Shown: piece by piece, positions 1 to 64,000 of the stretch | Layout of the letters: every line of letters begins with the position of its first letter | Position numbering within the stretch: position 1 is the stretch's first letter | Source of the DNA: Deltaproteobacteria bacterium GWA2_38_16 | GTDB lineage: Bacteria > Bdellovibrionota > JACOXK01 > 2-02-FULL-40-11 | Assembly: GCA_001797335.1 (NCBI GenBank) | Contig: MGPE01000005.1 | Location: 153,013 to 217,012 of the forward strand | DNA: 64,000 bases | Direction: 5' to 3' | Made by a program: the position numbers and the translations under genes | The notes under the pieces: generated by a model | Told to the model about the DNA's origin: nothing | The model's input: the letters and a program-made list of their open reading frames with translations, nothing else | Databases searched by the model: none

Positions 1-395
<395 letters not shown>

Positions 396-410
396 TTACA
401 CTTTCCTTCC

Positions 411-1748
411 ATGGATCCATTGCTTCAAAAAGATCTCCAAAAATTATATGAATGTCCGCGAATAAATGAGTTTATGACGCTTCTTTCCCAATGGGTTAAA
501 AAATATTCTTTAAAAGAAATTGTAGAAACGGTGGCTTTAAGCAGTGCCTCTCGAAAAACGAGTATCATGGGGTTAGAAACTGCGTGGCTGTTATCTCAGT
601 TTTTTCATTCTCAAAATCGTCTTTTGCCCATTGCTCAAATGATGTGGATAAATTTGTGTGAGGCAGCACGATCCTCTGAAATAGATAATATTAAAGAACA
701 GTTTGGAACGCCTCCCAGGGCTTCTGAGCTCAATATGGATGTTTTTAAAAAAGCCTATCGAGAGCGTGATTTTCAAAAAACATTTCGATGGTTTGTGTTT
801 TTAGCGAGAGAAGAAAAACATAGAAAAGAAATGATGTCTTTTCTTGTCTCTCAAGTATTTTCAGATGAGGCCGATGCGGGATATAAAATAGGCTATCTTA
901 TTCAAACCCAGAAATTTTGTGAGTTTTTCCAGTGGAAAGATTTTTATGTTTATTGGTTTTCAACTCTACATGACCTTTTGTATACGCCTTCCAAAGTAGA
1001 ATTGTTTCATGAAGTTGAAGCTTACTGTAAAGAGGTAACTCCTGTTCTCTCAAACTCTGGATTTTTTAATGAAGTGATCTATTCAGACATTAAGGACTCT
1101 GTGTTTAATGATGAAAAATCGGTAACATTAGAAAAAATATCTGATGCTTTAAATACACAAAAACAATCTTTATCGTCGCTATGGGAACTTTTAAAGTTAA
1201 TTTCTGGTGAAACGTCTTTAGAAGCATTTCACTACACTTCTTATCTTTTTGAAGCAGTGCCCTTTTTAAAACTTGAAGATCAATTTAAGGCTTTGCTTCA
1301 AGCCTCATTATTTATTAAGAAAATGGCTATTTTAGCTAAACCTTTTAAGGTTATTGTCGAAGAACCGTTAGGAACAGTTGAAGAAAAAAAAGTGCCTTCT
1401 TTTTTTCTAGAATATGCCATTCGTCGAGGGCAGGTGGGTAAAGCCTTAGGGGCTTTAAACACTCTCGTGGAACATCCAGAAGAAATGAATCAAGTTACTT
1501 TAGAGCTTTTGGCCTTTTTAGCCTCTCAAAATAGTAATATTCTAATGGCAAAGAAAAATATTTCCTGTGCTACTCTTTCCATTAAAAATTATGTTCAGGT
1601 TTCCCATCCATTTAGGCACCTCTATTTAAAAGTGTTAGTAAAATTTCTAGCCGAACAACCCAAAGACAATACAATTTATCATGCTTTGTCTAATACTCAA
1701 AAAATCAAGTTAGGATATTATTCTTTAGAGGGTGATTTTGGGTTTTGA
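411..1748 (+). CDS. hypothetical protein (445 aa, predicted helical, no recognisable motif)
   Basis: Long uninterrupted ORF directly after tgt; no motif I can assign. Confidence 0.5.
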   Translation: MDPLLQKDLQKLYECPRINEFMTLLSQWVKKYSLKEIVETVALSSASRKTSIMGLETAWLLSQFFHSQNRLLPIAQMMWINLCEAARSSEIDNIKEQFGTPPRASELNMDVFKKAYRERDFQKTFRWFVFLAREEKHRKEMMSFLVSQVFSDEADAGYKIGYLIQTQKFCEFFQWKDFYVYWFSTLHDLLYTPSKVELFHEVEAYCKEVTPVLSNSGFFNEVIYSDIKDSVFNDEKSVTLEKISDALNTQKQSLSSLWELLKLISGETSLEAFHYTSYLFEAVPFLKLEDQFKALLQASLFIKKMAILAKPFKVIVEEPLGTVEEKKVPSFFLEYAIRRGQVGKALGALNTLVEHPEEMNQVTLELLAFLASQNSNILMAKKNISCATLSIKNYVQVSHPFRHLYLKVLVKFLAEQPKDNTIYHALSNTQKIKLGYYSLEGDFGF

Positions 1749-2389
1749 AGGTTGGAACGGATTTTTGTGAGAATTTCTTCGTAATGATACGCTGGCGGAG
1801 CATCGGCATCTTGGATGTGATCTGCTCTTAAGACAAGATCTCCAGTTTTAAGAAGTAAGTCTTTTGTTTTTGGATTTTGATCAATCTTGGCTTGAATGGC
1901 TCTGAAAATAAGTTTGTAATGGTCTTCTTTATTTTTGCCTTTGTATTCCATGCGTTTGCCTTGATAAGAAATCCATGTAATTCCTAATTTTTTATAATTT
2001 TCTTTGGTAGCGTCTCCCGCCTCTTTAGCTTCAAAGCCTGAAAGCTGAGCCACTTCTGCACGTGTGTATTTCCACACTAAATCGTTTCGAAATCTGGGAT
2101 CGTCTTTGTCTTCTGGGTCTGGATATTTCATCATTTGCCAAAATCCTTCCACACTGGCGTAGCTTTTTTCATCGAGCGTAAAGGGAGTTGCAGCAAAGTT
2201 AGAAAAAATGCCAAGTTCAGTACGTTTGGAAAGGATCACTTCTTCTCCAAATTTGGCATCTTGAGGCAATATTTCCCACGGCTTTGCTTCTTCTCTGGGA
2301 ACAGGCTTCCACCATTCTGAAGGATAGGGAGTATGATCAGCAAAGAGAGAAGGGGAAAGTAAACACAGCAAAAAGATAATTTTTTTCAT
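1718..2389 (-). CDS. secreted NADAR-domain (YbiA/DUF1768-like) protein
   Basis: N-terminal signal peptide MKKIIFLLCLLSPSLFA; FSNFAATPFTLDEKSYASVEGFWQ resembles the NADAR core motif. Confidence 0.45.
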   Translation of the reverse strand: MKKIIFLLCLLSPSLFADHTPYPSEWWKPVPREEAKPWEILPQDAKFGEEVILSKRTELGIFSNFAATPFTLDEKSYASVEGFWQMMKYPDPEDKDDPRFRNDLVWKYTRAEVAQLSGFEAKEAGDATKENYKKLGITWISYQGKRMEYKGKNKEDHYKLIFRAIQAKIDQNPKTKDLLLKTGDLVLRADHIQDADAPPAYHYEEILTKIRSNLQNPKSPSKE

Positions 2390-2392
2390 GCT

Positions 2393-3433
2393 TTAAAGAA
2401 GCTCTTTCATGAGAGCGTCAAATTCTTCCTTTGTTGGGATAAGATCTTTTTCTGTTAAATCTCGAAGAGGGACATCTACTAAATTTAAAAGCTCATGATG
2501 GGGTTTGGCATCTTTTTTATAGTAGATGAGTCCTGTAATAATTTTTTGTTCTTTAAACCCTTTTTCCAAAACATTTAAAGCATTCATTCGATCTGCTGGA
2601 TCGTATTCGTTGTGGAGTTTTTTAAGTATGAGCTTTGAGCCATCGTGAAGCATGATTTCTGTAGCTTCACCAGGCTTATAATCCACCGTAATTTCTTCAA
2701 ACGAAGGAACAAATCCCAATTCATGAAGAGGGATATCATGTTCTTTAACATAGGGATAACTTTTGGTAGAGGTTTCATGGTTATTAAAGGTGACGCACGG
2801 GCTAATGACATCTAAAATAGCGCAGCCTTTGTGTGCGAGGCCGGCTTTAATAAGGGAGGTGAGTTGTGTTTTATCCCCTGCAAAGCTTCGAGCCACAAAA
2901 GGTGCTCCCAGTTCAATGGCCAGCTGCACCAGATCCAGCGGTTGGTATTCATTCACATCACCATAATGTGACTGGGCATGAAAATCTGCGGTGGCGGAGA
3001 ACTGTCCTTTCGTAAGGCCATAGGTGCCATTATTTTCAATAATATAGAGCATGTCTGTATTTCGACGAACAGCATGCATGAATTGTCCAATGCCAATATT
3101 AGCACTATCTCCATCCCCGCTAACGCCAATATATTTTAAGGTATGATTGGCTGCTTCGGCACCCGTGGCTAAAGAGGGCATCCGACCATGGACCGCATTA
3201 AATCCATGTGAGTGCGATAAAAGATAGGTAATGGATTTACTGGAACATCCAATACCGCTGAGTTTTGCAAGTTTATGAGGGGGCAGTCCCATCTCATAAC
3301 AGGCATTGATGATACAACTTGTGATAGAATCATGCCCACATCCCTTACACAAAGTAGAGGGAGGTCCTTGATAATCTTGTTTTGAAAAACCAGAACGATT
3401 GGTCATATCAGCCATGAGCGATTGCCTCCTCAA
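2393..3433 (-). CDS. korB: 2-oxoacid:ferredoxin oxidoreductase beta subunit (TPP-binding), KorB-like
   Basis: 346 aa; TPP-binding signature GDGDSANIG..IIENNGTYGLTKGQ; overlaps korA by 26 bp. Confidence 0.85.
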   Translation of the reverse strand: MRRQSLMADMTNRSGFSKQDYQGPPSTLCKGCGHDSITSCIINACYEMGLPPHKLAKLSGIGCSSKSITYLLSHSHGFNAVHGRMPSLATGAEAANHTLKYIGVSGDGDSANIGIGQFMHAVRRNTDMLYIIENNGTYGLTKGQFSATADFHAQSHYGDVNEYQPLDLVQLAIELGAPFVARSFAGDKTQLTSLIKAGLAHKGCAILDVISPCVTFNNHETSTKSYPYVKEHDIPLHELGFVPSFEEITVDYKPGEATEIMLHDGSKLILKKLHNEYDPADRMNALNVLEKGFKEQKIITGLIYYKKDAKPHHELLNLVDVPLRDLTEKDLIPTKEEFDALMKELL

Positions 3434-5210
3434 TTTTATGAGAGATGAAATCAGGATCTAAGGGTAATCCATCGGAATAGGCTATCGGAAAAATTTTAGG
3501 GGCAATGTCACAAAATTGTAATTTTATAAGAGTGGCCAATTGACTGTCTCGATTGTGATCAATGACAATGACTTTATCACAGGTTTTAATGAAATCTTTT
3601 ACTTCTTTATGGAAAGGGTAAGCTAAAACTCTAAGATATTTAAGAGATGTTTTCTTTATTTTTAAGTCATCCAGTGCTTCTTGAATGGCATGGTCATTGG
3701 TTCCTGCGCTAATAATTCCTATTTTAGCTTTGGCATCTCCTAAAACGATAGGTTTGGGTAAATATTGAGGGGCCGTATGAAATTTCTTTTCTAACCGAAG
3801 CATATTGGTTCTGTAAACGGTTGGATCTTCGGAATACCCTGCTATTTCTGTGTGTCCTGTCCCCCGTGTAAAATAAGCAGCCAGAGGATGTGGAGTGCCG
3901 GGTAGTGTTCGATAAGGGATTCCATCTTTATCAATATCTGCATATCGACCAAAGGATTTAATATTTTCTAAATCTTTAAGAGTGAGTACTTTTCCTCGAT
4001 CAAATGGACCTTTTAAATAATTAAAAGGTTCACTGGCCCAATAGTTCATTCCCAATTCTAAATCTGTCATGACAATAACGGGAGTTTGTAAACGATCAGC
4101 AATGTCGAATGATTTTGCTCCCAGCTCAAAGGCTTCTTTGACGGTGGCTGGGAATAAGAGAATATGTCTATTATCTCCATGAGAAGCAAAAGCACATTTT
4201 AAAATATCGGCTTGTTGGGTTCGTGTGGGCATCCCTGTAGAAGGTCCTACCCGTTGTACATTAACGATGACCACAGGAACTTCTGCATAATAGGCCAGTC
4301 CTAAAAATTCACTCATGAGTGAAATTCCAGGACCGGAGCTAGCCGTCATGGCACGCGCACCCATCCATCCTGCTCCAATGGCAGCACCAATGGCACAGAG
4401 CTCATCTTCTACTTGAATGACGGCTATTTTTTTCTTTTTTGTTTCAGGATCTGTTCGCAATCTTTGTCCATAGCTATCCATCGCTTCATTTAAAGAACTG
4501 GCCGGAGTAATGGGGTACCAAGCATCTACCGTACACCCTCCCATAATACACCCTAAAGCGGTGGCGGCATTGCCTTCGATGACAATCTGGGGTTTGGCGT
4601 TTTTGATTTTTTCATAAGAATAAGGATCTTTTTTGGGTAAATGTTCTTTGGCATATTGAATCCCCAGATCAATGGCTTTTAAATTGACATCAATGGCTTT
4701 TTGTTTTTTCTTAAAACTGTCTTCAATAACACTTCGTAAAATGTTTTTATCAAGGCCAAAAATTTCTGCCATCACTCCCACATAGAGCGTATTGGTGAGA
4801 AGCGATCTGAGTCTGGGGGTATCAAACGTATTTTTGGCAATCTTTGTAAGAGGAACAGGATAATAGGTAACGTTTTCTTTAGGAGTTCCAATGTTAAGAG
4901 TGGTTTCATCATAGATCACGACATCTCCTGGATGAACTTCTGCCAAGTCTTGACCCATAGAGGCAGGATTGACAGCTATGAGAACTTCTGAATGTCGTTT
5001 CATCGATTGATAGCCTTTGGGATTGGTCCGAATATAAAACCAGGTGGGAAGTCCTTGGATATTAGAAGGAAAAAGATTTTTAGCAGAGGTTGGAATACCC
5101 ATTCTGACCAAGGTTTTAAAAAGAATATTGTTTGCCGATTGGCTTCCCGTACCATTAATGGTTGCAATTTTAATGGTGAAGTTATTGACAATTTTTTGAG
5201 GCGTACTCAT
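3408..5210 (-). CDS. korA: 2-oxoacid:ferredoxin oxidoreductase alpha subunit, KorA-like
   Basis: 600 aa; N-terminal KIATINGTGSQSAN motif and length typical of KorA/OorA-type alpha subunits; translationally coupled to korB. Confidence 0.85.
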   Translation of the reverse strand: MSTPQKIVNNFTIKIATINGTGSQSANNILFKTLVRMGIPTSAKNLFPSNIQGLPTWFYIRTNPKGYQSMKRHSEVLIAVNPASMGQDLAEVHPGDVVIYDETTLNIGTPKENVTYYPVPLTKIAKNTFDTPRLRSLLTNTLYVGVMAEIFGLDKNILRSVIEDSFKKKQKAIDVNLKAIDLGIQYAKEHLPKKDPYSYEKIKNAKPQIVIEGNAATALGCIMGGCTVDAWYPITPASSLNEAMDSYGQRLRTDPETKKKKIAVIQVEDELCAIGAAIGAGWMGARAMTASSGPGISLMSEFLGLAYYAEVPVVIVNVQRVGPSTGMPTRTQQADILKCAFASHGDNRHILLFPATVKEAFELGAKSFDIADRLQTPVIVMTDLELGMNYWASEPFNYLKGPFDRGKVLTLKDLENIKSFGRYADIDKDGIPYRTLPGTPHPLAAYFTRGTGHTEIAGYSEDPTVYRTNMLRLEKKFHTAPQYLPKPIVLGDAKAKIGIISAGTNDHAIQEALDDLKIKKTSLKYLRVLAYPFHKEVKDFIKTCDKVIVIDHNRDSQLATLIKLQFCDIAPKIFPIAYSDGLPLDPDFISHKIEEAIAHG

Positions 5211-5265
5211 GATTTAGAATCCTTGACTTTGCTATAGCATAGTTAATTTTTTTTATGCAATATAT

Positions 5266-5766
5266 TTATGAATTAACTTTTGAGATCACTCCTCCTTGTA
5301 AAGCAGGTCGGTTACTTAAATATTCTTTGTCCATAATGAAGCTTGATTCTGAGTAATCTGCCCATTCATATTCTTGGCCCATGCGTATAGCATCCACGGG
5401 GCAGGCTTCTTCACAATAGCCACACATAACACACCTTAAAAGATCAATTTGAAAAGAAATGGGGAATTTTTCTACCTTGGGATCCGGATGTTCTGAAGGT
5501 GTAATCTTAATACACCGAGCTGGGCATGCGGTTTGGCAAAGAAGGCAAGATGTACATCGAATGGATCCATCTAATTTTTTGGTTAAAATGTGTTTTCCTT
5601 TAAACCGAGCGGATCGTTCGCGTTTTTTTTCTGGGTATTGAATGGTAGGGATTTTTCGAATTCTAAGAAGATTTAAAATAAAATGTTTTAAGGTAACGGT
5701 CATTCCTAAAAGCATGCCTCGAAAGAAAAAGAGTTTGTGATAGGAGGGGGGACGTTTAATTAACAT
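5266..5766 (-). CDS. nuoI: NADH-quinone oxidoreductase subunit I (two [4Fe-4S] ferredoxin motifs)
   Basis: CTSCLLCQTACP and CVMCGYCEEACPVDAI motifs; position downstream of nuoG. Confidence 0.8.
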   Translation of the reverse strand: MLIKRPPSYHKLFFFRGMLLGMTVTLKHFILNLLRIRKIPTIQYPEKKRERSARFKGKHILTKKLDGSIRCTSCLLCQTACPARCIKITPSEHPDPKVEKFPISFQIDLLRCVMCGYCEEACPVDAIRMGQEYEWADYSESSFIMDKEYLSNRPALQGGVISKVNS

Positions 5767-7259
5767 AAAATCTCACAAATGGGTTTTGCTTCGGGAATAA
5801 GTTTTACACCTCGAGAGAGTTTTTGGGACAATCCTTTAAAGTTTACAAAAGTTCCTTCTGTTTCGATAAAGGTAAGGGTGGGTAACAGGAGATCAAAAAG
5901 AGGGATTTGGTGCTTTACTTGGGTGCCAATATAAATTTTTGTTTTAAGGGAATTATTCTCTTTAAACCAGGATAAAAATTCTGGATAGGCTTCTAAATCA
6001 TGGGGGCCAAAAATAAATAATATTGTCCAAGGATCTGATTTTAATTTTTGTTGAAAAAGAGAGAGATTTTGTTCTTGAAGCTTATAGTGGGCGCTGATTT
6101 TAAGTAAGCCCTGTGAGTTTGGATTTTTATCTCGACGGAAAAGAAGCTCATCTGTAACGGTAGAGTCAGATGCAAGATGGGAATCTGCGCAATGAAAAAT
6201 ATTTTGGGTGCCAATGGTTTTGGTAAAAAAATCATATATGTGGGTGATGTCTTCTGATGTGTATTGAGGGGTAATGAGGACAGAAATTTGCGAAGCTGGT
6301 GTTTTAAAAATAGTAAATAATTCATGTTTTGTTTCATCCCATTCCGTAGGAATAAGCGTGGCTGCTTTTTTGATGAGAGGGGTAGAGATTCTTGATTCTC
6401 TGTGGGTATGTTTATACCGCATGCGTCCATAGTCACACATCCAATAGCCATTGACTTCTTCGTTAAAACGCGGGCGCATTCGATAGGTTCGTTTTTCAAT
6501 GGGATCTTGTGAGATAGTAACATTGCATCCAGTAGAACATCCCGGGCAAATAGATGGGATATCTTTTAAAAACCATACTCGCCTTTTAAATCGAAAATCA
6601 CGACTGGTGAGAGCACCGACAGGGCAAATATCGACACTATTTAAGGTGTAATTATTGTTCAAAGCTTTGTCTTCGTAGGTGCCAATTTCACTTCGGTCTC
6701 CTCGGTTAAAAATAGCCATTTCACTGGTTTTAGGAACTTCATCAAAAAAACGTACACACCGAGAGCATAGAATACATCGCTCGGTATCTAACATTACATG
6801 ATCCCCAATGGGGATAACTTTTCGTTTTTTTACTTTTTCTTCTTCCATGCGGCTCTCATATTTTCCAAATTGCATGTAATAATTTTGAAGACCGCATTCG
6901 CCGGCTTGATCGCAAATAGGACAATCAAGGGGATGATTGATAAGATGAAACGCAAGATTCCACTTTTGAATATTTTTAACAGTTTCAGTTTGAGTTTTAA
7001 CCACCATATTTTCAGTGACGGTGGCATTACATGAAATCAAAGGGCGGGGTTGGCCTTCGACTTCAACAAAGCACATGCGGCAACAGCCTGCGACGGATAA
7101 TCCAGGGTGGTAGCAGTAGTGAGGAACGGAAACGCCATTATCCAAAAGGGCTTTTAAGAGATTTCCGCCCTTTGGAGCTTCGATGACTTTTCCGTCAGCC
7201 GTAATTTTTACCATGGGATTCTTCGCTTTTGGCTCAGAATGACTTGTCATAAATGACAC
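5760..7259 (-). CDS. nuoG: NADH-quinone oxidoreductase subunit G (short form)
   Basis: N-terminal 2Fe-2S ferredoxin domain (MVKITADGKVIEAPKGGNLLKALL...CCRMCFVEV), HxxxCxxC and CxxCxxC..CP motifs; true start probably the internal MVKITADGK Met. Confidence 0.85.
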   Translation of the reverse strand: MSFMTSHSEPKAKNPMVKITADGKVIEAPKGGNLLKALLDNGVSVPHYCYHPGLSVAGCCRMCFVEVEGQPRPLISCNATVTENMVVKTQTETVKNIQKWNLAFHLINHPLDCPICDQAGECGLQNYYMQFGKYESRMEEEKVKKRKVIPIGDHVMLDTERCILCSRCVRFFDEVPKTSEMAIFNRGDRSEIGTYEDKALNNNYTLNSVDICPVGALTSRDFRFKRRVWFLKDIPSICPGCSTGCNVTISQDPIEKRTYRMRPRFNEEVNGYWMCDYGRMRYKHTHRESRISTPLIKKAATLIPTEWDETKHELFTIFKTPASQISVLITPQYTSEDITHIYDFFTKTIGTQNIFHCADSHLASDSTVTDELLFRRDKNPNSQGLLKISAHYKLQEQNLSLFQQKLKSDPWTILFIFGPHDLEAYPEFLSWFKENNSLKTKIYIGTQVKHQIPLFDLLLPTLTFIETEGTFVNFKGLSQKLSRGVKLIPEAKPICEILC

Positions 7260-8518
7260 CTTTTATTTTTAATATGGTACTCGAATTCCTGCTTAAACTT
7301 TGTCACAAAACTTTTTACCGGCATCGCAGCGGCATCTGAAAGGGCACAAATGGTTCTTCCCCCCATCATATTGGTACTAATGTCTTGAAGGAGAGGAATA
7401 TCTTCAGCTCTTCCTCGTTGATGAAGAATGCTATCCACTACTTTTTTCATCCATCCCGTTCCTTCTCGGCACGGAGTGCATTGACCACAGGATTCATGTT
7501 TATAAAAATACGTAATGACACTTAAAAGATCCACCATGCATTGGTCATTGGCAATGACAATCACGCCCCCAGATCCCAGCATGCTGCCTACTTTAGCTAA
7601 AGATTCAAAATCCATCGTCATCGTCATGGTTTCTTCAGCCGTTAACACAGGGGCTGAGAGTCCTCCGGGGATGACCGCTTTTAACTTTAAATTACCGGTG
7701 AGCCCTCCGCCGATATCGTAAATTAAATCTTTCAACGGAAAACCAAGGGGAAGTTCATAGGTTCCTGGATTTTTAACAGGGCCTGACAAGCAAAAAAGTT
7801 TTGTGCCGGGGCTTTTTTCTGTGCCTATTTTTTTATAATTGTCTGCTCCATTTAAAATAATCCAAGGAAGAACAGCCAGCGTTTCAACGTTATTAATGAC
7901 GGTGGGTTTTTTGTTAAATCCACTAATGGCAGGAAAAGGTGGTTTTACTTTAGGTTGCCCTTTGGCTCCTTCCATAGAGGTGACAAGTCCTGTTTCTTCT
8001 CCACAGATGTAAGCTCCCGCGCCTTTAAAAACATGAATATCAAGAGAAAACGGTGTGCCAAAGATATTTTTTCCTAAAAAATTATTTTTAGTGCATTCTT
8101 GAATGGCTGCTTCTAAAGCTTCGATCGATTCTGTATATTCTCCCCGAACATAAATATAGGCTCTGGGGCATTGGATAGCATAGCAGGCAATAATCATTCC
8201 TTCCAAAGTAGAATGCGGAATTTGCTCCATGAGAATTCTATCTTTAAAGGTTCCCGGTTCTCCCTCGTCTGCATTGCAGAGAAGGTATTTCAGGGGAGCA
8301 TCTTTAGGAACGAAAGACCATTTCATTCCCGTGCCAAAACCTGCGCCTCCTCGTCCTCGAAGGCCAGAGTTTTTAACAAGCGTAATAATGTCTTCTGGTT
8401 TTGTTTCTTTTAAAACTTTTTGGGCGGCTGTATATCCACCGTGCTCCCGGTAAACAGCGAGTTTTTTAATATTGGGGATATGTAGATTTTGAAAAACAAT
8501 TTTTGGCGTAGGTGTCAT
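7247..8518 (-). CDS. nuoF: NADH-quinone oxidoreductase subunit F (NADH/FMN-binding)
   Basis: GRGGAGFGTGMKW and C-terminal 4Fe-4S cysteine motif (ESCGQCTPCREG). Confidence 0.9.
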   Translation of the reverse strand: MTPTPKIVFQNLHIPNIKKLAVYREHGGYTAAQKVLKETKPEDIITLVKNSGLRGRGGAGFGTGMKWSFVPKDAPLKYLLCNADEGEPGTFKDRILMEQIPHSTLEGMIIACYAIQCPRAYIYVRGEYTESIEALEAAIQECTKNNFLGKNIFGTPFSLDIHVFKGAGAYICGEETGLVTSMEGAKGQPKVKPPFPAISGFNKKPTVINNVETLAVLPWIILNGADNYKKIGTEKSPGTKLFCLSGPVKNPGTYELPLGFPLKDLIYDIGGGLTGNLKLKAVIPGGLSAPVLTAEETMTMTMDFESLAKVGSMLGSGGVIVIANDQCMVDLLSVITYFYKHESCGQCTPCREGTGWMKKVVDSILHQRGRAEDIPLLQDISTNMMGGRTICALSDAAAMPVKSFVTKFKQEFEYHIKNKRCHL

Positions 8519-8988
8519 GGGAGTTCTTTCAGTAATTGCTCCATTTTTTCTGGGGTGACTTGATAGTAATAGGTGTCGTTAATTCGAAGGGTGGGAGCTT
8601 TGTCGCATCCCCCTAAACATTCAGCTGTGCTCAACGTAAATTTTTTATCTTGAGTGGTTTCTCCTGCTTCAATCTTTAATTTCTTTTTAAGGTGAGAAAA
8701 AAGTTCTCGGCTTTTCATCATTGTACAAGAAATGTTGGTGCAGATTTGAATATGGTATTTCCCGACGGGTTTTTTATGTAGCATTGTATAAAAAGAAGCG
8801 ACTTCTTTGACTTTGGCAGGGGAAAGTTCTGTGAGTGTAGCAACATATTCAATAACCTCTGGGCTTAAATATCCAAATTCTTTTTGTGCCAAATGGAGAG
8901 TGGGAAGAAGTTTGGATTTGGGATTATCATATAAAGTGTCAAAGCTTTTAAATTCTTTGAGTGCGTTGGGTGAAAATTGAATATTCAT
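8515..8988 (-). CDS. nuoE: NADH-quinone oxidoreductase subunit E (thioredoxin-like 2Fe-2S)
   Basis: 157 aa; CTNISC...ECLGGCDKAP cysteine pattern. Confidence 0.9.
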   Translation of the reverse strand: MNIQFSPNALKEFKSFDTLYDNPKSKLLPTLHLAQKEFGYLSPEVIEYVATLTELSPAKVKEVASFYTMLHKKPVGKYHIQICTNISCTMMKSRELFSHLKKKLKIEAGETTQDKKFTLSTAECLGGCDKAPTLRINDTYYYQVTPEKMEQLLKELP

Positions 8989-10664
8989 CGGTCCAATTCT
9001 CCTGCAATAATGTTTAAGCTCCCAATCGTTGCAATAGCGTCGGCAATCATTAATCCTTCAATCATCTTGGGATAAGCTTGGTAATGAGCAAAAGAAGGGG
9101 CTCGGCAATGGATGCGATGGGGAAGCCCTGTGCCATTGCTTACAATATAAAATCCAATTTCTCCATTGGCAGATTCAATATAATTATAAATTTCTCCTTT
9201 GGGAGGCTTAATACCTTCGATAACCAGCATAAAATGATTCATCAATCCTTCGATATTATTATAAACATCTTCTTTTTGAGGAAGGACAATGGATTTGTCG
9301 TCAATTTCAATGGGGCCATCGGGGAGTTTGTCGATAGCTTGTTCGATAATACGACAACTTTGTCTTATCTCTTCCATCCTTACTAAATATCGATCATATA
9401 CGTCACCTTGAGTTGAGATAGGAACCTCAAAATCATAGTTTTCGTAGCCGCTATAGGGGGTTAATTTTCTAAAATCAAGTTCTACTCCGCAGGCGCGAAG
9501 AAGAGGGCCAGTGAGACCATAATCTATGGCGTCTTCCTTAGAGATTCGTCCGACATCTTTACATCGGTTAATAAAAATTCGGTTATTGGTAAGGAGCCGG
9601 TCGATATCTTGGATGGCCGCGCGGATAGATTTTATGGTTTTCTTGGCTTCATCCACCCACCCCTCAGGGAAATCATACATCACTCCCCCAATCATCATTC
9701 CTCGGGGGAACATTCTTCCCCCTCCCCATTTTTCAAAAAGGGTGTAGACTTTTTCCCGTTCAGCAAATGCAAACCAAAAGTTAGTCAAAGCACCCAGATC
9801 AACAGCACCGGTGCCGATGACGACCAAGTGATCAATGATTCTTGAAAATTCTCCAATAATGACGCGAATAGCTTGTGCCCGAGGAGGAGCAATAACCCCC
9901 AATAGTTTTTCCATGGCTAAACAAAAACCAAAATTATTCATGGGGCCAGAGGTGTAGTTAAGCCGTTCGGTGTACGGAATTACTTGATGATAGAGATGGG
10001 TTTCGGCCATTTTTTCAAAACAGCGGTGAAGATAACCTATCTCTACATCGGCTTTAATAATTTTTTCTCCTTCGAGAAGGGCCATGGTTCGAAGGGTTCC
10101 ATGGGAAGCTGGATGTGAAGGGCCTAAATTTAAAAGCATTCTTTTTTCAAATTGATTTCCATAAAGGTCTTCTTGGGTAATGTCCATTAACTCTTCAATG
10201 GCTGGAGCTTCATCTAAAGATTGTCTATTTTCAGGATCAAAATCTTTTCTTAAGGGATGACCTATAAATTTTTGATGGCATAAAATCCGTTTTAAATTGG
10301 GATGCCCCGAGAATTTAACTCCAAACATGTCATAGGTTTCTCGTTCATACCAATTGGCTGATTTCCAAAGAGGGGTTATAGAAGTGATCTCTTCATTTTC
10401 GGCTACTTTTGTTTTAATACGGATTCTTTTTTTAGAGGCTAAGGAAAAAAGGTGGTAGATCACTTCAAATCGTTCTTTTTGGGTAGGAGTGTCAGCACCA
10501 CAGATATCCATCAAAAATTCAAATTTTTGTTCTTCTTTAAGATATTTTAAAAGAGCAGGGATGCCTTCTTTCTTAACATATAAAGAGAGGTCTCCGCGGT
10601 AGTCACCATATGACTCAATATGGGAAGGAAAACGAGCCTTTAGCGTTTCTAATAGAGCAGTCAT
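8985..10664 (-). CDS. nuoCD: NADH-quinone oxidoreductase fused subunits C/D
   Basis: 559 aa; N-terminal NuoC-like (NWYERETYDMFG) and C-terminal NuoD-like (LNLGPSHPASHGTLR) regions. Confidence 0.9.
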   Translation of the reverse strand: MTALLETLKARFPSHIESYGDYRGDLSLYVKKEGIPALLKYLKEEQKFEFLMDICGADTPTQKERFEVIYHLFSLASKKRIRIKTKVAENEEITSITPLWKSANWYERETYDMFGVKFSGHPNLKRILCHQKFIGHPLRKDFDPENRQSLDEAPAIEELMDITQEDLYGNQFEKRMLLNLGPSHPASHGTLRTMALLEGEKIIKADVEIGYLHRCFEKMAETHLYHQVIPYTERLNYTSGPMNNFGFCLAMEKLLGVIAPPRAQAIRVIIGEFSRIIDHLVVIGTGAVDLGALTNFWFAFAEREKVYTLFEKWGGGRMFPRGMMIGGVMYDFPEGWVDEAKKTIKSIRAAIQDIDRLLTNNRIFINRCKDVGRISKEDAIDYGLTGPLLRACGVELDFRKLTPYSGYENYDFEVPISTQGDVYDRYLVRMEEIRQSCRIIEQAIDKLPDGPIEIDDKSIVLPQKEDVYNNIEGLMNHFMLVIEGIKPPKGEIYNYIESANGEIGFYIVSNGTGLPHRIHCRAPSFAHYQAYPKMIEGLMIADAIATIGSLNIIAGELDR

Positions 10665-10749
10665 GGATGTAAAAGAATCTAATCAGTTTAGCCTGCCCTG
10701 TCAATAAAACTCGTTGTAATCAATAGAGAGTTTTTGATACACTAAAAGT

Positions 10750-11085
10750 ATGTTTGACTGGTTTCGAAACACGAGCAGTCAAAAGCAGTCTCCAGAAAAA
10801 GTTCTTACCTTAAAAGATCAGGTTCGCCAGCAATATGATGCTTATTATATTGGAAAAATTACTCATTTTTATGCCCGCATGGGAGTAGCCATTTTAGTGG
10901 TTGAAAAAGGAGAAATCACGTTAGGGGATACGATTTATATTCAGGGTGCCAATACGCGATTTAAACAGCACGTGACTTCTATTGAATACCAACACCGAAA
11001 AGTAAGACGCGTAGGCCCTGGCTATGAAGTTGGAATTCAACTCTCCGTCCGCGCCCGCATTGGCGATGATGTGTATCGTCTATGA
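10750..11085 (+). CDS. hypothetical small protein, possibly EF-Tu domain-2-like beta-barrel
   Basis: 111-aa ORF; weak resemblance only. Confidence 0.35.
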   Translation: MFDWFRNTSSQKQSPEKVLTLKDQVRQQYDAYYIGKITHFYARMGVAILVVEKGEITLGDTIYIQGANTRFKQHVTSIEYQHRKVRRVGPGYEVGIQLSVRARIGDDVYRL

Positions 11086-11741
11086 GCAGCTTTTCAGACT
11101 GGTATATGTATCTTGTTGTGGCAGTCATTTTTATAGCTTTTTTTATAGTTGTAAGAAGAAAAGAAAAGAAGCGTACCGAGGCTTTATCTCAATGGGCAAG
11201 ATCTCGAGGGTATTCATTCTTAGAGCAAGATTCAAATATGGTTGGGGCTCAATTTACCCGTTATTTAGAGTTATTTAATTGTGGTCGTTCTATCAAGTTT
11301 AGAAATGTTATCCGTGCAACTATAGAGGGAAAAGAAAGTCAGTTTTTTGATTATGAATATGTAACGGGAAGTGGAAAACACTCAACAACACATCGTCAAA
11401 CGGTAGCGGCTTTTTCTCTTGTGAGTACAATGTTTCCTGAGTTTACTTTATCTCCTGAAAGTTTTTTTCATAAAATAGGTTCTTTAGTTGGATATGATGA
11501 TATTGATTTTCCAGAAGACGAAATGTTTTCAAAAACATGTTTTCTAAGGGCAAAAGACATGAATGCTGTGAAAAATATTTTTAACCCCCAGGTAAGAAGT
11601 GCTTTGTTGCTCAACAAGGGTTGGTCAATTGAAAGCGGTGCACATTGGTTAATTGTTTATAAAGCTGATGATCGTATCAACGTAGAAGATTTTTCTGATT
11701 TTGTTCAAGAAACAACTCATCTTTTTCATCTTTTCGAATAG
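11082..11741 (+). CDS. hypothetical membrane-anchored protein
   Basis: N-terminal TM helix YMYLVVAVIFIAFFIVV; start overlaps upstream stop. Confidence 0.45.
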   Translation: MSSFSDWYMYLVVAVIFIAFFIVVRRKEKKRTEALSQWARSRGYSFLEQDSNMVGAQFTRYLELFNCGRSIKFRNVIRATIEGKESQFFDYEYVTGSGKHSTTHRQTVAAFSLVSTMFPEFTLSPESFFHKIGSLVGYDDIDFPEDEMFSKTCFLRAKDMNAVKNIFNPQVRSALLLNKGWSIESGAHWLIVYKADDRINVEDFSDFVQETTHLFHLFE

Positions 11742-11752
11742 TTGTTATGTTA

Positions 11753-11843
11753 TCCCCGCGAAAGCGGGGATCCAATGGCATCTCTACCTGGGTGATATCT
11801 ACACTTTCCCCTCCCTTGATGGGAGGGGATTAAGGGGAGGGTG
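11753..11843. other. GC-rich palindromic element between convergent genes (two perfect hairpins plus a G-rich direct repeat); possible bidirectional terminator or REP-like element
   Basis: TCCCCGC-GAAA-GCGGGGA (11753..11770) and CCCCTCCC-TTGAT-GGGAGGGG (11808..11828) followed by GGGGAGGG; strongly GC-rich in an AT-rich context. Confidence 0.4.
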
Positions 11844-11920
11844 AAATAAATTTAATGACACTCTCTTTCAGGATGTAGTGGCAAAAGTCGTTTTGATGCC
11901 GCTAGTCTGGTTCAATGGTT

Positions 11921-12601
11921 CTAAAGCAATAGTTCCAATAGGTGGGACTCTTCTGCTTTTTCCAAACTACTTTTTATCTTATTTTGCCACTTCTTAGGTA
12001 TTGAATTGAAGACTTTCTTAACTTCATCAATTTCATCATTATGTATGAGAGCATTTAAAATATCTATCCCGCTTTGGCGATCTTTTATGGCTTTATCTTC
12101 TTTCTGCCTTCGGTGCACTATAATGAGCTTATGCAAAGCATAGTAGATAGGATGAGGGAGTGTTATTACGAAGTTTTCTATTTCAACCTCAATCGTATGT
12201 TGAGCCAAAAAATCAAGAAATCGCAACGGCGTTGCATTAAGTCCTAACATGGGTAAAGGATGGGGTTTGTCACTTCCTCTCCCTTTTTCTGGCACCAAAA
12301 ATTCAAGCATGAGGTCTGGATGGTTTAATCTGATATATCCTTTTTCGCCTTGAAAACTTACAACAAATCCCAAATCTTTTAAGAGTAAAGGAATATCTAC
12401 TTTTTCTTTTATCTTATTTGGTGCATTAATTAGAAAATCAATATCTCGAGTTCGTAATGTGGTAAAACTCTTCTTTGAATGAAAATAATCTTTGTAAAAA
12501 GGAGCACACCAGCTTCCCACTAAAGTTAAATAATCCAAAATGCCGGTTTTGTGAAATCGCCTTAAAATTTCAAGGCATAATTCATATTGCTTCTTTTCCA
12601 C
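11921..12601 (-). CDS. nucleotidyltransferase-fold protein (minimal NTase motif GS...DxD)
   Basis: LVGSWCAPFY...TRDIDFL matches the hG[GS]...[DE]h[DE]h NTase signature; 226 aa. Confidence 0.5.
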   Translation of the reverse strand: MEKKQYELCLEILRRFHKTGILDYLTLVGSWCAPFYKDYFHSKKSFTTLRTRDIDFLINAPNKIKEKVDIPLLLKDLGFVVSFQGEKGYIRLNHPDLMLEFLVPEKGRGSDKPHPLPMLGLNATPLRFLDFLAQHTIEVEIENFVITLPHPIYYALHKLIIVHRRQKEDKAIKDRQSGIDILNALIHNDEIDEVKKVFNSIPKKWQNKIKSSLEKAEESHLLELLL

Positions 12602-12902
12602 GTAAAGTTCCTTTTAAAAACTTGATTTGTTTTTTGACTTGAGAAAGAAGATTTCTATATTTGGCTCTTAGTTTTTTAGCTTCTGCATACCTTTCAATTT
12701 CTTTTCTAGCTACTTTTCCTCTATAGACATATTTTACTTTTTTGCCGTAACGCTGAACCAGGTAATAATAATCATGCCCCCCTATCTTTCGAAGAGCTAA
12801 AGAACCCTTGGGGAGCTTTTTTAAGACACTCTCATATTGTCTCTTCATACGAAGAGAATTTCCAAGCTCTTCTTTTAAAACACCTTTAATAGGGCCTTTC
12901 AT
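12582..12902 (-). CDS. small basic protein, partner of the downstream NTase (20-bp overlap)
   Basis: 106-aa Lys/Arg-rich ORF overlapping the start of 11921..12601. Confidence 0.4.
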   Translation of the reverse strand: MKGPIKGVLKEELGNSLRMKRQYESVLKKLPKGSLALRKIGGHDYYYLVQRYGKKVKYVYRGKVARKEIERYAEAKKLRAKYRNLLSQVKKQIKFLKGTLRGKEAI

Positions 12903-12984
12903 AAGAATTACCTAACAAATATAGATATATTGTATATTGTTGGGTAATAAATGACAAGAAGTTTAATCTATGAAAAATAACTTT

Positions 12985-14004
12985 CTACCGCTTATACCAC
13001 GCAACGCATAAAGTGGGATGATTAACGCTTCGTGCGGAGATGCCGATACGGCCATTACTACCATTGAAAGTAAAGGCACTACTATAGGATTTAGTCGGAT
13101 CAATTAATGTCGAGGTCCAATAGGCAACATCACTTGTTATATTGGGTAATACTTCACGAAAACCATTGACTTCCCCTCTTTCAAAATGTTGTCTTGTCGG
13201 AACTATTCTTCCCAAGCCACCGCAGGTCATTACCGAAACATCGTAATCAAACCTTCCAATGTTATCGCTCCAAATGAGGCCAGTAGTTAGATCCTTCCAT
13301 GCTTCTCCAAAGTCTGCGCGTTCTACTCGCTCAAAAATTCCACCTTTTGAAGTTTGGCATCTAAATCCAATGGGAACAGTTCTAAGATTAATAAAAGGAT
13401 CTGTACAAGATCTGATAGGAAAAGCAGGTGGACAAGGTGGTTCAATAATAATAGGTGGATATGGCGGCACAATGACTGGGGGCTGATTTACATTTGATAT
13501 TTGTACAATCCCTGCTGCAATTTCATTTAAATTTTCTTCATATTCAAAATCAAACCCAATCATATGTCCTACTTCATGGAGAAGAAGTGTTGCTAATTTT
13601 AAATGAGAATAGGGATCTGTTAAGTCTTGATCTATTTTTAATTGTCTTTTTGAATAATCATAAAGCGCTTCCATTCGAACCAATTTTCCATCTCTCTCAG
13701 CCATCAAGGGCTGATCTCCAGAGCTGGGAGATACAATCACAAATCTCATGGCTTTGGCTTTTCGTACCCAATCGTTATAGTTATCTAAGAGCATTTCTTT
13801 GGAGAGAGGGGCAATATCTAATTGACTAAAGGCTGCTTGATTTAGATTTTCTAAATATCCAATGGTTTGAAGTTTTGCTTCTTGAAGTAAAATTTCATAA
13901 GTGGATCCCCCATTCCCCACAGAATCTGCCTGTGAATAAAGTGGATTTAAAAATCCTACGAGGATCAAAAAAAGAAAAATATGTATATGCTTCATACTGC
14001 TCAC
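12985..14004 (-). CDS. secreted protein with HExxH zinc-peptidase motif and C-terminal DUF1566/Lcl-like domain
   Basis: Signal peptide; LLLHEVGHMIGFDF; Pro-rich linker PPVIVPPYPPIIIEPPCPP; C-terminal GLIWSD...AYWTSTLI pattern. Confidence 0.55.
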   Translation of the reverse strand: MSSMKHIHIFLFLILVGFLNPLYSQADSVGNGGSTYEILLQEAKLQTIGYLENLNQAAFSQLDIAPLSKEMLLDNYNDWVRKAKAMRFVIVSPSSGDQPLMAERDGKLVRMEALYDYSKRQLKIDQDLTDPYSHLKLATLLLHEVGHMIGFDFEYEENLNEIAAGIVQISNVNQPPVIVPPYPPIIIEPPCPPAFPIRSCTDPFINLRTVPIGFRCQTSKGGIFERVERADFGEAWKDLTTGLIWSDNIGRFDYDVSVMTCGGLGRIVPTRQHFERGEVNGFREVLPNITSDVAYWTSTLIDPTKSYSSAFTFNGSNGRIGISARSVNHPTLCVAWYKR

Positions 14005-14798
14005 TCCTTTGTTTGTTTTGATACAGGGAATAATTGGATTGAAAGCGTGTAAACACGTTTTTTCTCTCCAGATTCTAAAAATCGAGCCAATTTCTTCTTA
14101 AAATGAGTAATCATCTTTTCTGCTTCTCCTAATTTCTTAGGATCAAGGGCCATCGTAACAGAAGAAAACTTCCTATGCTCTAAGGATTCTACTTCCATGG
14201 CTTTTTCAGCGAGTTTAAAATTTTGTTTATGATATTTTTGAATGGCAGAAGAGGTAACACCTGGCTCTATATTAAGGGCGGTATTTAAAGCTCTCACTAA
14301 TCGTCCACTTTCTTCTTTAATGAAATTAAGTCTTTTTAAACGTAAAAGAGCGTCTCTTGCCTCTAAAACAGAAATCCCTAATTGATCTGAAATCCATTTG
14401 AGATCGGCTTTGTTTTGTTTAAGTTTAGCCAAGCTTAAAATAGCCAAATGGTACCAATCTGAGATTATAAGAAATTCATCATTTTTTAGCTGAAGCTCAT
14501 TAAAAGTATCTTTCTCCTCTAAACCATCATTATGAACCGATTTTATGAGTTCCTTTGTTTCAATAGGGCTTAAGGAGAAGCGTTTTGCAACTTTAAGTGT
14601 ATTTATTCTTGAAAACTTTCTTTTCCCAGAAAGAACTTGGGATAAGGCAGGTGGGCTGATCTCTAAAAACTTAGCGAAAGCTCTTAAAGAATAGCTACTA
14701 TTGGTTTCTTTTTTCTTTCGATATTCTGATAAGAGCCATCCTCGAAAATCGCTACTATATTGATTTATCTCGTACATAAAGCACGGCATAAATAGCAC
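14001..14798 (-). CDS. TIGR02147-like putative DNA-binding protein
   Basis: N-terminal SLRAFAKFLEISPPALSQVLSGKRKFS matches the family signature as I recall it. Confidence 0.55.
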   Translation of the reverse strand: MLFMPCFMYEINQYSSDFRGWLLSEYRKKKETNSSYSLRAFAKFLEISPPALSQVLSGKRKFSRINTLKVAKRFSLSPIETKELIKSVHNDGLEEKDTFNELQLKNDEFLIISDWYHLAILSLAKLKQNKADLKWISDQLGISVLEARDALLRLKRLNFIKEESGRLVRALNTALNIEPGVTSSAIQKYHKQNFKLAEKAMEVESLEHRKFSSVTMALDPKKLGEAEKMITHFKKKLARFLESGEKKRVYTLSIQLFPVSKQTKE

Positions 14799-15268
14799 AA
14801 GGTACTTTGAACTTCAATAGCTTATTTCATAAAGTGTTTCGACTTATCGAAACGTTATTCCGATGAACATTCTGAAAAAGGCATCGCTTACGACCATCAA
14901 ACTCGGACTAAGGATAAGCAGGCTTTATCCTGACTAAAAGTTTCTGGATTCCGGGTCTCGCTATGCTCACCCGGGATGACACGGTGTCAATACCAGCATG
15001 ACTTAGAGTATTTTATATCCCATCCAAACACTGCTTGAATCTTAATTATGTCTGACGGAAAATCGTCCGTATCATTCTAAGTCCGTCCGGAAAATCATTA
15101 AATTATTCAATGTTTTCAAGGAAGCACGTTGGCATGTGTTTTGTATGTAAAGGCTCTGTTAAGTGTCATTGACGATTCGTCGTATATATGCGACAATGGA
15201 GGTGTTTGAATGGATGAGGCTAAAGTTGCGGTTCGATATGCGTTAGCCAATGGAAAAGGAGTTTTGGA

Positions 15269-15580
15269 ATGACTACAAGAAAACTAAGAAGCAATGAAGA
15301 AGCCCTTATAGGGGAGTTAAAAAATTCTCAAGAGGCAGCTGCATATCTTTCTGCAGCTTTAGAGGAGAACGATTTAGATATTTTTTTACTTGCTCTGAGA
15401 AGAGTGGCACAAGCTCAAGGAGTTACAAAGATCTCCACAGAAACATCTTTAAATCGGCAACATATTTATCGAGCTTTAAGTCGAAATGGAAATCCAACAT
15501 TAAAAAATCTCATGGCTATTCTCTCAGCTCTCGATTTTGAATTAGAAGTTAAACCAAGAAAAAAGGCTGTTAATGACTAA
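15269..15580 (+). CDS. HigA-family addiction-module antidote protein (HI1420-like), apparently orphan
   Basis: 103 aa; RRVAQAQGVTKISTETSLNRQHIYRALSRNGNPTLKNLMAILSAL strongly resembles the HI1420-type antitoxin HTH region. Confidence 0.7.
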   Translation: MTTRKLRSNEEALIGELKNSQEAAAYLSAALEENDLDIFLLALRRVAQAQGVTKISTETSLNRQHIYRALSRNGNPTLKNLMAILSALDFELEVKPRKKAVND

Positions 15581-15592
15581 GGGTGATTGGTA

Positions 15593-15904
15593 TCATTCGC
15601 TAACGGTAACACAAACAGAAAAAGGTTTTTCGGCTTTTTCTCTGAGGCCTAAAACGGGTGTTGATATAGAACCCATTGTGGTCATGGGATAGGTAGTGCC
15701 TGCAGTTCCGATAATTTGTCTGGCACGTAGCATTCCATTAAGTTCTCTAGAAGCCATTTCCCACCCATCACTACTTTCTGCACACATAACGCCCCAGGAC
15801 TTAAAGCTACCTGCAATTTTTCGATTTTCTTTTTTTTCCGCTGCGTAAGTGTTTGTAAAAACAAAAGATAACATCAATAGCAAAAAACTTATTTTATATT
15901 TCAT
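15593..15904 (-). CDS. small secreted hypothetical protein
   Basis: Signal peptide MKYKISFLLLMLSFVFTNTYA; 103 aa. Confidence 0.4.
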   Translation of the reverse strand: MKYKISFLLLMLSFVFTNTYAAEKKENRKIAGSFKSWGVMCAESSDGWEMASRELNGMLRARQIIGTAGTTYPMTTMGSISTPVLGLREKAEKPFSVCVTVSE

Positions 15905-16079
15905 AGTAGTCTCTCCCCTTTATTTGTCTTTTCGGAAAATGGGTGGAATTCTTTAGGGTAAATTATTTACCCGCTGCCTGTTAAGTGCTCCTATCTTCAA
16001 GAACGTCGGACGGTTTTCCGTCCGCATTTTTTTCCATTTAAGCTCAAAACCCATGGCACGTGCTTTGCATGTATAAGGT

Positions 16080-16427
16080 TTGGAGGAAAATTTTATGCCG
16101 TCAAAAAGAACTTTAGAATGGAGAGATAAACAAAAGGGATATATTGAACGGTGGAAAAAGACGATTTTAGAATTGCGTTCACGCTCTTTTTTGGAAAGAT
16201 GGAATGAAGATAAATATGAAATGGAGCTTCTTCAATGTCTTGAAAATCAAACTTTAAAAGATGTTTTTATTTTCGCTAAGAATTATGTTATGAGAGTTAA
16301 AAGTGGGAAATTTAGAACTCTAATGACAGAGGTTAATAGAGAAATTAAAGAATGTGGGACTGTTGAACCCAGTAGGTTAAATTTCTTGAAACATAGAATT
16401 GAAATAGTGAAGGAGAAGATGAAATGA
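16080..16427 (+). CDS. hypothetical small protein (TTG start)
   Basis: 115-aa ORF; stop overlaps start of next ORF (ATGA). Confidence 0.4.
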   Translation: MEENFMPSKRTLEWRDKQKGYIERWKKTILELRSRSFLERWNEDKYEMELLQCLENQTLKDVFIFAKNYVMRVKSGKFRTLMTEVNREIKECGTVEPSRLNFLKHRIEIVKEKMK

Positions 16428-16690
16428 GTACAAAAAAGAAAAATGCTTTTGATGTTGATCAATATTGGAAAAGAATAACGGATGGAGCAAAAATGGATTC
16501 TGATGTAGATGAAGAGATGCAACAAATTTTCCAAGAATTTGAACGCAGCGTGGATAATATGGGCGAAGAAGAAAAAGAAAAATTAAGACAAGTTTTTGTA
16601 AAATGCGATGAAGATGCCAAGGCAGATCGAGCCCATCAAAAAAGAAAATCCAAGAAAAAGATTAATACTGAGATTTTTCCTCTTCGTTGA
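16424..16690 (+). CDS. hypothetical small charged protein
   Basis: 88-aa ORF translationally coupled to 16080..16427; acidic core, basic C-terminus. Confidence 0.4.
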   Translation: MSTKKKNAFDVDQYWKRITDGAKMDSDVDEEMQQIFQEFERSVDNMGEEEKEKLRQVFVKCDEDAKADRAHQKRKSKKKINTEIFPLR

Positions 16691-16726
16691 CAAAGTGGGG
16701 TTTCTCTCGTATATTGGCCCTCTTTT

Positions 16727-18049
16727 ATGAGTAGATTTTGGGCAATTTTTCTTCTCCCTGTTTTTTTATTTTCATTAATAATTTCAACGGGTTGTGTTAA
16801 TCCAGACGAAAAAACAGAAATTAATATTGAAAGCCTCTTGGGAGGGCTGGGACTTACTTCTAGTATATTTGAAGAGGAGCCCCAAACACAATTAGGCACA
16901 TTGGTTTTTTATCGTTCAGAGCGGGTAGTAAAAGAGCTCTGTGAGCGATTTCAATTTAAAGGAACGTCAGACTATGCCATTCAAATTTCAGGAAAACTGG
17001 CCCAAGATATTTTAGATCACCTGGCTTATTTTTCAAAAGGCACTCTTAAAAGTGATGAAGCAGGGGTGGTCTATCTCTTTGGAGAAATTGCTCAGGATTT
17101 GTATCAGGAATTACACTCCATATTTACGATTGATGATATTTTTTATTTTGAAGGAAAAGAAATGGTGGTGGTGAGTGGTGCAGAAGCACTTTCTCTCTTA
17201 GGATTCGCAAAAGAAAAATTAGCAATATATTATGCCCAAACTCCTCAAAAAGTAGAAAGAGTTTTTGTGGCTTCTTATGAAGATGCCAGACAATGGACCA
17301 AAAATTTTCTGTTAGAATTTTATGAAGATTTAAGTATTGGATTTTCAACAAACCCCGTTAAAGTGGTCGATGCTTTGGCCGATGTAGGACATTTTGGATT
17401 GGGAGGTATTGGGCGAGTTATTTTATTAACGGGAGAAATCTGGGTGATTTCTTTTGATTCCGTCAGTAAATTAGGGGCTTTTCTAACGGGGGGAGAGTTG
17501 ATACCCGAAAGTATTCTTATTCGAAAAACAGTAAAAGGAGCTGCAGAAATAGGGTATCTCGTAGCTTCTGATGTTTCCGAGATTTTTAGGATGGCCAGTG
17601 GAGAAAAGCGTCATGGTTTTATAGAAACCGAAAATGGAGGGATATTAACCAATCCCCTCATTACGATTGATATTGCTAGCCAAACGTTGAGAAATGCTAC
17701 GTTTACATCAGATGCTGTAGTGCACTATGCCTCAGAAATGACGATTGGATATATTTCAGATAATTTAGAACTTTTAGGAGAGTTTTTAAATTTAGCTCAT
17801 GAAAATATTGTGGGAGATTTGTTGATTTTTGTAGGGGATAGCTTGTCTCGAGGGATTCATATTACCAGTCTTGGTTTAAGAGCGATTATTCATTTGGGAG
17901 GAAATAGTGTGAGTGCTTTGGTGGGTGCTTTTTCTTTTGAGAAACCTCTGGATGCAAAACTGACTCATTGTAAAAACATTTGGGACGTATTTCGAGATGA
18001 TATGATTGGGTTGTGGCATGAACTCATGAAGTTCTTACGGCTGCGGTGA
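16727..18049 (+). CDS. hypothetical lipoprotein
   Basis: Signal peptide with lipobox-like LIISTGC; 440 aa. Confidence 0.5.
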   Translation: MSRFWAIFLLPVFLFSLIISTGCVNPDEKTEINIESLLGGLGLTSSIFEEEPQTQLGTLVFYRSERVVKELCERFQFKGTSDYAIQISGKLAQDILDHLAYFSKGTLKSDEAGVVYLFGEIAQDLYQELHSIFTIDDIFYFEGKEMVVVSGAEALSLLGFAKEKLAIYYAQTPQKVERVFVASYEDARQWTKNFLLEFYEDLSIGFSTNPVKVVDALADVGHFGLGGIGRVILLTGEIWVISFDSVSKLGAFLTGGELIPESILIRKTVKGAAEIGYLVASDVSEIFRMASGEKRHGFIETENGGILTNPLITIDIASQTLRNATFTSDAVVHYASEMTIGYISDNLELLGEFLNLAHENIVGDLLIFVGDSLSRGIHITSLGLRAIIHLGGNSVSALVGAFSFEKPLDAKLTHCKNIWDVFRDDMIGLWHELMKFLRLR

Positions 18050-20914
18050 AGGGGAAGTTTGGGTTTCTGGAGGAGCTGGAGTGGGAGTTGGAGTAGGTTC
18101 AATGGGAGCTGGGGGTGGAGTGGGAAGTAGTTTTGGTTTGGGTTTTGGTTTTTGAGTTTTAGGCTTAGGAGTAATAATGGGTTTTGGGGGTGTTGAAATG
18201 ACAGACTCTAGGGTAGAGGTTCCGCGCACAATTCCTAGAGTATAATTTTCAAGATTAAAATATTTTCCAGCGACCGTATTAATATCTGCAGAGCTCACGC
18301 TATTTATTTTATCCATAAATTCTTGAACAAAAGAGGTAGGCCTTCCCTCCATTTCATTTTTGGCATAAAGATGGGCCTGAAACTGTCTTGATTCTAACTT
18401 GAGCGATAATTCTCCCAGAAGGATATTTTTGGCGGCTAAAAGTTCTTTGCTTTCAATCGCTTCATCTTTTAATTTTTTATATTCTTCGAGTAAAAAACGG
18501 AGTGCTTTTTTTTCATCTTCGGGAGAAGTGGTGATAAAAGTAGTAAAAACACCGCCATGTTCGTATCCATAAAAATGGCTATTAATCGTATAGGCCAATT
18601 TTTCTTTGGAGCGCAGTCTTAGTCCAAATCGACCCGAGGCTTCGCCCGTTAAATTTTCTAAAACCTGGAGTGTAAACTGATCTGGATGGGAGAGGGGAAT
18701 GGTTTCAAATCCAATTAAAAGGGCGGTTTGCTCTCGGTTTCGGTCTTTAAAATTTTCACTGATGAATGTGGGTAGTTTAATTTCTTCAGTTTCTGAAAAT
18801 TCATGTCTTCGGGGAGGAGTAGTTTTAAAATAATTTTCCATGCTGGTTCTTAAATCTAGGGTATTAAAATCTCCCACAGCGCTGATGACCATATCAGTGC
18901 TATTAATGTGATCTCCCTGCCACTGAATGAGTTTATCTGCAGTAATTTTTGAGATCGAAGAACTAAACCCAAAGGTGGGAAAACTGTAAGGGTGTGCTTT
19001 AAATGCAGCTTCTCTAAAAAGCGCATACGTATAAAGTTTGGGGATATCTTGTTCTTCTTCTTGAAGAGAAATGAGATTGTCTTTTTCTTGACTGAGAATC
19101 GAAGGAGGAAAAGAAGGATGAAGAATAATGTCAGATACAATTTTTAATCCTTCATCAAAATTTTGGGTAGGGATAGTCAGTTGATACCCAAAATAATCAG
19201 GTTCACAAACCGTTGTAACCTGTGCCCCCAATGTATTTAATCCTTCGGCGATGGCTTCTTCAGAACGAGTTGTCGTGCCCCTTAGGCTTGTTTTTAAGAG
19301 AAGTTGTGTAATGCCACTTAAAGATTTTGGTTCATGAACCCGTCCTCCCTTAAAATAAATGTGGAAGACGATAAAAGGAAAACTATGGTCTTCTTTCAAC
19401 AGTAAAATGGCATTATTACTGAGCTGATATTTCTTTAAGGCAGAAAGGGCGTTTGGAGAAGTTTTGGTTTTTTTAAAAAAAGGTAATTCTTGAAAATCGG
19501 CAAAATCGGCAGGTGAAGTTCCTTCTATAGGAGTAGTTTTAAATCCCACAGTTGAGGACGCCAATAATTTTTTTTCTAATTCTCGTTCTGAGTAATAAGG
19601 GACATTTTTTTCTTTAGGCAGATATTCTACAATAGAAAATTTTTCGATTGAAAAATATTTTTTAGCCACTTCTTGGAGAAGTTGAGGAGTTAAAGAGTGA
19701 AGTTTTTCAAGATGATGATTAAATAACGTATAGTCTCCGGTATGCTCAAAAAAAGCCAATGTTTGAGCAAGCTCTAAGGATGTTTCTTGAGTTAAGAAAG
19801 TGTGGGTCTTTATTTGATTTAAAATGATTTTCAGTTCTGCATCAGAAAGAAGTTTATGTTTTAAGCGTTCTATTTCTGAAAATAAAGACACTTCTGTATC
19901 TAATATTTTTTTGATATCAACCCTGGCATTTAAAGAAAAAAAGCCCATGTCTTTATAAAATTCTGTTGAAAGAGAAGCATCGTATACTAAAGCATGCTTT
20001 TTTATTTTTGAATTGAGTAAAAAAGAAAGAAATATCAAGGCATCTTTATCTTCATGTGAAAAAGAGGGAAGGGGAAAGCCCATAAAAATATAGGCATTCC
20101 GAATATCAGATTTGATGCGTTTAAATCGAAAAGCGGTCTGTTCTGGTTCAGGTTCTCCTGGAGTAACCGTTTGGCTTTGTTGAACGGCGGGTGGCTCTTC
20201 TCCGTAATAACGTTTGATAGATTTTAAAGCTTCCTTGGCATTCACATCTCCCACAAGGATGAGAACGGTGTTATCTGTTTTGTAATATCGGCTAAAGAAA
20301 TCTAAAAGATCATTTCGGGTGAGGTGCCTTAAATTTTCTTCGCTTCCCAAATGAGAACGGTGCAGAGGATGTTTTAAAAAAGTGAGTTTCTTAAGAGATT
20401 CTTTTCCCATCTCTTTTGGATTATCTTTGAGTGATTTAAGTTCTTGAATAACAATTTCAGTTTCTTTTGAAAGTTCTGTTGGATCTATCTTCATTTGAAA
20501 AATGGCATCAGACATAAGTTCTATGCCTTGTTCAAAATATCGATTGGGAAGGGTCATTTGATAGCGGGTGTAATCGTTTTGTGTTTGGGTGGTCAGTGTT
20601 GCTCCATAAACATGGGCTTCTTTTAAAATATCATCGGGGCCTGGACGTTTGGTCGTGCCTTTCATGGCCATGTGTTCTAAAAGGTGTGAAACGCCTTCTT
20701 TTTTGTCGGATTCATGAAAATATCCTGCTTGAATATCGGTGACCAAAGAGACAAGAGCAGTAGAGTGATCTTCTTTAATAATGACGGTAAGTCCATTTTT
20801 AAGTTTAGTTTTGACAATGCCCCACGGATCTTGAATAATTTTTTCTTGTTGGCAGGAAGTGTGCAAAGAACCAAAAACAATTAATAAAATCCACGTCAGA
20901 TAACTTTTAAGCAT
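18035..20914 (-). CDS. secreted M16 (pitrilysin/insulinase) family zinc peptidase, two tandem M16 units, Pro/Thr/Lys-rich C-terminal tail
   Basis: Signal peptide; inverted zinc motif HLLEH (GVSHLLEHMAMKGT); 959 aa; C-terminal PKPKTQKPKPKPKLLPTPPPAPIEPTPTPTPAPP. Confidence 0.8.
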   Translation of the reverse strand: MLKSYLTWILLIVFGSLHTSCQQEKIIQDPWGIVKTKLKNGLTVIIKEDHSTALVSLVTDIQAGYFHESDKKEGVSHLLEHMAMKGTTKRPGPDDILKEAHVYGATLTTQTQNDYTRYQMTLPNRYFEQGIELMSDAIFQMKIDPTELSKETEIVIQELKSLKDNPKEMGKESLKKLTFLKHPLHRSHLGSEENLRHLTRNDLLDFFSRYYKTDNTVLILVGDVNAKEALKSIKRYYGEEPPAVQQSQTVTPGEPEPEQTAFRFKRIKSDIRNAYIFMGFPLPSFSHEDKDALIFLSFLLNSKIKKHALVYDASLSTEFYKDMGFFSLNARVDIKKILDTEVSLFSEIERLKHKLLSDAELKIILNQIKTHTFLTQETSLELAQTLAFFEHTGDYTLFNHHLEKLHSLTPQLLQEVAKKYFSIEKFSIVEYLPKEKNVPYYSERELEKKLLASSTVGFKTTPIEGTSPADFADFQELPFFKKTKTSPNALSALKKYQLSNNAILLLKEDHSFPFIVFHIYFKGGRVHEPKSLSGITQLLLKTSLRGTTTRSEEAIAEGLNTLGAQVTTVCEPDYFGYQLTIPTQNFDEGLKIVSDIILHPSFPPSILSQEKDNLISLQEEEQDIPKLYTYALFREAAFKAHPYSFPTFGFSSSISKITADKLIQWQGDHINSTDMVISAVGDFNTLDLRTSMENYFKTTPPRRHEFSETEEIKLPTFISENFKDRNREQTALLIGFETIPLSHPDQFTLQVLENLTGEASGRFGLRLRSKEKLAYTINSHFYGYEHGGVFTTFITTSPEDEKKALRFLLEEYKKLKDEAIESKELLAAKNILLGELSLKLESRQFQAHLYAKNEMEGRPTSFVQEFMDKINSVSSADINTVAGKYFNLENYTLGIVRGTSTLESVISTPPKPIITPKPKTQKPKPKPKLLPTPPPAPIEPTPTPTPAPPETQTSPSPQP

Positions 20915-21079
20915 CTCTTTTAGCTATAGAAAAAATCCTTATTTTTGTAAAGCGTAAAGCACTTTCGTACTTTCATGGAATTCTCATGATTTTTTAATCT
21001 TTGAAAAAAAATTTAGACAATCCCAAAAGAGTTTTATATAATAAAGATATATTGTACGTAAGCTGGAATTCTAAATGTC

Positions 21080-22702
21080 ATGAAAAAGCCGAGACGCGCA
21101 TTTATTTTATTTATTTTAATGGGAATAGGAGTTGGGTGTATGGGGCCACCTCCTACCGACACTCCCACTCGTGTTTCTATTACCGATAGCGAAGGGGCAG
21201 AAGAAGAGACTATCTCTTTGGCTCAAGGCATGACGCATCGATTATATTCCGGGGTGTATGTAGCAGATGTGGTTGGGGAGCGATATATTGGTGTAGCCGA
21301 TGGAAAAGATTTTTTATCCGATAATGAGTTTAGTGTAGTTAAAAATGATCCCACCTCAGATCCAACCGTCATTGATTTAAAACCCAATGGATGTGTTGTG
21401 GCCAAAAAAAGTGGAATAGCCAAAGTTCGTTTTTCTACCTTTTCTCTGAAAGCAGGGATGTTAAAAACCATTGCTACTATTCAGGTGAAAGATGCAGTTG
21501 TTCAGCCAATAGGTTTAAAAACCGGGGTTAAAGATTTTTCAGTATCAGAACTGCGAGATGCAGTGGGGATAAAATATGGCATGGCTTTGGATAATAAGTT
21601 TTTTTTGGTGCCAGAGACGGTTTCTCAGACGTTGGCAGATAGTGAAGGGATTGCCATTGAAAGTAGCGGCACGGCTAAGCTTCCAACCCTATGGGCGGAT
21701 CAGTTACGGGGAGGATTTTTTGTGGGATATGGAAAGGATGTGTCGGGTAAAGATCGGCTGTCCTATATGATGGTGGATAGCAAAGGAACTCGAGTCCCCG
21801 GGGCTTTTAGTGCTTTAACAGATGTAGATTTAAAAAGGATTTATGGGGGACAGCTTAGAAATTCTGTTCCTGTGACACTGGCTCTTTCAAAACTGAAAGA
21901 TAAAGAGGAGTTAGGAATGTTTGGATTTATTGGAAGTCTGACACCTTCTCAAAGTATAAATGCAGGATTTTTGGGAGGAATCGAATTTCCTTTATTTCCA
22001 GACAGTGAGTTAGATCGATCGGTTCAGTTTTCAAAGGATCCATACGGGGGAATGCATTTTGCTGCCGGAGCGTTTATTAACCATCCAGATTCGACAGATG
22101 CCAATAAAATAGAGACCGTTAATCAACTTAAAATAATTTACTATGGTGATGCAGGTCTTAAAATAGAAACTCCTGCCGAAATGACGGTGGATAGGGCCTT
22201 TGCCTTTGCCTTTGATGCTTCCGGAGAATATCCCAGGGTTATTTTTATTCAAAGTAAAAACCTTTTATTTTCCCAACGATTGGGAGGATGGGTTCTTGCT
22301 TTTAGAGTGGTGGATTTTGATGTGGATGAAACTTTTTCACCCAGACTTTTATCTAATAGCGAAGATGGAACGCTTGTTGCCTTATGGAAAAATGGAGGAA
22401 TATTAAAAGTCAAAATGTCTTTAGATGGTGGGGCAACATGGTCAGAGGCTATGTCTTTGGTCAATGTGGCAGTATTAGATGCAGAACTTATTCCTTTACC
22501 GTGCGGAGGGACAGGACTTTTAACCGTGGAATCGAGTGGCGTTAATCTTCGATTTATCGATAGCACTCAAAAACAATTTTCAGCGCCGGTTAGTATTTCT
22601 AGTACAGCTGTTAAAAAAATAAAAATGTTTCGTCATGGAAGAAATATTCGGATTTTTTACTTGAATCAAAATGGAGGACTTCATTTGGTACGTATTTTGT
22701 AA
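21080..22702 (+). CDS. lipoprotein with Ig-like (BIG2-like) region and BNR/Asp-box motif
   Basis: Lipobox GVGC; Asp-box SLDGGATW; 540 aa. Confidence 0.5.
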   Translation: MKKPRRAFILFILMGIGVGCMGPPPTDTPTRVSITDSEGAEEETISLAQGMTHRLYSGVYVADVVGERYIGVADGKDFLSDNEFSVVKNDPTSDPTVIDLKPNGCVVAKKSGIAKVRFSTFSLKAGMLKTIATIQVKDAVVQPIGLKTGVKDFSVSELRDAVGIKYGMALDNKFFLVPETVSQTLADSEGIAIESSGTAKLPTLWADQLRGGFFVGYGKDVSGKDRLSYMMVDSKGTRVPGAFSALTDVDLKRIYGGQLRNSVPVTLALSKLKDKEELGMFGFIGSLTPSQSINAGFLGGIEFPLFPDSELDRSVQFSKDPYGGMHFAAGAFINHPDSTDANKIETVNQLKIIYYGDAGLKIETPAEMTVDRAFAFAFDASGEYPRVIFIQSKNLLFSQRLGGWVLAFRVVDFDVDETFSPRLLSNSEDGTLVALWKNGGILKVKMSLDGGATWSEAMSLVNVAVLDAELIPLPCGGTGLLTVESSGVNLRFIDSTQKQFSAPVSISSTAVKKIKMFRHGRNIRIFYLNQNGGLHLVRIL

Positions 22703-22716
22703 GGGAGGATATATCT

Positions 22717-24717
22717 ATGTTAAAAAGAGTATTCATTATCGTCATTATTTTAGAGGTGGCTTATCTTTTAGGGTGCAGTGACAAGGGAACAGGAAAAGGA
22801 ACCTTTTCTTCTTCATCAGGAGGACAGGCAATAACAAGCCAAGATTTTTTAGATGAAACGGGAGTGGTTGCAGCCGGTTCTGTGGTGGATTTATCTTCTG
22901 ATCCCAATATCGAAGAGGTAGAACCCATCGCTGCTGTATTTATTCACTGTGGTATGGATGCAGGGGATATGGAGTGTTCTTCAGAAACAGAAGATATTTC
23001 TTCTGAAGAGATGGAAATTAAAAATGGAAAACTTTTTATTAAAAAAGAAGGAGAATATTTATTACGAGTAAAAGAGATGGGAAAAGAAGAAAGGGTAATT
23101 AAATTATCCGTTGGCGATCCCAAAAAAGAGGCAGTTTCCTTCCCTGCTTTTCAACATGTTAAACTGCATTCCTTTCATTCTCTTAAAGAGGGCGATGACC
23201 CAAAGATATATTATTTTAGATTAACCCCTGTTTTTGAAAAATTAGAAGAATTTTTTAAGGCTTTCCCCATGCTTTCTGTAAAATGGGAAGTAAAAGCCGA
23301 AAAGGGTGGACAATTTAAAATTTTAGATGAAGACTTTTATGTCTTAAATAAAATTCGGCATTTCCAAAAAAGTATTTATTTTAAAGATCTAGATCAATAC
23401 ACGATTACAGCTACACTTTTATTGTCTGATGGTCGAAGTGTTTCAGACAGTGTGGTTGTGACGGTGTCAGAAGAAGGGGGAGTGGATGTCGGAGAAGGGA
23501 TCTCGGCAGCCATAAGGCTTTCTTCTACTTCTGCTGGTTATGAGATTGATCAAAAAATTTCATTAAATGCAGACGTGACTTCCTTAGAAGGGTTAGCGCT
23601 AGATCCAGCCAAGCTAAGTTATCGCTGGAGTGTAAAAAGAACGAAGATGTGGTCATGCCCTTCTATGGTGATGCGGTGGCAAAAAATGCCTTCCGATCAG
23701 TCTTCAAATTCTGACTCAAATAGAATGAGCAAAGTGTGTGGAGCTGAACATGAGACTGATGCTAAAGAGCATCAAGATTATGAATTTACCAAAGATGCAA
23801 CGGCTAAAGAGTCTGAGATTCAGTTTAAAAAAGGAGGCAACTATGAGATTCAACTCTTAGCTTCCTATCCTGCATCCACTGATGAACAATATACTTCTAC
23901 GGCTAGAGAAAGAATCTATATTCGTTATGCAGATGTTGTTCCTACTCCCATTGATCCTCAAAAATATCGATTACGAACCTGGATAGAGGATGTAGAAGAA
24001 AAAGAGGGGGGAAAACTTTTGGCTCAAGTGAGAGGACAGATTGAGATGGTGAGACGGTTCTATATGACAGGATCAGGAGCTTCAGGAGGAGGAATGCCGA
24101 ATTTTCGTCTTGAATGGGCATTTGAAGATTCAGATGTGGTTATAGAGAATACACAAGAAATGATTTCTGTGACTTTTCCTAAAGAAGGGCAATACAAAGC
24201 CAAAGTGAGTGCCTATGCCAAAAATCATGTATGTAATCCTTCGACGACTCGAAGCTCAACTGTTGTAAACCCAGATGAGGAAGTACTCCTGTTTAAGGAT
24301 AAGGAAGTGACATTAGATATTCAAAAAACAACGTATACCTTAAACATTTCTGTAGCTCATGCAGGAGTAACAAATAATGAACTAGTCGGAGAACTTTATG
24401 CTCAACTTTCTCGGTCTAATGATACGTGTTCTGTGATGATCTATCGAAAGGCAGGTGCCTCCCATAATCAAATGTCTGGATCTTCCTGTTGTGGGGGAGG
24501 GCATATGTCTCAAAGTTATACCTTTGAATGGCAATTTACAGATGAACGTGTGAAAGAAACCTCTGCAAGCATGGGTTCATCTCATGATCATGGCATGTTT
24601 ATTTTCCCTCAAGAAGGATCCTATGAGGTTTTAGTGAAAGTGTATCGGTGGAAAGCTGCAGATAAAATTTTGATGATGGAAAAAACAGAAACCGTTGTGG
24701 TTATTAAAACGATGTAA
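22717..24717 (+). CDS. hypothetical lipoprotein (666 aa)
   Basis: Signal peptide with lipobox LLGC; no recognisable catalytic motif. Confidence 0.5.
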   Translation: MLKRVFIIVIILEVAYLLGCSDKGTGKGTFSSSSGGQAITSQDFLDETGVVAAGSVVDLSSDPNIEEVEPIAAVFIHCGMDAGDMECSSETEDISSEEMEIKNGKLFIKKEGEYLLRVKEMGKEERVIKLSVGDPKKEAVSFPAFQHVKLHSFHSLKEGDDPKIYYFRLTPVFEKLEEFFKAFPMLSVKWEVKAEKGGQFKILDEDFYVLNKIRHFQKSIYFKDLDQYTITATLLLSDGRSVSDSVVVTVSEEGGVDVGEGISAAIRLSSTSAGYEIDQKISLNADVTSLEGLALDPAKLSYRWSVKRTKMWSCPSMVMRWQKMPSDQSSNSDSNRMSKVCGAEHETDAKEHQDYEFTKDATAKESEIQFKKGGNYEIQLLASYPASTDEQYTSTARERIYIRYADVVPTPIDPQKYRLRTWIEDVEEKEGGKLLAQVRGQIEMVRRFYMTGSGASGGGMPNFRLEWAFEDSDVVIENTQEMISVTFPKEGQYKAKVSAYAKNHVCNPSTTRSSTVVNPDEEVLLFKDKEVTLDIQKTTYTLNISVAHAGVTNNELVGELYAQLSRSNDTCSVMIYRKAGASHNQMSGSSCCGGGHMSQSYTFEWQFTDERVKETSASMGSSHDHGMFIFPQEGSYEVLVKVYRWKAADKILMMEKTETVVVIKTM

Positions 24718-24723
24718 ATAGTT

Positions 24724-25311
24724 ATGAAGTATATAAGACTCGTGAAGGGGAGTATTCTCTTCACAATGTCTTTACTTTTGGTGACGGCCAACGCTCAAGA
24801 GATGTCCGTTATTAAAAATAAAAACATTGTCATTATAAAAAAGCTCATTGAGGAACAAAGTCAGGGAAGAATTCAAAAGCCCTTGGCCCTGGCTCGTGTT
24901 ATTTTTCGAGAGTGCCAAAAACATCGCCTTGATCCTCTCTTGGTATTGGCGGTCATGGAGAGAGAATCCAGTTTTCGAGTAAAGGCGGTTTCACAAAAAG
25001 GGGCTATTGGGCTTATGCAAATTATGCCTCCGACAGGAAGAATGATTGCCAAATCTGCAAATTTATTCGACCCTCTTCAAAATACCAAAATAGGGATTTA
25101 TTATCTTAAAATATTAAAAAAACGATTTAAGCAAAATAAAATTTTATATTTAACCGCCTATAATATGGGCCCCAATCGTTTAAATTCTTTAAGAAATGAA
25201 TTTGCAACTCTTCAGTTTCGATATGCAAAATCAGTATTAAAATCACACCGAAAATTTAAAGCCCGCCAGGCACATTTAATGAAATATTTTGTTGCAGAGA
25301 TTTCTCATTAG
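24724..25311 (+). CDS. lytic transglycosylase (SLT domain) protein
   Basis: ESSFRVKAVSQKGAIGLMQIMPPTG and YLTAYNMGPNRL motifs; signal peptide. Confidence 0.7.
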   Translation: MKYIRLVKGSILFTMSLLLVTANAQEMSVIKNKNIVIIKKLIEEQSQGRIQKPLALARVIFRECQKHRLDPLLVLAVMERESSFRVKAVSQKGAIGLMQIMPPTGRMIAKSANLFDPLQNTKIGIYYLKILKKRFKQNKILYLTAYNMGPNRLNSLRNEFATLQFRYAKSVLKSHRKFKARQAHLMKYFVAEISH

Positions 25312-25331
25312 AGTTAATACTCATCACCTTT

Positions 25332-26624
25332 ATGGATATTAAAATTGATGTTAAAGAAACGTCTTTATGTGAGAGAAAAATCAGTGTAGAAATTCCTGTT
25401 TCTCTCATTGAAGAAGAAATGCAGCGGTATTTTTCTTCTCTTTCTCGTGAGGTAAGGCTCAAAGGATTTCGAGAAGGAAAAGCTCCCATGGAAATTATTA
25501 AAGTGCAATTTCAAGGGGAGGTGTCCCGAAAAACCATTAGTCATTTAATTGAAAAAACGTATGAAAAGGTCCTCATGGATTATAAATTATTTCCGGTGAC
25601 TCAACCTAAAATTAAAGCCGATACTTGGAAGGAGGGAACGCCCTTTCAATATACAGCCATCGTTGAAGTAAAGCCAGAGCTTGAAGTGAAAGACTATCAA
25701 GGAATTCCTCTCCAAAAAGAAAAAATTAAAATCGACCCTAAAAAAATTCAAGATTCTTTAGAAGAATTACGTCAGAGCAAAAGTCAACTTAAGCTCATCG
25801 CTTCTCCTCGTGCTGCTCAAGAAAAAGATTTTGTTGTCATTGATTTTGAAGGAACCGTAGATGGAAAATCCTTTCCCGGAGGGAGTGCTAAAAATTTGTT
25901 ATATGAAATTGGGAGTCATCAATTTGTTCCTGATTTTGAAGAAGGGCTAAAAAACATGAAACCTTCGGAAGAAAAAGAAATTAATGTTCAATTTCCTTCT
26001 GATTTTCATGAAAAGAAATTGGCGGATAAAAAAACACTCTTTAAGGTAAAATTATTAGAAATTAAAGAAAAAGAAACTCCAGCGTTAGATGATGCGTTGG
26101 CTAAACAATTTGATGGCTGTCAAACGCTTCATGATTTAAAAGAAAAAGTTAAAAAAGATTTAACGACCTATGAAGAGCGTCGCATTCAAAAATTGGCAGA
26201 AGAAAACGCCTTAAAATATGTGGTTGAGAAAAATAAATTTACTCCTCCTTCCTCTATGGTGACCCGCCAGTATGATTTTTTAATGGATGATAGTAAAAAA
26301 AGGTTGGAACACATGGGGGCACCTAAAGAAAAATTAGAAGAAGAACTTCAAAAATGGGCTCAAAATCTTAAAGAAAAAGCCCAGTTTGATGTGTGTGTAG
26401 CGCTTTTATTGGAAGCCATTGCGAAGAAAGAAAAATTAGAAATTAATGAAAAAGAGCTAGACGAAGCGCTCGAAAAGCTAGCTAAGCAGAGTGGCGGGAC
26501 GTTGACTCAGATTAAGGCCTATTATAAGGATAAGGGGTATTTATCTCAGATCCGATGGCAGCTTTTGCAGGAAAAAACCATTGCGGTATTGATTTCTAAG
26601 GCCAAAATTAAAGAAATTGATTGA
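25332..26624 (+). CDS. tig: trigger factor
   Basis: 430 aa; PPIase-like middle domain (FVVIDFEGTVDGKSF); conserved position upstream of clpP-clpX. Confidence 0.9.
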   Translation: MDIKIDVKETSLCERKISVEIPVSLIEEEMQRYFSSLSREVRLKGFREGKAPMEIIKVQFQGEVSRKTISHLIEKTYEKVLMDYKLFPVTQPKIKADTWKEGTPFQYTAIVEVKPELEVKDYQGIPLQKEKIKIDPKKIQDSLEELRQSKSQLKLIASPRAAQEKDFVVIDFEGTVDGKSFPGGSAKNLLYEIGSHQFVPDFEEGLKNMKPSEEKEINVQFPSDFHEKKLADKKTLFKVKLLEIKEKETPALDDALAKQFDGCQTLHDLKEKVKKDLTTYEERRIQKLAEENALKYVVEKNKFTPPSSMVTRQYDFLMDDSKKRLEHMGAPKEKLEEELQKWAQNLKEKAQFDVCVALLLEAIAKKEKLEINEKELDEALEKLAKQSGGTLTQIKAYYKDKGYLSQIRWQLLQEKTIAVLISKAKIKEID

Positions 26625-26687
26625 GCTTCCCCTTCTTTTCACCTATAATATCCTTATATTCATGTCTCTAACTCAAGGGGGAATTCC

Positions 26688-27287
26688 ATGACACTGATAC
26701 CGATGGTTATTGAACAAACGGGTAGAGGAGAGCGAGCCTATGACATTTATTCTAGGCTTTTAAAGGATCGGATTTTATTTTTGGGTTCTCAGGTGAATGA
26801 CGATATTGCCAGCCTTATTATTGCTCAGCTCTTATTTTTGGAAGCCGAAGATCCAGAAAAAGACATTAGTTTTTATATTAATTCTCCAGGAGGAAGTGTT
26901 ACAGCCGGAATGGCTATTTACGATACCATGCAATACATTAAGCCAAATGTAGCCACCTATTGTTTAGGGATGGCAGCCAGCATGGGAGCGCTCCTTTTAG
27001 CCGCCGGACATCCTGAGAAACGCTTTATGATGCCACATGCAAGAGTGATGATTCATCAACCGATGGGGGGATTTCAGGGACAGGCCACAGATATTGATAT
27101 TCAAGCCAAAGAAATTTTATTATTAAAGAGAAAACTCAATGAAGTGTTGGTGCGCCATACGGGTCAAAGTCAAGAGACCATTGAAAAAGATACAGAACGT
27201 GATTATTACATGTCGGCTGAGCAAGCCAAAAAGTATGGTTTGGTGGACCATGTTATTGAGCATAGAAAAATGATGAAGGTAAAATAA
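26688..27287 (+). CDS. clpP: ATP-dependent Clp protease proteolytic subunit
   Basis: [19 protein letters not shown]...[21 protein letters not shown]; catalytic Ser/His context. Confidence 0.95.
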
Positions 27288-27305
27288 ACACGTAAAGGAG
27301 ACTGT

Positions 27306-28622
27306 ATGTCAATACCGGGGGGAAGACGGGGAGATGAATTTGGAAATCTCTACTGCTCTTTTTGCGGAAAAAGTCAAAAAGAAGTTAAAAAATTGATTGC
27401 AGGTCCTACGGTTTATATTTGCGATGAGTGTATTGATTTATGTAACGATATTATTCGAGAAGAGGGAACCAAAGAAGCTACTCAGGTTTCTGTGACCTCG
27501 CTTCCTAAGCCGGCAGAGATCAAAGCCATTCTGGATGAATACGTCATTGGGCAAGAATTGGCTAAAAAGATTTTGTCTGTGGCCGTGTATAATCATTATA
27601 AAAGAATTCAAAATAAGAAACTCCCTCCGAGTGATGGATCTATAGAACTTCAAAAGAGCAATATTTTACTTTTGGGACCGACTGGAAGTGGGAAAACCTT
27701 GCTGGCACAGACCTTGGCAAAAATTTTAAAAGTCCCTTTTGCTATTGTGGATGCCACAACCCTTACCGAGGCAGGATATGTGGGAGAAGATGTTGAAAAT
27801 ATCATTCTTTATCTTTTGCAGCATGCAGAATTTGATATTGAAAAAGCATCCCGAGGGATTGTGTATATCGATGAAATCGATAAAATTGCCCGTAAGGGAG
27901 ATAATCCTTCTATAACGCGTGATGTGTCTGGAGAAGGAGTCCAGCAGGCCCTCTTAAAACTCATGGAAGGGACCATTGCCAATATTCCTCCCAAAGGGGG
28001 GAGAAAGCATCCTCAGCAAGAATTTTTACAGGTGGATACAACCAATATTTTATTTATCTGTGGAGGAGCCTTTGTTGGATTAGACAGTATTATTGATCGA
28101 CGGGTTGAAAATCGATCTATGGGAATTGGCGCTCACATTAAAGTAAAATCACAAAAATCTCTTTCAGAAAGCCTTCTCAAAGTTCAACCTGAGGATCTTT
28201 TAAGATTTGGGATGATTCCAGAGTTTGTAGGACGTCTTCCCATTATTGCAACCCTTCATGAGTTGAGCCATCAAGCACTGATTGATATTTTAGTAAAACC
28301 AAAAAATGCGTTGAGTAAGCAATATATGAAGTTATTTGAAATGGAAAATGTAAAACTTAAATTTACAGAAAGCGCTTTAACGGCTACAGCCGAAGAAGCG
28401 CGGAAACGGAAAACGGGAGCCAGAGGGCTAAGGGCTATTTTAGAACAAGCCATGATTGATGTGATGTATGAGCTTCCCTCTCTTAAAAATGTGAGAGAAT
28501 GTATTATCAATGAAGATGTTATTGTCAAAGGGGCAAAACCTGTATATATTTATGGATCTGAAAAAAAGGAGATAAAACTTTCAACGAAAGAAGAAGATGA
28601 TACAGAAGTAGAAAGTGCATAA
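27306..28622 (+). CDS. clpX: ATP-dependent Clp protease ATP-binding subunit ClpX
   Basis: N-terminal zinc finger [11 protein letters not shown]...CDECIDLC; Walker A GPTGSGKT. Confidence 0.95.
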
Positions 28623-28637
28623 AAAATAGAAAGCCTC

Positions 28638-31091
28638 ATGACAGATAAAATAGATAAAAAAACACTCATTGTTCCTCTGCTTCCTCTCAGAGATATTATT
28701 GTTTTTCCTCACATGGTTGTTCCACTCTTTGTGGGAAGAGAAAAATCCATTCAAGCTCTTGAAAATGCTTTGGCTCAGAAAAAAGATATTCTTTTAGTAG
28801 CGCAAAGAAAGGCTAAAACCAATGATCCTACCGAAGAAGAAATTTATAAAGTAGGAACCGCGGGGGCCATTATACAGCTCTTAAGACTTCCCGATGGGAC
28901 TGTGAAAGTACTCATTGAAGGAAGACAGCGGGTGAGAATTCTTCGATATGTAGCACGAGATAAATTTTATGAAGTAGAAGTGGAAGAAATTCATGAGCGC
29001 GAAGAAAAAGGTCCTCAAGTGGAAGCCTTAATCCGAAGTGTAAAAGAAACCTTTGAAAGCTATGTAAAGCTCAATAAAAGAATTCCTCCTGAAATGCTCA
29101 TGACCATTGCTGCTATTGAAGGGGCTTCCAAACTGGCCGATACGGTGGTTTCTCATTTAAATCTTAAAATTGAAGAAAAACAAAATATCTTAGAAGTTGA
29201 AAATCCAAAAGAACGTTTAGAAAAATTATTGTCTTTAATTGAAGGTGAAATTGAGATTCTCCAAATTGAAAAGAAAATTAAAACCCGAGTTAAAAAGCAA
29301 ATGGAGAAGTCTCAGAAGGAATATTATCTCAATGAGCAAATGCATGCGATCCAAAAGGAATTGGGTGAACGAGATGAGTTTAAAGCGGAGATCGCAGAAA
29401 TTGAAAAGGCCTTAAAAGAAAAGAAACTTTCTGAAGAAGCCAGTAAAAAAGTTAAAAAAGAACTCCGAAAATTAAAAATGATGTCCCCCATGTCGGCAGA
29501 AGCAACGGTGGTGAGAAACTATATCGATTGGATTATTACCCTTCCCTGGGGATTTTACACTAAAGACAAAGATGATTTAAAAGCAGCACATCAAATTTTA
29601 GAAGAAGATCATTATGGGTTAAAGAAAATTAAAAATAGAATTTTAGAACATCTGGCCGTTCAATCTTTAGCCAATAAAGTCCAAGGACCGCTTTTATGTT
29701 TGGTGGGGCCACCAGGAGTTGGAAAAACGTCTTTAGCCCGTTCTATTGCTCGGGCTCTAGGGCGAAAATTTGTCAGGGCTTCTTTGGGGGGAGTTCGAGA
29801 TGAAGCCGAAATTCGAGGGCACCGGCGCACCTATATTGGAGCACTCCCTGGAAAGATTATACAATCGATGAAAAAAGCAGGGTCTCAAAATCCTGTATTT
29901 TTGTTAGATGAAATTGATAAAATGGCCATGGATTTTAGGGGAGATCCTGCCGCAGCGCTCTTAGAAGTATTAGACCCAGAACAAAATGTTGCATTTAATG
30001 ATCATTATTTAGAAATAGACTATGATTTATCTAAAATACTCTTCATTGCGACAGCCAATTCTATTCACAATATTCCTCGGCCTCTTTTAGATAGGATGGA
30101 AATGATTTTTGTGGCCGGTTATACTGATGAAGAAAAACTGCATATTGCGCAAAAATTTTTAGTGCCAAAACAAAAAGAACTCAATGGTCTCAAAGAATAT
30201 TCTATTAAGTTTTATGAAAAAGCAGTGCTTACCATTATTCATAAATACACTAAAGAAGCAGGAGTCAGAAATTTAGAAAGAGAAATTGCCAATATTTATC
30301 GAAAAATGGCTAAAAAGATTGTTGAAAAAGGAAAAAATAAAAAGGTGATGTTATCTGTTACTTCTAAAACGGTAGAAGAGCTTTTAGGGACAGAGCGGTA
30401 TCATTCTACTCAAACTGAAAATAAAGATGAGGTGGGGTTAACCAATGGATTGGCGTGGACAGAGATGGGGGGAGAACTTTTAGCGGTAGAGTGTACGATT
30501 ATGCCTGGAAAGGGAGCTGTCACTATTACTGGCCAATTGGGAGAGGTAATGCAAGAGTCTGCCCGGGCGGCTTTGAGTTATGTGCGAAGTCGAGGGGAAT
30601 CTTTAGGATTATCCCCTGATTTTAATCAAAAAGTAGATCTTCATCTTCATGTTCCTGAAGGGGCTATTCCTAAGGATGGTCCTTCGGCAGGGATTACTAT
30701 GGCGACCTGCCTTGTGTCTGCGCTTCTTCGCGTGCCGGTTCGAAAAGAAGTAGCTATGACGGGAGAAATTACACTTCGGGGAAGGGTGCTTCCCATTGGC
30801 GGGCTTAAGGAAAAATTATTAGCAGCTTATCGAGCGGGGATTAAAACCGTATTAGTTCCCAAAGAAAATGAACGGGATTTAAAAGATGTGCCCAAAAAGG
30901 TTTTAAGTTCTCTTAAAATTGTTTTAGTGTCTCATATGGATGAAGTGTTGAAGAAAGCGCTTTTAGTTAAAAATCCAGAACATATTTTCCAAGGCCCTGG
31001 TAATAAAAGTAAAAAAGAATTAAAATCTTCTTTTTATTTTAGGAAAAAGCCTACCTATATGACCCGTGCGCCACTCGTAGGAACTGCCTAG
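28638..31091 (+). CDS. lon: Lon protease
   Basis: 817 aa; Walker [10 protein letters not shown]; catalytic [19 protein letters not shown]. Confidence 0.95.
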
Positions 31092-31460
31092 TCATTCTGA
31101 GCGAAGCGAAGAATCTAATATCTTATTTTCTTTATTTACTTTGATGACTTTTGGAGTAAATGCCTTATATTCTTCCAAAGTTAAATCTGAAAAACTTGCT
31201 ATAATGACAATATCTCCCGGGCTGGCTTTTCGTGCAGCTGCACCATTAATACAGAGAGTGCCACTTAAGGGCGCAGCAGGAATAGCATACGTAGAAAATC
31301 GTTCACCATTGGTGACGTTATAAATTTCAATCCGCTCAAAAGGGACAATATCGGCCATTTCCATAAGATGGCTATCAATGGAAGCAGATCCTTCATAATT
31401 TAAATTACTATCGGTTACAGTCATGCGATGAATCTTAGATTTTAAAATTTGTCGGTACAT
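31092..31460 (-). CDS. panD: aspartate 1-decarboxylase
   Basis: MYRQILKSKIHRMTVTDSNLNYEGSASID (pyruvoyl-forming G-S site); 122 aa. Confidence 0.9.
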   Translation of the reverse strand: MYRQILKSKIHRMTVTDSNLNYEGSASIDSHLMEMADIVPFERIEIYNVTNGERFSTYAIPAAPLSGTLCINGAAARKASPGDIVIIASFSDLTLEEYKAFTPKVIKVNKENKILDSSLRSE

Positions 31461-31546
31461 GAAAAAGAGCTATACCACTCTGTAAAATTCTTGACAAGAG
31501 GAGCCAAAGTCGTGTTAGCTCAAAAAGATCTCAAGGAGAAATTTGA

Positions 31547-31882
31547 ATGAATAAAGCAGATATTGTGATGAAATTGGCAGAAGGTACTGATTTTAGTAAG
31601 GCTCAAGCACAAAAAATGCTGGATAGCTTAAATCAAATTGTTACCAATAGCTTAAAGCGAGGGGAAAAAGTGGTTCTTCCTGGTTTTGGGACTTTTTTAG
31701 TGAGTCAACGTGTCAGTCGGAAAGGAAGAAATCCTCATACCGGAGAAGCCATTCTTCTTAAAGCATCTAAGACACCTCGTTTTCGCGCTGGGAAAAACTT
31801 TAAAAATCTTTTAAATAATCAAAACTATACAATTTTTAGAGAAGACAAGGCCGCAGTGAGCGAAAAATCGAGGCGTACTTAA
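31547..31882 (+). CDS. hup: HU/IHF-family DNA-binding protein
   Basis: GFGTFLVSQRVSRKGRNPHTGEAI arm motif; C-terminal extension. Confidence 0.85.
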   Translation: MNKADIVMKLAEGTDFSKAQAQKMLDSLNQIVTNSLKRGEKVVLPGFGTFLVSQRVSRKGRNPHTGEAILLKASKTPRFRAGKNFKNLLNNQNYTIFREDKAAVSEKSRRT

Positions 31883-31943
31883 TGTACGTTGAGATTTTGA
31901 GCGAGCGAGAACGCCGTATTCTCTAAAAAGGGGATGGTTTTAT

Positions 31944-32019
31944 AGGCGGATAGCTCAGTTGGTAGAGCATCGCCCTTACAAGGCGAGGGTCGCAGGTTCG
32001 AGCCCTGTTCCGCCTACCA
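31944..32019 (+). tRNA. tRNA-Val (anticodon TAC)
   Basis: Cloverleaf folds by eye: acceptor AGGCGGA/TCCGCCT, anticodon loop CTTACAA, T-loop GTTCGAG, 3' CCA encoded. Confidence 0.85.
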
Positions 32020-32145
32020 ACTTCAGATACGATTTGCTCTACATCGTCAGACTCCTTCTTCCTCCCGCAGCGTACATGGAGTACGCCTTGGTCGGGCGTC
32101 GTCGTCTTCCTTGTATAGCTTGCGTCTCTTTGTTGGTTTGTGTTT

Positions 32146-32161
32146 GAGCCCTGTTCCGCCT
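32146..32161 (+). repeat. 16-bp direct repeat of the tRNA-Val 3' end (GAGCCCTGTTCCGCCT), att-like
   Basis: Exact copy of 32000..32015 located 146 bp downstream of the original. Confidence 0.6.
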
Positions 32162-32171
32162 GCCTCTAACT

Positions 32172-33107
32172 TTACTTTCTAACTTCTTTTAATCCTTCGG
32201 AGATAAGTATGCGGGTCATTTCAGATAGTTTGTCTATAACGGAAACTCTACCTTTTTGCATTTCATAAACGAGGGTTTTAAATGCAGGAGAATTTGTGTC
32301 TATTCTTATTGTTTCATTTAAGTCTGCCAGAGCGAGGCGATATCGTAAATAGTGGGTGATCGTAGTAGGAGTCACATGATCCGTGCGCATTAAAATATCT
32401 TCAACTAATCCTCTTGCTATATCGTTAGAGAACCATGTGAGATTTATTTGTTTTTCTCTAAAAATATGCCCAAATTTCTCAATGGCTCTTTGAAGAGAAG
32501 CCGGGACTTCGTCAGGTACTACTTCTAGCTGAAATAACTCTGTGGGTTCGACTGTTTGTACATCTAGACGGTTTCTTACAATAATGACTCTCGCCCCATC
32601 TTTAAGGACATAGGATTCATTAGGTTTTTTTTCTAATGTTCTTGCCAGAGGGCCATCCGAATGAGTATAAAAATGTTCAATAGCTTGATATAAAATAGAA
32701 GAAACCGCTGTGTTGCTTTCCCAAGCAGAAATGGATTCTTTTAAATTAAATGTTACTCGAAATATTTTCTGACCTGCCCTGCCACTGTTTCTAACTTCAC
32801 ATAAAATAGAATTATTTTCATCAGCTATGAGGATATCTGTACCATCTGGTTTTTCAGTAATTTGGATGGCCGATCGTAAGGATGTGCCATGATTAACGGC
32901 AGTAGCTCCAACTCCCCAGGTTTTAAAGGCGCTTAAAGAGTGAAAAAATACTCCCTGAATGGATGTATTATCTGGTGTCCAATCTAATACTATTGAGGCT
33001 GGAATGGCCTGTGTCCAAGCAGTGGTGGTGATAAGTAGGATCAGAGAACTTAAAATAATTTTTCTCATAAAGTGTTCTTTCTTAACAAGGATACTGGGCT
33101 CTGTCAA
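32172..33107 (-). CDS. hypothetical secreted protein
   Basis: Internal Met followed by signal peptide MRKIILSSLILLITTTAWTQA (likely true start); lies between the two tRNA genes. Confidence 0.45.
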   Translation of the reverse strand: MTEPSILVKKEHFMRKIILSSLILLITTTAWTQAIPASIVLDWTPDNTSIQGVFFHSLSAFKTWGVGATAVNHGTSLRSAIQITEKPDGTDILIADENNSILCEVRNSGRAGQKIFRVTFNLKESISAWESNTAVSSILYQAIEHFYTHSDGPLARTLEKKPNESYVLKDGARVIIVRNRLDVQTVEPTELFQLEVVPDEVPASLQRAIEKFGHIFREKQINLTWFSNDIARGLVEDILMRTDHVTPTTITHYLRYRLALADLNETIRIDTNSPAFKTLVYEMQKGRVSVIDKLSEMTRILISEGLKEVRK

Positions 33108-33197
33108 TCGGGGGGGCTTATAAAAATATATTGAAGCCTCTTTAAATTCTGTGTATCAATAACTTTTTAGGCATGTGACTATAGGTATGATTTTTTG

Positions 33198-33217
33198 TGG
33201 GACCGTAGTTCAGCTGG
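33198..33217 (+). repeat. 5' fragment of tRNA-Asp (acceptor and D-arm only), duplicated 120 bp upstream of the intact gene
   Basis: GGGACCGTAGTTCAGCTGG identical to the first 19-20 nt of tRNA-Asp; downstream sequence does not complete a cloverleaf. Confidence 0.6.
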
Positions 33218-33317
33218 CCAAAGGTCACAAGCGTGTGACCATTCAAATCTGTAATAACCAGCTGGAAACGAAGTTTGTAGATATTTGGAAATTTAGTAAG
33301 TTAGGTATAAGTTTTTT

Positions 33318-33394
33318 GGGACCGTAGTTCAGCTGGTTAGAACGCCTGCCTGTCACGCAGGAGGTCGCGAGTTCGAGTCTCGTCGGTCCCGCCA
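33318..33394 (+). tRNA. tRNA-Asp (anticodon GTC)
   Basis: Acceptor GGGACCG/CGGTCCC, anticodon loop CTGTCAC, T-loop TTCGAGT, 3' CCA encoded. Confidence 0.85.
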
Positions 33395-33415
33395 GATAAT
33401 TTCATTCAAAAAAAA

Positions 33416-33444
33416 CGAGCTCTAGATTTCAGAGCTCGTTTTTT
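33416..33444 (+). terminator. Rho-independent terminator after tRNA-Asp
   Basis: CGAGCTCT-AGATTTC-AGAGCTCG hairpin followed by TTTTTT. Confidence 0.6.
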
Positions 33445-33538
33445 CGTGGTCAGACTTGTATACTTCGAATGTAAATGAGGTTTCGACTTTTCTTTTTTAA
33501 TACGGCCCTACTCTACGCGCTTTTTGTTTACAGGGAAT

Positions 33539-33577
33539 ATGATTTGTGTCATATTTTCAGCACATGATTTATGTCAT
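33539..33577 (+). promoter_or_regulatory. two FNR/CRP-family-like palindromic boxes upstream of nirK
   Basis: ATGATTTGTGTCAT (33539..33552) and ATGATTTATGTCAT (33564..33577), each ATGA-N6-TCAT, 25 bp apart, 25-60 bp upstream of the nirK ATG. Confidence 0.4.
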
Positions 33578-33601
33578 TTTTCTGCCATCAAGGAGGAAAT
33601 A

Positions 33602-35008
33602 ATGAAAAAAATATTTTTGATCATTATCGGTATCGGATGTTTTGGAAATCTTTTATCGTGTAAGTCATCTTTGCCTATTGAAAAAGCTGTTCTAACTTTT
33701 GCTCCAGAAGTGCCGCCGGTGATTACGCGGACATCTCCAGCAAAAGTGATTGTTGATCTAGAGGTTCAAGAAGTGGTCAATCAACTGGCCGATGGTGTTG
33801 AATATACGTTTTGGACATTTGGGGGGAAAGTTCCTGGGAAATTTATTCGAGTTCGAGAAGGAGATATCGTAGAGTTTCATTTGGCCAACCATCCTGCCAA
33901 TAAGCTTCCTCATAATATTGATCTTCATGCAGTGACAGGGCCTGGTGGGGGCGCCACCAGTTCCTTTACAGCGCCTGGACATAAATCCCAATTTACATTT
34001 ACAGCGTTAAACGCGGGTCTCTATGTATATCACTGTGCCACGGCTCCTGTAGGGATGCATGTGGCTAATGGCATGTATGGGCTTATTTATGTGCAACCCA
34101 AAAAAGCGCTGCCTAAGGTGGATCGTGAATATTATGTTATGCAAGGAGATTTTTATACCAAGGGTGTTTTTAGTGAAAAAGGGCTTCAGCCCTTTTCCAT
34201 GGAAAAGGCTATCGATGAAAAACCAAGCTATGTGGTGTTTAATGGGGCGGTGAATTCATTGGTGGGGGATAATGCACTGAAAGCCAAAGTAGGAGAAACC
34301 ATTCGTTTATTTGTGGGAAATGGGGGGCCGAATTTGGTTTCGTCATTTCATGTTATTGGAGAAATTTTTGATAAAGTGTATCAAGAAGGAGGGACTTCCA
34401 CTGTTCAGGAAAATGTTCAAACTACTTTAGTTCCCGCTGGAGGATCAGCCATTGTTGAATTTAGGATGGATGTTCCTGGAACTTTTATTTTAGTTGATCA
34501 CAGTATCTTTAGAGCATTTAATAAAGGAGCTTTGGGAATGCTTAAAGCGGAAGGGCCAGAAAATAAAGTCATTTATTCTGGAAAAGAGGTGGATGAAAAT
34601 TATATTGAGAGCCAAGCACATCCCCAAGCAGGGTTAAAATCAGAACCGTCCCCTTTAAAAGCCGGGCGGAGTGGGGCTACTATTTTTGAAAATGTATGCG
34701 CCATGTGTCATCAACAAGAAGGACAAGGCCTTTCTGGCGTATTTCCTCCTTTGGCAAAATCAGACTATCTTTCTCATTTAGCCGTTAGAGATCGAGAGAA
34801 ATTAGTATCTATTATTCTAAAAGGGTTATCGGGAAAAATTACCGTGAATGGAAAAGAGTATAATAATGTGATGACGCCTGTTTCAGGACTTTCTGATGAA
34901 GAATTAGTAACCATCTTAAATTATATTATCAGTTCCTGGGGAAATTCTGGAAAACCATTTACTTTAGAGGAAGTGAAAAAAGCGAAAGAAAAAATTGAAT
35001 CGAGATGA
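33602..35008 (+). CDS. nirK: copper-containing nitrite reductase with C-terminal cytochrome c domain
   Basis: Cupredoxin ligand motifs (HNIDLHA; [16 protein letters not shown]); C-terminal heme motif CAMCH; likely start at ATG 33602 with AGGAGG RBS (ORF track starts 33524). Confidence 0.85.
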
Positions 35009-36150
35009 AAAAAAATATTTTCAGCCATTTTTTCTTGGCTGCTATTTTCATAGAGGGGGGAACATTTACCCCCTTCTATGGTTTGAATAAAGATCAAAAA
35101 AGTGTATCCGTAAAATCTTTTCGTATAGATGATGCTCCTGTAACCAAGCAGCAATTTTTTAATCATGTCTCTAAGCGGGGGAATGTGCCGGTAACCTATG
35201 TGTCGTGGGATGATGCACAAGCGTATTGCAAGGCTCGGGGAGGCAGACTCCCCACTGTTTTTGAGTGGGAATATGTAGGCAGTGCCAGTGAGACTCAAAA
35301 AGATGCTTCGAAGGATCCAAAATTTATTCAAAAACTTTTAGAGTGGTATTCAAAGCCCGTTGATGAAGCTAAAATTCCAGAGGTTAAGCAGGGAAAACCC
35401 AATGTTTGGGGAGTGTACGACATGCATGGAGTGGTGTGGGAATGGGTCTATGATTTTAATAGTAGCTTTGTCACCGGAGATAATCGTCAGGATAAAGATA
35501 AACTCAAAGATTTGTTTTGTGGAGCAGGAGGAGAAGGTGCTCAAGACCGAATTAATTACGCAGCCTTTATGCGATATGCATTGAGAAGTAGTTTAAAAGC
35601 ATCTTATAAACTTATGAATCTAGGATTTCGGTGTGCTTATGATGAAAAAAATCAGGACGAGAATATTCAAACGTCTCTTGATTTATCTCCCTATCGCTCT
35701 CATTTTGTGGTGATCACGATGACGTATACGAGCTGCCAATCGGCTTGTCCTTTGATTATAAAAAAATTAAAAACCATTTTAAAAGCATTAGGGGGAGATA
35801 TCCAAAATATTGAATTTGTGGTGGTGACGTTTGATCCAACTATTGACACAGCTTCTCATCTTTTAGAATACCAAAAAAAACAAGGTCTTGATTTTCAAAA
35901 TTGGCATTTTTTAAGCGGTTCCGAAGAAGAAACCCGAAAGATGTCTTTATTTTTAGATATTTCTTATCAAAAAGATGCTACGACGGGGCACTTTATGCAC
36001 AGCAATAAAATTATTCTTTTAAATCCTGAGGGTCAAAAGGTAGTAACCCTAGATGGTTTGGATTCTGATATTGAGCCACTTTTAAAAGCCATGGGTAAAA
36101 CACCCAAAGCTTCTTTTTTCAAAAAACTTAAAAATTATTTTACCTTTTAA
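35005..36150 (+). CDS. NirV-like FGE-sulfatase-domain protein fused to a Sco1/SenC copper chaperone domain
   Basis: N-terminal [38 protein letters not shown] (FGE/SUMF1-like); C-terminal [10 protein letters not shown] (Sco CxxxCP) and thioredoxin-like region; ATGA overlap with nirK. Confidence 0.7.
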
Positions 36151-36625
36151 ATTGTGTATTGCTCGGTTCGTCTACGCAGGAAGAACAGCAGGGCATGGAT
36201 TTTAAAAATTTAGTGGGGCCAAACTTAAGAGCGAGAAGCATATTTTTTACAAAGATCAAAATTCCTAAAAATTGTAAAAGCCCAAAAACAAAAAAAAGAA
36301 GGTTCCAAGGAAGAGAGGAATCATAAAAAATATTTTGTAAGAGCGGTACGGTGATCATTCCCATCATTCCAATATTAGCCAGCCATAAGTGAAGCCTTTG
36401 ATAATGATCGGGGACAAGAGGACTTGATGCAAAGCGGGGGATGACATGATACGCCAGACCAAAAATCATCATCGAAATCCACCCAATGGCCATCGTATGG
36501 GCATGGGGAAAATGAATGATTGTTTTCCAAGTAGGAAAAGAAGCCATTACTGTGCCCATAAGGGCACCTACCAATAAATAAAGAAGACTTGAAATGACAA
36601 ATAATCTAGAATAGGGAGACATCAT
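36140..36625 (-). CDS. hypothetical His-rich integral membrane protein
   Basis: About 4 predicted TM helices; conserved-looking His in HFPHAH and AYHVIPRF. Confidence 0.4.
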   Translation of the reverse strand: MMSPYSRLFVISSLLYLLVGALMGTVMASFPTWKTIIHFPHAHTMAIGWISMMIFGLAYHVIPRFASSPLVPDHYQRLHLWLANIGMMGMITVPLLQNIFYDSSLPWNLLFFVFGLLQFLGILIFVKNMLLALKFGPTKFLKSMPCCSSCVDEPSNTQFKR

Positions 36626-36661
36626 TAAGTTTTATTTTTAACATAGGGAGTCCATAAAAAC

Positions 36662-37402
36662 ATGATCAATGTCATATTTTTGCCAGTTTTTTTCTTTGTG
36701 GCTGCTCTTATTTACTCAATGGTAGGGCATGCAGGTGCTTCAGCCTATTTGGCCATCATGGCTCTTTTTGGAATATCAACAGAGGTAATGAAACCCGTAG
36801 CCTTGGTTTTAAATATTTTAGTGGCAGCGATTGCCAGTTTTAAATTTTATCGATCAGGGCATTTTTCATGGTCTTTATTTTGGCCTTTTGCATTGACCTC
36901 CATTCCTTTTTCTTTTTTAGGAGGATTTTTAATACTGTCTCCTCTATTTTATAAGCCCATCGTTGGGATTATTCTCTTATATGCGGCGTATCATCTCTTT
37001 TTCTTTTCTGCGCTCTCCGCTTCTTTAGAAATAGCCCAACCCTTACGACGGTGGTTACTATTGTTTTTGGGATCAGGCATTGGATTTTTGTCTGGGTTAA
37101 TTGGGGTAGGGGGAGGGATTTTTTTAAGTCCCCTTCTTTTATGGAGGAGGTGGGCTACGGTTCGGCAAACAGCAGCGATATCTTCTCTTTTTATTCTCGT
37201 GAATTCTATTTCCGGTTTAGGGGGGCATCTGTTTCGGGTGAATTCTTTGCCTTCTCAATTGCCGCTGTGGTTAGTGAGCGTTGCTCTGGGAGGATGGATA
37301 GGAGCAGAATATGGAAGCCGTCATCTGTCCCCCCTTTTTTTAAAGCGATGTTTGGCTTTGGTTTTATTAATAGCAGGACTTAAATGCCTCTTTTTTGTCT
37401 AA
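36662..37402 (+). CDS. TauE/SafE-family anion permease
   Basis: Duplicated 4-TM units with glycine-rich GLIGVGGGIFLSPLL motif. Confidence 0.7.
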   Translation: MINVIFLPVFFFVAALIYSMVGHAGASAYLAIMALFGISTEVMKPVALVLNILVAAIASFKFYRSGHFSWSLFWPFALTSIPFSFLGGFLILSPLFYKPIVGIILLYAAYHLFFFSALSASLEIAQPLRRWLLLFLGSGIGFLSGLIGVGGGIFLSPLLLWRRWATVRQTAAISSLFILVNSISGLGGHLFRVNSLPSQLPLWLVSVALGGWIGAEYGSRHLSPLFLKRCLALVLLIAGLKCLFFV

Positions 37403-37405
37403 ATC

Positions 37406-37417
37406 TGATCAGTATCA
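37406..37417 (+). promoter_or_regulatory. FNR-like box (TGAT-N4-ATCA) upstream of the molybdoenzyme alpha gene
   Basis: cTGATcagtATCAt directly after the TauE stop codon, about 65 bp upstream of the likely alpha-subunit start. Confidence 0.4.
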
Positions 37418-37435
37418 TTTTTATCTCTACCGAAA

Positions 37436-40400
37436 TTGTGTAAATCTGCCACTTTAAGGCTTAAAAAATATGGAGGAAATATGACATATATCAGCCGAAG
37501 AAAGTTTTTAAAAGGTTTGGGGGCAGTAGGGACGTTATTAACCTCAGAAACTGTCTTTGGATCTCCTCTTCGATATTTTAAGCCTACCCATGTAGAAAAT
37601 CCCTTAGCATTTTATCCCAACCGGGATTGGGAAAAAGTATATCGAAATATTTTTAAACCTGATTCCACGTTTGTATTTTTGTGTGCTCCCAATGATACCC
37701 ATAACTGTCTTTTAAAAGCGTATGTCAAAAATAATGTGGCGGTTCGAATAGGTCCTACTTATGGATATGGAAAAGCACAAGATCTCTATGGGAATCAATC
37801 GTCTCATCGGTGGGATCCCAGGCTCTGTCAAAAAGGATTGGGATTAGTACGTAGGGTCTATGGGGATCGTCGTTTAAAATCCTCAATGATTCGACAAGGA
37901 TTTAAACAATGGGTAGAGGCTGGATTTCCCAGAGATCCCAAAACTGGAAAGCCGGATTTAAAATATTTTAATCGGGGACGAGATAAGTGGCTCAGAATTT
38001 CTTGGGATGAAGCATTTCAATTATCTGCCAAAGCTTTTTATAATATTGCACAAACCTATTCAGGCAAAGAAGGAGAAAAACGTTTAAAACTTCAAGGTTA
38101 TGATTCTGCGATGATTGAAGCGTTAGAAGGAGCAGGAACACAAACAATTAAAATCAGAGGGGGAATGGCATTTTTAGGATCTACACGAATTTTTGGAATG
38201 TATCGATTTGCCAATATGCTTGCGCTTTTAGATAGCAAAATTCGAGGAGTTGGGCCAGATCACGCCGTAGGAGCCAGAGGGTGGGATAGTTATAGTTGGC
38301 ATACAGATCTTCCACCAGGGCATCCCATGGTGACGGGTACTCAAACCAATGATTTTGATTTATTTGCCGTAGAACATTCAAAGCTTGCTATTGCCTGGGG
38401 GATGAATTGGATTACGACAAAAATGCCAGATTCCCATTGGTTGACGGAAGCCAGGCTCAAGGGAACTAAAACCGTGTCCATCACGGTTGAATACAGTGCA
38501 ACGGCTTCTAAAACCGATGACGTGATTGTTATTCGTCCAGGAACAGATCCAGCCTTTGCATTGGGATTGGCCCAAGTGATTATATCTGAAAAACTCTATG
38601 ATTTGGAGTTTGTATCCAAAAATACGGATCTTCCTTTTCTTATTCGATTAGATACCTTGGAGCCTCTTCGTCCCCAAGATATTATTCCGGGATATGTAGA
38701 GCCTCCTTTAAAAAATATTGTCTTTCTTAAAAAAGGAGAAAAACCCCCGGCAACCTCTACCCATCGCATTCAATATGCCACGGAAGAAATGAAGGATTCT
38801 TTTAAACCGTTTGTGATTGTTGATCAAAAAACCAAAAAATTAACACCGGTGACGAGAGACTCGTTCAGATCGGCAGATTTGTTTTCCAGTCGAACGGTGA
38901 AACTTTTAAATGGGAAGGAAATAAAAGTACAAACCGTGTTTGGGTTAATGAGAGACTATGTAAATCAAAATTTTACGCCTAAACAAACCGAACTTATTAC
39001 TGGTGCTCCTGAAAAAGCAATTATCTTATTAGCCAAACAAATTGCGGCTAATCCAGAAAAAACACTTTTTGTGACGGGTATGGGTCCAAACCAATTTTTT
39101 AATTCTGATTTAAAAGATCGGGCCATCTTTTTTGTGGCAGCCTTAACGCGAAATATTGGATTTCCAGGGGGTAATGTAGGAAGTTATGCTGGAAATTATA
39201 GAGCAGCATTGATTGGGGGAGAGCCCGTATTTGCTGCCGAAGATCCCTTTCATGTGCAACTCGATCCCAAAGGTAAGGTCATTGTTAAAAAATATACGCA
39301 TTATGAATCACTTCATTACTTTAATTATGGTGAGAGGCCGCTTAGGGGAGGGAAAACATTATTTACAGGGAAAAGTCATCTTCCAACTCCTACCAAAGCC
39401 ATGTGGCTCAATAATTCTAACTCTGTCATCGGAAATATTAAGTGGCATTTTGATGTGGTGAATAACACGCTTCCAAAGCTAGAGTTTATTGCATTTGCAG
39501 ATTGGTGGTGGACGGGTTCTTGTGAGTATGCTGATATTGTTTTTGGCGTCGACAGTTGGGCGGAGTTTAAAGTGCCTGATATGTGTGCTTCCTGTACCAA
39601 TCCTTTCCTTCATGTTTATCCCAGAACTCCTCTTCCCAGAATTTTTGATACGAAATCTGATATCGAAGTGATTGCAGGAGTATCAAAAGCGTTAGCCGAA
39701 GTAACCAATGATGCTCGAATGGTTGACATGTGGAAATTTGTTCATGAAGGGAATGTGCAAACATATCTTCAACGGATTATGGATCACTCTTTTACGCTCA
39801 AAGGGTATGATATTGATGATCTAGAGAAAAAAGCCCAAGAAGGAATTCCAACGCTCATGAATAATCGAACCTATCCTAGAATCTCTTCTTTTGAGCAGGC
39901 CACAGAAAAAGAACTTTGGTTTACGAAATCAGGTCGATTGGAATTTTATCGTCCTGAAAAAGAATTTATTGAGCATGGTGAAAATATGGTGGTGTATAGA
40001 GAACCTGTTGATTCAACGCCCTATGAACCCAATGTCATTGTAGCACATCCTCATGTGGCCATTCGTCCTAAAGGGCCCGAAGCACATGGGATGCAGTCGA
40101 GTGATCTTTCGTGTGAAAGTCGCCAAGTGCGAAATGTGATCAAAACGCCAGAAGAAGTAGTCAAAACAGAGCATCCTCTGCGTTCCAAAAAATTTACTCA
40201 CATTTATCATACGCCCAAATATCGACATGGAGCACACACGACTCCTGTTGATACTGATTTTACGGGAGTATGGTTTGGCCCTTTTGGTGATATTTATCGG
40301 CACGACAAACGTCAAGCCTCCGTGACCGAAGGATATGTAGATATAAATCCTTTAGATGCCAAAGAACTGGGGATTGAAGATGGGGATTATGTGCATATAG

Positions 40401-40924
40401 ATGCTGATCCCCAAGATCGTCCTTATAGAGGATGGAAAAAAGGGACTGAGTCTTATCATGTGGGGAGACTCCTTCTCAGGGCTCGTTATTATCCAGGGAC
40501 TCCCAGGGGAGTAGCTCGGACTTGGCACAATATGTATGGAGCTACTTTTGGAAGTGTGAAAGCTCATGAAACCCGGCCCGATGGACTCGCTAAAAATCCA
40601 GAGACAAATTACCAATCCATGTATCGCTATGGCAGTCATCAAAGTGCCACCCGGGCATGGCTACGGCCAACACTTATGACAGAAACATTGGTGAGAAAAG
40701 AAATGTTTGGAAATCAAATGGGCAAAGGATTTGCTGCAGATATTCATTGTCCCGTCGGAGCGCCTCGGGAAGCGTTTGTTAAAATTTCTAAAGCTGAGAA
40801 CGGGGGATTGGGAGGAAAAGGAAAGTGGGGGCCGGCACAGCTTGGATTTCGTCCCACCTATGAAAATGTAGCGATGAAGGAATATCTTAAAGGAAAATTT
40901 ATGAAACGAAAGAAGGAGATGTAA
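37436..40924 (+). CDS. Tat-exported molybdopterin oxidoreductase alpha subunit, type II DMSO reductase family (nitrite oxidoreductase NxrA-like / periplasmic NarG-like)
   Basis: Twin-arginine signal SRRKFLKG (probable start at Met16, about 37481); FS0 motif C-x3-D-x3-C...C followed by YVKNN (cf. NarG H-x3-C-x3-C..YVKNG); about 1150 aa. Confidence 0.8.
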
Positions 40925-40927
40925 AGC

Positions 40928-42058
40928 ATGGCAACAGTAAAAAATTGGCAACTGGATCGCCAAATGGATTATCCCTATGAAGAGCACCGACCTAAAAAAC
41001 AATGGGCCATTGTTTTTGATTTAAATAAATGCATTGGATGTCAAACCTGTTCCTTGGCCTGTAAAACCACTTGGACCAGTGGCAAAGGCCAAGAATATAT
41101 GTTTTGGAATAATGTGGAAACAAAACCTTGGGGCAGCTATCCCCTGGCGTGGGATGTCCGAGTACTTGAAAAATTGGGATATCAACACTGGGATAAAAAT
41201 AAACCCTATTCCGGAAAAACCGTTTTTGAAGCTGCTGATCCAGCAGAAAAAGCGGTTCATTTTAATCCTCAAGATGAAGATTGGATGTATCCAAACCGAG
41301 GAGAAGATGATTGTACAGGAAATGTCTCGGGTGGAAAATATTTGACATTACCCCACGACAATTGGTTTTTTTATCTTCCCAGAACCTGTGCACATTGTAC
41401 CTATCCTGCCTGTTTAGCAGCCTGCCCCAGAAAAGCGATTTATAAACGAGAAGAAGATGGTATTGTTCTGATCGATCAATCACGATGCAAAGGATACCAA
41501 GAATGTGTCAGGGCCTGTCCCTATAAAAAGTCTATGTATAATCCCTATACCCGAGTGAGTGAAAAATGTGTGGGGTGTTATCCGGCGGTAGAAGAGGGAA
41601 AGCAACCCATGTGTGTTCAAAATTGCATTGGGAAAATTCGTATTATGGGATTTATTAATCCTCCCTGGAATGCCAGAGAAGATAATCCTGTTGATTATCT
41701 GGTTCACAAAAAAGAATTAGCACTCCCGTATTATCCTCAGTTGGGACTTGAGCCGAATATTTATTATGTTCCTCCCATTCATGCCAATCGGGAGTATTTA
41801 ATTCAGATGTTTGGCCCAAAAGTAGAGGAGGTCATTGAAAATTATAAAAAAATTAAAAATGATCCTATTACCCAGGGACTTTTAGTGCTGATGGGATCTA
41901 CGGATAATATTATTCATCGTTTTAAAGTTTCTGAGGGATCAGCATATGCTTTTGATGAAAAAGGGGATCAAATTGTGAGAGTTCCAGTCACAGAGCCTTT
42001 ATTTATTCGAACCCCTTGGGATGAAAAACTGGGCGTTATTCGAAATAATACGCCCTAA
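40928..42058 (+). CDS. iron-sulfur beta subunit of the type II DMSOR-family enzyme (NxrB/NarH-like)
   Basis: Four ferredoxin-type Cys clusters (CIGCQTCSLAC; CAHCTYPACLAACP; CKGYQECVRACP; CVGCY...C); no signal peptide; immediately follows the alpha gene. Confidence 0.8.
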   Translation: MATVKNWQLDRQMDYPYEEHRPKKQWAIVFDLNKCIGCQTCSLACKTTWTSGKGQEYMFWNNVETKPWGSYPLAWDVRVLEKLGYQHWDKNKPYSGKTVFEAADPAEKAVHFNPQDEDWMYPNRGEDDCTGNVSGGKYLTLPHDNWFFYLPRTCAHCTYPACLAACPRKAIYKREEDGIVLIDQSRCKGYQECVRACPYKKSMYNPYTRVSEKCVGCYPAVEEGKQPMCVQNCIGKIRIMGFINPPWNAREDNPVDYLVHKKELALPYYPQLGLEPNIYYVPPIHANREYLIQMFGPKVEEVIENYKKIKNDPITQGLLVLMGSTDNIIHRFKVSEGSAYAFDEKGDQIVRVPVTEPLFIRTPWDEKLGVIRNNTP

Positions 42059-42962
42059 GAAAGAAGGTGTGAGGGGAATGATGAAGAAAATTTATGCTTT
42101 AATGGTTGTAAGTTATCTTTTATGGGGCCAGGGACTTTGGGCCGAAGGACTTATTGCAAAATATGTTAAAGAGGATCTCTCTAAACTAAATCTTGAAGCA
42201 CTGTTTTGGAAAGAGGTTACTCCAGAGACCATTCAGCTGATAGCTCAGCCCATGGTGGCCCCACGTCCTCAAAAAACATTGACGGAAAAACTTTGGGTAC
42301 AAGTGGTTCATAATGGAGAGTGGATGGCGTTTCGATTTAAATGGAAAGACAAAGAGAAGAGCGAAGCAGGACCTTTGGGTAAATTTTCGGATGCAGTGGC
42401 CATTCAATTTCCAGTGAAAGAAAAAGAAGTGCCCCCGATTTTTATGGGAGCCAAGGATAGCCCCGTTCATATTTTGCATTGGAGAGCACAGTATCAAAAA
42501 GACAAAGAAAAAGGATTCCAAACGATGAAAGATATTTATCCCAATATGAATATGGATATGTATCCTTTAGAATTTGCCAATCAATATTCTCATGATGAGA
42601 TGTTGAAAAAAATCACTGAGGAACAAAGAGAAGTGTTTGTGTCTGGAAAATCTGCTGGAAACCCTCAATCATTTCAAAAAATAAAAGGGGTGGATGAGAT
42701 GATGGCCGAAGGTTTTGGTTCCAGTTCTGTCATTGAAAATACGAGAGCAGAAGCTCAGGGGATATGGCAAAAAAAAGGAAAAGAAGGAGAATGGGTAGTG
42801 CAAATTTCTCGGCCCTTAGCTTTAGAAGGGGGATCTATCTTGAAAGCAGGGCAAAAAAGTTTTATGGCCTTTGCTGTGTGGCAGGGCGGAGAAGGGGAAG
42901 TGGGATGTCGAAAATCTGTGACGATGACCTGGGTACCCTTAATAATTGAGGATAAAAAATGA
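42021..42962 (+). CDS. periplasmic gamma subunit (heme b, EbdC/NxrC-like)
   Basis: Sec signal MMKKIYALMVVSYLLWGQGLWAEG (probable start at internal Met about 42078); position and size fit a gamma subunit. Confidence 0.6.
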   Translation: MKNWALFEIIRPKKEGVRGMMKKIYALMVVSYLLWGQGLWAEGLIAKYVKEDLSKLNLEALFWKEVTPETIQLIAQPMVAPRPQKTLTEKLWVQVVHNGEWMAFRFKWKDKEKSEAGPLGKFSDAVAIQFPVKEKEVPPIFMGAKDSPVHILHWRAQYQKDKEKGFQTMKDIYPNMNMDMYPLEFANQYSHDEMLKKITEEQREVFVSGKSAGNPQSFQKIKGVDEMMAEGFGSSSVIENTRAEAQGIWQKKGKEGEWVVQISRPLALEGGSILKAGQKSFMAFAVWQGGEGEVGCRKSVTMTWVPLIIEDKK

Positions 42963-43624
42963 TGCCTAAACCTACGGATTTTATCGTTGCTTCTTTTTTG
43001 ACCGCATATCCAGATAACTATTTTTGCGATAGCTTAAAGGACATCTTAAATTGTCAAAAACCCAAAGGTATTGATTCTTTCTATTTGGAGCTGAAATCTT
43101 ATATAGAAACACCTCAAAAACTAAATAATTTGCGTTCTGATTATATTGATATTTTTGATCATGGAAAAGAAATCAACTCTCCGTATGAAACGTCTTATGG
43201 GCCTTATAAGGGGATGAATAAGACCATCGATCTTTCAGATTTGATGGGATTTTACAAAGCGTTTGGATTTGAATTGGGAGTGGATGATAAAAGGCGAGAT
43301 ATGGCAGATCATGTTTCTGTTGAGCTTGAATTTTATGCGCTGTTGCTCATGAAAGAAGCCTATTTGAAAAAACACAATGATAAAGAAGGAACTGAAATTG
43401 TTTTAGATGCGTGTAAGAAATTTTTAAAAGATCATTTAGGAAGATTTATTTCAGCTATTGGCAATAGGCCCGCTGTTTTACAACATTCTTTTTATTCGAA
43501 AGTATTTGAGTGGAGTGCTGTTCTTGTTGCCGAAGAATGCAAAAGATTAAATGTTACGCCTACGCCTTTGTCTTACGATTCTCTGATATCCGAATCTGAA
43601 GATTTTAACTGTCGTTTTAAATAA
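42959..43624 (+). CDS. TorD/NarJ-family redox enzyme maturation chaperone
   Basis: 221-aa cytoplasmic protein, fourth gene of the operon; DHVSVELEFYALL resembles TorD/NarJ-family helices. Confidence 0.55.
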   Translation: MMPKPTDFIVASFLTAYPDNYFCDSLKDILNCQKPKGIDSFYLELKSYIETPQKLNNLRSDYIDIFDHGKEINSPYETSYGPYKGMNKTIDLSDLMGFYKAFGFELGVDDKRRDMADHVSVELEFYALLLMKEAYLKKHNDKEGTEIVLDACKKFLKDHLGRFISAIGNRPAVLQHSFYSKVFEWSAVLVAEECKRLNVTPTPLSYDSLISESEDFNCRFK

Positions 43625-45027
43625 TTGGCTAGGCGTAGGGCGAATGCCATAATCGTAATTTGAGGATTGACGCCTAAAGAGGATGGAACCACAGAACCAT
43701 CTGCAATAAAAATTCGGTCAGAACCATAGACTTTTAAATTTTCATCGACGACTCTTTTAATTCCGCAGCTTCCTAACGGATGAAATCCCATGGCGTAGAG
43801 TTGAGAGGGTTTTAAACTTCCAAAATCATATTCTTTTAAATCATTAAAATCTAAAAATTCATTTTGAGATCCACTAAAAGGGAGCACTACTTTTTGTGCG
43901 CCTGCTTTTAAATAGGCAAGTCCAATGAATCGGGCTCCTTCGACTAAATCTAAAAAATCTTTAGGATGCAAAGGGTAGTGAATAAAAAGTCCTAGCCCAG
44001 GATAGTGTCGAACCGTTCCACGACCTCGATCTTTTACAAGGACTCCAAACGAGGCCACATGGTCATACTGTAAAAGCCAGTCATCCAAACTTTTTCCATC
44101 CAAAGGCAAAACAAGGCTGGCCAGTTGAGGGGGAGTAAAAACCCCTTCAAAAGAAAGATAGGGAAAACTGGGGTGTTTAAATCCAATAGCTTGAGGAACA
44201 CCTTTACTACTATATAAAGGATTTTTAAACTGGGCTAAAACTTTAACAGCTGGATGGACGGTGAGTCCATTGCCTGCTTTTTTCCACTCTGTTCCTAATT
44301 TATTTTTACGAATCAGGATAGGAGTTGAGAGACTTCCCGCAGAGATAATAAGTTTTTTACATTCTACCGTTAAAGATTTTTTTTGAGCGTCTTTACAAAA
44401 GAGCAAAACTTTATTTTTTTCTTCTTGGATATGAGTAACGGTAGTTTGGGTAAGAAGGGTGCCGCCTTTTTTTAAAAAAAGAGGAAGAATGGCAACATCG
44501 GTGGATTGCTTGGCTTCGTTCGGGCAGACAAAGGGACATCGTCCGGATCCATCGCAGTTTTTTTCATCTCGATTGAGAGGGGAAGGAGAAGTAAACCCCA
44601 GAGCTTCTACTCCGTTTCGAAAGAGTTTATTGCCAATAGAAATTTTTTCTTCGGGAACCGGATGAATCGAAAGCAATGTTTTTAGTGTTTCAAAATGAGG
44701 TTCTAGCTCAGAGCGTTCAATGGATATGTGAAGTTGGTCTTTCCATTCTTGAATGACAGACTCTGGAGTTTCAAAACACGTTCCAGAATTAATCGTGGTG
44801 GTTCCTCCCACCACTTCTCCCGTTGGGATTCCAATAAATCCTTTTCCAAGACCTCCGATAAATCCCTGATCTCTATAGTAGTGTTGAAGAGAAAAGAGAG
44901 GATCTTGATTTCTTTTGGCCCAATCCCCTTTTTCAATGATGGCAATGTTTCCTAGGGTATTTTGTAATCCATAGGCCGCCAACGCTCCCCCTGCACCGGA
45001 TCCAATAATGCATACATCAAATTTCAT
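43573..45027 (-). CDS. GMC-family FAD-dependent oxidoreductase
   Basis: N-terminal FAD motif DVCIIGSGAGGALAA; C-terminal GMC signature region. Confidence 0.75.
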   Translation of the reverse strand: MKFDVCIIGSGAGGALAAYGLQNTLGNIAIIEKGDWAKRNQDPLFSLQHYYRDQGFIGGLGKGFIGIPTGEVVGGTTTINSGTCFETPESVIQEWKDQLHISIERSELEPHFETLKTLLSIHPVPEEKISIGNKLFRNGVEALGFTSPSPLNRDEKNCDGSGRCPFVCPNEAKQSTDVAILPLFLKKGGTLLTQTTVTHIQEEKNKVLLFCKDAQKKSLTVECKKLIISAGSLSTPILIRKNKLGTEWKKAGNGLTVHPAVKVLAQFKNPLYSSKGVPQAIGFKHPSFPYLSFEGVFTPPQLASLVLPLDGKSLDDWLLQYDHVASFGVLVKDRGRGTVRHYPGLGLFIHYPLHPKDFLDLVEGARFIGLAYLKAGAQKVVLPFSGSQNEFLDFNDLKEYDFGSLKPSQLYAMGFHPLGSCGIKRVVDENLKVYGSDRIFIADGSVVPSSLGVNPQITIMAFALRLANYLKRQLKSSDSDIRES

Positions 45028-45334
45028 AGAGATCCCTTGAGATATTCTTTTTTAAGAGAGAGGAGTACTGGAATTTTTAAAAGGCTAATAAAAATTCTTC
45101 CCGGGAGATGAGAGGCCTGTTGAAGACGAAGAATAAGGGCCAAGGCTTTTTTTTCAGACAGGGTTGAAAAACGATAAAAAAATTCTGTGATAAAAAAAAT
45201 AAAATAAGTAAGTAGACGATATTGAATAGGAAAAGACCGAATACGAGAGAGTGATTGATCGATGACTGTTGAAAGATAAGGGGGTTGAACATGGAGCCTG
45301 GCATAAGAAAAGAGAACTTTTTTTAAAATAGAGT

Positions 45335-46246
45335 TCACAGAAGGATATCCCCAGAAGGTTCTTCTCGGGTGACCCACTCTAATGCGGCACTTTCTGAAAC
45401 CAATGATTTTTTTTCTTTGGTTTTGTGGTCTATAAGAGAGAGTTCCAGAGTGGCTAATTTTGAATTGTGGCAATAAAGATGAGAATTATCTGTATCTGTA
45501 TAGGTAACAACGGCTATTTTTTGAGGGATGCTTTGAACAGTACCTTTGATCGATATATCTTTGTGATGAGCTGAGAAATGCCAAAAGGTATATCCAAATC
45601 GTGTGTGGGTTTTAAAAAGATCAATCGCTGAATTAAAAAAATACTCTTTTCCATTATATTTTAAATATAAAGACGTTAAGGGTTTTAGATGGTGGTGGAT
45701 ACGAGCTGAGAGTCCTTCAAAAATAACGCCTTCTTCTGGAAAGGTATTACAATGAGCCCAGGTCCATTCTTGTGCTTGTTTTTTTCCCCACACATGCCCC
45801 ATCATTCCCCGCACATTATAGAGAGAGTGACTTTTTCCATCGATGGTGAGTGTCCCATTAAAGTGAGCATTCGAAGCAACTGTTTTTGTGGAAGACTGCG
45901 AGAGATGCAAAAATTTAAAGAGAAAAGGAACCGGATCAAAACTTCCTCCTTTATTCTCATAGATAAAGTTCCACTGGAGGCGGTCTAAAGAGCCTTGTGT
46001 TTTTGTATCATTTAAAAGCCCAGAGGGGAGTCTTACGTCTTGAGTAAAGGAAAGATCAGAAAGGGCATAAACTTTTTTTTGAGCAATGATTTTTTCGGGA
46101 TGAAAATAAATCGCCCACAGAGCTGCTTCTTTTGTTTTTCCATTGAGAAGGGTGTAGCGAAACCAAAAGGCTTCTTTAGGGGAAATAACACACTTTCCAT
46201 ACCAGATTTCATAAAAAGGGGATTGACTATGAAAATAAATGTCCAT
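45335..46246 (-). CDS. hypothetical protein (303 aa)
   Basis: Long ORF, aromatic/His-rich; no motif I can assign. Confidence 0.4.
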   Translation of the reverse strand: MDIYFHSQSPFYEIWYGKCVISPKEAFWFRYTLLNGKTKEAALWAIYFHPEKIIAQKKVYALSDLSFTQDVRLPSGLLNDTKTQGSLDRLQWNFIYENKGGSFDPVPFLFKFLHLSQSSTKTVASNAHFNGTLTIDGKSHSLYNVRGMMGHVWGKKQAQEWTWAHCNTFPEEGVIFEGLSARIHHHLKPLTSLYLKYNGKEYFFNSAIDLFKTHTRFGYTFWHFSAHHKDISIKGTVQSIPQKIAVVTYTDTDNSHLYCHNSKLATLELSLIDHKTKEKKSLVSESAALEWVTREEPSGDILL

Positions 46247-46253
46247 AAATCCG

Positions 46254-46718
46254 TCATTCCCGACTCGATCGGGAATCCAGTCTCCTTACCTTAAAATAAG
46301 AAAGTAAAATAATAAAGAAAATTGGAAAATCAATAGCAGCTCCTAATCCATAGAGAAGATTTTCGGTTCGAAAAAGCGCACCCATAAAAAAAATACTGCT
46401 GCTGATTTTTGCGATTAATACCCCTCTGATAGCACTATGGTTTAAAGGAAATTTTGAACCTTCATAAGAAAGGTAGGAAATGGTCATCATCATCGATCCG
46501 GCCAGTGCCACCCAAAAGTATTCACTATTTAAAGGAAGTCCCAAAAGGCGCAACGTCATATCAGGGCGGATGACAAAAAAAAGGCCAACACCTAGAAAGC
46601 AAATAGACCAAAAAAGCATTTCTTTTTGAAATATTTTTAAAGTCACAGAAAGTACTATGAACTTAAAATCGTAAAGATGCAACGAGAGATAATAAAACCT
46701 ACCCATGCTTCGTTTCAT
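46254..46718 (-). CDS. small hypothetical membrane protein (true start may be the internal Met MLFWS)
   Basis: Hydrophobic ORF; annotated N-terminus is encoded by direct-repeat copy 1, so the start is uncertain. Confidence 0.35.
   Translation of the reverse strand: MKRSMGRFYYLSLHLYDFKFIVLSVTLKIFQKEMLFWSICFLGVGLFFVIRPDMTLRLLGLPLNSEYFWVALAGSMMMTISYLSYEGSKFPLNHSAIRGVLIAKISSSIFFMGALFRTENLLYGLGAAIDFPIFFIILLSYFKVRRLDSRSSRE
46663..46696. repeat. 34-bp perfect direct repeat, copy 1 (left boundary of the TA cassette)
   Basis: TTAAAATCGTAAAGATGCAACGAGAGATAATAAA identical to 47735..47768. Confidence 0.8.
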
Positions 46719-46770
46719 AAAAAGTAATAATATATTGCTTTTAATGTAATATTATGTTACATTTTAAGTA

Positions 46771-47325
46771 ATGATTATGAGGACATTTTACGTCAGTGTT
46801 CTTGAGTTAGCACTTTTGGAGAAGCTTATCGTTTTTGGGCGCTCTTATACACATGAGTTGTCTAAAAATCTAACTATTTCGCCTGCCCATGTGAATCGAC
46901 TGTGCCATGCGCTGAGAAAGCGGCAGATATTGAATGTTTCTTCTCAGGAGAATCGAAAATTTTTTGAGTTGAATTATCAGTGTTTGTTAACAAGAGAATT
47001 GCTACGGTTTATAACCGTAATTAAAATAAAAAATTCTAAATATTTTCGAAAATTAGGAGAAATATGCCCTTTTGGAGTTTTTGGAAGTTTTTCGGAAGGG
47101 ATGCAAACAAAAGAAAGCGATTTGGATCTATGGGTATTTTCTGACCGTTCTTTTGAAAAAAAAATCCGTTTAATTATAAATGATATTGAAAAAGAATGGG
47201 AACATATCATTAATATTGTTTATCTGGATAAAAATAAGCTTGAAATAATGAAAAAAAATGATCCAGAATTTTATTATCGCCTTCGATCCCAATCGCTTAC
47301 AGAAAGGGGAGATATTTTTGAATAA
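46771..47325 (+). CDS. minimal nucleotidyltransferase (MNT) with N-terminal wHTH; MntA-like antitoxin
   Basis: GVFGSFSEGMQTKESDLDLWVF (GS...DxD NTase motif); followed by an overlapping HEPN gene. Confidence 0.7.
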   Translation: MIMRTFYVSVLELALLEKLIVFGRSYTHELSKNLTISPAHVNRLCHALRKRQILNVSSQENRKFFELNYQCLLTRELLRFITVIKIKNSKYFRKLGEICPFGVFGSFSEGMQTKESDLDLWVFSDRSFEKKIRLIINDIEKEWEHIINIVYLDKNKLEIMKKNDPEFYYRLRSQSLTERGDIFE

Positions 47326-47746
47326 ACTTAAAGATTGTTTTGAAAAGAAGTTTTTAGTCAGAACGCGCCCTGAACCTGAATTAGCTAAAAAATCTTTAAA
47401 ACGTGGTTTAGCAACGATTGAGGATGTACCCAAAGCTTTAAAAGCAGATTTAGATGAGCTGGCTGAACAAAGGCTGTATCAAAGTGTGTTCCATGGAGTA
47501 AAAGCATTACTCTATAAAGATGGCATTAAAGAAAGATCACATATTTGCGTCAGTTTATATTTTAAAGAAACGTATCAGAAGTTTTTTTCTAAAGATCTTT
47601 TAACCTTATTGGATCGATTAAGGGATGTTCGCCATGAATCTCAATATGGTCTTGATGCCGTTGCCATGAATTCAGAACAAATTCAAAATTGGTTAGCAGA
47701 GGCAGAACAACTTTTAAAAGTAATTTCTCAGCTTTTAAAATCGTAA
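47319..47746 (+). CDS. HEPN-domain protein, HepT-like toxin (probable TTG start)
   Basis: R-x4-HxxQY motif RDVRHESQYG; ORF track opens at 47258 but overlaps the MNT gene, so the start is inferred. Confidence 0.6.
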
Positions 47747-47768
47747 AGATGCAACGAGAGATAATAAA
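47735..47768. repeat. 34-bp perfect direct repeat, copy 2 (right boundary of the TA cassette; overlaps the 3' end of the porin-like gene)
   Basis: Identical to 46663..46696. Confidence 0.8.
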
Positions 47769-48958
47769 TTATCAGCAGTGTCGTTAATGCCTGATCCCTT
47801 GGTATAATTAATATCGTATCCTAATTTGAGGAGCATATTATCAGAGCATCGATATCCCCCACCAAAAGAATATCGGGAGTAAACGTTGGCCGTAACACTA
47901 TTTAAAGAAGCGGTGGTAGAAGCCCCTCTTAGTTTAATGGTACTAACGCGACCGGCCAGATAAAAATGAGACAAGACGTTCCATACATCCGGTAAATTCC
48001 ATAATGATTCTACAAAACCAAAATGAGCTTGTCTTTTTTGAGCATTCCCGCCGGTAGATCCATCTTTAAAAGCACCCAAAGAAAATCTAAAAAATGCCTG
48101 GCTATCAGAATATGCAGGAGGATTTAAAGGTTTTTTGCCTTTGCCTAAATCATATCTAAAATCTATTTCTGCCACCTGCCTTGTCCAATTTGTTGCACCG
48201 CTAGCAGGAGCTGTAATTCCTGCAATAGACATGTCTGCTGAAGATGCTTTTAATTTTCCAGAATGGTAGTAACTGGTGCTGATAAAGAGAGGATCTATCG
48301 GAGTGTAAAATAATCTTCCTAAAAAAGATTTTCCTTGGCCAGAATCCGATCCTACAACACTATTTCCATTTCCGACGGCTACAACCCATATTTTCCCTGA
48401 TAGCTCTATCCCCTCATCGGTGACGCCTACGTTTGCAGCTGAGTTAGAAGGAAGGATGCCTTCAACGACGTTATTGGTTTGGGTTTCTTCTCCAAAGGGC
48501 TGTTTAAATCTTCCCAGTCTGCCGCTTACATTAAACCACGTATTTCTTAAAGCGGGAATAAAATCTTTGGCTTGTAAAAATAAATAATCGACTAAAGGAG
48601 TGTTGTTCCCCCCATTATTTAAATTAAATCGAAAAGTAGCAGAATTGAAATCATCTGCCTGGAACATAAACACCAATTTTGCTTCAGGTACTTCAAAAGA
48701 ACCACTTCTAAAGCTAGAGGTTTGTCCTTGGGAATTATAAAAAGCACTTGCAGCTCTTCCGCTGAGCTTTAATTTAGAAAGCAGATTTGAAAGATCAACT
48801 TTGGGAGATTCTTCCCCATAGGCAAATGGGGATATGAATAAAGAAATTAAAATAATTGTTATGATGGAGTGTGGCTTCATAGAGTAATCCTTTCTTCTTT
48901 CCAGATGGGAGCTTGTTTTTTTAATTCGGCAATGACGTATTCGCAGGCTTTGAAACAC
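47735..48958 (-). CDS. outer-membrane beta-barrel porin-like protein
   Basis: Signal peptide MKPHSIITIILISLFISPFAYG (likely true start about 48880); alternating amphipathic strands; C-terminal SLRF with terminal Phe. Confidence 0.55.
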   Translation of the reverse strand: MFQSLRIRHCRIKKTSSHLERRKDYSMKPHSIITIILISLFISPFAYGEESPKVDLSNLLSKLKLSGRAASAFYNSQGQTSSFRSGSFEVPEAKLVFMFQADDFNSATFRFNLNNGGNNTPLVDYLFLQAKDFIPALRNTWFNVSGRLGRFKQPFGEETQTNNVVEGILPSNSAANVGVTDEGIELSGKIWVVAVGNGNSVVGSDSGQGKSFLGRLFYTPIDPLFISTSYYHSGKLKASSADMSIAGITAPASGATNWTRQVAEIDFRYDLGKGKKPLNPPAYSDSQAFFRFSLGAFKDGSTGGNAQKRQAHFGFVESLWNLPDVWNVLSHFYLAGRVSTIKLRGASTTASLNSVTANVYSRYSFGGGYRCSDNMLLKLGYDINYTKGSGINDTADNLLSLVASLRF

Positions 48959-49269
48959 TCTTTTCGATGTTCACCGGTAACGCCCATCCAAACCGCAATT
49001 TCTCCGAGTTGTAAGGTTCCTGTTCGATGATGAACATGAATGTCTAAAACAGAAAATTCTTTTTTGGCTTTATCAATTATTTTTTTTATTTCTTTAATCG
49101 CCATGGGCGTATAAGCTTCGTAATGGAGTTCTTTTACTTTTTTTCCTTTGTTCCATTGCCGAACCCAGCCTTCAAAGCTGACATAAGCGCCTGCCATGAT
49201 ATTTTTTCTTAATTTTTTAGAATGTATTGTGGGATTTAAAGGTTTGGTCCAAATTTTAACGATGGACAT
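48877..49269 (-). CDS. moaE: molybdopterin synthase catalytic subunit
   Basis: GAYVSFEGWVR...VHHRTGTLQLGE...APIWKEE. Confidence 0.85.
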   Translation of the reverse strand: MSIVKIWTKPLNPTIHSKKLRKNIMAGAYVSFEGWVRQWNKGKKVKELHYEAYTPMAIKEIKKIIDKAKKEFSVLDIHVHHRTGTLQLGEIAVWMGVTGEHRKECFKACEYVIAELKKQAPIWKEERITL

Positions 49270-49275
49270 AGTGTT

Positions 49276-49542
49276 TTATCCTCCTGCAACCGGAGGAATA
49301 AAACACACGGTATCCCCTTCTTTAAGAGAGGTATTAAAATGAGTATATGCTTCATTAATGGCAGCGGAAAGATAGGGAGTATCCAAAAAATGAGGATATT
49401 TTTTCTTAAGTTCCTGATGGAGTTCTAAAAGAGTGCTTTGATTGGGAAGGTCTATTTTTTCTTCTTTTTTTTGAGTGATGGTTTTTAAATGAGCAAAATA
49501 TAATACATTTACTTTCATGAGCTTTCGATTAACATGGGACAA
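49276..49542 (-). CDS. moaD: molybdopterin synthase sulfur-carrier subunit
   Basis: Small ubiquitin-like protein ending in Gly-Gly (PPVAGG); adjacent to moaE. Confidence 0.8.
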   Translation of the reverse strand: MSHVNRKLMKVNVLYFAHLKTITQKKEEKIDLPNQSTLLELHQELKKKYPHFLDTPYLSAAINEAYTHFNTSLKEGDTVCFIPPVAGG

Positions 49543-49554
49543 TTCTTTAAGAGT

Positions 49555-49568
49555 ATGACATAGATCAT
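49555..49568 (+). promoter_or_regulatory. FNR-like palindrome (ATGA-N6-TCAT) in the moaD / mobA-moaA divergent promoter
   Basis: ATGACATAGATCAT between divergent Moco genes; same architecture as the nirK boxes. Confidence 0.35.
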
Positions 49569-49611
49569 ATTTTTACCCAAAAGTCTATATAGAATACCTT
49601 TTTGTTTCAAG

Positions 49612-51165
49612 ATGAGCCATCATATAACATTAGCTATTTTAGTGGGGGGGGCTTCTCGTCGAATGGGGACTTCTCAAGACAAAGGGCTTTTATCTGTCCA
49701 TGGGGAGGCTTTAGTTTATCGTCTCATTAGAAAACTTTCTTTTTTATTTCAAGAAATCTTAATTATTTGTTCTTCGGAAACTCAAAAACAAAAATATGAT
49801 TTCGTGCTCGGAATGACACCTCAGATTATTGTGGATGAAAGTGGGAGTGATCGAGCGGCGTATTATGGACTGTGTGCAGCGCTTAAACAGAGTTCCACAG
49901 AAAAAGTGTTGGTGATTCCGGTAGATGCTCAAGGGGTGGATCCAGGTGTTATTAAAAAACTTCTATTGTCTCCCTCATTTCCTGTTGCCTATGAAAATAC
50001 ACCTTTCCCATCGGTGTGGCTCAAACAACATTTATCTTTTGTCATTCCGAGCACGAAGTGCGAGGAATCCCTAAGTATTTTAGATCTTTTGAAAAAACTT
50101 TCTACGACCTGGATACGTCCCACAGAGTGTGAAGACATACTTTTAAAAATGAATTTAAATACGAGAGAAGATGTTCGAAACTATTTTGGAGAGCCTCTGT
50201 GCGATTCTTGGGGGAGACAATTAAATTACTTAAGACTTTCTCTAACTGAATCGTGCAACATGGCATGCCAATATTGCTTGCCCAAAGGTTTTCATCAATC
50301 AACCCATGAACAGATGCTGACTCAAACCGCCCAGGTTATTTTAAAAGCGTTTCGAAAGTTAGGGTTTGAAAAAGTGCGTTTTACTGGCGGTGAGCCTACG
50401 CTTCATCCGGGACTTTTGTATCTTATTTCGGATGCTCGGTCCTTGGGATACGAAACTATTTCTCTCACTACCAATGGAAGTTTTATTCAAGATCTTACGT
50501 CTTTAATAGAGGCTGGGCTTACCCATATCAATATCAGTTTAGATACCCTAGATCCTACGACATTTCAAAAACTTACAGGGAGTCATTATCTATCTAAAAT
50601 TTTGGGTCTTATTGATGAGGCCTTAGAGAAGGGATTAAATGTAAAATTGAATACGGTTCTTCTTCGGGAGATTAATTTAAATCACATAGAACCATTACTC
50701 CATTGGGCGAAAGATCGCCCCTTAACCCTTCGGTTTATTGAACTTATGCCAATTCAAAATCACACAGAGTTTTTTAACAGAAATTTTGTTTCAAATACCG
50801 AAATTCAGTCTTTGGTTCGATCGTTGGGGTATGCGCCTATCTGTCATCCCCGACTTGATCGGGGATCCATGGAACCTTTAGGCCCCGCGGTTTTGTGGTC
50901 TCATCCAGAGTTTTTGGCCAAAGTAGGTTTTATCAGTCCTTGGTCGTGTAATTTCTGTGATCGCTGCAATCGATTGCGGGTGACTGCCAGAGCACATCTT
51001 CGTTTATGTTTATTTGGAAAAGAAGAGATAAAACTTCCGGCAGAACAAGGAGATGAAGTGGTGAGTCAATTTATTCGATCGGTTCTTCATCAAAAGCCCC
51101 TCTCGCATGATTTAGAAAAAGGGGATAGAGGAAGTTTAAGTTATTTTAAAGTAGTGGGAGGATAA
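49612..51165 (+). CDS. moaA: fused MobA-like molybdenum cofactor guanylyltransferase / MoaA GTP 3',8-cyclase (radical SAM)
   Basis: N-terminal AILVGGASRRMGTSQDKGLL (MobA motif); C-terminal CNMACQYC (CxxxCxxC) and auxiliary cluster cysteines CNFCDRCNR...C. Confidence 0.8.
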   Translation: MSHHITLAILVGGASRRMGTSQDKGLLSVHGEALVYRLIRKLSFLFQEILIICSSETQKQKYDFVLGMTPQIIVDESGSDRAAYYGLCAALKQSSTEKVLVIPVDAQGVDPGVIKKLLLSPSFPVAYENTPFPSVWLKQHLSFVIPSTKCEESLSILDLLKKLSTTWIRPTECEDILLKMNLNTREDVRNYFGEPLCDSWGRQLNYLRLSLTESCNMACQYCLPKGFHQSTHEQMLTQTAQVILKAFRKLGFEKVRFTGGEPTLHPGLLYLISDARSLGYETISLTTNGSFIQDLTSLIEAGLTHINISLDTLDPTTFQKLTGSHYLSKILGLIDEALEKGLNVKLNTVLLREINLNHIEPLLHWAKDRPLTLRFIELMPIQNHTEFFNRNFVSNTEIQSLVRSLGYAPICHPRLDRGSMEPLGPAVLWSHPEFLAKVGFISPWSCNFCDRCNRLRVTARAHLRLCLFGKEEIKLPAEQGDEVVSQFIRSVLHQKPLSHDLEKGDRGSLSYFKVVGG

Positions 51166-51168
51166 AAA

Positions 51169-51633
51169 ATGGGAGATTTTACTCATTTAAAAAAGGGAAA
51201 AGCCGTGATGGTGGATGTGACACAAAAAACTCCATCTGAGAGGATTGCAAAAAGTAAAGCTCATGTACAAACAGGATCTATCAATCTTAAAAAAGAATTA
51301 TCTCAAAAAGCACAGCAAGAATTGGCCTTAACTATTCGACTTTCGGCGATTCAAGCGGCTAAAAAAACATCTGAACTTATTCCTCTATGTCATCCTTTGT
51401 CTTTAAGTTTTGTAGAGTGTGAGGTGGAATTTAAGGAAAATAAAATTTTAATAATCTGTACGGCTAAAACAAAAAATACAACGGGGGTTGAAATGGAAGC
51501 TATGGTGGGAGCCTCGATCGGAGCATTAACGGCCTATGACATGATTAAGTCCAAGTGTCGTGATACATCGATTGAAAAAATTGAGTTAGTCTATAAAGAA
51601 GGAGGAAAATCAGGCGTATGGAAAAGAACATAA
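51169..51633 (+). CDS. moaC: cyclic pyranopterin monophosphate synthase
   Basis: 154 aa; conserved MoaC core (GVEMEAMVGASIGALTAYDM). Confidence 0.85.
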   Translation: MGDFTHLKKGKAVMVDVTQKTPSERIAKSKAHVQTGSINLKKELSQKAQQELALTIRLSAIQAAKKTSELIPLCHPLSLSFVECEVEFKENKILIICTAKTKNTTGVEMEAMVGASIGALTAYDMIKSKCRDTSIEKIELVYKEGGKSGVWKRT

Positions 51634-52118
51634 CATCCTATGTTATTGTGAGTTCTGATCGAGCATCCCAGGGAACCTATGAAGATAAGGCAGGCCCTGC
51701 TGCCCAAAATTGGCTGTGTAGCAATGGGTATAAAAATAAAGGAGTTGTCATTATCCCTGATAATCCAAAAATTCTTCGAGATAAACTTTTGGAGATATTA
51801 GAGACGGTAGACGTTGTGGTGGTGAGCGGAGGAACGGGTTTAGGCCCTCGGGATATTACTCCTCAAACATTACGTGATCTCTCAGACTATGAAATTCCAG
51901 GATTTGGAGAAAGATTAAGACAAGAAAGTTTAAAATATTCTTTGAATAGTTATTTATCCCGGTGTGGAGGGTATGTGAAAAATGATAAACTTATTTTAGC
52001 CCTGCCAGGAAATCCAAAAGCGGTGACAGAGCAACTTGATATTCTTTCAGAACTTCTTCCCAATGCGGTGTGTGCGCTTCGAGGGGAATGTAAACATAGG
52101 AATCGAACATCCTCATGA
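51618..52118 (+). CDS. mog: molybdopterin adenylyltransferase (MogA/MoaB family)
   Basis: VVVVSGGTGLGPRDITPQ motif. Confidence 0.8.
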   Translation: MEKNITSYVIVSSDRASQGTYEDKAGPAAQNWLCSNGYKNKGVVIIPDNPKILRDKLLEILETVDVVVVSGGTGLGPRDITPQTLRDLSDYEIPGFGERLRQESLKYSLNSYLSRCGGYVKNDKLILALPGNPKAVTEQLDILSELLPNAVCALRGECKHRNRTSS

Positions 52119-53302
52119 TTACCTACGAAGAAGCCTTAGCTTTATTTTCACGCCTTCCGTCGATAAAAGAGGTTACTACAGTACCTCTTCAAAAATCATT
52201 GGGATGTGTATTGGCCAAAGATCTTTTGGCTCCTTGTTCACTCCCACTTTTTAACAATAGTGCGATGGATGGGGTGGCGCTTCGATTATCAGATCTTCGA
52301 TCTGAAATCAGGATAGCAGGAACGAGATTGGCTCAAAGGGTGAAAGATTCATTAGATCATCCTCGCACGAAAGCCATTCGAATCATGACGGGAGCCAAAG
52401 TGCCTTCCTGGGCAGAACTGGTGGTTCCGATAGAGAAGATTGAAGGGATCAAAGAAAATGTTATTCGAGTGGCAGCCGGTTTATTTAATAAAGGAGAGAA
52501 CATTCGTTTTTCTGGAGAAGATTATCAAAAAGGAGAGCTTATTTTTAAAAAAGGGCACTTCTTAAATGCAGAGGCGTTGATGGTATTGGCCAATTTTGGA
52601 ATTCAAAAAGTAGAGGTATTTAAAAAGCCGGCTCTCTGGCTTTTAACGACGGGAAATGAAGTAAAGCGTGTAGGCTCCAAGCTTTTTGATGGGGAAATTT
52701 ATAATTCTTCTCAAATTTATTTAAAGACAAAAATAAGAGAATTAGAACTGCCTCTTAAAAAATATATTCATATGAAGGATCAAAAAGAAAAACTAAAGTC
52801 TTTTTTAAAAACATGGCTAAAGTCCAAAGGTCCCTCCCTTTTGGTGACAACCGGAGCCGTATCGATGGGAGATAAAGATGATTTTCCAAAACTGGCCCAG
52901 GAACTGGGGCTTCATCTTTATTTTCATAAAGTAGCTATTCGCCCTGGAAAGCCCGTTTTATTTTGCTCGGATGAAAAAGATCACTATTGGATTGGAGCGC
53001 CAGGGAATGCTATTGCCACAGCTGTTGCCTGGACATTTTTTGTAAGGCCTTTTTTACACAGCTGGGGGAAGTTTCCTTTGCCCCACACTACTCAAGTGAC
53101 TCTTGCCGAGGATTTTAAAAAGCCCCTTGGGATTAAAACTTTTTTTAGAGGATATTGTGATGGAGAAAAAGTTATCTTAGCCAAAGATCAAGGCTCTCAG
53201 CGGATGAAAGCATCTGCCACAAGTAATGTGTTTGTGGAGCTTCGCCAAGATCAGGAGGTGGTGATTCAGGGTAGCAAAGTCACCTGTACATGGTTATGTT
53301 AA
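52115..53302 (+). CDS. moeA: molybdopterin molybdenumtransferase
   Basis: 395 aa; MoeA N-terminal region (NSAMDGVA) and MoCF-biosynthesis domain (LLVTTGAVSMGDKD). Confidence 0.85.
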   Translation: MITYEEALALFSRLPSIKEVTTVPLQKSLGCVLAKDLLAPCSLPLFNNSAMDGVALRLSDLRSEIRIAGTRLAQRVKDSLDHPRTKAIRIMTGAKVPSWAELVVPIEKIEGIKENVIRVAAGLFNKGENIRFSGEDYQKGELIFKKGHFLNAEALMVLANFGIQKVEVFKKPALWLLTTGNEVKRVGSKLFDGEIYNSSQIYLKTKIRELELPLKKYIHMKDQKEKLKSFLKTWLKSKGPSLLVTTGAVSMGDKDDFPKLAQELGLHLYFHKVAIRPGKPVLFCSDEKDHYWIGAPGNAIATAVAWTFFVRPFLHSWGKFPLPHTTQVTLAEDFKKPLGIKTFFRGYCDGEKVILAKDQGSQRMKASATSNVFVELRQDQEVVIQGSKVTCTWLC

Positions 53303-54414
53303 AACGATATCGACCTCATCTTTTACTCTCTGGTTTTGGACTAGAAGAGCAAAAAAAATTACACTCAGCCAAGGTTTTGGTTATTGGAGCTGGAGGATTA
53401 GGATGCCCTTTGCTTTTATATTTAACGGCAGCAGGAGTGGGAACCATCGGCATTGTCGATAGTGATTCTGTAGAAGAAAGTAATCTCCAACGCCAAATTT
53501 TATATACGGAAGCAGATCTTGGAAAATTAAAGGTCGATGTTGCTCGAAAAAGACTTTCTTTGTTAAATTCCAAGACGGAATTTGTACTCTATCCCCATCG
53601 GTTTACAGTACAGAATGCTTTAGAAATCATAAAACCCTATGATGTTATTTGCGATGGCACGGATAATTTTCAAACTCGTTATATGATTAATGATGCCTGT
53701 GTCCTTCTTAATAAACCGGATGTCTATGCTTCTATTTTTCAATTTGAAGGGCAGGTGACGGTATTTAATTATGTTAATAAAGAGGGAGTAAGAGGCCCTC
53801 ATTACAGGGATCTTTTTCCCGTATTTCCTCCTCAAGATCTTCTCCCTAATTGTGAAGCAGCAGGGGTGCTCGGAGTTTTGCCAGGAATCATGGGGACGAT
53901 TCAAGCCAATGAAGTGATTAAAATCATTACAGGAATAGGAGAAGTACTTTCCGGTAGACTTTTAACGATGAATACCCTAAACTTTGAAACTCATATTTTA
54001 ACGTTACCCAACGCTAAAGGAGGACAAACGATGGTGACTAAATTAGAAGAAAATCCACAAGCTTCATGTTGCGAAATTGGGAAAGGGAAAAAAGAGGTTC
54101 CTGAAGTGACGGTTCAAGAATTAAAAGCCAAAAGAGATCATCATGAAAATTTTCAATTGATCGATGTCAGAGAAAAAAATGAATATGAATTTGTGAATAT
54201 TCAAGGAGATCTTATTCCTCTGGGAGAGCTTGAACGTTCACTTTCTAAAATTTCTAAGGAAAAAACAGTGATTGTGCATTGCCGAAGTGGTGGGAGAAGT
54301 TCTCAGGCTGTGAAGCTTTTACGAGAAAAATTTGGGTATACCAATGTCTATAATCTAAAAGGCGGAATTCTAGCCTATATAGATGAAATTGATCCTTCCT
54401 TACCTAAATACTAG
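53290..54414 (+). CDS. moeB: molybdopterin-synthase adenylyltransferase with C-terminal rhodanese domain (MoeB/MoeZ-like)
   Basis: ThiF fold VLVIGAGGLGCPLLLYL; C-terminal rhodanese active-site loop CRSGGRS. Confidence 0.8.
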   Translation: MVMLKRYRPHLLLSGFGLEEQKKLHSAKVLVIGAGGLGCPLLLYLTAAGVGTIGIVDSDSVEESNLQRQILYTEADLGKLKVDVARKRLSLLNSKTEFVLYPHRFTVQNALEIIKPYDVICDGTDNFQTRYMINDACVLLNKPDVYASIFQFEGQVTVFNYVNKEGVRGPHYRDLFPVFPPQDLLPNCEAAGVLGVLPGIMGTIQANEVIKIITGIGEVLSGRLLTMNTLNFETHILTLPNAKGGQTMVTKLEENPQASCCEIGKGKKEVPEVTVQELKAKRDHHENFQLIDVREKNEYEFVNIQGDLIPLGELERSLSKISKEKTVIVHCRSGGRSSQAVKLLREKFGYTNVYNLKGGILAYIDEIDPSLPKY

Positions 54415-54485
54415 GTCCAGGTATTCATATAAAATAGTGACATAGGTCATATTTGATCCGAAGGGGATGAGATAATAAGGGCCTT

Positions 54486-54938
54486 ATGACGCCTGAAGTG
54501 TTAGCCCCAACCTTTAAATTTAGCCATCCTATTCGTGTCCGGCAAGGCGAGACTGATGCGCAGGGACGTGTATTGTGTCCCATGTTTTGTGTCTATCGGG
54601 AGGCAGCTCGGACAGAGTATTTTAGGAACTTGAAGTTTTCCTATCCTGAGCAGTGGAAGAGTAATTTTCACCATGTCATGACGATAGGCTCTTGCCATAA
54701 TGAAAAACGGCAAGCCCATTTTGATGATGAGCTTTTAATTTTTGCTAAAATTTCTGCCATTCAAAAAACGAATTTTACTTTTTCATTTGAGATCTATCAA
54801 AAAGCAGGAGGGCAGCTTATTTCTAAGGCCACCTCGACCCATGCGGTCATTGATCCTAAAAAATGGGCTATTATCCGGGTGCCTGACTTTTTTAGAGAGA
54901 TTGTAAGTCAATTTGAAAATCAAAAATTTATGATTTGA
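54486..54938 (+). CDS. hotdog-fold acyl-CoA thioesterase (YbgC/4HBT-like)
   Basis: 150 aa; VRQGETDAQGRV pattern typical of 4HBT thioesterases. Confidence 0.55.
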   Translation: MTPEVLAPTFKFSHPIRVRQGETDAQGRVLCPMFCVYREAARTEYFRNLKFSYPEQWKSNFHHVMTIGSCHNEKRQAHFDDELLIFAKISAIQKTNFTFSFEIYQKAGGQLISKATSTHAVIDPKKWAIIRVPDFFREIVSQFENQKFMI

Positions 54939-54953
54939 ATCATAATCCGAAGT

Positions 54954-55652
54954 GTGCTAGGGTTTGGCTCGCTTATGGAAATCAAACGGTCTATCGACTG
55001 TAATCAGTGCCATCCCCGCCAGCATAGTATTTTTTGTCAGCTTTCTGATGACAAGCTGCATTATCTCAAAGATTTTAAGATTACTAAAACCTATAAGAAG
55101 CGTGAAATTGTATTTCATGAGGGAGATAAACCTCATGGCCTTTTTTGTGTGTTTTCGGGGCTTGTGAAAATCTCAAAAGTATCTTCGGATGGGAAAGAAC
55201 AAATTGTAAGACTGGCTCAAAGTGGGGATGTGTTGGGGTATCGAGCATTTTTCTCTAGTGAATTTTATTCTGCAACGGCTCAGGCCATTACAGAATCAAA
55301 TATTTGTTTTATTGAACGCGAAGGAATGGAAAAAATCATTCAGCATTCTCCGGAGCTTATTTATTCATTCTTAAGAAAAGTGTGTTTTGAGTTAAGACAA
55401 GCAGAAGAAAAATTTCAAGACCTCATGGAAAAAAGTGTGGAAGAAAGACTGGCTAATTTTTTAAAACTTTTGTTAGGAAAAACGAAGACAAAAACCTTTG
55501 ATCTACCCTTATCCAGGGAAGAAATTGCTTCCCTTATTGGAGCGCGTCAGGAAACTGTGATTCGGGTATTTTCTTCTTGGAAAGATCAAGGGTACTTAAA
55601 AGTCCATGCAAAATCCCTGACACTGCTAGATTCTTCTTTTCTCGTTCACTAA
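54954..55652 (+). CDS. CRP/FNR-family transcriptional regulator with N-terminal Cys cluster (FNR-type sensor)
   Basis: N-terminal CNQCHPRQHSIFC; cNMP-binding-like barrel; C-terminal HTH (SREEIASLIGARQETVIRV). Confidence 0.75.
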   Translation: MLGFGSLMEIKRSIDCNQCHPRQHSIFCQLSDDKLHYLKDFKITKTYKKREIVFHEGDKPHGLFCVFSGLVKISKVSSDGKEQIVRLAQSGDVLGYRAFFSSEFYSATAQAITESNICFIEREGMEKIIQHSPELIYSFLRKVCFELRQAEEKFQDLMEKSVEERLANFLKLLLGKTKTKTFDLPLSREEIASLIGARQETVIRVFSSWKDQGYLKVHAKSLTLLDSSFLVH

Positions 55653-55689
55653 AATCTTTTATACTGAATGACAAATTAGGAGAAAACTT

Positions 55690-56787
55690 ATGTCATTTAA
55701 TTTTGAACTCATGAAAAAAATGGGCCATGAACAAGTCATTTTTTGCCACAACCCCAATGTAGGACTCAAGGCCATTATCGCGATTCACAATACTGCATTA
55801 GGCCCTGCGCTCGGAGGAACCCGCATGTGGCCCTATAAAACAGAAGAAGAAGCCTTTGAAGATGCCTTAAGACTTTCTCGAGGGATGACCTATAAATCCG
55901 CCGTGGCCAGTCTTAATTTTGGTGGCGGAAAAGCCGTGATTATTGGAGACCCTAAGAAAGATAAATCTGAAAGCCTATTTCGAGCCTTTGGGGCCTTTGT
56001 AGAAAGATTAAAGGGTCAATTTATTACCGGAGAAGACGTAGGGATTGATGTGAATGACATTGAATTTATGTTTATGGAAACCGATTTTGTTACCGGACTT
56101 TCCAAAGCTCATGGAGGCAGTGGGGATCCCTCTCCCATGACCGCTTATGGCGTTATTCAGGGGATGCAAGCCTGCATTGAAAAACGATTAAAACAAAAAG
56201 GGCTAAAAGGATTAACGGTGGCGGTGCAAGGCTTAGGGCATGTGGGTGAAAAATTGATTGAATACCTCGTTCACGAAGGGGCTAAAGTCATTGGCTGCGA
56301 TATTGATCCAAAGCTTTGTGAAATGGTGAAATCTAAATTTAATATGACGATTGTAGAATCTGAAAAAATTTATGGAGTAGATTGTGATATTTTTGCCCCC
56401 TGTGCTTTAGGGGGTGTTTTAAATGAACAAACCATTCCACAACTAAAGTGCAGTATTGTGGCCGGGAGTGCCAATAATCAACTTCAAAAAGATTCTGACG
56501 GAGAACTTCTCCAGAAAAAGGGAATTCTTTATGCCCCTGATTATGTGATTAATGCGGGTGGACTTATTAATGTGGCCTTAGAATTGGAAGGATATTCCGA
56601 GAATAGAGCAAAACTTTTAACTCGAAATATTTATTATAATTTAAAACGAGCGTTTGAAATTTCTGAAGAGCAAAAAATATTGCCTCACGTGTCGGCCGAT
56701 CGCTTAGCCGAAGAACGGATTAAAAAAGTGGGCTTTATTAAACGCTCTCACGTCCTTCACAAATCCCAAATTAGACGAAAAAATTAG
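55690..56787 (+). CDS. ldh: leucine dehydrogenase (Glu/Leu/Phe/Val dehydrogenase family)
   Basis: Catalytic Lys region NFGGGKAVIIGDP; NAD-binding GLGHVG. Confidence 0.8.
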   Translation: MSFNFELMKKMGHEQVIFCHNPNVGLKAIIAIHNTALGPALGGTRMWPYKTEEEAFEDALRLSRGMTYKSAVASLNFGGGKAVIIGDPKKDKSESLFRAFGAFVERLKGQFITGEDVGIDVNDIEFMFMETDFVTGLSKAHGGSGDPSPMTAYGVIQGMQACIEKRLKQKGLKGLTVAVQGLGHVGEKLIEYLVHEGAKVIGCDIDPKLCEMVKSKFNMTIVESEKIYGVDCDIFAPCALGGVLNEQTIPQLKCSIVAGSANNQLQKDSDGELLQKKGILYAPDYVINAGGLINVALELEGYSENRAKLLTRNIYYNLKRAFEISEEQKILPHVSADRLAEERIKKVGFIKRSHVLHKSQIRRKN

Positions 56788-56855
56788 CCTAAACTTTCTC
56801 ATAAATTTTCCGATAAAACATCTAGCAGGTTCATTTCTTATAAAGGGAGGAATTT

Positions 56856-59099
56856 ATGGTAAGACGGCTACTTTTAAGCATGGTTTTAGGATTATTTTTA
56901 ATACCTATTTTTGGGAATGCTGATGAACCTTTTGTTTGGAAAGATCCACAAACTGTCTATACTTGGGATGATGCGTATTTATTCCAATACGCCCAAAAAT
57001 TAAGTGAGCTCAAAAAAGATCGGCTTAAAGACCCCAAAAGAGTAAAAGCCCTCCAACTGGTTATCGAAGAACTAGGCATGCGGGGAAGACGATTGGATAA
57101 AGATGACACATTTTATGCAAAGGCCATAGAGGCTTCTGGACTCCTCCATGAAAAAGCTGTTAAAGATGAGCCCTACCTTTATACGCATACAGGATCCATT
57201 CTTCATAATACGATGGAAAGAATAGCATCCGATATTAAACGTAAGCCACAATTGACCGCAGAAAATAAAGCACCCCTGATCAATTATTACAAAGAATATG
57301 GTCAATCTAGAGGACAAAGTCGTGATGTTTTAGAAGCTACCCAGCAACTGGTTACCTTAGGGGATAAATCAGCAGCAGCTCAGATGTTTGAGCGATATGG
57401 GGAACATTTTGATATTCCTTCTGATCAGCAAGCTCAACGTGTTGTTCAGGCGATTAAAAAAGATCCCAGACTTTTTGAAATTGCTCAACTGGCCATTGTT
57501 GAAGGAGAAGAGGAAGGTCATAAAACCTCTCCTTTAGAATATAGTTTATTTGAGTATACGAAGGCCGCTTCTTCCGACGATAAAAAACTGTTAGCTCCGA
57601 TTTGGCAAGAAGCTTTGTTGGTTACCAAAAAACCAGCCAATCAATATCAATGGGCTAATTATTTGTTAGAACAAAATGATCCTAAATCCATCGATGTGGT
57701 GTTTAATACGCATTTTAGAGACATGTATAGACCTGATCAAATAGATGAAAATAGAACTCGCCAATTTCAAAAAAAAGCTTTGGATAATATGGACCCTCCA
57801 TCTGTCTTAGCGCTGGCGCAGCAGGACGCTCGAGTGATGACGGGGCCACAGGCGGCGGCTCCTTTTGAACCAAAAGAAGGAACTTTAACGGCAGATCAAT
57901 TTCAAATGATTGCTCAACATTTACGAGAGAAAGGGAAAAATGAGGTTGCTCGAGAAGCTGCTAAAAAATCGCTTTTAGCAACTCCTCAAGGGGGAGTGAT
58001 GTATTCTAATAATGCTTCTTTGGGGATTTTAATAGATTTAGCACGTGAAAACGATTTGGAAGCTCAAAGAATTTTAACGGAGAGTTTTTCAAATCCTAAA
58101 ACAACTTTAAATGATCGTGATCGAATTTTTATGCTTCAAGATATGGGTCAAGCTCAAGACTCTAGATTTAAATCATTCTTTTTAAGGGCATTTACTGATA
58201 TTGATGCTCCTTTGCCTATAGATCTTACTCGAACGGTCTTGAAAGAGATAAAGTCAGAAGGCACAGTAGATTCTGTCATCCGTCAATTATCAGAAAAACT
58301 TTCTCAAGCTAACGATAGAGAAAAAGAAAAAATTTTGGGTGGAAAACTCATGAGTTTAGGAACCTTAGATCTGGAAGGTTATCGAGCAGTACTGAGGCCT
58401 GTATTTATGGATATGGCATTGAGGAGAAGTGCTTTTTCTAATCTTATTAGAGAAAGAGAAAAACTTAAAGAGAGTACTGAAGCATTGAAAAACTTTGATA
58501 ACAGCTATAAGCAAGAATTTAAAGATATTCTTCGAAATCCTAGTAACGAGGAGTTGGCTTTAGATGTTCTTAACTATTTTAAAGGGGAGGGAGATAATTC
58601 TATTGTAGAAGATTTAAATGTAGCAGCTCAGACGATGGTTCAAGATTCTCAGATGAGAAAAAAGGCATTAAGTTGTGGAAAAGGATCCTACTCCTATCAG
58701 CTGCCCTCGGCACTCATTGAATTAAGCTCTCCCAGTGATGAACAGTCCGCACTGTCTTTAGTATCGTTATTTAAAGAAGGAGCTAAAACATCTTGCCCCA
58801 GAGGAGATCTTAATCAATGGCTCTCAGATATTGAAAAAGGATTTGGGCATTTTGAGGAAGGAGTTCAAGCCAAGATCGTGGTACAGTTGGAAGAAGCAAC
58901 AAAGGATGAAAGTTTAAGCTCCACGGTTCGAGAGAGATTAACTTTGGCCGCCAAAAATCTGAAACCCAAAGAAGAAGTTGCTGAAACATGTCCTGTGAAC
59001 GCTTCAGAAGAAATGGTTGATATAAGAGTTCCTAAAGCTCTGTTGGGGGATGCACAAAAATTGGCAGAATATATAATAAATCAGGAAAAAAATAAATAA
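56856..59099 (+). CDS. large secreted hypothetical protein (747 aa)
   Basis: Signal peptide; helical; no motif assigned. Confidence 0.45.
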   Translation: MVRRLLLSMVLGLFLIPIFGNADEPFVWKDPQTVYTWDDAYLFQYAQKLSELKKDRLKDPKRVKALQLVIEELGMRGRRLDKDDTFYAKAIEASGLLHEKAVKDEPYLYTHTGSILHNTMERIASDIKRKPQLTAENKAPLINYYKEYGQSRGQSRDVLEATQQLVTLGDKSAAAQMFERYGEHFDIPSDQQAQRVVQAIKKDPRLFEIAQLAIVEGEEEGHKTSPLEYSLFEYTKAASSDDKKLLAPIWQEALLVTKKPANQYQWANYLLEQNDPKSIDVVFNTHFRDMYRPDQIDENRTRQFQKKALDNMDPPSVLALAQQDARVMTGPQAAAPFEPKEGTLTADQFQMIAQHLREKGKNEVAREAAKKSLLATPQGGVMYSNNASLGILIDLARENDLEAQRILTESFSNPKTTLNDRDRIFMLQDMGQAQDSRFKSFFLRAFTDIDAPLPIDLTRTVLKEIKSEGTVDSVIRQLSEKLSQANDREKEKILGGKLMSLGTLDLEGYRAVLRPVFMDMALRRSAFSNLIREREKLKESTEALKNFDNSYKQEFKDILRNPSNEELALDVLNYFKGEGDNSIVEDLNVAAQTMVQDSQMRKKALSCGKGSYSYQLPSALIELSSPSDEQSALSLVSLFKEGAKTSCPRGDLNQWLSDIEKGFGHFEEGVQAKIVVQLEEATKDESLSSTVRERLTLAAKNLKPKEEVAETCPVNASEEMVDIRVPKALLGDAQKLAEYIINQEKNK

Positions 59100-59117
59100 T
59101 CGAGCTTTGCGCAAGCG

Positions 59118-60185
59118 TTAAAGATTTTCTACCCAGCGTTGGAAAGAGGCTGAGCAGGCTTCACAATACGTGGAGAACACTTCTGGATTATTCATGAGAC
59201 AAGATCTGTTTTTTCCAATAGAACCCACGTTAGGAGAAAAAGAGGCGTGGCGTAATTTAAAAGACGGATTTTTTCCCTCGTATTCGTCACATACTCCCAA
59301 TACTAAATGAGAAAATTCATGAACCAAAATACGGGAAGAAACAGCTTTGCTGATAACGGCATAATTTCCATAGTAAGCTACTCCTGAGGGAGTGTTTGAA
59401 TTGGTAACCACGATGATGGCATCCATATGAGGACCTGCGGTTTCTAAAATCTTGGATTGATCAAAACTCCAAATCATTCCATTTAATTTAAAAGAATCGT
59501 AAGAGGTTTTATTTTCTTCCCAAAAACTGTGAATTCCGGAATGAGTAGAAAACACATCGGATCTAAAAAGTGAAAATTTCTCTCGATGGGGAGAAATAAG
59601 GGGATGATTTAAAAATCCTTGAGCAAAAGTAGAAATATGTTGAGTATAATCTTCTTTTTCATCCAAGGTAAAGCCTTCCCCTAAAAAAAGGATATTAAAG
59701 TGGGATTGGGTACCTCTAAAAATTTCGGTATGCTGCAAAGAAGAAGGCTCTTCTTCTTCTCCTCCTCCTCCTCCTCCTCCTCCTCCTCTTGGCTGAATAT
59801 TGTCTAGAGTTTGAGAGTGAACGAGTGAAAATGTTTCAGACTCTTTTTCTCTTTGAAAAAGTGAAAAAGAAACATTTTCCCCTTGCTCTGGAACGTAGAG
59901 ACTAAATGTTTGAGCTTTAACTCGCGGAGGAAAAGAGAGATTAAAACTAGTGTGAAAATTTCCAAATTCAATTTTAAAATCTCCCAAATCTTCAGTTCCT
60001 TTTTGAAGAAGATACGGGGTATTGAGTAAGCGGGTTACTTTTTCTATTGAAAAATGAGCTTTCACGGAATCCTCATCTTCCCACTGGATGAGAAGATTAA
60101 TTTGAAGTGTATTTTCCCCCCAAGCCATCCCATAAGTCATTAAAGTGAGCAGGGCTAATATTGTAAAAAACTTCTTCGGTTTCAT
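59118..60185 (-). CDS. secreted M64-like zinc metallopeptidase with internal poly-Gly/Glu linker
   Basis: Signal peptide; ILFLGEGFT and HEFSH (HExxH) motifs; G9E4 linker. Confidence 0.55.
   Translation of the reverse strand: MKPKKFFTILALLTLMTYGMAWGENTLQINLLIQWEDEDSVKAHFSIEKVTRLLNTPYLLQKGTEDLGDFKIEFGNFHTSFNLSFPPRVKAQTFSLYVPEQGENVSFSLFQREKESETFSLVHSQTLDNIQPRGGGGGGGGGEEEEPSSLQHTEIFRGTQSHFNILFLGEGFTLDEKEDYTQHISTFAQGFLNHPLISPHREKFSLFRSDVFSTHSGIHSFWEENKTSYDSFKLNGMIWSFDQSKILETAGPHMDAIIVVTNSNTPSGVAYYGNYAVISKAVSSRILVHEFSHLVLGVCDEYEGKNPSFKLRHASFSPNVGSIGKNRSCLMNNPEVFSTYCEACSASFQRWVENL
59749..59788. repeat. trinucleotide simple-sequence repeat (CTT)4(CTC)9 on + strand, encoding G9E4 in the minus-strand peptidase gene
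   Basis: Perfect 27-nt (CTC)9 tract preceded by (CTT)4. Confidence 0.8.
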
Positions 60186-60309
60186 GGGTTTGCCACAATT
60201 GCAATAAGAATGCCATTCTAACCTATTGAAATCATTTGTTTTTATAATATTCTTTTTGCCTATTTTTTAGCTATTGTTTAGACCTTGGACAGCCGATAAG
60301 TAGAGTAAG

Positions 60310-61707
60310 ATGAAAATCTTTAAGCGCTGCCTATTTATTCTTTTGGATGGTTCTAGACCAGATGTTTTGGGTGAGCTTTTATCAGCCGGTAGAATGCCTA
60401 ATTTTTTTGATGTTTTTGTAAAGCAGGGAACTTTTACCAGAGCTACTTCTGTATTTCCTTCAACAACGGGACCAGCGTATCTTCCCTATTTAACAGGTTT
60501 TTATCCGGGGCATTGCAATGTGCCGGGTATTCGTTGGTTTGACAGAAAAGCCTTTAAAGCCAGAAGTTATGTGGGCTATGAAAGTTACCTTTTTAATCAC
60601 GATATTTCGCGTGACGTCCAAACGCTTTTTGAGCACGTAAAGCGTCCCATGAATATTTTTAGCCCGGTGAGCCGAGGAGTTGGGTTTTGGGGAAATCGAA
60701 CCCGAATGATGCGGAGTCTTTATGCTCTCTATGCCCATTTTACTCAAAACTGGAGATTTGTTGATCGATGTATTGGCTATGAAACACGATCGGCCTTAAA
60801 TGATAATCCCGATTTTTTATTTACTGCTTTTCCAGGGGTGGATGAAATGACTCATCGGACAGATCCTTTTTCTGAAGAAGTCATTAAAACATATTTACAG
60901 TTTGATCAAGAACTTGGAAAAATTATGGATCAATTAGAAAAACAAAAAATGGTAGATGATACACTCTGTGTTTTAGCCAGTGATCATGGATTGTCTGCGA
61001 CACACACGCATTTAGACTTGGTCGAGCTTATGAATGAAGCAGGTTTTGATACCTTTTTCTATCCGAAAGTTTTTTGGCCGAAAGTATTTAAACAAAAATT
61101 TGATTTAGCCATTATGCAGTCTGGCAATGCCATGGCACATTTATATCTCAAGAATGGGCATGGATGGGAACGGCGAAATGATAGCCATGAATGTGAAAAA
61201 CTCATAGAAATTTTGGTACGAAGACCCGAAATATCATGGATAGCTTCTCAAGATTCAGACGGAAAAATTTATGTGAGGAGTAAAGAAGGAGAAGGATGGA
61301 TCATGGAAGAGCATGGAAAAATACTTTATACCAGTCGGGGGCAGGATCCTTTGCAATTTAAAAAAATAAAAATGGTCATGACCCCTCAAGAAAGTTTAGA
61401 ATTATCATTTGATCAGCTCTATCCCGATGCTTTTGTTCAGCTCTTGCAGCTTTTTAAATCAGAGCGCACAGGGGATGTGGTGATTAATGCCGCCCCAGGA
61501 TATGATTTAAGGCTCCATTATGAATGGCCGGAACATTTTTCTTCCCATGGGTCTTTAATTCAAGAGCATATGCATGTGCCGCTGGCATTTTCCTATCCCA
61601 TAGAACTCAATCGAAAAATTAGATCTGTTGATGTTTTCCCTACCTTGTTAAAGCTATTGGGCTTATCTCAAGAAAAAGAGTGCGATGGATTGGCCCTGGT
61701 AGCGTAG
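60310..61707 (+). CDS. alkaline-phosphatase-superfamily phosphodiesterase/nucleotide pyrophosphatase-like protein
   Basis: LLDGSRPD metal-site motif and ASDHG motif. Confidence 0.6.
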   Translation: MKIFKRCLFILLDGSRPDVLGELLSAGRMPNFFDVFVKQGTFTRATSVFPSTTGPAYLPYLTGFYPGHCNVPGIRWFDRKAFKARSYVGYESYLFNHDISRDVQTLFEHVKRPMNIFSPVSRGVGFWGNRTRMMRSLYALYAHFTQNWRFVDRCIGYETRSALNDNPDFLFTAFPGVDEMTHRTDPFSEEVIKTYLQFDQELGKIMDQLEKQKMVDDTLCVLASDHGLSATHTHLDLVELMNEAGFDTFFYPKVFWPKVFKQKFDLAIMQSGNAMAHLYLKNGHGWERRNDSHECEKLIEILVRRPEISWIASQDSDGKIYVRSKEGEGWIMEEHGKILYTSRGQDPLQFKKIKMVMTPQESLELSFDQLYPDAFVQLLQLFKSERTGDVVINAAPGYDLRLHYEWPEHFSSHGSLIQEHMHVPLAFSYPIELNRKIRSVDVFPTLLKLLGLSQEKECDGLALVA

Positions 61708-61747
61708 GCTCTTTACATTTAAAGACTATTTTTGGTACACTTTAAAA

Positions 61748-62425
61748 ATGAGGATGCGTCCGTGGATTCTAATAGGATATGCCGTTACATTTTTAAGTGT
61801 ATTATTTTTTGTATATACGGCCAACACGGAACAAAGTGATCCCGCCAAAACTATTTCAGAGCTTGTGTCTCTTATTTCTAAGAATATGGTAAGCGATACT
61901 AAAATGAAAGACGTGGCCTCTAAAGATAAAAAAATTTTTGAAGAATATCGGACTGCTAATCAAAAGTTCCATAAAAAAATAGCTGAGTTTATTGATTTTG
62001 AAAAATTAGGGACAGATTCAATGCCCAAAAAATGGCAAGATAAATACTGGAGCATTAGCTCAGGCGAGAAAAAGAAATTTTTAGCCTTATTGCAAACGTT
62101 AATTGAAGAAATCGTATATCCCAGAGGGAAAGATTTTTTTGAGAATGTAAAAATTGTGTACCACAAACCAAAATATTCTTCTGATCAAAAGCAAGTGGAT
62201 TTGCGTTGTACCGTTCACGTTGAAAAAAAGGAAGTAGAGCTTCTCTATCGATTGATTCGACGTGGCACACAGTGGAAAATTTTTGATGTGAATATTGAAG
62301 GAGAATGGTGGACCGATAGTTTTAAAAATCAATTTAATCATATCATCACGACAAAATCTTATGATGAACTTATTTCTGCCATGAAGAAAAAATTAGGAAA
62401 CGTTCAAGCCGGTACAAGTTTTTGA
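61748..62425 (+). CDS. MlaC/Ttg2D-like periplasmic lipid-binding protein (tentative)
   Basis: N-terminal TM/signal; size and helical pattern; weak assignment. Confidence 0.35.
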   Translation: MRMRPWILIGYAVTFLSVLFFVYTANTEQSDPAKTISELVSLISKNMVSDTKMKDVASKDKKIFEEYRTANQKFHKKIAEFIDFEKLGTDSMPKKWQDKYWSISSGEKKKFLALLQTLIEEIVYPRGKDFFENVKIVYHKPKYSSDQKQVDLRCTVHVEKKEVELLYRLIRRGTQWKIFDVNIEGEWWTDSFKNQFNHIITTKSYDELISAMKKKLGNVQAGTSF

Positions 62426-63273
62426 ATTTTAAGCATAAAAGAATTACCATTTTGGGATATGGCTCGCAAGGACGAGCGCAAGCACTGAATTTAAAAGAAA
62501 GTGGCTGTAATGTGGTGGTCGGATTAAGGCTCGAGAGCTCTTCTTTTAAAAAAGCCAAAAAAGATCATATCTCTGCTTTACCCATTTCAGAAGCGATCCA
62601 GGATACTCATCTCATTTGTTTTTTAATTTCCGATGAATTTCAAGGGAAGGTATATGACCAATATGTTAAACCAGCGTTAAAGCCTGGAATGACATTGGTT
62701 TTTGCGCATGGATTTAGTGTTGTTTTTAAACTTATTCCTAAATTTCCTCCTTTTATCGATATCGTTTTAATAGCACCAAAGGTATCTGGAATGCAGTTGA
62801 GAAACTCATATCTTAAAAAAGAAGATGTGACTTCTTTGGCATCAGTTTATCAAAATGCTTCAGGAAAGGCCTGGGAGGTAGCCAAAGCCTATAGTAAGGC
62901 CATAGGATGTCAGAACATGATCAAAAGTACGTTTCGAGAAGAAACCATTTCAAACCTTTTTGGAGAGCAAACAGTGAAATGTGGAGGGGTTTTAGATCTC
63001 ATGAAATTATCCTATGAGACATTGGTAAAAGCAGGGATTTCACCAAAAGTGGCTTTTATTGAATGTATCCAAGGGATGAAATCGATGATTGATCTTGTTG
63101 AAACACAGTCCTTTAAAGGGCTTCAAAAATTCATAAGTCCTATTGCCTATTATGGAGGAATAAGCCGGGGCAGACGTTTGGTGAATGAAGCTCAAAAGAA
63201 AGAACTTAAAAATATTTTAAAAGAAATTAAATCAGGACAGTTTGCCAAAGAGTGGATGAGTAAGAATTCTTAA
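62422..63273 (+). CDS. ilvC: ketol-acid reductoisomerase (class I, short)
   Basis: ILGYGSQGRAQALNL, FAHGF, LFGEQTV.CGG and C-terminal FAKEW motifs. Confidence 0.75.
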   Translation: MNFKHKRITILGYGSQGRAQALNLKESGCNVVVGLRLESSSFKKAKKDHISALPISEAIQDTHLICFLISDEFQGKVYDQYVKPALKPGMTLVFAHGFSVVFKLIPKFPPFIDIVLIAPKVSGMQLRNSYLKKEDVTSLASVYQNASGKAWEVAKAYSKAIGCQNMIKSTFREETISNLFGEQTVKCGGVLDLMKLSYETLVKAGISPKVAFIECIQGMKSMIDLVETQSFKGLQKFISPIAYYGGISRGRRLVNEAQKKELKNILKEIKSGQFAKEWMSKNS

Positions 63274-63491
63274 AGAATAGCCTCTACATCTTCATAACCG
63301 TAAGCGGCATCTTCACCCTCAGAATTTTCGGGTTTAGAATTCTCCATTAAACTTCTTTTGGCAGATTGATACTGCTCTAAAAGCAACAGCGCCTCTTGAC
63401 GGAGATTGTGATCAGAAATGTATTTATAGAAATATTTAATGACCGATTGGTTTTTAAAATTCTTTATCTGTGTATGACTTAAGGACTGCAT
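63270..63491 (-). CDS. small hypothetical protein
   Basis: 73-aa ORF with acidic C-terminus; weak. Confidence 0.25.
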   Translation of the reverse strand: MQSLSHTQIKNFKNQSVIKYFYKYISDHNLRQEALLLLEQYQSAKRSLMENSKPENSEGEDAAYGYEDVEAIL

Positions 63492-63607
63492 GAAGTTTTC
63501 TCAATATATGCTATTTTTGCCTAAAAATCAAGCAATTTTTTATTATTCTGCATAGCAGGCTGGATCCATTTGACTTTTTACGCACCTTGTCATAACTTCT
63601 TTTTGAA

Positions 63608-64000
63608 ATGACACCTCGTCTTTTTACCCCAGGTCCAGTTCCGATTTTACCCAAAGCATTAGAGGTCATGTCTCATCCCATTATTCATCATAGATCTACT
63701 GATTTTATTCAGGTTTTTTCTGAAGTTAGAGAAGGGCTTAAATATCTTTTTGATACCCAAGAAGAGATCCTCATTCTTTCTTCTTCGGGGACTGGAGCCA
63801 TGGAGGGTACCGTTCTTAATCTTTGTTCCCCAGGAGATGAAGTCATTGTTGTAAGAGCTGGAAAATTTGGAGAACGGTGGGGGCAAATTGCCCAAACGTA
63901 TGGACTTAAAGTCATCCCTTTAGATATAAGCTGGGGAGAAGCTCCCACAGGTGCTCAAATTGAAGCGCTGATTAAAAAATATCCAACGGTAAAAGCGATT
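63608..64000 (+). CDS. class V aminotransferase (serine-pyruvate / alanine-glyoxylate type), N-terminal part; 3' end outside window
   Basis: Own translation from ATG about 63608: MTPRLFTPGPVPILPKALEVMSHPIIHHRS...ILSSSGTGAMEG; open to the window end. Confidence 0.6.
   Translation, partial: MTPRLFTPGPVPILPKALEVMSHPIIHHRSTDFIQVFSEVREGLKYLFDTQEEILILSSSGTGAMEGTVLNLCSPGDEVIVVRAGKFGERWGQIAQTYGLKVIPLDISWGEAPTGAQIEALIKKYPTVKAI

What the first reader, a model, noticed from the sequence alone, without database searches (positions are those of the whole stretch)
37682..37828. FS0 iron-sulfur motif with Asp in place of Cys (C-x3-D-x3-C...C) in the molybdoenzyme alpha subunit
Aligned on the conserved YVKN(G/N) segment, NarG has H-x3-C-x3-C; here it reads C83-APN-D87-THN-C91 with a fourth Cys about 40 residues later. 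From memory, an Asp-containing FS0 motif has been noted for periplasmic NxrA of Nitrospira and anammox bacteria, which would point to nitrite oxidoreductase. I cannot verify that recollection here.
Basis: partly seen in the sequence, partly recalled or inferred. Interest (0 to 1): 0.6.

Follow-up and report, generated by a model that had tools for sequence, protein, structure and literature searches.

The report
Aspartate-ligated iron-sulfur site in nitrate/nitrite enzyme
The motif is real and is the already-described three-cysteine-plus-aspartate binding site for the first iron-sulfur cluster of periplasmic nitrite-oxidoreductase-type molybdoenzymes, but it marks that enzyme group as a whole, which also contains nitrate reductases, so it does not show that this groundwater bacterium oxidises nitrite.

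Summary
Observation confirmed. Window 37682-37828 runs exactly from the codon of Cys68 to the codon of Cys116 of a 1147-aa Tat-exported molybdopterin subunit (37481-40924). The subunit reads C68-APN-D72-THN-C76...C116. These residues align without gaps to C67/D71/C75/C115 of Kuenenia NxrA (7B04, E=8e-275). In that crystal structure they hold the FS0 [4Fe-4S] cluster with 3Cys/1Asp ligation. Against E. coli NarG the register is C68=His49, D72=Cys53, C76=Cys57, C116=Cys92. No alternative register exists, because NxrA has only three Cys in its first 680 residues. All 199 full-length homologues keep the ligands.

Interpretation partly supported. The enzyme is only 39-41% identical to Kuenenia NxrA. 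It groups with the Nitrotoga/Hydrogenobacter-type sister clade, which holds a proven nitrite oxidoreductase and a proven periplasmic nitrate reductase. All of them carry the Asp, so the Asp marks the periplasmic NXR/NAR superclade, not the reaction direction.

The host is a 2-Mb groundwater MAG, 'Deltaproteobacteria bacterium GWA2_38_16'. The nxrABCD cassette sits in an island with nirK, a full molybdenum-cofactor pathway and an FNR-like regulator. That context leans mildly towards nitrate respiration.

Novelty is low: a new member of a known kind.

The parts
37682..37828 (+). FS0 [4Fe-4S] binding motif of NxrA: C68-x3-D72-x3-C76-x39-C116, with substrate-side Asn71 next to the Asp
   Evidence: Direct reading. 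Gap-free alignment to Kuenenia C67/N70/D71/C75/C115 and to NarG H49/N52/C53/C57/C92. Invariant in 199 homologues.
37481..40924 (+). [quoted passage not shown]
   Evidence: PF00384. Best NCBIfam TIGR03479 DMSO_red_II_alp, below cutoff. Best PDB hit 7B04_B NxrA, E=8e-275 over the full length. Foldseek TM 0.74 to 7B04.
37481..37561 (+). Twin-arginine (Tat) signal peptide [27 protein letters not shown]
   Evidence: S-R-R-x-F-L-K motif read directly. Aligned to the Tat signal of Kuenenia NxrA. The cleavage site is inferred.
38306..38308 (+). Asp276, predicted molybdenum ligand, in Y271-x4-D276-x11-Q288-T289
   Evidence: Aligns to Kuenenia Asp275, the Mo ligand. Invariant in 199 homologues and all outgroups.
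40928..42058 (+). nxrB/narH-like iron-sulfur subunit, 376 aa (FS1-FS4)
   Evidence: PF13247, TIGR03478. Best PDB hit 7B04_A NxrB, E=3.5e-113. All 15 Cys of the 4+4+3+2+2 pattern align Cys-to-Cys.
42078..42962 (+). nxrC-like haem b subunit (EB_dh fold), 294 aa from MMKKIY, Sec-type signal, no membrane anchor
   Evidence: PF09459, TIGR03477. Hits EbdC and Kuenenia NxrC. Met (FMGAKD) and Lys (GCRKS) align with the Met/Lys haem ligands. Start and signal.
42959..43624 (+). nxrD: NarJ/TorD-type assembly chaperone
   Evidence: PF02613, TIGR03482. Conserved as the fourth gene in 71 of 80 related loci.
36662..37402 (+). TauE/SafE-family anion permease directly upstream of nxrA. Role unknown; not conserved next to nxrA elsewhere.
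   Evidence: PF01925. Found near the cassette in only 2 of 80 related loci.
33602..35008 (+). nirK: copper nitrite reductase (NO-forming) fused to a C-terminal cytochrome c; lipoprotein signal
   Evidence: TIGR02376, 354 bits, above the 296 cutoff; PF00034. Sequence features.
35005..36150 (+). FGE-sulfatase (NirV-like) domain fused to SCO1/SenC copper chaperone domain
   Evidence: PF03781 + PF02630. The NirV analogy is from my own knowledge.
48877..54414 (.). Molybdenum-cofactor pathway: moaE, moaD (minus strand), mobA-moaA fusion, moaC, mog/moaB, moeA, moeB (plus strand)
   Evidence: Pfam hits. moaA, moaC/mog and moeA also follow nxrD in 13-30 related loci.
54954..55652 (+). Crp/Fnr-family regulator with FNR-like cysteines (C16-x2-C19-x8-C28, C118)
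   Evidence: PF00027 + PF13545. Sequence. The comparison with E. coli FNR cysteines is from memory.

Best explanation
C68, D72, C76 and C116 are the four ligands of FS0. FS0 is the [4Fe-4S] cluster about 7 A from the proximal pterin, and it passes electrons one at a time between the Mo-bis-MGD active site and FS1 of the beta subunit. Active-site residues are Asp276 on Mo and Asn71 facing the substrate. The carboxylate of Asp72 takes the place of NarG Cys53, and Cys68 takes the place of NarG His49. This gives the 3Cys/1Asp ligation seen in the Kuenenia NXR crystal structure, which is thought to tune the cluster potential. The protein is the Tat-exported catalytic subunit of a soluble periplasmic NxrABC-type nitrate/nitrite oxidoreductase. 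It has a Met/Lys-ligated haem b subunit and a NarJ-like chaperone. It belongs to the Nitrotoga/Hydrogenobacter-type half of the Asp-type superclade. The Asp is a signature of that whole superclade and says nothing about direction. From context (nirK-cytochrome c next door, a cofactor pathway, an FNR-like regulator, a non-nitrifier host) I infer that the enzyme most likely serves as a periplasmic nitrate reductase. It would feed nitrite to NirK under low oxygen, with electrons arriving through c-type cytochromes, while remaining intrinsically reversible. Shown: the motif, its homology, its invariance and the operon. Inferred: actual Asp-Fe bonding in this protein, the substrate, and the direction. 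My split for direction is about 55:25 for reduction against oxidation as the main physiological role.
For: Full-length homology to Kuenenia NxrA with a gap-free match of all four ligands, Asn70 and Asp275. Crystallographic 3Cys/1Asp at those positions. NarG register. No other Cys within 680 residues. Invariance in 199 homologues. The Asp type forms a single superclade in an NJ tree, with all-Cys and His types outside. NxrB keeps 15/15 cluster cysteines and NxrC keeps the Met/Lys haem ligands. The nxrA-B-C-chaperone order is conserved in 71-77 of 80 loci, the same order as the Nitrotoga locus. N-terminal identity is 57% to a Nitrotoga-like sequence and 44% to Kuenenia. nirK scores above the curated cutoff. 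Moco genes and an FNR-like regulator are present. Literature: the sister clade contains a characterised periplasmic NAR, and direction cannot be told from sequence.
Against: There is no biochemical or spectroscopic data for this protein or any close relative. The template structure is at 3.0 A and only 39-41% identical. The AlphaFold model is unusable in residues 1-132 (pLDDT below 50), so ligand geometry could not be checked. Placement next to Nitrotoga rests on a 135-aa fragment and a frameshifted MAG locus, plus a distance tree without bootstrap. Direction evidence is weak: nirK is adjacent in only 1 other of 80 loci, true nitrite oxidisers also carry nirK, and FNR-like cysteines are a pattern match only. 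The rest of the 2-Mb genome (oxidases, CO2 fixation, nor/nos) was not seen.
Confidence: 0.8

Rival explanations
1. One reading: the enzyme is a working nitrite oxidoreductase and the host is an unrecognised nitrite oxidiser. Nitrite is oxidised in the periplasm, and electrons pass via NxrB, NxrC haem b and c-type cytochromes to a terminal oxidase.
For: Same ligand set, Tat export, soluble haem b subunit and gene order as the proven NXR of Nitrotoga. A Met/Lys haem b is a high-potential centre suited to accept electrons from nitrite. All studied NXRs of this type are reversible. Some authors propose nitrite oxidation for such orphan enzymes.
Against: The Asp and every other feature are equally present in nitrate-reducing members. 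No CO2-fixation or oxidase genes are linked to the cassette in the window, its flanks or 80 related loci. The neighbours are nirK and an FNR-like regulator. Carriers are mostly Bdellovibrionota, Myxococcota and similar heterotroph lineages.
Confidence: 0.2
2. Asp72 is not a ligand. FS0 is a [3Fe-4S] cluster held by the three cysteines, or the fourth ligand is the neighbouring His74.
For: Only three Cys are available. His74 is invariant and lies between D72 and C76. From general knowledge, Asp-ligated clusters such as Pyrococcus ferredoxin lose the fourth iron easily. The AlphaFold model gives no geometric support.
Against: In the homologous crystal structure the cluster is a [4Fe-4S] bound by Asp71, with the same D-T-H-x-C context. 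Asp72 occupies exactly the column of NarG ligand Cys53. It is invariant in 199 sequences, and when it changes in relatives it changes to Cys or Glu, both metal ligands.
Confidence: 0.06
3. The enzyme acts on another substrate (chlorate, perchlorate, selenate, a hydrocarbon or DMS), like other soluble periplasmic type II DMSO-reductase-family enzymes with the same ABC+D gene order.
For: The operon architecture and haem b subunit are those of Ebd/Ser/Clr/Pcr-type enzymes. NCBIfam places all four subunits only in the generic 'DMSO reductase type II' subfamilies, below cutoff. PcrA and EbdA are the next-best structures.
Against: Identity to PcrA and EbdA is 18-19%, against 40% to NxrA. The substrate-coordinating Asn (Ile in EbdA) and the NXR-type Lys913 are kept. 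nirK, which consumes the product nitrite, is adjacent.
Confidence: 0.06

Closest known systems
Kuenenia stuttgartiensis NXR, NxrA subunit (PDB 7B04; Chicano et al. 2021)
   Same: Full-length homologue (E=8e-275). Identical FS0 ligand pattern C-x3-D-x3-C-x39-C, Asn next to the Asp, Asp Mo ligand, Lys913/Lys917, Tat signal. NxrB has the same 15 Cys, and the soluble NxrC has Met/Lys haem b.
   Different: Only 39-41% identical; it sits in the other half of the superclade. Thr313 and Met534 replace Asn312 and Glu527 near the active site. No NXR-T tubule subunit or anammox gene context was seen in the window.
Candidatus Nitrotoga fabula NXR (Kitzinger et al. 2018), the proven nitrite oxidoreductase of the 'sister clade'
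   Same: Same nxrA-nxrB-nxrC-chaperone locus, Tat-exported NxrA, Sec-exported anchor-less NxrC. Identical [13 protein letters not shown] motif. 57% identity over the N-terminal 135 aa of Nitrotoga-like fragments. Thr at position 313.
   Different: Mo-site motif ends QT here and QM in Nitrotoga. Position 534 is Met here and Ala there. The host is not a Gallionellaceae nitrifier. Full-length comparison was not possible.
Periplasmic nitrate reductase of Hydrogenobacter thermophilus / Hydrogenobaculum NarG-like enzyme
   Same: Reported in the same sister clade and periplasmically oriented. The Hydrogenobaculum sequence shows N-D at the FS0 position and the YPNR(G/D)WEKVYR and [10 protein letters not shown] stretches also present here (machine-read alignment).
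   Different: It is described as membrane-bound, whereas the window NxrC has no anchor. Sequence identity to the window protein was not measured because no clean sequence was available.
E. coli NarG FS0 (PDB 1Q16/1R27)
   Same: Same cluster position and same spacing of ligands. Asn52/Asn71 and the YVKNG anchor are conserved.
   Different: His49 and Cys53 in place of Cys68 and Asp72. Cytoplasmic, no Tat export to the periplasm, NarI membrane anchor. About 15% structural-alignment identity.
Orphan 'periplasmic Nxr-like' genes of non-nitrifier MAGs (e.g. Myxococcales PRO3, PMC9306079; Planctomycetota, PMC10732223)
   Same: L059 from the PRO3 MAG is 67% identical with the same four-gene cassette. 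These papers already place such genes with NOB/anammox NxrA.
   Different: Those reports do not examine FS0 and leave the function open. The window copy is linked to nirK, which is unusual in the clade.

Membership tests
Asp-type periplasmic NXR/NAR superclade of type II DMSO reductases (Nitrospira/Nitrospina/anammox plus the Nitrotoga/Hydrogenobacter sister clade) | FS0 motif C-x3-D-x3-C-xn-C (3Cys/1Asp) | tested here: met
   C68/D72/C76/C116 align to Kuenenia C67/D71/C75/C115.
Asp-type periplasmic NXR/NAR superclade of type II DMSO reductases (Nitrospira/Nitrospina/anammox plus the Nitrotoga/Hydrogenobacter sister clade) | Twin-arginine signal on the alpha subunit (periplasmic orientation) | tested here: met
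   SRRKFLKG at residues 5-12, aligned with the Kuenenia Tat signal.
Asp-type periplasmic NXR/NAR superclade of type II DMSO reductases (Nitrospira/Nitrospina/anammox plus the Nitrotoga/Hydrogenobacter sister clade) | Asp ligand to Mo in Y-x4-D-x11-Q(T/N/M), and substrate-side Asn | tested here: met
   Y271...D276...Q288-T289 and N71, invariant.
Asp-type periplasmic NXR/NAR superclade of type II DMSO reductases (Nitrospira/Nitrospina/anammox plus the Nitrotoga/Hydrogenobacter sister clade) | Beta subunit with three [4Fe-4S] and one [3Fe-4S] cluster; haem b gamma subunit; NarJ-like chaperone | tested here: met
   15/15 Cys aligned with Kuenenia NxrB. EB_dh with Met/Lys ligands. PF02613.
Asp-type periplasmic NXR/NAR superclade of type II DMSO reductases (Nitrospira/Nitrospina/anammox plus the Nitrotoga/Hydrogenobacter sister clade) | Clusters with known members rather than with all-Cys or His-type relatives | tested here: met
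   NJ tree on 930 columns and identity table. Distance method only, no support values.
Asp-type periplasmic NXR/NAR superclade of type II DMSO reductases (Nitrospira/Nitrospina/anammox plus the Nitrotoga/Hydrogenobacter sister clade) | Catalyses nitrite oxidation and/or nitrate reduction | not testable with these tools
   Needs enzyme assays.
Nitrospira/Nitrospina/anammox-type NXR in the strict sense | About 60% or more identity among members and monophyly with Kuenenia NxrA | tested here: not met
   39-41% to Kuenenia NxrA, against about 60% for Nitrospira/Nitrospina. Falls in the other branch.
Nitrotoga-type sister clade (Kitzinger 2018) | nxrA-nxrB-nxrC-chaperone locus with an anchor-less, Sec-exported NxrC | tested here: met
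Nitrotoga-type sister clade (Kitzinger 2018) | Closer to Nitrotoga NxrA than to Kuenenia/Nitrospira NxrA | tested here: inconclusive
   57% against 44% over the N-terminal region only. In-frame pieces of the frameshifted locus L087 give 43-49%. No intact full-length Nitrotoga sequence could be retrieved.
Functional nitrite oxidoreductase of a nitrite-oxidising bacterium | Host grows on or oxidises nitrite; enzyme coupled to a terminal oxidase, usually with CO2 fixation | not testable with these tools
   Only 64 kb plus about 20 kb of a 2.0-Mb genome was seen. No oxidase or CO2-fixation genes are linked.
Cytoplasmic NarGHI-type respiratory nitrate reductase | H-x3-C-x3-C-xn-C FS0, no export signal, NarI dihaem membrane subunit | tested here: not met
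   Cys and Asp in place of His and Cys. Tat signal present. The gamma subunit is EB_dh type, not NarI. TIGR01580 narG scores 156 bits against a cutoff of 1084.

The most novel reading that the evidence does not exclude
The cassette encodes a working nitrite oxidase. On this reading the 2-Mb groundwater 'Deltaproteobacteria' lineage is an unrecognised, possibly non-autotrophic, nitrite oxidiser, and so is the large set of Bdellovibrionota, Myxococcota, Sericytochromatia and Acidobacteriota MAGs carrying 57-78%-identical nxrABCD cassettes. A smaller novel point: the Asp72 ligand and Lys913 near the pterin change together across the family (Asp with Lys, Cys with His). This hints at a coupled tuning of FS0 and the pterin environment that has not been analysed.
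Probability: 0.15. Interest if true: 0.7.

Novelty: new member of a known kind. Interest (0 to 1): 0.25.

Why it matters
As a structural feature it adds little. The 3Cys/1Asp FS0 site was predicted in 2010 and seen in a crystal structure in 2021, and this protein simply carries it.

Its practical value is as a caution for annotation. The Asp motif is a clean, invariant marker for the periplasmic NXR/NAR superclade, but it cannot be used to call nitrite oxidation. The marker distinguishes this superclade from all-Cys relatives in haloarchaea, Firmicutes and Melainabacteria, and from His-type NarG and EbdA.

The clade to which this copy belongs is large and is spread across heterotrophic phyla common in groundwater, soil and wastewater. 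If any of these enzymes run oxidatively in nature, nitrification budgets and the list of nitrite oxidisers would need revision. If they are nitrate reductases, they are a widespread and under-annotated fourth route of nitrate respiration, currently labelled only 'molybdopterin oxidoreductase'.

Tried and rejected
1. Structural model of the FS0 site. AlphaFold2 on a 30-sequence alignment gave mean pLDDT 63.8, with residues 1-132 below 50. Only the global fold match to 7B04 was used.

2. Full-length reference NxrA sequences.
- The machine-read supplementary alignment of Chicano 2021 drops and garbles letters. I used it only to read the motif columns.
- A search with a 119-aa Nitrotoga fragment returned only short fragments.
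- The Nitrotoga contig L086 ends inside the gene.
- The Nitrosomonadales locus L087 is riddled with frameshifts.
- Hence there is no full-length tree that includes Nitrotoga or Hydrogenobacter.

3. Lucker 2010 (PMC2922143) is not held, so the 'noted previously' statement is cited through Chicano 2021.

4. Active-site neighbours listed in a 2025 review as NXR/NAR differences were tested as direction markers and rejected. Thr313 is shared with both Nitrotoga-like NxrA and NarG. Position 534 is Met here, Ala in both of those, and Glu in Kuenenia.

5. Gene neighbourhood as a direction marker. Clustering the flanks of 80 loci found only Moco genes, a molybdate transporter, Crp/Fnr regulators, a few cytochromes c and two unknown upstream proteins. 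It found no oxidases, nor/nos or CO2 fixation.

6. Genomic-island test. Two tRNA genes precede nirK, but GC content does not differ from the surroundings, so recent transfer is not supported.

7. The per-genome trait table of Anantharaman 2016 was not among the stored supplements. Only genome statistics were found.

8. The genome-contig scan did not return the window's own genome; the best hit was 78% identical. Flanks beyond the window held housekeeping genes only.
Full report
**1. The observation**

The finding lies in a 1147-codon gene, window 37481-40924 (+). The mechanical ORF begins at a TTG at 37436, but the ATG at 37481 is preceded by GGAGG at the right distance.

- In ATG numbering the protein reads ...FVFL-C68-APN-D72-THN-C76-LLKAYVKNN...DPRL-C116-QKG.
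- Positions 37682 and 37828 are exactly the first base of the Cys68 codon and the last base of the Cys116 codon.
- The N-terminus, [12 protein letters not shown], is a twin-arginine signal.

**2. What the motif corresponds to**

A phmmer search of all PDB sequences gives the Kuenenia stuttgartiensis nitrite oxidoreductase A subunit (7B04_B) as by far the best hit, E=8e-275 over residues 4-1142. Perchlorate reductase PcrA (1e-48), E. coli NarG (1e-39) and ethylbenzene dehydrogenase EbdA (1e-31) follow.

- The motif region aligns without gaps. In a 211-sequence MAFFT alignment the window residues C68, N71, D72, C76, C116 and D276 fall on Kuenenia C67, N70, D71, C75, C115 and D275.
- Chicano et al. 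2021 (PMC8387239) report from the 3.0-A crystal structure that FS0 lies about 7 A from the proximal pterin. [quoted passage not shown]
- The same paper states that NAR and EBDH have 3Cys/1His with the His at the C67 position, that Asp275 binds Mo, and that Asn70 faces the substrate.
- The N-terminal 159 residues searched alone align to E. coli NarG as C68/His49, N71/Asn52, D72/Cys53, C76/Cys57 and C116/Cys92. The engineered H49C mutant 3IR5 scores best among the NarG entries.

The protein has cysteines only at 68, 76 and 116 in its first 680 residues.

**3. Conservation**

- All 120 database homologues of 69% identity or more carry C-[AS]PN-D-THN-C, apart from one with CGANDTHT.
- In 199 full-length homologues of 57-100% identity, drawn from these and from 80 genome loci, C68, N71, D72, C76, C116 and D276 are invariant.

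Across more distant representatives the ligand set changes in an orderly way:

| Ligand pattern | Where found |
|---|---|
| C..ND...C | Window clade, Kuenenia, Nitrotoga-like fragments, and representatives from Gaiellaceae, SAR202 and Tectomicrobia |
| C..NC...C (all-Cys) | Representatives from Halorussus, Thermincola, Obscuribacterales and others at 32-36% identity |
| H..NC...C | NarG and one representative |
| C..PE...C (Glu, and no Asn) | One representative |

A neighbour-joining tree on 930 columns puts all Asp-type enzymes in one superclade, with the all-Cys and His types outside. This is a distance tree without support values.

**4. Which enzyme it is**

The gene is followed by three further genes:

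- nxrB (40928-42058) has Kuenenia NxrB as best PDB hit, E=3.5e-113. All 15 cluster cysteines align.
- The haem b subunit of the ethylbenzene-dehydrogenase fold starts at 42078 with a Sec-type signal and has no membrane anchor. Its Met and Lys align with the haem ligands of Kuenenia NxrC and EbdC.
- The fourth gene is a NarJ/TorD-type chaperone.

This A-B-C-D order is kept in 71-77 of 80 related loci. It is the order described for Ca. Nitrotoga fabula.

The window protein is only 39% identical to Kuenenia NxrA by BLASTP, and 41% on trimmed columns. Chicano et al. give about 60% between Kuenenia and Nitrospira/Nitrospina, and about 40% between Kuenenia and Nitrotoga/Hydrogenobaculum.

- In the tree, Kuenenia groups with a Tectomicrobia representative and one other (57-61% identity to Kuenenia). 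The window clade groups with Gaiellaceae and SAR202 representatives.
- Over the N-terminal region the window protein is 57% identical to Nitrotoga-like fragments and 44% to Kuenenia. Kuenenia and Nitrotoga are 43% identical there.
- One of those fragments is labelled Ca. Nitrotoga. A related Nitrosomonadales locus carries the Y-x4-D-x11-QM signature that Kitzinger et al. report for Nitrotoga.

I therefore place the enzyme in the 'sister clade' of Kitzinger et al. 2018. According to that paper this clade contains the Nitrotoga NXR together with putative nitrate reductases of known nitrate reducers. It also holds the functionally characterised, periplasmically oriented nitrate reductase of Hydrogenobacter thermophilus. 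The placement is provisional because no intact full-length Nitrotoga or Hydrogenobacter sequence could be obtained.

**5. What the Asp does and does not tell**

The Asp is shared by anammox, Nitrospira, Nitrospina, Nitrotoga and Hydrogenobaculum sequences in the published alignment. Chicano et al. state that Asp or His ligation occurs in both NXRs and NARs depending on lineage. It therefore identifies the enzyme lineage, not the direction of catalysis.

Kop et al. 2024 and a study of a homologue 67% identical to the window protein (Myxococcales PRO3, my locus L059) both say that direction cannot be assigned from sequence.

I tested the residues that a 2025 review lists as NXR/NAR differences near the active site. 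These are Kuenenia N312/E527/K917 against NarG T259/A542/H1092. The window clade invariantly has T313/M534/K913. A Nitrotoga-like sequence has Thr and Ala at the first two positions, so they do not discriminate either. One regularity did emerge: every Asp-type sequence has Lys at position 913, and every Cys-type sequence has His.

**6. Host and context**

The exact protein is in GenBank as 'molybdopterin oxidoreductase' of 'Deltaproteobacteria bacterium GWA2_38_16' and in a second MAG.

- The genome is a near-complete 2.0-Mb, 37.8% GC genome from Rifle aquifer groundwater. The window is 38.4% GC.
- Its Lon protease is closest to unclassified 'Deltaproteobacteria' MAGs, then to Anaeromyxobacter at about 68%.
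- The nearest NxrA relatives in species-representative genomes are MAGs labelled Bdellovibrionota/Oligoflexia, Myxococcota, Sericytochromatia, Acidobacteriota and others. None is a recognised nitrifier.

Around the cassette the window carries the following genes:

- Two tRNA genes come first.
- nirK follows, with a lipoprotein signal and a C-terminal cytochrome c; TIGR02376 scores 354 bits, above cutoff.
- Next come a NirV-like/SCO1 fusion, a small membrane protein and a TauE permease.
- nxrABCD itself follows.
- After a few unrelated genes there is a complete molybdenum-cofactor pathway.
- The last gene is a Crp/Fnr regulator with FNR-like cysteines.

GC content of this stretch is not distinctive. 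Moco genes also follow the cassette in many relatives, whereas nirK is adjacent in only one other locus. No oxidase, nor/nos or CO2-fixation genes are linked in the window, its immediate flanks or the related loci.

**7. Mechanism proposed**

Shown by homology: a Tat-exported NxrA-NxrB pair joins Sec-exported NxrC in the periplasm. Nitrate or nitrite binds at Mo (Asp276) next to Asn71. Electrons move between Mo-bis-MGD and FS0 (C68, D72, C76, C116), then along FS1-FS4 of NxrB to the Met/Lys haem b of NxrC.

Inferred: the oxygen ligand from Asp72, directly bonded to the residue after the substrate-side Asn, tunes the FS0 potential, as suggested for Kuenenia. NxrC exchanges electrons with soluble or tethered c-type cytochromes such as the one fused to NirK. 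In this organism the enzyme mainly reduces nitrate, supplying nitrite to NirK under low oxygen. I give about 55% to nitrate reduction as the main role and about 25% to nitrite oxidation. The rest covers truly bidirectional use or another substrate.

**8. Limits**

- The AlphaFold2 model was poor: mean pLDDT 63.8, with the whole FS0 region below 50. It supports only the global fold match to 7B04 (TM 0.74).
- No experimental data exist for this clade.
- The genome outside about 85 kb was not examined.

**9. Verdict**

The recalled link to periplasmic NxrA is correct and is documented by a crystal structure. The conclusion that the motif points to nitrite oxidoreductase is only half right, because the motif marks a superclade that also includes nitrate reductases, and this copy belongs to the mixed Nitrotoga/Hydrogenobacter-type branch. 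It is a new, uncharacterised member of a known kind, and interest is low to moderate.

Noticed in passing
window 38306-38308, 37694-37696 and codon 913 of nxrA (40217-40219): Across 199 close homologues and 12 distant representatives, the FS0 Asp (D72) always co-occurs with Lys at position 913 (Kuenenia Lys917). Relatives with Cys at the Asp position always have His there, as NarG has His1092. This is a possible coupled change of the FS0 ligand and the pterin environment.
   Followed up: partly
L009:1592-2386, L010:2131-3003, L011:4674-5531, L013:4869-5672, L031:4837-5649 and 38 further loci: In 43 of 80 related loci a protein of about 270 aa, Cys-rich and with no Pfam match, sits directly upstream of nxrA. 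Its conserved core is CDYWREAxDGLxMGxG...RH..xGHGD.xCxD. It is absent from the 64-kb window. It may be an unknown accessory or maturation factor of this clade.
   Followed up: partly
L010:3000-3398, L011:5528-5917, L013:5669-5980, L017:5534-5980: In 13 related loci a small protein (100-150 aa) with a Tat-like RR(D/E)FF signal and no family match lies between the Cys-rich protein and nxrA. It is also absent from the window.
   Followed up: partly
window 33602-35008 and 35005-36150: nirK is a three-way arrangement: lipoprotein signal, copper nitrite reductase and a C-terminal class I cytochrome c (CAMCH). The next gene fuses an FGE-sulfatase (NirV-like) domain to a SCO1/SenC copper chaperone domain.
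   Followed up: partly
window 36140-36625 (-): A 161-aa four-helix membrane protein lies between the nirK genes and tauE. It has a weak hit to haem-copper oxidase subunit I (33 bits, just below the Pfam cutoff) and a Cys-rich tail, PCCSSC. Its function is unknown.
   Followed up: no
window 31944-32019 and 33318-33394: tRNA-Val and tRNA-Asp genes lie immediately upstream of nirK, with a 311-aa protein of no known family between them on the other strand. GC content of the nirK-nxr-Moco stretch is not different from the rest.
   Followed up: yes
window 2393-10664 (-): There is an unusual gene string: fused nuoCD, nuoE, nuoF, a short nuoG (499 aa) and a 2x[4Fe-4S] ferredoxin, followed directly by the two subunits of a 2-oxoacid:ferredoxin oxidoreductase. 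No nuoH or membrane subunits lie in between.
   Followed up: no
window 54954-55652: The Crp/Fnr regulator at the end of the Moco cluster has C16-x2-C19-x8-C28 and C118. This resembles the oxygen-sensing cluster cysteines of E. coli FNR, a comparison from memory. Crp/Fnr genes also flank the cassette in 4 related loci.
   Followed up: partly
protein P0134 (representative library): A 1104-aa relative (38% identity) has CADPEGHGC at the FS0 site. Glu replaces Asp and Pro replaces the substrate-side Asn. It also lacks the Tyr, Gln and Lys kept by all others, which suggests a different substrate.
   Followed up: no
window 46771-47746: A nucleotidyltransferase/HEPN pair (a toxin-antitoxin-like module) lies between the nxr cassette and the Moco genes.
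   Followed up: no

Follow-up and report, generated by a model that had tools for sequence, protein, structure and literature searches.

A predicted MNT/HEPN toxin-antitoxin cassette behind a porin gene, bracketed by a duplication of the gene's 3' end: a probable insertion without a dedicated recombinase

The window analysed here, a 64-kb stretch of DNA, contains a two-gene cassette that lies behind the stop codon of a porin-like gene and is bracketed by two copies of a 34-bp sequence. Its genes encode a minimal nucleotidyltransferase (MNT) and a HEPN protein, and the pair is predicted to be a toxin-antitoxin or addiction module. The features of the locus, in window coordinates, are as follows.

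46254..46646, minus strand: small membrane-protein gene, as given in the ORF list; the cassette now separates it from the porin gene
46663..46696, no strand assigned: direct repeat copy 1, an exact 34-mer; a stub of the porin 3' end, non-coding, that runs on into the native downstream DNA
46697..46770, plus strand: 74 bp ahead of the MNT gene within the cassette, presumed to contain its promoter/operator
46771..47325, plus strand: MNT gene, 184 aa; N-terminal winged-helix-like domain fused to a minimal nucleotidyltransferase (GSFSEGMQTKESDLDLW)
47318..47746, plus strand: HEPN gene, 142 aa, TTG start; PF05168 HEPN match at 1.6e-12; motif RLRDVRHESQY
47735..47768, no strand assigned: direct repeat copy 2; functional last 10 codons and stop of the porin gene
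47735..48880, minus strand: porin-like outer-membrane protein gene, 381 aa; presumed target of the insertion; 219 homologues, some with PF13609 Porin_4

The insert between the repeats measures 1,038 bp (46697-47734) and holds only the overlapping wHTH-MNT/HEPN pair with its own upstream region. A sequence-only reading of this DNA had described the bracketed segment as carrying these two genes and neither an integrase nor a transposase, a description that both the ORFs and the Pfam annotation bear out. Pfam annotation also revealed no recombinase, integrase or transposase within ~6 kb on each side, where only molybdenum-cofactor, oxidoreductase and membrane genes were found. The insert is foreign in composition, being the lowest-GC stretch of the 64-kb window (32.5% vs 38.4% for the window), and it is transcribed opposite to the flanking operon.

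Residues 90-161 of the MNT protein match PF18765 (7.8e-8) and PF01909 (5.9e-7), and the GS...DxD motif of the nucleotidyltransferase fold is present; matches to an Lrs14-type HTH and to MntA are weak, each falling below its cut-off. The wHTH-MNT family is small, with 178 representatives among 1.84 billion proteins (E<=1e-3), nearly all of them 175-190 aa long. The HEPN gene overlaps the MNT gene by 8 bp, and its last 12 bases (four codons including the stop) lie inside repeat copy 2. PF05168 is the sole Pfam match of the HEPN protein, and its nearest solved structure is that of the UPF0332 protein AF0298 (2hsb). A conserved motif, TTGCTTTT(T)A.GTAATATT.TGTTACATTT, precedes the MNT homologues at three related loci (L021, L024 and L025); it is the presumed promoter/operator of the cassette.

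The 34-mer, TTAAAATCGTAAAGATGCAACGAGAGATAATAAA, is present in the 64-kb window as two exact copies, at 46663-46696 and 47735-47768 (34/34 bp identical), confirming the coordinates and the perfect identity that the sequence-only reading had given. Because the bases beside the two copies differ on both sides (left c/t, right a/t), the repeat is exactly 34 bp long. A search of the window for further copies returned these two only, even when three mismatches were allowed (chance expectation 0), and among the window's direct repeats of 24 bp and longer the 34-mer alone is perfect, the others being at most 81% identical. Its 26-nt core has no exact match in the viral collection, and within the 34-mer we found neither dyad symmetry nor inverted arms.

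Copy 2 encodes the end of the porin-like protein (LLSLVASLRF, followed by the stop codon), as had been read from the sequence. The protein has a terminal F and a signal-peptide-like N-terminus, and its C-terminus, DNLLSLVASLRF, agrees with the consensus DNLLSALVATQF of 120 homologues. This match to a conserved consensus identifies the 34-mer as native porin sequence; what the repeat duplicates is thus the 3' terminus of the porin gene itself. Copy 1 had been placed at the start of the next small gene. On the minus strand, a gap of 16 nt separates it from the small membrane-protein gene, which probably begins at a GTG (46646); if that gene is extended to its most distant possible start, an ATG inside the cassette (46718), the ORF takes in copy 1. 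Alternative gene calls give the small protein 121, 130, 142, 150 or 154 aa, and the 154-aa call begins within the cassette. Stub and cassette together give the downstream gene a false N-terminus in most automatic annotations. In the expected original layout, the small membrane-protein gene would have followed the porin gene directly, with a spacing of 16 nt. The junction predicted for an empty site reads GACACTGCTGATAATTTATTATCTCTCGTTGCATCTTTACGATTTTAAGTTCATAGTACTTTCTGTGAC on the minus strand, and that predicted for an excision circle reads, on the plus strand, GTAATTTCTCAGCTT, then the 34-mer, then ACCTACCCATGCTTCG.

Look-ups of the porin and MNT proteins in public assemblies retrieved 20 contigs, which come from different samples and assemblers. 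The source organism is the 'Deltaproteobacteria bacterium' GWA2_38_16 / RIFCSPLOWO2_01_FULL_38_9, from groundwater. Eighteen of the 20 contigs contain positions 46600-47830 exactly, with both copies of the repeat, and the remaining two (L008 and L010) stop within the cassette; contig L054 starts inside the repeat. Since the exact region recurs in 18 contigs of such varied origin, the repeat-bracketed structure is real and fixed in this population. We found no point in support of an assembly artefact or chimera, even counting the contig ends within the cassette and the repeat. Against it stand the identical 1.2-kb region in all 18 contigs and a repeat that, at 34 bp, is below the k-mer length of the assemblers used, and the chance of an artefact is virtually negligible.

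We then turned to related loci, which are distant relatives (23-65% identity) from metagenomes and genomes. The genome collection yielded only distant relatives, the viral collection yielded no relatives of the window MNT or of the MNT from a phage-region locus (L034), and neither the genome nor the metagenome scan returned the window's own contig. For 34 evaluable cassettes we compared the left flank with the right, counting a direct repeat at E<=1e-5. Flanking direct repeats were present at 8/34 related cassettes vs 8/168 control positions (Fisher p=0.0014), a moderate enrichment that depends on excluding repeat-rich genomes; all eight control matches fall in three phage contigs rich in small palindromic repeats. 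One of the related loci, L082, has a 246-bp repeat that we rejected as a target duplication, as it is really a duplicated UPF0175 antitoxin gene in a toxin-antitoxin island. With L082 set aside, 7/34 related cassettes have on both sides a terminal segment of an adjacent gene; these segments are unrelated to one another and range from 32 to ~200 bp. The following are among the duplicated segments.

L026: last ~25 codons and stop of a PAS gene, 73+ bp; copies 94.5% identical
L093: last 18 codons and stop (55 bp) of an NFACT-R_1-domain gene; copies 87% identical
L042: 37 bp, made up of a gene end and at least 21 nt past it; copies 100% identical
L087: first ~66 codons of an ABC ATPase gene, exactly from the ATG; copies ~80% identical
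L047: start of a small lipoprotein gene, 32 bp; copies 91% identical

The junction at L093 falls within the HEPN gene, whose truncated form directly abuts the stub. In five cases, namely the window, L026, L034, L093 and L087, the copies cease to be similar precisely at the ORF edge on the cassette side. Synonymous differences between copies outnumber non-synonymous ones by 5:1 at L026 and by 6:1 at L093, and at L087 nearly all differences are at third positions. As the differences at these three loci are mostly synonymous, the copies would descend from two functional alleles and not from the decay of one. The stub at L034 carries mostly non-synonymous changes relative to the portal gene end, as expected of a decaying stub. 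An 11-mer, AGCATGGGTAG, adjoins the stub both in the window and at L026; it was not found at the other junctions.

Several kinds of element were considered for the cassette and rejected. A transposon, insertion sequence or MITE was rejected on the absence of terminal inverted repeats from the insert (the best end-to-end inverted match scored 8.5, a value equalled by 16% of shuffles) and on the variation of the related cassettes' duplications from 32 to ~200 bp. An integron gene cassette was set aside for want of an attC-like palindrome and of a nearby intI, and on account of the cassette's own upstream control region. There is no reverse transcriptase in or near the segment, and the repeats are identical and so show no adenine-specific mismatches, which disposes of a diversity-generating retroelement. 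A dif-like site was rejected because the 34-mer contains no inverted repeats or palindrome.

The repeats might instead be the marks of site-specific integration, the 34-mers being the attL and attR of a small non-autonomous element that brought a replacement porin 3' end and was integrated by a tyrosine or serine recombinase acting in trans. Like elements that integrate into gene ends, the repeat covers the gene's 3' end up to the stop codon, and the synonymous differences between the copies at L026, L093 and L087 resemble an element-borne replacement end. However, neither the cassette nor the ~6 kb around it encodes a recombinase, the 34-mer lacks symmetry or inverted arms and occurs only twice in 64 kb, and its 26-nt core is absent from the viral collection. 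The related cassettes' repeats, moreover, share neither sequence nor length, and the L093 junction cuts into the HEPN gene itself. Because the repeats are unrelated, vary from 32 to ~200 bp and occur without a recombinase, a conserved attachment site or a transposase is unlikely, and we regard site-specific integration as quite improbable. The sequence-only reading had spoken of a 'site-specific insertion or duplication'. An insertion that duplicates its target does fit, with the porin 3' end duplicated and an empty site available for a homologous phage cassette, but the 'site-specific' part of that proposal finds no support, given unrelated repeats of variable length, no dyad symmetry, no terminal inverted repeats and no recombinase within ~6 kb.

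We found no empty site in the source species, as all retrieved contigs and several genome bins are filled (look-ups by porin, MNT and small-gene variant proteins). Nor did relatives provide one: the closest porin homologue, at 56% identity, has different surroundings, and the most syntenic porin relative (L050, 51% identity) lies in a molybdenum-cofactor cluster with a different downstream gene. The PAS protein of L026 has no close homologue but itself, and with 5/5 contigs filled, no empty site was found for that locus.

The same MNT/HEPN pair is present at L023, L026, L034, L047 and L092. At L034, in a phage region, the homologous pair is located right after the portal stop codon, between the portal and scaffold genes, and it is absent from 24/24 phage contigs related to L034 (portal identity 54-94%). 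In the three empty phage contigs that were aligned, a 61-bp segment is present as a single copy, and the portal stop is followed by 5 nt and then by the scaffold ribosome-binding site and start. In L034 itself, the insert is followed by a diverged copy of the portal gene's last 61 nt, which leads straight into the scaffold ribosome-binding site. As judged from these alignments, L034 is a verified case in which a homologous cassette was inserted and the end of its target gene duplicated. That an insertion also took place at the porin locus itself is argued by analogy with such cases and from context.

The empty phage sites bear as well on a chance insertion between tandem copies of the porin 3' end that were there beforehand, a situation that corresponds to the third class of repeat-flanked gene complexes in Furuta et al. 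(PMC2853133). The same architecture recurs at unrelated genes, however, and the empty sites for L034 hold one copy, not two; we consider pre-existing repeats very improbable.

Alternatively, the target could have been duplicated in place, without donor homology, either by insertion at a staggered double-strand break with nicks 34 bp apart or by template switching with the fork re-entering 34 bp back. The window's two identical copies with sharp edges on both sides agree with this, as do the mostly non-synonymous changes in the L034 stub, which are what decay after in-place duplication would leave. In-place duplication does not predict, however, that the repeat ends exactly at a stop or start codon, as it does in the window and at L026, L034, L093 and L087, nor that differences between copies are mostly synonymous, and the cassette offers no cause for a DNA break, HEPN proteins being RNases and not DNases. 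Furuta et al. did consider double-strand breakage the common property behind long target duplications (PMC2853133), a point in its favour. On balance we hold in-place duplication to be rather unlikely.

Homology-anchored import is the route that we favour, because the coincidence of repeat edges with ORF edges and the synonymous differences between copies fit it best. A foreign MNT/HEPN module would have inserted immediately behind the porin stop codon, splitting the porin gene from the small membrane-protein gene, with no dedicated recombinase involved. The donor would be a DNA fragment of a relative, carrying the cassette together with the adjacent porin end. Such a fragment could integrate via short homology, either circularised and by a single crossover or through one homologous and one illegitimate junction, and the outcome would be a duplicate of the segment between the two junctions. 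At the porin locus the last 34 bp of the gene would have been duplicated, one copy completing the porin and the other remaining beyond the insert as a dead stub. The similarity of donor and recipient would end where the gene ends, while the other, illegitimate junction would fall at a variable place. Recombination of one 34-mer with the other would remove the antitoxin gene along with the toxin gene, and the insert would therefore probably be hard to lose.

Several points count against this route or limit it. A length of 34 bp is near the minimum usually thought to support RecA recombination, which speaks against a homologous anchor of this size. Experimental homology-facilitated illegitimate recombination usually yielded deletions and not duplications (PMC3240628), which likewise counts against it. 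The route also presupposes a donor in which the cassette already lay behind the porin gene, and the first insertion is left unexplained. The window copies are identical, and the window alone does not separate in-place duplication from homology-anchored import. Weighing all this, we assign a probability of roughly 55% to the full statement, that is, a recombinase-free insertion of the MNT/HEPN pair with target duplication, anchored by homology and stabilised by addiction. Taken separately, a recombinase-free insertion with target duplication is highly probable, and the homology-anchored route is tentative, at a little under even odds.

Although toxin-antitoxin pairs are well known to be mobile, no vehicle is apparent for most of their chromosomal copies. 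The porin locus is a clean example of a footprint that has so far been documented for restriction-modification genes: two genes with the DNA upstream of them, and a perfect duplication of the last 34 bp of the target gene. Very distant relatives of the cassette are surrounded by the same footprint, and for one of these an empty site has been verified. Taken by itself, the porin locus is ordinary genome flux; what is notable is the recurrence of the footprint and its regularity at ORF edges. We raise, as a doubtful generalisation, that MNT/HEPN pairs, and perhaps toxin-antitoxin modules generally, spread without a recombinase of their own, as short fragments that carry the end of a neighbouring gene, integrate through that homology and leave a duplication at the ORF edge, with addiction guarding against deletion. 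If true, this would give a concrete answer to the old question of how toxin-antitoxin modules move, and a single mode of mobility shared with restriction-modification systems. A general pattern would point to recombinase-free, homology-anchored entry of addiction modules into operons.

Parts of this scheme have counterparts in known systems. In E. coli, integration of a shortened homologous fragment by a single crossover gave duplications of 109-950 bp (PMC3240628), and T6SS effector-immunity modules have been suggested to enter genomes in a comparable way (PMC5361080). The porin locus resembles these products of homology-facilitated illegitimate recombination or single-crossover integration in what would be one homologous anchor, partly duplicated, and in the orphaned gene 3' ends. 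The events of PMC3240628, in contrast, took place in the laboratory and had anchors of hundreds of bp, whereas here the duplicated anchor would be only 34 bp.

We assign the pair to the MNT-HEPN class, predicted to consist of mobile two-gene modules. Makarova, Wolf and Koonin 2009 (PMC2701414) predicted that these modules (COG1708/COG2250) are mobile toxin-antitoxin systems and noted them inside operons of one strain but not another. The genes of that class are adjacent, co-oriented and overlapping, as here, and patchily distributed, but flanking repeats or an insertion mechanism are not described there (PMC2701414). Membership of the characterised type VII HepT/MntA family was rejected on both the MntA-family test and the DUF86 HepT test. 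The HEPN protein is of the PF05168/UPF0332 type and not a DUF86 (PF01934) HepT, and the MNT protein scores 22.4 bits against the MntA model NF047752 of NCBIfam (cut-off 60) and has an extra, N-terminal winged-helix-like domain.

Phage 21 and e14, which integrate in icd, resemble tRNA-targeting islands in choosing the 3' end of a gene and supplying a replacement for it. The cassette shares with such elements a direct repeat of the target gene's 3' end and a target gene that stays intact. Those elements, however, encode or depend on a site-specific recombinase with a defined core site, and here none was seen and the related cassettes have no shared core. The cassette is also like the phage 'morons', a concept reportedly due to Hendrix and colleagues, in being an independent transcription unit between two operon genes, and L034, between portal and scaffold genes, is a literal case. 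To our knowledge, morons are not defined by flanking target duplications.

Nobusato et al. are said to have described, in 2000 (in Gene 259:99), insertion with long target duplication of restriction-modification gene complexes. The term 'insertion with long target duplication' was defined for these complexes by Kobayashi's group (PMC2853133). In the restriction-modification insertions of Furuta et al. 2010 (PMC2853133), the repeats exceed 30 bp and are unique and variable, mobility genes are lacking, the insert is low in GC, and the 3' ends of genes are overlapped. Three of the five criteria used there apply to the porin locus: a complete addiction-type module lies within the repeats, the insert of 1,038 bp is below 20 kb with no mobility gene in or beside it, and the direct repeat of 34 bp is longer than 30 bp. 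The lower-GC insert, the overlap of the repeat with the 3' end of a flanking gene and the variation of the repeat from case to case are further likenesses.

The differences are that the DNA breakage suggested there as the cause has no obvious counterpart here, and that there is no same-species empty site for the porin locus, the single-copy empty site being that of the homologous L034. Among the papers listed as using the term 'insertion with long target duplication' we found no toxin-antitoxin insertion, and a search of the literature on toxin-antitoxin pairs flanked by direct repeats returned nothing on point. The cargo differs as well, and we conclude that the locus presents a known footprint with a new cargo, a toxin-antitoxin-type MNT/HEPN pair in place of a restriction-modification system.

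Loci outside the window with related MNT genes and flanking repeats include three at which the repeats copy the end of a PAS gene (L026), the end of an NFACT-R_1-domain gene (L093) or the start of an ABC ATPase gene (L087).

Flanking repeat pairs at loci with related MNT genes
L026, 3302-3381 and 4441-4520, PAS gene end
L093, 990-1046 and 2537-2593, NFACT-R_1-domain gene end
L087, ~3585-3790 and ~4786-4990, ABC ATPase gene start

At all three loci, mismatches between the repeat copies are almost all synonymous. Because the differences are so nearly confined to synonymous positions, we conclude from these alignments that the copies must have originated in two alleles of the neighbouring gene that were both functional, and not by decay of the stub, the non-coding copy.

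A second feature of the junctions is a short motif lying directly 5' of the stub copy on the coding strand of the target gene, both in the window and at L026.

Occurrences of the 11-mer AGCATGGGTAG
Window, 46699-46709, minus strand, adjoining the stub
L026, 4432-4442, adjoining the stub
L023, another locus with a related MNT gene, 1105-1115, with one mismatch

The cassette is oriented oppositely relative to the target gene in the window and at L026, yet the 11-mer keeps the same place. By a rough estimate, made post hoc, the chance of such a match is ~1e-3; the motif was absent from the other junctions we looked at.

In the window, the insertion also affects how the neighbouring small membrane-protein gene is annotated. 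Most gene callers extend this gene through window positions 46647-46718 to give a 154-aa product from an ATG at 46718, which lies within the cassette, and the resulting ORF crosses the stub in a different frame. This call's N-terminus is an annotation artefact caused by the insertion; a product of 130 aa (GTG at 46646) or 121 aa, as called by NCBI, is more plausible.

At L034, where the repeat copies the end of a phage portal gene, a small palindromic repeat of the GTCATTGCGAGG.GCGAAGCGACGCGGCAATC type lies between the portal stop codon and the HEPN end (4911-4962), and a second of this type lies within the scaffold region at about 3594-3660. Repeat matches at control positions in contigs of related phages (L055, L058 and L062) are probably due to similar repeat elements.

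The target gene in the window, which encodes the porin, sits within a molybdenum-cofactor biosynthesis cluster (47735-51165), as does a 51%-identical porin in a relative (L050, 477-6101). This shared embedding hints at a role for the porin in molybdate or tungstate uptake. In the window, the 517-aa MobA/MoaA-type gene contains both arms of a perfect 18-bp inverted repeat, TTCGTGCTCGGAATGACA / TGTCATTCCGAGCACGAA (49801-49818 and 50040-50057), 221 nt apart.

Protein searches placed the closest homologue of the window's MNT at L021 (937-1788; 52% identity, 92% of the query covered), where a truncated, 80-aa HEPN gene and a convergent HicA/HicB pair come next; together they make up a small toxin-antitoxin cluster, which has no flanking repeats. 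A 231-aa MNT variant (P0126, on a JGI contig of 2,681 bp) is the same as the window protein to residue ~157 and unrelated thereafter; it may represent a rearranged or deleted cassette allele, or a chimeric contig.

At L093, the HEPN gene is cut after ~50 codons and fused directly to the stub (2384-2536), and the repeat-bounded segment also holds an extra 210-aa gene. The MNT gene of this cassette is intact, but its toxin is inactivated. On two different contigs, L028 (866-922) and L093 (990-1046), genes of one kind, with products ending ...LD(D/E)IIRALPAG..., are followed directly behind their stop codon by the MNT/HEPN pair; no stub lies beside the pair at L028, and a CxxCxxCC-protein gene is found further downstream at L028 and on contig L094. 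The cassette seems to be a resident of this locus across a group of related organisms.

What the first reader, a model, noticed from the sequence alone, without database searches (positions are those of the whole stretch)
48877..54414. Complete molybdenum cofactor pathway next to the molybdoenzyme, including a MobA::MoaA fusion
moaD and moaE are divergent from a mobA-moaA fusion, moaC, mog, moeA and moeB(rhodanese). A guanylyltransferase (last step, bis-MGD formation) fused to the radical SAM cyclase (first step) is unusual. Location beside the DMSOR-family operon suggests a self-contained module.
Basis: partly seen in the sequence, partly recalled or inferred. Interest (0 to 1): 0.45.

Follow-up and report, generated by a model that had tools for sequence, protein, structure and literature searches.

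The report
Fused MobA–MoaA molybdenum cofactor enzyme
One real gene in an uncultured groundwater bacterium joins the enzyme for the last step of molybdenum-cofactor synthesis (MobA) to the enzyme for the first step (MoaA); the fusion is rare and appears undescribed, but it is made of two ordinary, well-understood parts.

Summary
Window 48877-54414 encodes moaE and moaD (minus strand), divergent from mobA::moaA, moaC, mog/moaB, moeA and moeB-rhodanese. These are all the core enzymes for bis-MGD cofactor.

The 517-aa fusion is not an artefact:
- The identical protein is on at least 19 contigs read from several ENA and NCBI assemblies.
- About 50 homologues (37-62% identity) have the same architecture.
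- A junction-specific DNA pattern found 12 species-representative MAGs, each with a fused ORF inside a Moco operon. One is labelled Oligoflexia.

Both halves keep their catalytic signatures. AlphaFold gives pLDDT 90.8 and pTM 0.93, with the halves matching E. coli MobA and S. aureus MoaA.

The fusion is rare: about four full-length clusters at 50% identity among 1.84 billion representatives. It was absent from the literature searched.

Related lineages carry a decayed MobA half, MoaA alone or MobA alone, so the halves are separable. I read it as a plain bifunctional enzyme.

Adjacency to the DMSO-reductase-family operon is loose (5.2 kb of unrelated genes) and was not seen in most relatives examined. 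However, a palindrome, ATGAY-N4-RTCAT, marks the nirK, molybdoenzyme, Moco and fnr-like promoters (5 exact copies against 0.38 expected).

The parts
49612..51165 (+). mobA::moaA fusion gene, 517 aa. The MobA-type guanylyltransferase domain is about aa 1-190 (49612-50181). A short junction 'YFGEP' follows, with no linker. The MoaA GTP 3',8-cyclase is aa 196-517 (50197-51162).
   Evidence: Pfam and NCBIfam. Architecture repeated in about 50 homologues. AF2 pLDDT 90.8, pTM 0.93. Foldseek: MoaA 1tv7/2fb2 and MobA 1fr9/1h4c. Invariant C215/C219/C222, C449/C452/C466 and G516-G517. L10, G12, G13, R17, D23, K24, G25, D75, G86, D105, N181 and N183 are at least 94% conserved.
49276..49518 (-). moaD (MPT synthase small subunit), 80 aa from ATG 49518. 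The mechanical ORF extends to TTG 49542.
   Evidence: TIGR01682, 73.6 bits, above the 66.15 cut-off. Called as 80 aa in other assemblies.
48877..49269 (-). moaE (MPT synthase catalytic subunit)
   Evidence: PF02391, 8.5e-35.
49555..49568 (.). Palindrome ATGACATAGATCAT (ATGAY-N4-RTCAT) at the centre of the 93-bp divergent moaD<>mobA::moaA promoter region; candidate Crp/Fnr-family operator.
   Evidence: Five exact copies in the window against 0.38 expected. Conserved at the same place in L005, L010 and L020, with one exact copy near the moaD/fusion boundary in L019, while the flanks diverge.
51169..51633 (+). moaC (cPMP synthase)
   Evidence: PF01967, 2.2e-36.
51618..52118 (+). mog/moaB-type MPT adenylyltransferase
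   Evidence: PF00994, 3e-27. TIGR00177, 108 bits, above the 85.35 cut-off.
52115..53302 (+). moeA (molybdenum insertase)
   Evidence: MoeA_N + MoCF_biosynth + MoeA_C. NF007960, 253.6 bits, below the 440 cut-off.
53290..54414 (+). moeB with C-terminal rhodanese domain (MoaD adenylyltransferase/sulfurtransferase, MoeZ-like)
   Evidence: ThiF 1.7e-74 + Rhodanese 1.1e-15.
54975..55652 (+). FNR-like Crp/Fnr-family regulator, with N-terminal C-x2-C-x8-C plus a central Cys, and 'ETVIR' in the HTH. It is preceded by a copy of the box at 54930-54943.
   Evidence: Pfam cNMP_binding + HTH_Crp_2. The best NCBIfam hit is Fnr, 91 bits, below the 228 cut-off. Sequence; box. Synteny with the Moco operon and the box is kept in L005/L006.
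54486..54938 (+). YbgC/4HBT-type thioesterase lying between moeB and the fnr-like gene. It is syntenic in the 58%-identical relative. Its role in the cluster is unknown.
47735..48880 (-). 381-aa secreted protein with a C-terminal Phe; candidate outer-membrane beta-barrel. Its ATG overlaps the moaE stop codon (ATGA).
   Evidence: Sequence. No family hit. Homologues lie directly after moeA in L005/L006 (52% identity) and L019.
36662..43624 (+). tauE-like gene followed by a Tat-exported type II DMSO-reductase-family enzyme: alpha 37436-40924 (SRRKFLK signal), beta 40928-42058, EB_dh haem-b gamma 42021-42962, NarJ-like chaperone 42959-43624. This is the likely client of the bis-MGD cofactor. A box copy lies at 36662-36675.
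33539..35008 (+). Two box copies (33539-33552 and 33564-33577) upstream of nirK (ATG 33602), a copper nitrite reductase with a C-terminal cytochrome c domain.
   Evidence: TIGR02376, 354 bits, above the 296.3 cut-off. Boxes.

Best explanation
The gene encodes a genuine bifunctional Moco-biosynthesis enzyme.

The C-terminal two thirds are a canonical MoaA. This radical-SAM enzyme has two [4Fe-4S] clusters and converts GTP to 3',8-cH2GTP, which the next gene's product, MoaC, turns into cPMP.

The N-terminal third is a divergent but catalytically intact MobA. It uses GTP and Mg2+ to add GMP to Mo-MPT, giving the bis-MGD cofactor required by the Tat-exported type II DMSO-reductase-family enzyme 6 kb upstream.

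The two halves are joined without a linker and are predicted to pack in a fixed orientation. Even so, they act as independent catalytic modules. The fusion mainly guarantees equimolar co-expression of the only mobA in the operon with moaA.

The fusion probably arose once in an uncultured lineage within or near Bdellovibrionota/Oligoflexia. It was later trimmed in lineages that lost one of the two needs.

The operon is probably switched on together with nirK and the molybdoenzyme by the FNR-like regulator encoded at its 3' end. That regulator would act through the ATGAY-N4-RTCAT box in the divergent promoter.

Shown here: gene structure, domain identity, conservation, distribution and motif enrichment. 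Inferred: both enzymatic activities, independence of the two halves, and the regulation.
For: Domain identity and signatures
- Domain calls.
- In 51 aligned full-length fusions the MoaA signatures are invariant: CX3CX2C (C215/C219/C222), CX2CX13C (C449/C452/C466) and the terminal GG.
- The MobA signature L-x-G-G...R..G...DKG, D75, G86, D105, N181-x-N183 is kept in 49-50 of 51.
- PDB sequence hits for the N-domain are only MobA structures (2e8b 5.7e-7; E. coli 1fr9/1e5k about 2e-3).
- AF2 model: pLDDT 90.8, pTM 0.93.
- Foldseek: S. aureus MoaA TMt 0.76-0.81 and E. coli MobA TMt 0.71-0.77.

Not an artefact
- The identical protein is on at least 19 contigs from several ENA and NCBI assemblies.
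- 12 of 12 junction-pattern hits in GTDB representatives are fused ORFs of 505-540 aa in Moco operons, with one cut by a contig end.

Need for MobA
- No other NTP_transf_3 gene is in the window.
- A bis-MGD-type enzyme with a Tat signal and a NarJ-like chaperone is present.

Separability of the halves
- P0055 keeps a full-length N-domain that has lost every catalytic residue, in an operon lacking moaC-mog-moeA.
- Stand-alone MoaA genes are nested in the fusion clade in the same moaD-moaE-moaA position.
- A stand-alone MobA of the fusion's own N-domain type sits in x-mobA-moaC-mog-moeA.

Regulation
- Five exact boxes against 0.38 expected, none inside the body of a gene: four in promoter gaps, and one (36662) overlapping the annotated tauE start codon.
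- The box is conserved in orthologous promoters.
- The canonical FNR box is not enriched.
Against: - No activity has been measured.
- The N-domain scores far below NCBIfam's curated MobA cut-offs (54 vs 164 bits). MoaA scores just below its cut-off (279 vs 284.05).
- I could not scan the whole genome, so a second stand-alone mobA or moaA elsewhere is not excluded.
- The high pTM and the absent linker show the halves are not loosely tethered, which leaves room for functional coupling that I could not examine. No coordinates or PAE were available.
- The single-origin inference rests on an unbootstrapped NJ tree.
- Assigning the box to this particular regulator is inference only.
Confidence: 0.8

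Rival explanations
1. The N-terminal domain is not, or not only, a catalyst. It would be a ligand-sensing or scaffolding module that couples the first committed step to the state of the end of the pathway. For example, Mo-MPT, MGD or GTP occupancy could modulate MoaA, or the domain could dock MoaA to MoeA and the NarJ-like chaperone in a biosynthetic complex.
For: - There is no linker, and the junction 'YFG' is highly conserved.
- AF2 pTM of 0.93 for the whole two-domain chain implies a fixed interface.
- Both halves bind GTP (established knowledge of MobA and MoaA).
- One lineage (P0055) keeps a full-length N-domain after losing all catalytic residues.
- An analogous MobB::MoaA fusion exists (P0256).
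Against: - Catalytic residues are under strong purifying selection in 49-50 of 51 members, which pure scaffolding would not require.
- MoaA-only and MobA-only descendants exist in the same operon positions, so neither half depends on the other.
- The P0055 case fits ordinary decay on the way to deletion.
Confidence: 0.12
2. The N-terminal domain is a MobA-like nucleotidyltransferase of a different specificity, for example a MocA-type cytidylyltransferase making MCD, or another NTP_transf_3 enzyme.
For: All MobA model scores are well below the curated cut-offs. NTP_transf_3 is a broad family. One clade-2 N-domain shows a weak hit to PucB, a xanthine dehydrogenase accessory protein (2e-4).
Against: - MobA models rank first to sixth, and MocA scores 25.9 vs 54.4 bits.
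- The motif is L-x-G-G as in MobA, not T-A-A-G as recalled from memory for MocA.
- The C-terminal N-x-N-T motif aligns with A. aeolicus MobA (2e8b) over the full domain.
- The nearest non-fused homologues are all annotated as MobA.
- The neighbouring enzyme is of the bis-MGD (DMSOR) family, and the window has no xanthine-oxidase-family gene.
Confidence: 0.05
3. The long ORF is an assembly or sequencing artefact, such as a frameshift or chimeric join of adjacent mobA and moaA genes.
For: NCBI holds a 338-aa version of the same protein starting at Met180. The window comes from a metagenome-assembled genome.
Against: - The 338-aa version examined comes from a contig that starts mid-gene, and the frame upstream is open.
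- The identical 517-aa product is on at least 19 contigs from different samples and assemblers.
- About 50 diverged homologues and 12 species representatives share the fused architecture and a conserved junction.
Confidence: 0.01

Closest known systems
Stand-alone MobA (E. coli MobA, PDB 1fr9/1e5k; A. aeolicus 2e8b)
   Same: Same fold (TMt 0.71-0.77). Same signature residues: L-x-G-G, R, DKG, Asp/Gly in the nucleotide pocket, the Mg-binding Asp in 'PVD', and the C-terminal N-x-N-T. Same predicted reaction.
   Different: About 20% identity. Below the NCBIfam MobA cut-offs. Covalently joined at its C-terminus to MoaA with no linker.
Stand-alone MoaA (S. aureus MoaA, PDB 1tv7/2fb2; TIGR02666)
   Same: 28-30% identity and TMt 0.76-0.81. 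Both Cys triads and the C-terminal GG tail are present, and Mob_synth_C is present. It is followed by moaC, as is usual.
   Different: Carries a 195-aa N-terminal MobA domain. Scores 279 bits against the equivalog cut-off of 284.05.
Catalogued Moco fusion proteins: MoaC/MobA (NF011070/PRK14500; described for Synechocystis in PMC7133116), MobA/MobB (NF011056; Geobacter GSU3147, PMC2700814), MoaC/MoaB, MobB/MoeA
   Same: Same principle: two Moco-pathway enzymes in one chain. MoaC/MobA likewise joins a cPMP-stage enzyme to the last-step guanylyltransferase. In Geobacter, mobA-mobB lies next to moaA (PMC2700814), which is the kind of adjacency a fusion could start from.
   Different: None of these NCBIfam fusion models joins MobA to MoaA. 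The fusion here is named 'hypothetical protein', 'radical SAM protein' or 'cyclic pyranopterin phosphate synthase' by its sources. No paper in the library mentions it.
MobB::MoaA fusion
   Same: An MGD-step protein sits N-terminal to a complete MoaA.
   Different: The N-terminal partner is the MobB GTPase, not MobA. Its MoaA branches outside the MobA::MoaA clade in the NJ tree, so it is an independent event.

Membership tests
MobA (molybdenum cofactor guanylyltransferase) | MobA-like NTP-transferase domain (Pfam PF12804) above the gathering score | tested here: met
   67 bits against a cut-off of 27, aa 8-118.
MobA (molybdenum cofactor guanylyltransferase) | Score above the curated NCBIfam equivalog cut-offs (NF001457, TIGR02665) | tested here: not met
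   54.4 vs 164 bits and 51.3 vs 151.85 bits for the isolated domain. MobA models are nevertheless the six best hits.
MobA (molybdenum cofactor guanylyltransferase) | Signature residues: N-terminal L-x-G-G...R..G..DKG, conserved Asp/Gly of the nucleotide pocket, Mg-binding Asp, C-terminal N-x-N(T) of the MPT-binding half | tested here: met
   L10, G12, G13, R17, G19, D23, K24, G25, D75, G86, D105, N181, N183 are present in the window protein and in 49-50 of 51 relatives. Aligned to MobA structures.
MobA (molybdenum cofactor guanylyltransferase) | MobA fold | tested here: met
   Foldseek to 1fr9 TMt 0.77 (rmsd 3.1 over 190 columns); 1h4c 0.73. Model pLDDT 90.8.
MobA (molybdenum cofactor guanylyltransferase) | GTP:Mo-MPT guanylyltransferase activity and guanine (not cytosine) specificity | not testable with these tools
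   Indirect evidence only: MobA outranks MocA (54.4 vs 25.9 bits), and a bis-MGD-type client enzyme is nearby.
MoaA (GTP 3',8-cyclase) | Radical-SAM CX3CX2C cluster motif | tested here: met
   C215-N-M-A-C219-Q-Y-C222, invariant in 51 of 51.
MoaA (GTP 3',8-cyclase) | Second, C-terminal [4Fe-4S] motif CX2CX13C within Mob_synth_C | tested here: met
   C449, C452, C466 invariant. PF06463, 82.4 bits against 37.4.
MoaA (GTP 3',8-cyclase) | C-terminal Gly-Gly tail | tested here: met
   The protein ends ...KVVGG. G516 and G517 are invariant.
MoaA (GTP 3',8-cyclase) | Score above the TIGR02666 equivalog cut-off | tested here: inconclusive
   279.0 vs 284.05 bits, narrowly below. Fold match to 1tv7/2fb2 has TMt 0.76-0.81.
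Catalogued bifunctional Moco proteins (MoaC/MobA PRK14500; MobA/MobB PRK14489) | Both partner domains of the named fusion present | tested here: not met
   Only the MobA part aligns to these models (NF011056 aa 5-117). moaC is a separate gene at 51169-51633. No MobB domain is present.
FNR-type regulator (for the gene at 54975-55652) | Crp/Fnr fold, plus an N-terminal Cys cluster with a central Cys, plus score above the Fnr model cut-off | tested here: inconclusive
   cNMP_binding + HTH_Crp_2 are present. C-x2-C-x8-C and a central Cys are present. The score is 91 vs 228 bits. The box differs from TTGAT-N4-ATCAA, which is not enriched.
Type II DMSO-reductase family enzyme (client of the cofactor) | Alpha/beta/haem-b gamma/chaperone gene set with a Tat signal on alpha | tested here: met
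   The TIGR03479/03478/03477/03482 subfamily models are the best hits for the four genes, although all are below cut-off. EB_dh and Nitrate_red_del Pfam domains are present. The signal is SRRKFLK. The substrate was not determined.

The most novel reading that the evidence does not exclude
The rigid, linker-less MobA::MoaA chain could be a functional coupling device rather than a mere co-expression trick. The MobA half, which binds Mo-MPT/MGD and GTP, would gate or feed back on the radical-SAM first step. Alternatively, it would anchor MoaA in a Moco 'metabolon' with MoeA and the NarJ-like chaperone. Either way, cPMP synthesis would be matched to demand for bis-MGD during FNR-controlled anaerobic respiration.
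Probability: 0.1. Interest if true: 0.55.

Novelty: new variant of a known kind. Interest (0 to 1): 0.3.

Why it matters
Gene fusions are classic evidence for functional or physical association. A stable fusion of the last and first enzymes of Moco synthesis, kept over 37-62% sequence divergence, adds to the hints that the pathway works as an organised complex.

It also offers a natural single-chain construct for studying MobA and MoaA together. The decayed, MoaA-only and MobA-only relatives provide built-in controls.

Practically, the family is mis-annotated in public databases as 'hypothetical protein', 'radical SAM protein' or 'cyclic pyranopterin phosphate synthase'. Pathway reconstructions for these uncultured Oligoflexia-like bacteria would therefore wrongly report mobA, and hence bis-MGD enzymes, as unsupported.

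The biochemistry of each half is textbook, so the gain is modest.

Tried and rejected
- Frameshift or misassembly: rejected.
- Moco riboswitch or any Rfam family across 36-56 kb: none at E<=1. The 93-bp divergent gap is also too short for one.
- Sigma-70 promoter and terminator scan: no excess over shuffles, so uninformative.
- Canonical FNR box TTGAY-N4-RTCAA: 2 copies against 0.63 expected, not at relevant promoters. The enriched box is the ATGAY variant.
I replaced it with a hand-built degenerate junction pattern, validated locally and then scanned. That pattern needs N-x-N-T...[YF][YF]G...D...R...YL exactly, so it undercounts the family.
- Word-index homologue search with the plain N-domain: returned nothing, not even itself. 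The profile version returned mostly distant stand-alone MobA.
- Single-sequence AlphaFold of the 381-aa secreted ORF: pLDDT 30, unusable.
- 'MoaA depends structurally on the N-domain': considered because of P0055, and down-weighted because MoaA-only genes sit in the same clade and operon position.
- Conserved adjacency of the Moco operon to this DMSOR operon: not seen in most relatives examined.
- I could not obtain PAE or coordinates, so I did not analyse the inter-domain interface.

Full report
**What is there**

- moaE lies at 48877-49269 and moaD at 49276-49518/49542, both on the minus strand.
- On the plus strand, divergent from them, lie a 517-aa ORF (49612-51165), moaC (51169-51633), a mog/moaB-type gene (51618-52118), moeA (52115-53302) and moeB with a rhodanese domain (53290-54414).
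- The genes overlap or are separated by a few bases, as expected for an operon.
- Every core enzymatic step from GTP to bis-MGD is therefore represented.
- MobB and ModABC are not in the 64-kb window. The rest of the window holds nuo genes, a pyruvate:ferredoxin oxidoreductase, tig-clpP and other housekeeping genes.

**The fusion is real**

- The 517-aa ORF carries NTP_transf_3 (aa 8-118; the MobA model NF001457 aligns over aa 7-189). Radical_SAM and Mob_synth_C follow, and the MoaA model TIGR02666 aligns over aa 196-504.
- The window matches NCBI record DOGW01000008.1 of assembly GCA_003528305.1, a 'Deltaproteobacteria bacterium' MAG. The product is HBQ21034.1, labelled 'hypothetical protein'.
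- Exactly the same protein is on at least 19 contigs read from several ENA and NCBI assemblies, including an 'ANAN16' ENA scaffold of 313 kb.
- The only conflicting record is a 338-aa NCBI protein starting at Met180. In the contig examined it comes from a contig that begins inside the gene, and the upstream frame is open.
- A homology search found about 50 clusters (90% identity level) of 500-563 aa with the same three Pfam domains, at 37-62% identity to the window protein.
- I built a degenerate DNA pattern for the junction (N-x-N-T-x6-[YF][YF]G-x4-D-x3-R-x3-Y-L). It hits the window once, against 0.00 expected.
- The same pattern found 12 species-representative genomes, all of them MAGs. They are labelled Pseudomonadota, Proteobacteria or Deltaproteobacteria bacterium, or simply uncultured bacterium or proteobacterium. 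One is labelled Pseudobacteriovorax antillogorgiicola, which is Bdellovibrionota, class Oligoflexia.
- All 12 carry a fused ORF of 505-540 aa (one is cut by a contig end) inside a Moco operon.

**Both halves look functional**

- In an alignment of 51 full-length members, several MoaA features are invariant: the radical-SAM triad C215/C219/C222, the second-cluster triad C449/C452/C466, and the C-terminal G516-G517.
- In the MobA half, L10, G12, G13, R17, D23, K24, G25, D75, G86, D105, N181 and N183 are kept in 49-50 of 51.
- The MobA half evolves faster than the MoaA half (mean pairwise identity 35% against 54%).
- Scanned alone, the N-domain hits six MobA models first (best 54.4 bits). MocA scores 25.9 bits. 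All are well below the curated cut-offs.
- Against PDB sequences, the N-domain matches only MobA structures.
- AlphaFold with the 51-sequence alignment gives mean pLDDT 90.8 and pTM 0.93.
- Foldseek matches the C-terminal part to S. aureus MoaA (1tv7/2fb2, TMt 0.76-0.81) and the N-terminal part to E. coli MobA (1fr9 TMt 0.77, 1h4c 0.73).
- There is no linker. The MobA 'N-x-N-T' motif is followed by six residues and a conserved 'YFG', then immediately by the MoaA N-terminal 'D..GR..YLR'.

**How rare it is, and how it evolved**

- A profile of the 51 fusions was searched against 1.84 billion representatives (50% identity clusters of about 15 billion proteins).
- It returned only about four full-length fusion representatives (P0134, P0002, P0055, P0012) plus fragments. 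Essentially all other top hits are 310-350-aa stand-alone MoaA.
- One unrelated long hit, P0256, is a MobB::MoaA fusion.
- An NJ tree of the MoaA halves places all fusions in one clade, with a few stand-alone MoaA nested inside. The tree has no support values.
- Three of those nested genes were checked in context. They are complete 325-332-aa genes in the usual position after moaE, preceded by moaD in two of the three contigs, with no mobA next door.
- P0055, from a contig labelled as a marine metagenome, keeps a full-length N-domain in which every catalytic position has changed. That domain matches no family. Its operon lacks moaC-mog-moeA.
- P0057 has the same thioredoxin-moaD-moaE context without the N-domain.
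- Conversely, P0278 is a 221-aa stand-alone MobA of the fusion's own N-domain type, sitting in x-mobA-moaC-mog-moeA.
- Together these fit one ancient fusion followed by decay or loss of either half. They show that neither half needs the other.
- Gene order differs between two sub-clades. The window's close relatives have moaE-moaD divergent from fusion-moaC-mog-moeA. The larger clade has moaD-moaE-(small rhodanese)-fusion-moaC-mog-moeA.

**Relation to the molybdoenzyme**

- Upstream lie nirK, a copper nitrite reductase with a cytochrome c domain (354 bits, above the cut-off), and a NirV/SCO1-like fusion protein.
- Next comes a tauE-like gene, then a type II DMSO-reductase-family enzyme made of alpha, beta, an EB_dh haem-b gamma subunit and a NarJ-like chaperone. 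The alpha subunit has the twin-arginine signal SRRKFLK.
- This enzyme class uses bis-MGD (established knowledge of the family), so a MobA activity is needed.
- The two clusters are not contiguous. The 5.2 kb between them hold a GMC oxidoreductase, a small ORF, a tocopherol-cyclase-like gene, a small membrane protein, an NTase/HEPN pair and a secreted 381-aa protein.
- In the 58%-identical relative, the Moco operon is flanked by POR and multihaem cytochrome genes instead.
- None of the 12 GTDB loci shows this alpha subunit within its 8-kb window.
- In one distant member, a different 685-aa DMSOR-family gene plus modA/modB follow moeA directly.
- The 'module' idea therefore holds only loosely at the level of gene order.

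**A regulatory link**

- The 93-bp gap between moaD and the fusion holds the palindrome ATGACATAGATCAT.
- The pattern ATGAY-N4-RTCAT occurs exactly five times in the 64 kb, against 0.38 expected; none of 100 shuffles reached five.
- The five copies are: two upstream of nirK (ATG 33602), one at the start of tauE/DMSOR, one in the Moco divergent promoter, and one just upstream of the Crp/Fnr-family gene that ends the Moco cluster.
- The box is conserved in the orthologous Moco promoter of the close relatives L005, L010 and L020 while the flanks diverge. L019 has one exact copy near its moaD/fusion boundary. The box is also kept upstream of the orthologous crp/fnr gene in L005.
- The regulator has an N-terminal C-x2-C-x8-C, a central Cys and 'ETVIR' in its recognition helix. 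Its best family match is Fnr, below the cut-off.
- The canonical TTGAT-N4-ATCAA box is not enriched.
- No riboswitch or other Rfam family is present.
- I infer oxygen-responsive co-regulation of nirK, the molybdoenzyme and Moco synthesis. This is a prediction, not a demonstration.

**Comparison with known systems, and novelty**

- Fusions among Moco enzymes are common and catalogued. NCBIfam has models for MoaC/MobA, MobA/MobB, MoaC/MoaB and MobB/MoeA.
- The Synechocystis MoaC is described as bifunctional with the MGD step (PMC7133116).
- Geobacter has mobA-mobB adjacent to moaA (PMC2700814).
- A comparative-genomics survey of molybdenum utilisation reports domain fusions only for the molybdoenzymes themselves (PMC6147048).
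- No paper in the searchable library mentions a MobA-MoaA fusion. Its database names are generic.
- I therefore class it as a new variant of a known kind. It is a real, conserved and rare domain architecture built from two textbook enzymes. Its most likely meaning is simple co-expression, and the chance of functional coupling is small (about 0.1).

Noticed in passing
window 47735-48880 (-); L005/L006 13735-14835; L019 1-396: A 381-aa protein has a signal peptide (MKPHSIITIILISLFISPFAYG) and a C-terminal Phe, is rich in S, G and N, and matches no Pfam or NCBIfam family. Its ATG overlaps the moaE stop codon (ATGA). Homologues (52% and 49% identity) sit directly after moeA in relatives, so it is a conserved but mobile member of these Moco clusters. 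It is a candidate outer-membrane beta-barrel, possibly an oxyanion or molybdate channel. Single-sequence AlphaFold failed (pLDDT 30).
   Followed up: partly
window 33539-33552, 33564-33577, 36662-36675, 49555-49568, 54930-54943: The palindrome ATGAY-N4-RTCAT occurs five times exactly (0.38 expected): upstream of nirK (two copies), at the tauE-DMSOR operon start, in the Moco divergent promoter and upstream of the fnr-like gene. It is conserved in orthologous promoters of relatives. A one-mismatch copy at 10834-10849 lies in the gap upstream of the fused nuoCD gene.
   Followed up: partly
L021 10001-11557 (P0055); L025 6001-6993 (P0057); L027 397-1062 (P0278): Natural dissections of the fusion occur in relatives. 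One is a full-length but catalytically dead MobA domain fused to MoaA, on a contig labelled marine metagenome. One is MoaA alone in the same thioredoxin-moaD-moaE context. One is a stand-alone MobA of the fusion's own N-domain type in the position where the fusion normally sits.
   Followed up: partly
P0256 (from; no locus fetched): A 500-aa MobB::MoaA fusion (MobB aa 13-136, MoaA aa 175-500). It is an independent example of an MGD-step protein fused N-terminally to MoaA.
   Followed up: no
window 43573-46718 (-); L010 1-895; L019 5290-8001: A GMC oxidoreductase and a tocopherol-cyclase-like gene (weak Pfam hit, 8e-6) lie next to moaD/moaE in the window. The tocopherol-cyclase-like gene recurs in L010 and L019 (59% and 50% identity), and the GMC gene recurs in L019 (62%). 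This suggests a conserved neighbouring cluster of unknown function.
   Followed up: no
window 46771-47746 (+): A nucleotidyltransferase/HEPN gene pair (toxin-antitoxin-like) lies between the tocopherol-cyclase-like cluster and the Moco cluster. It was not seen in the relatives' loci examined.
   Followed up: no
window 33602-36150 (+): nirK carries a C-terminal cytochrome c domain. It is followed by a single ORF combining an FGE-sulfatase (NirV-like) domain with a SCO1/SenC copper-chaperone domain.
   Followed up: no
window 49672-49680 (fusion aa 21-23): The window protein has a two-residue insertion (T-S) in the MobA glycine-rich loop ('RRMGTSQDKGLL'), where every aligned relative has 'RMG-QDKGLL'. 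The effect is unknown, and the flanking catalytic residues are intact.
   Followed up: no
public records for this gene (HBQ21034.1, OGP05582.1, MBI3016959.1): The fusion is annotated as 'hypothetical protein', 'radical SAM protein' or 'cyclic pyranopterin phosphate synthase'. One deposited version is a 338-aa truncation caused, in the contig examined, by a contig edge. The MobA function is invisible in current annotations.
   Followed up: yes
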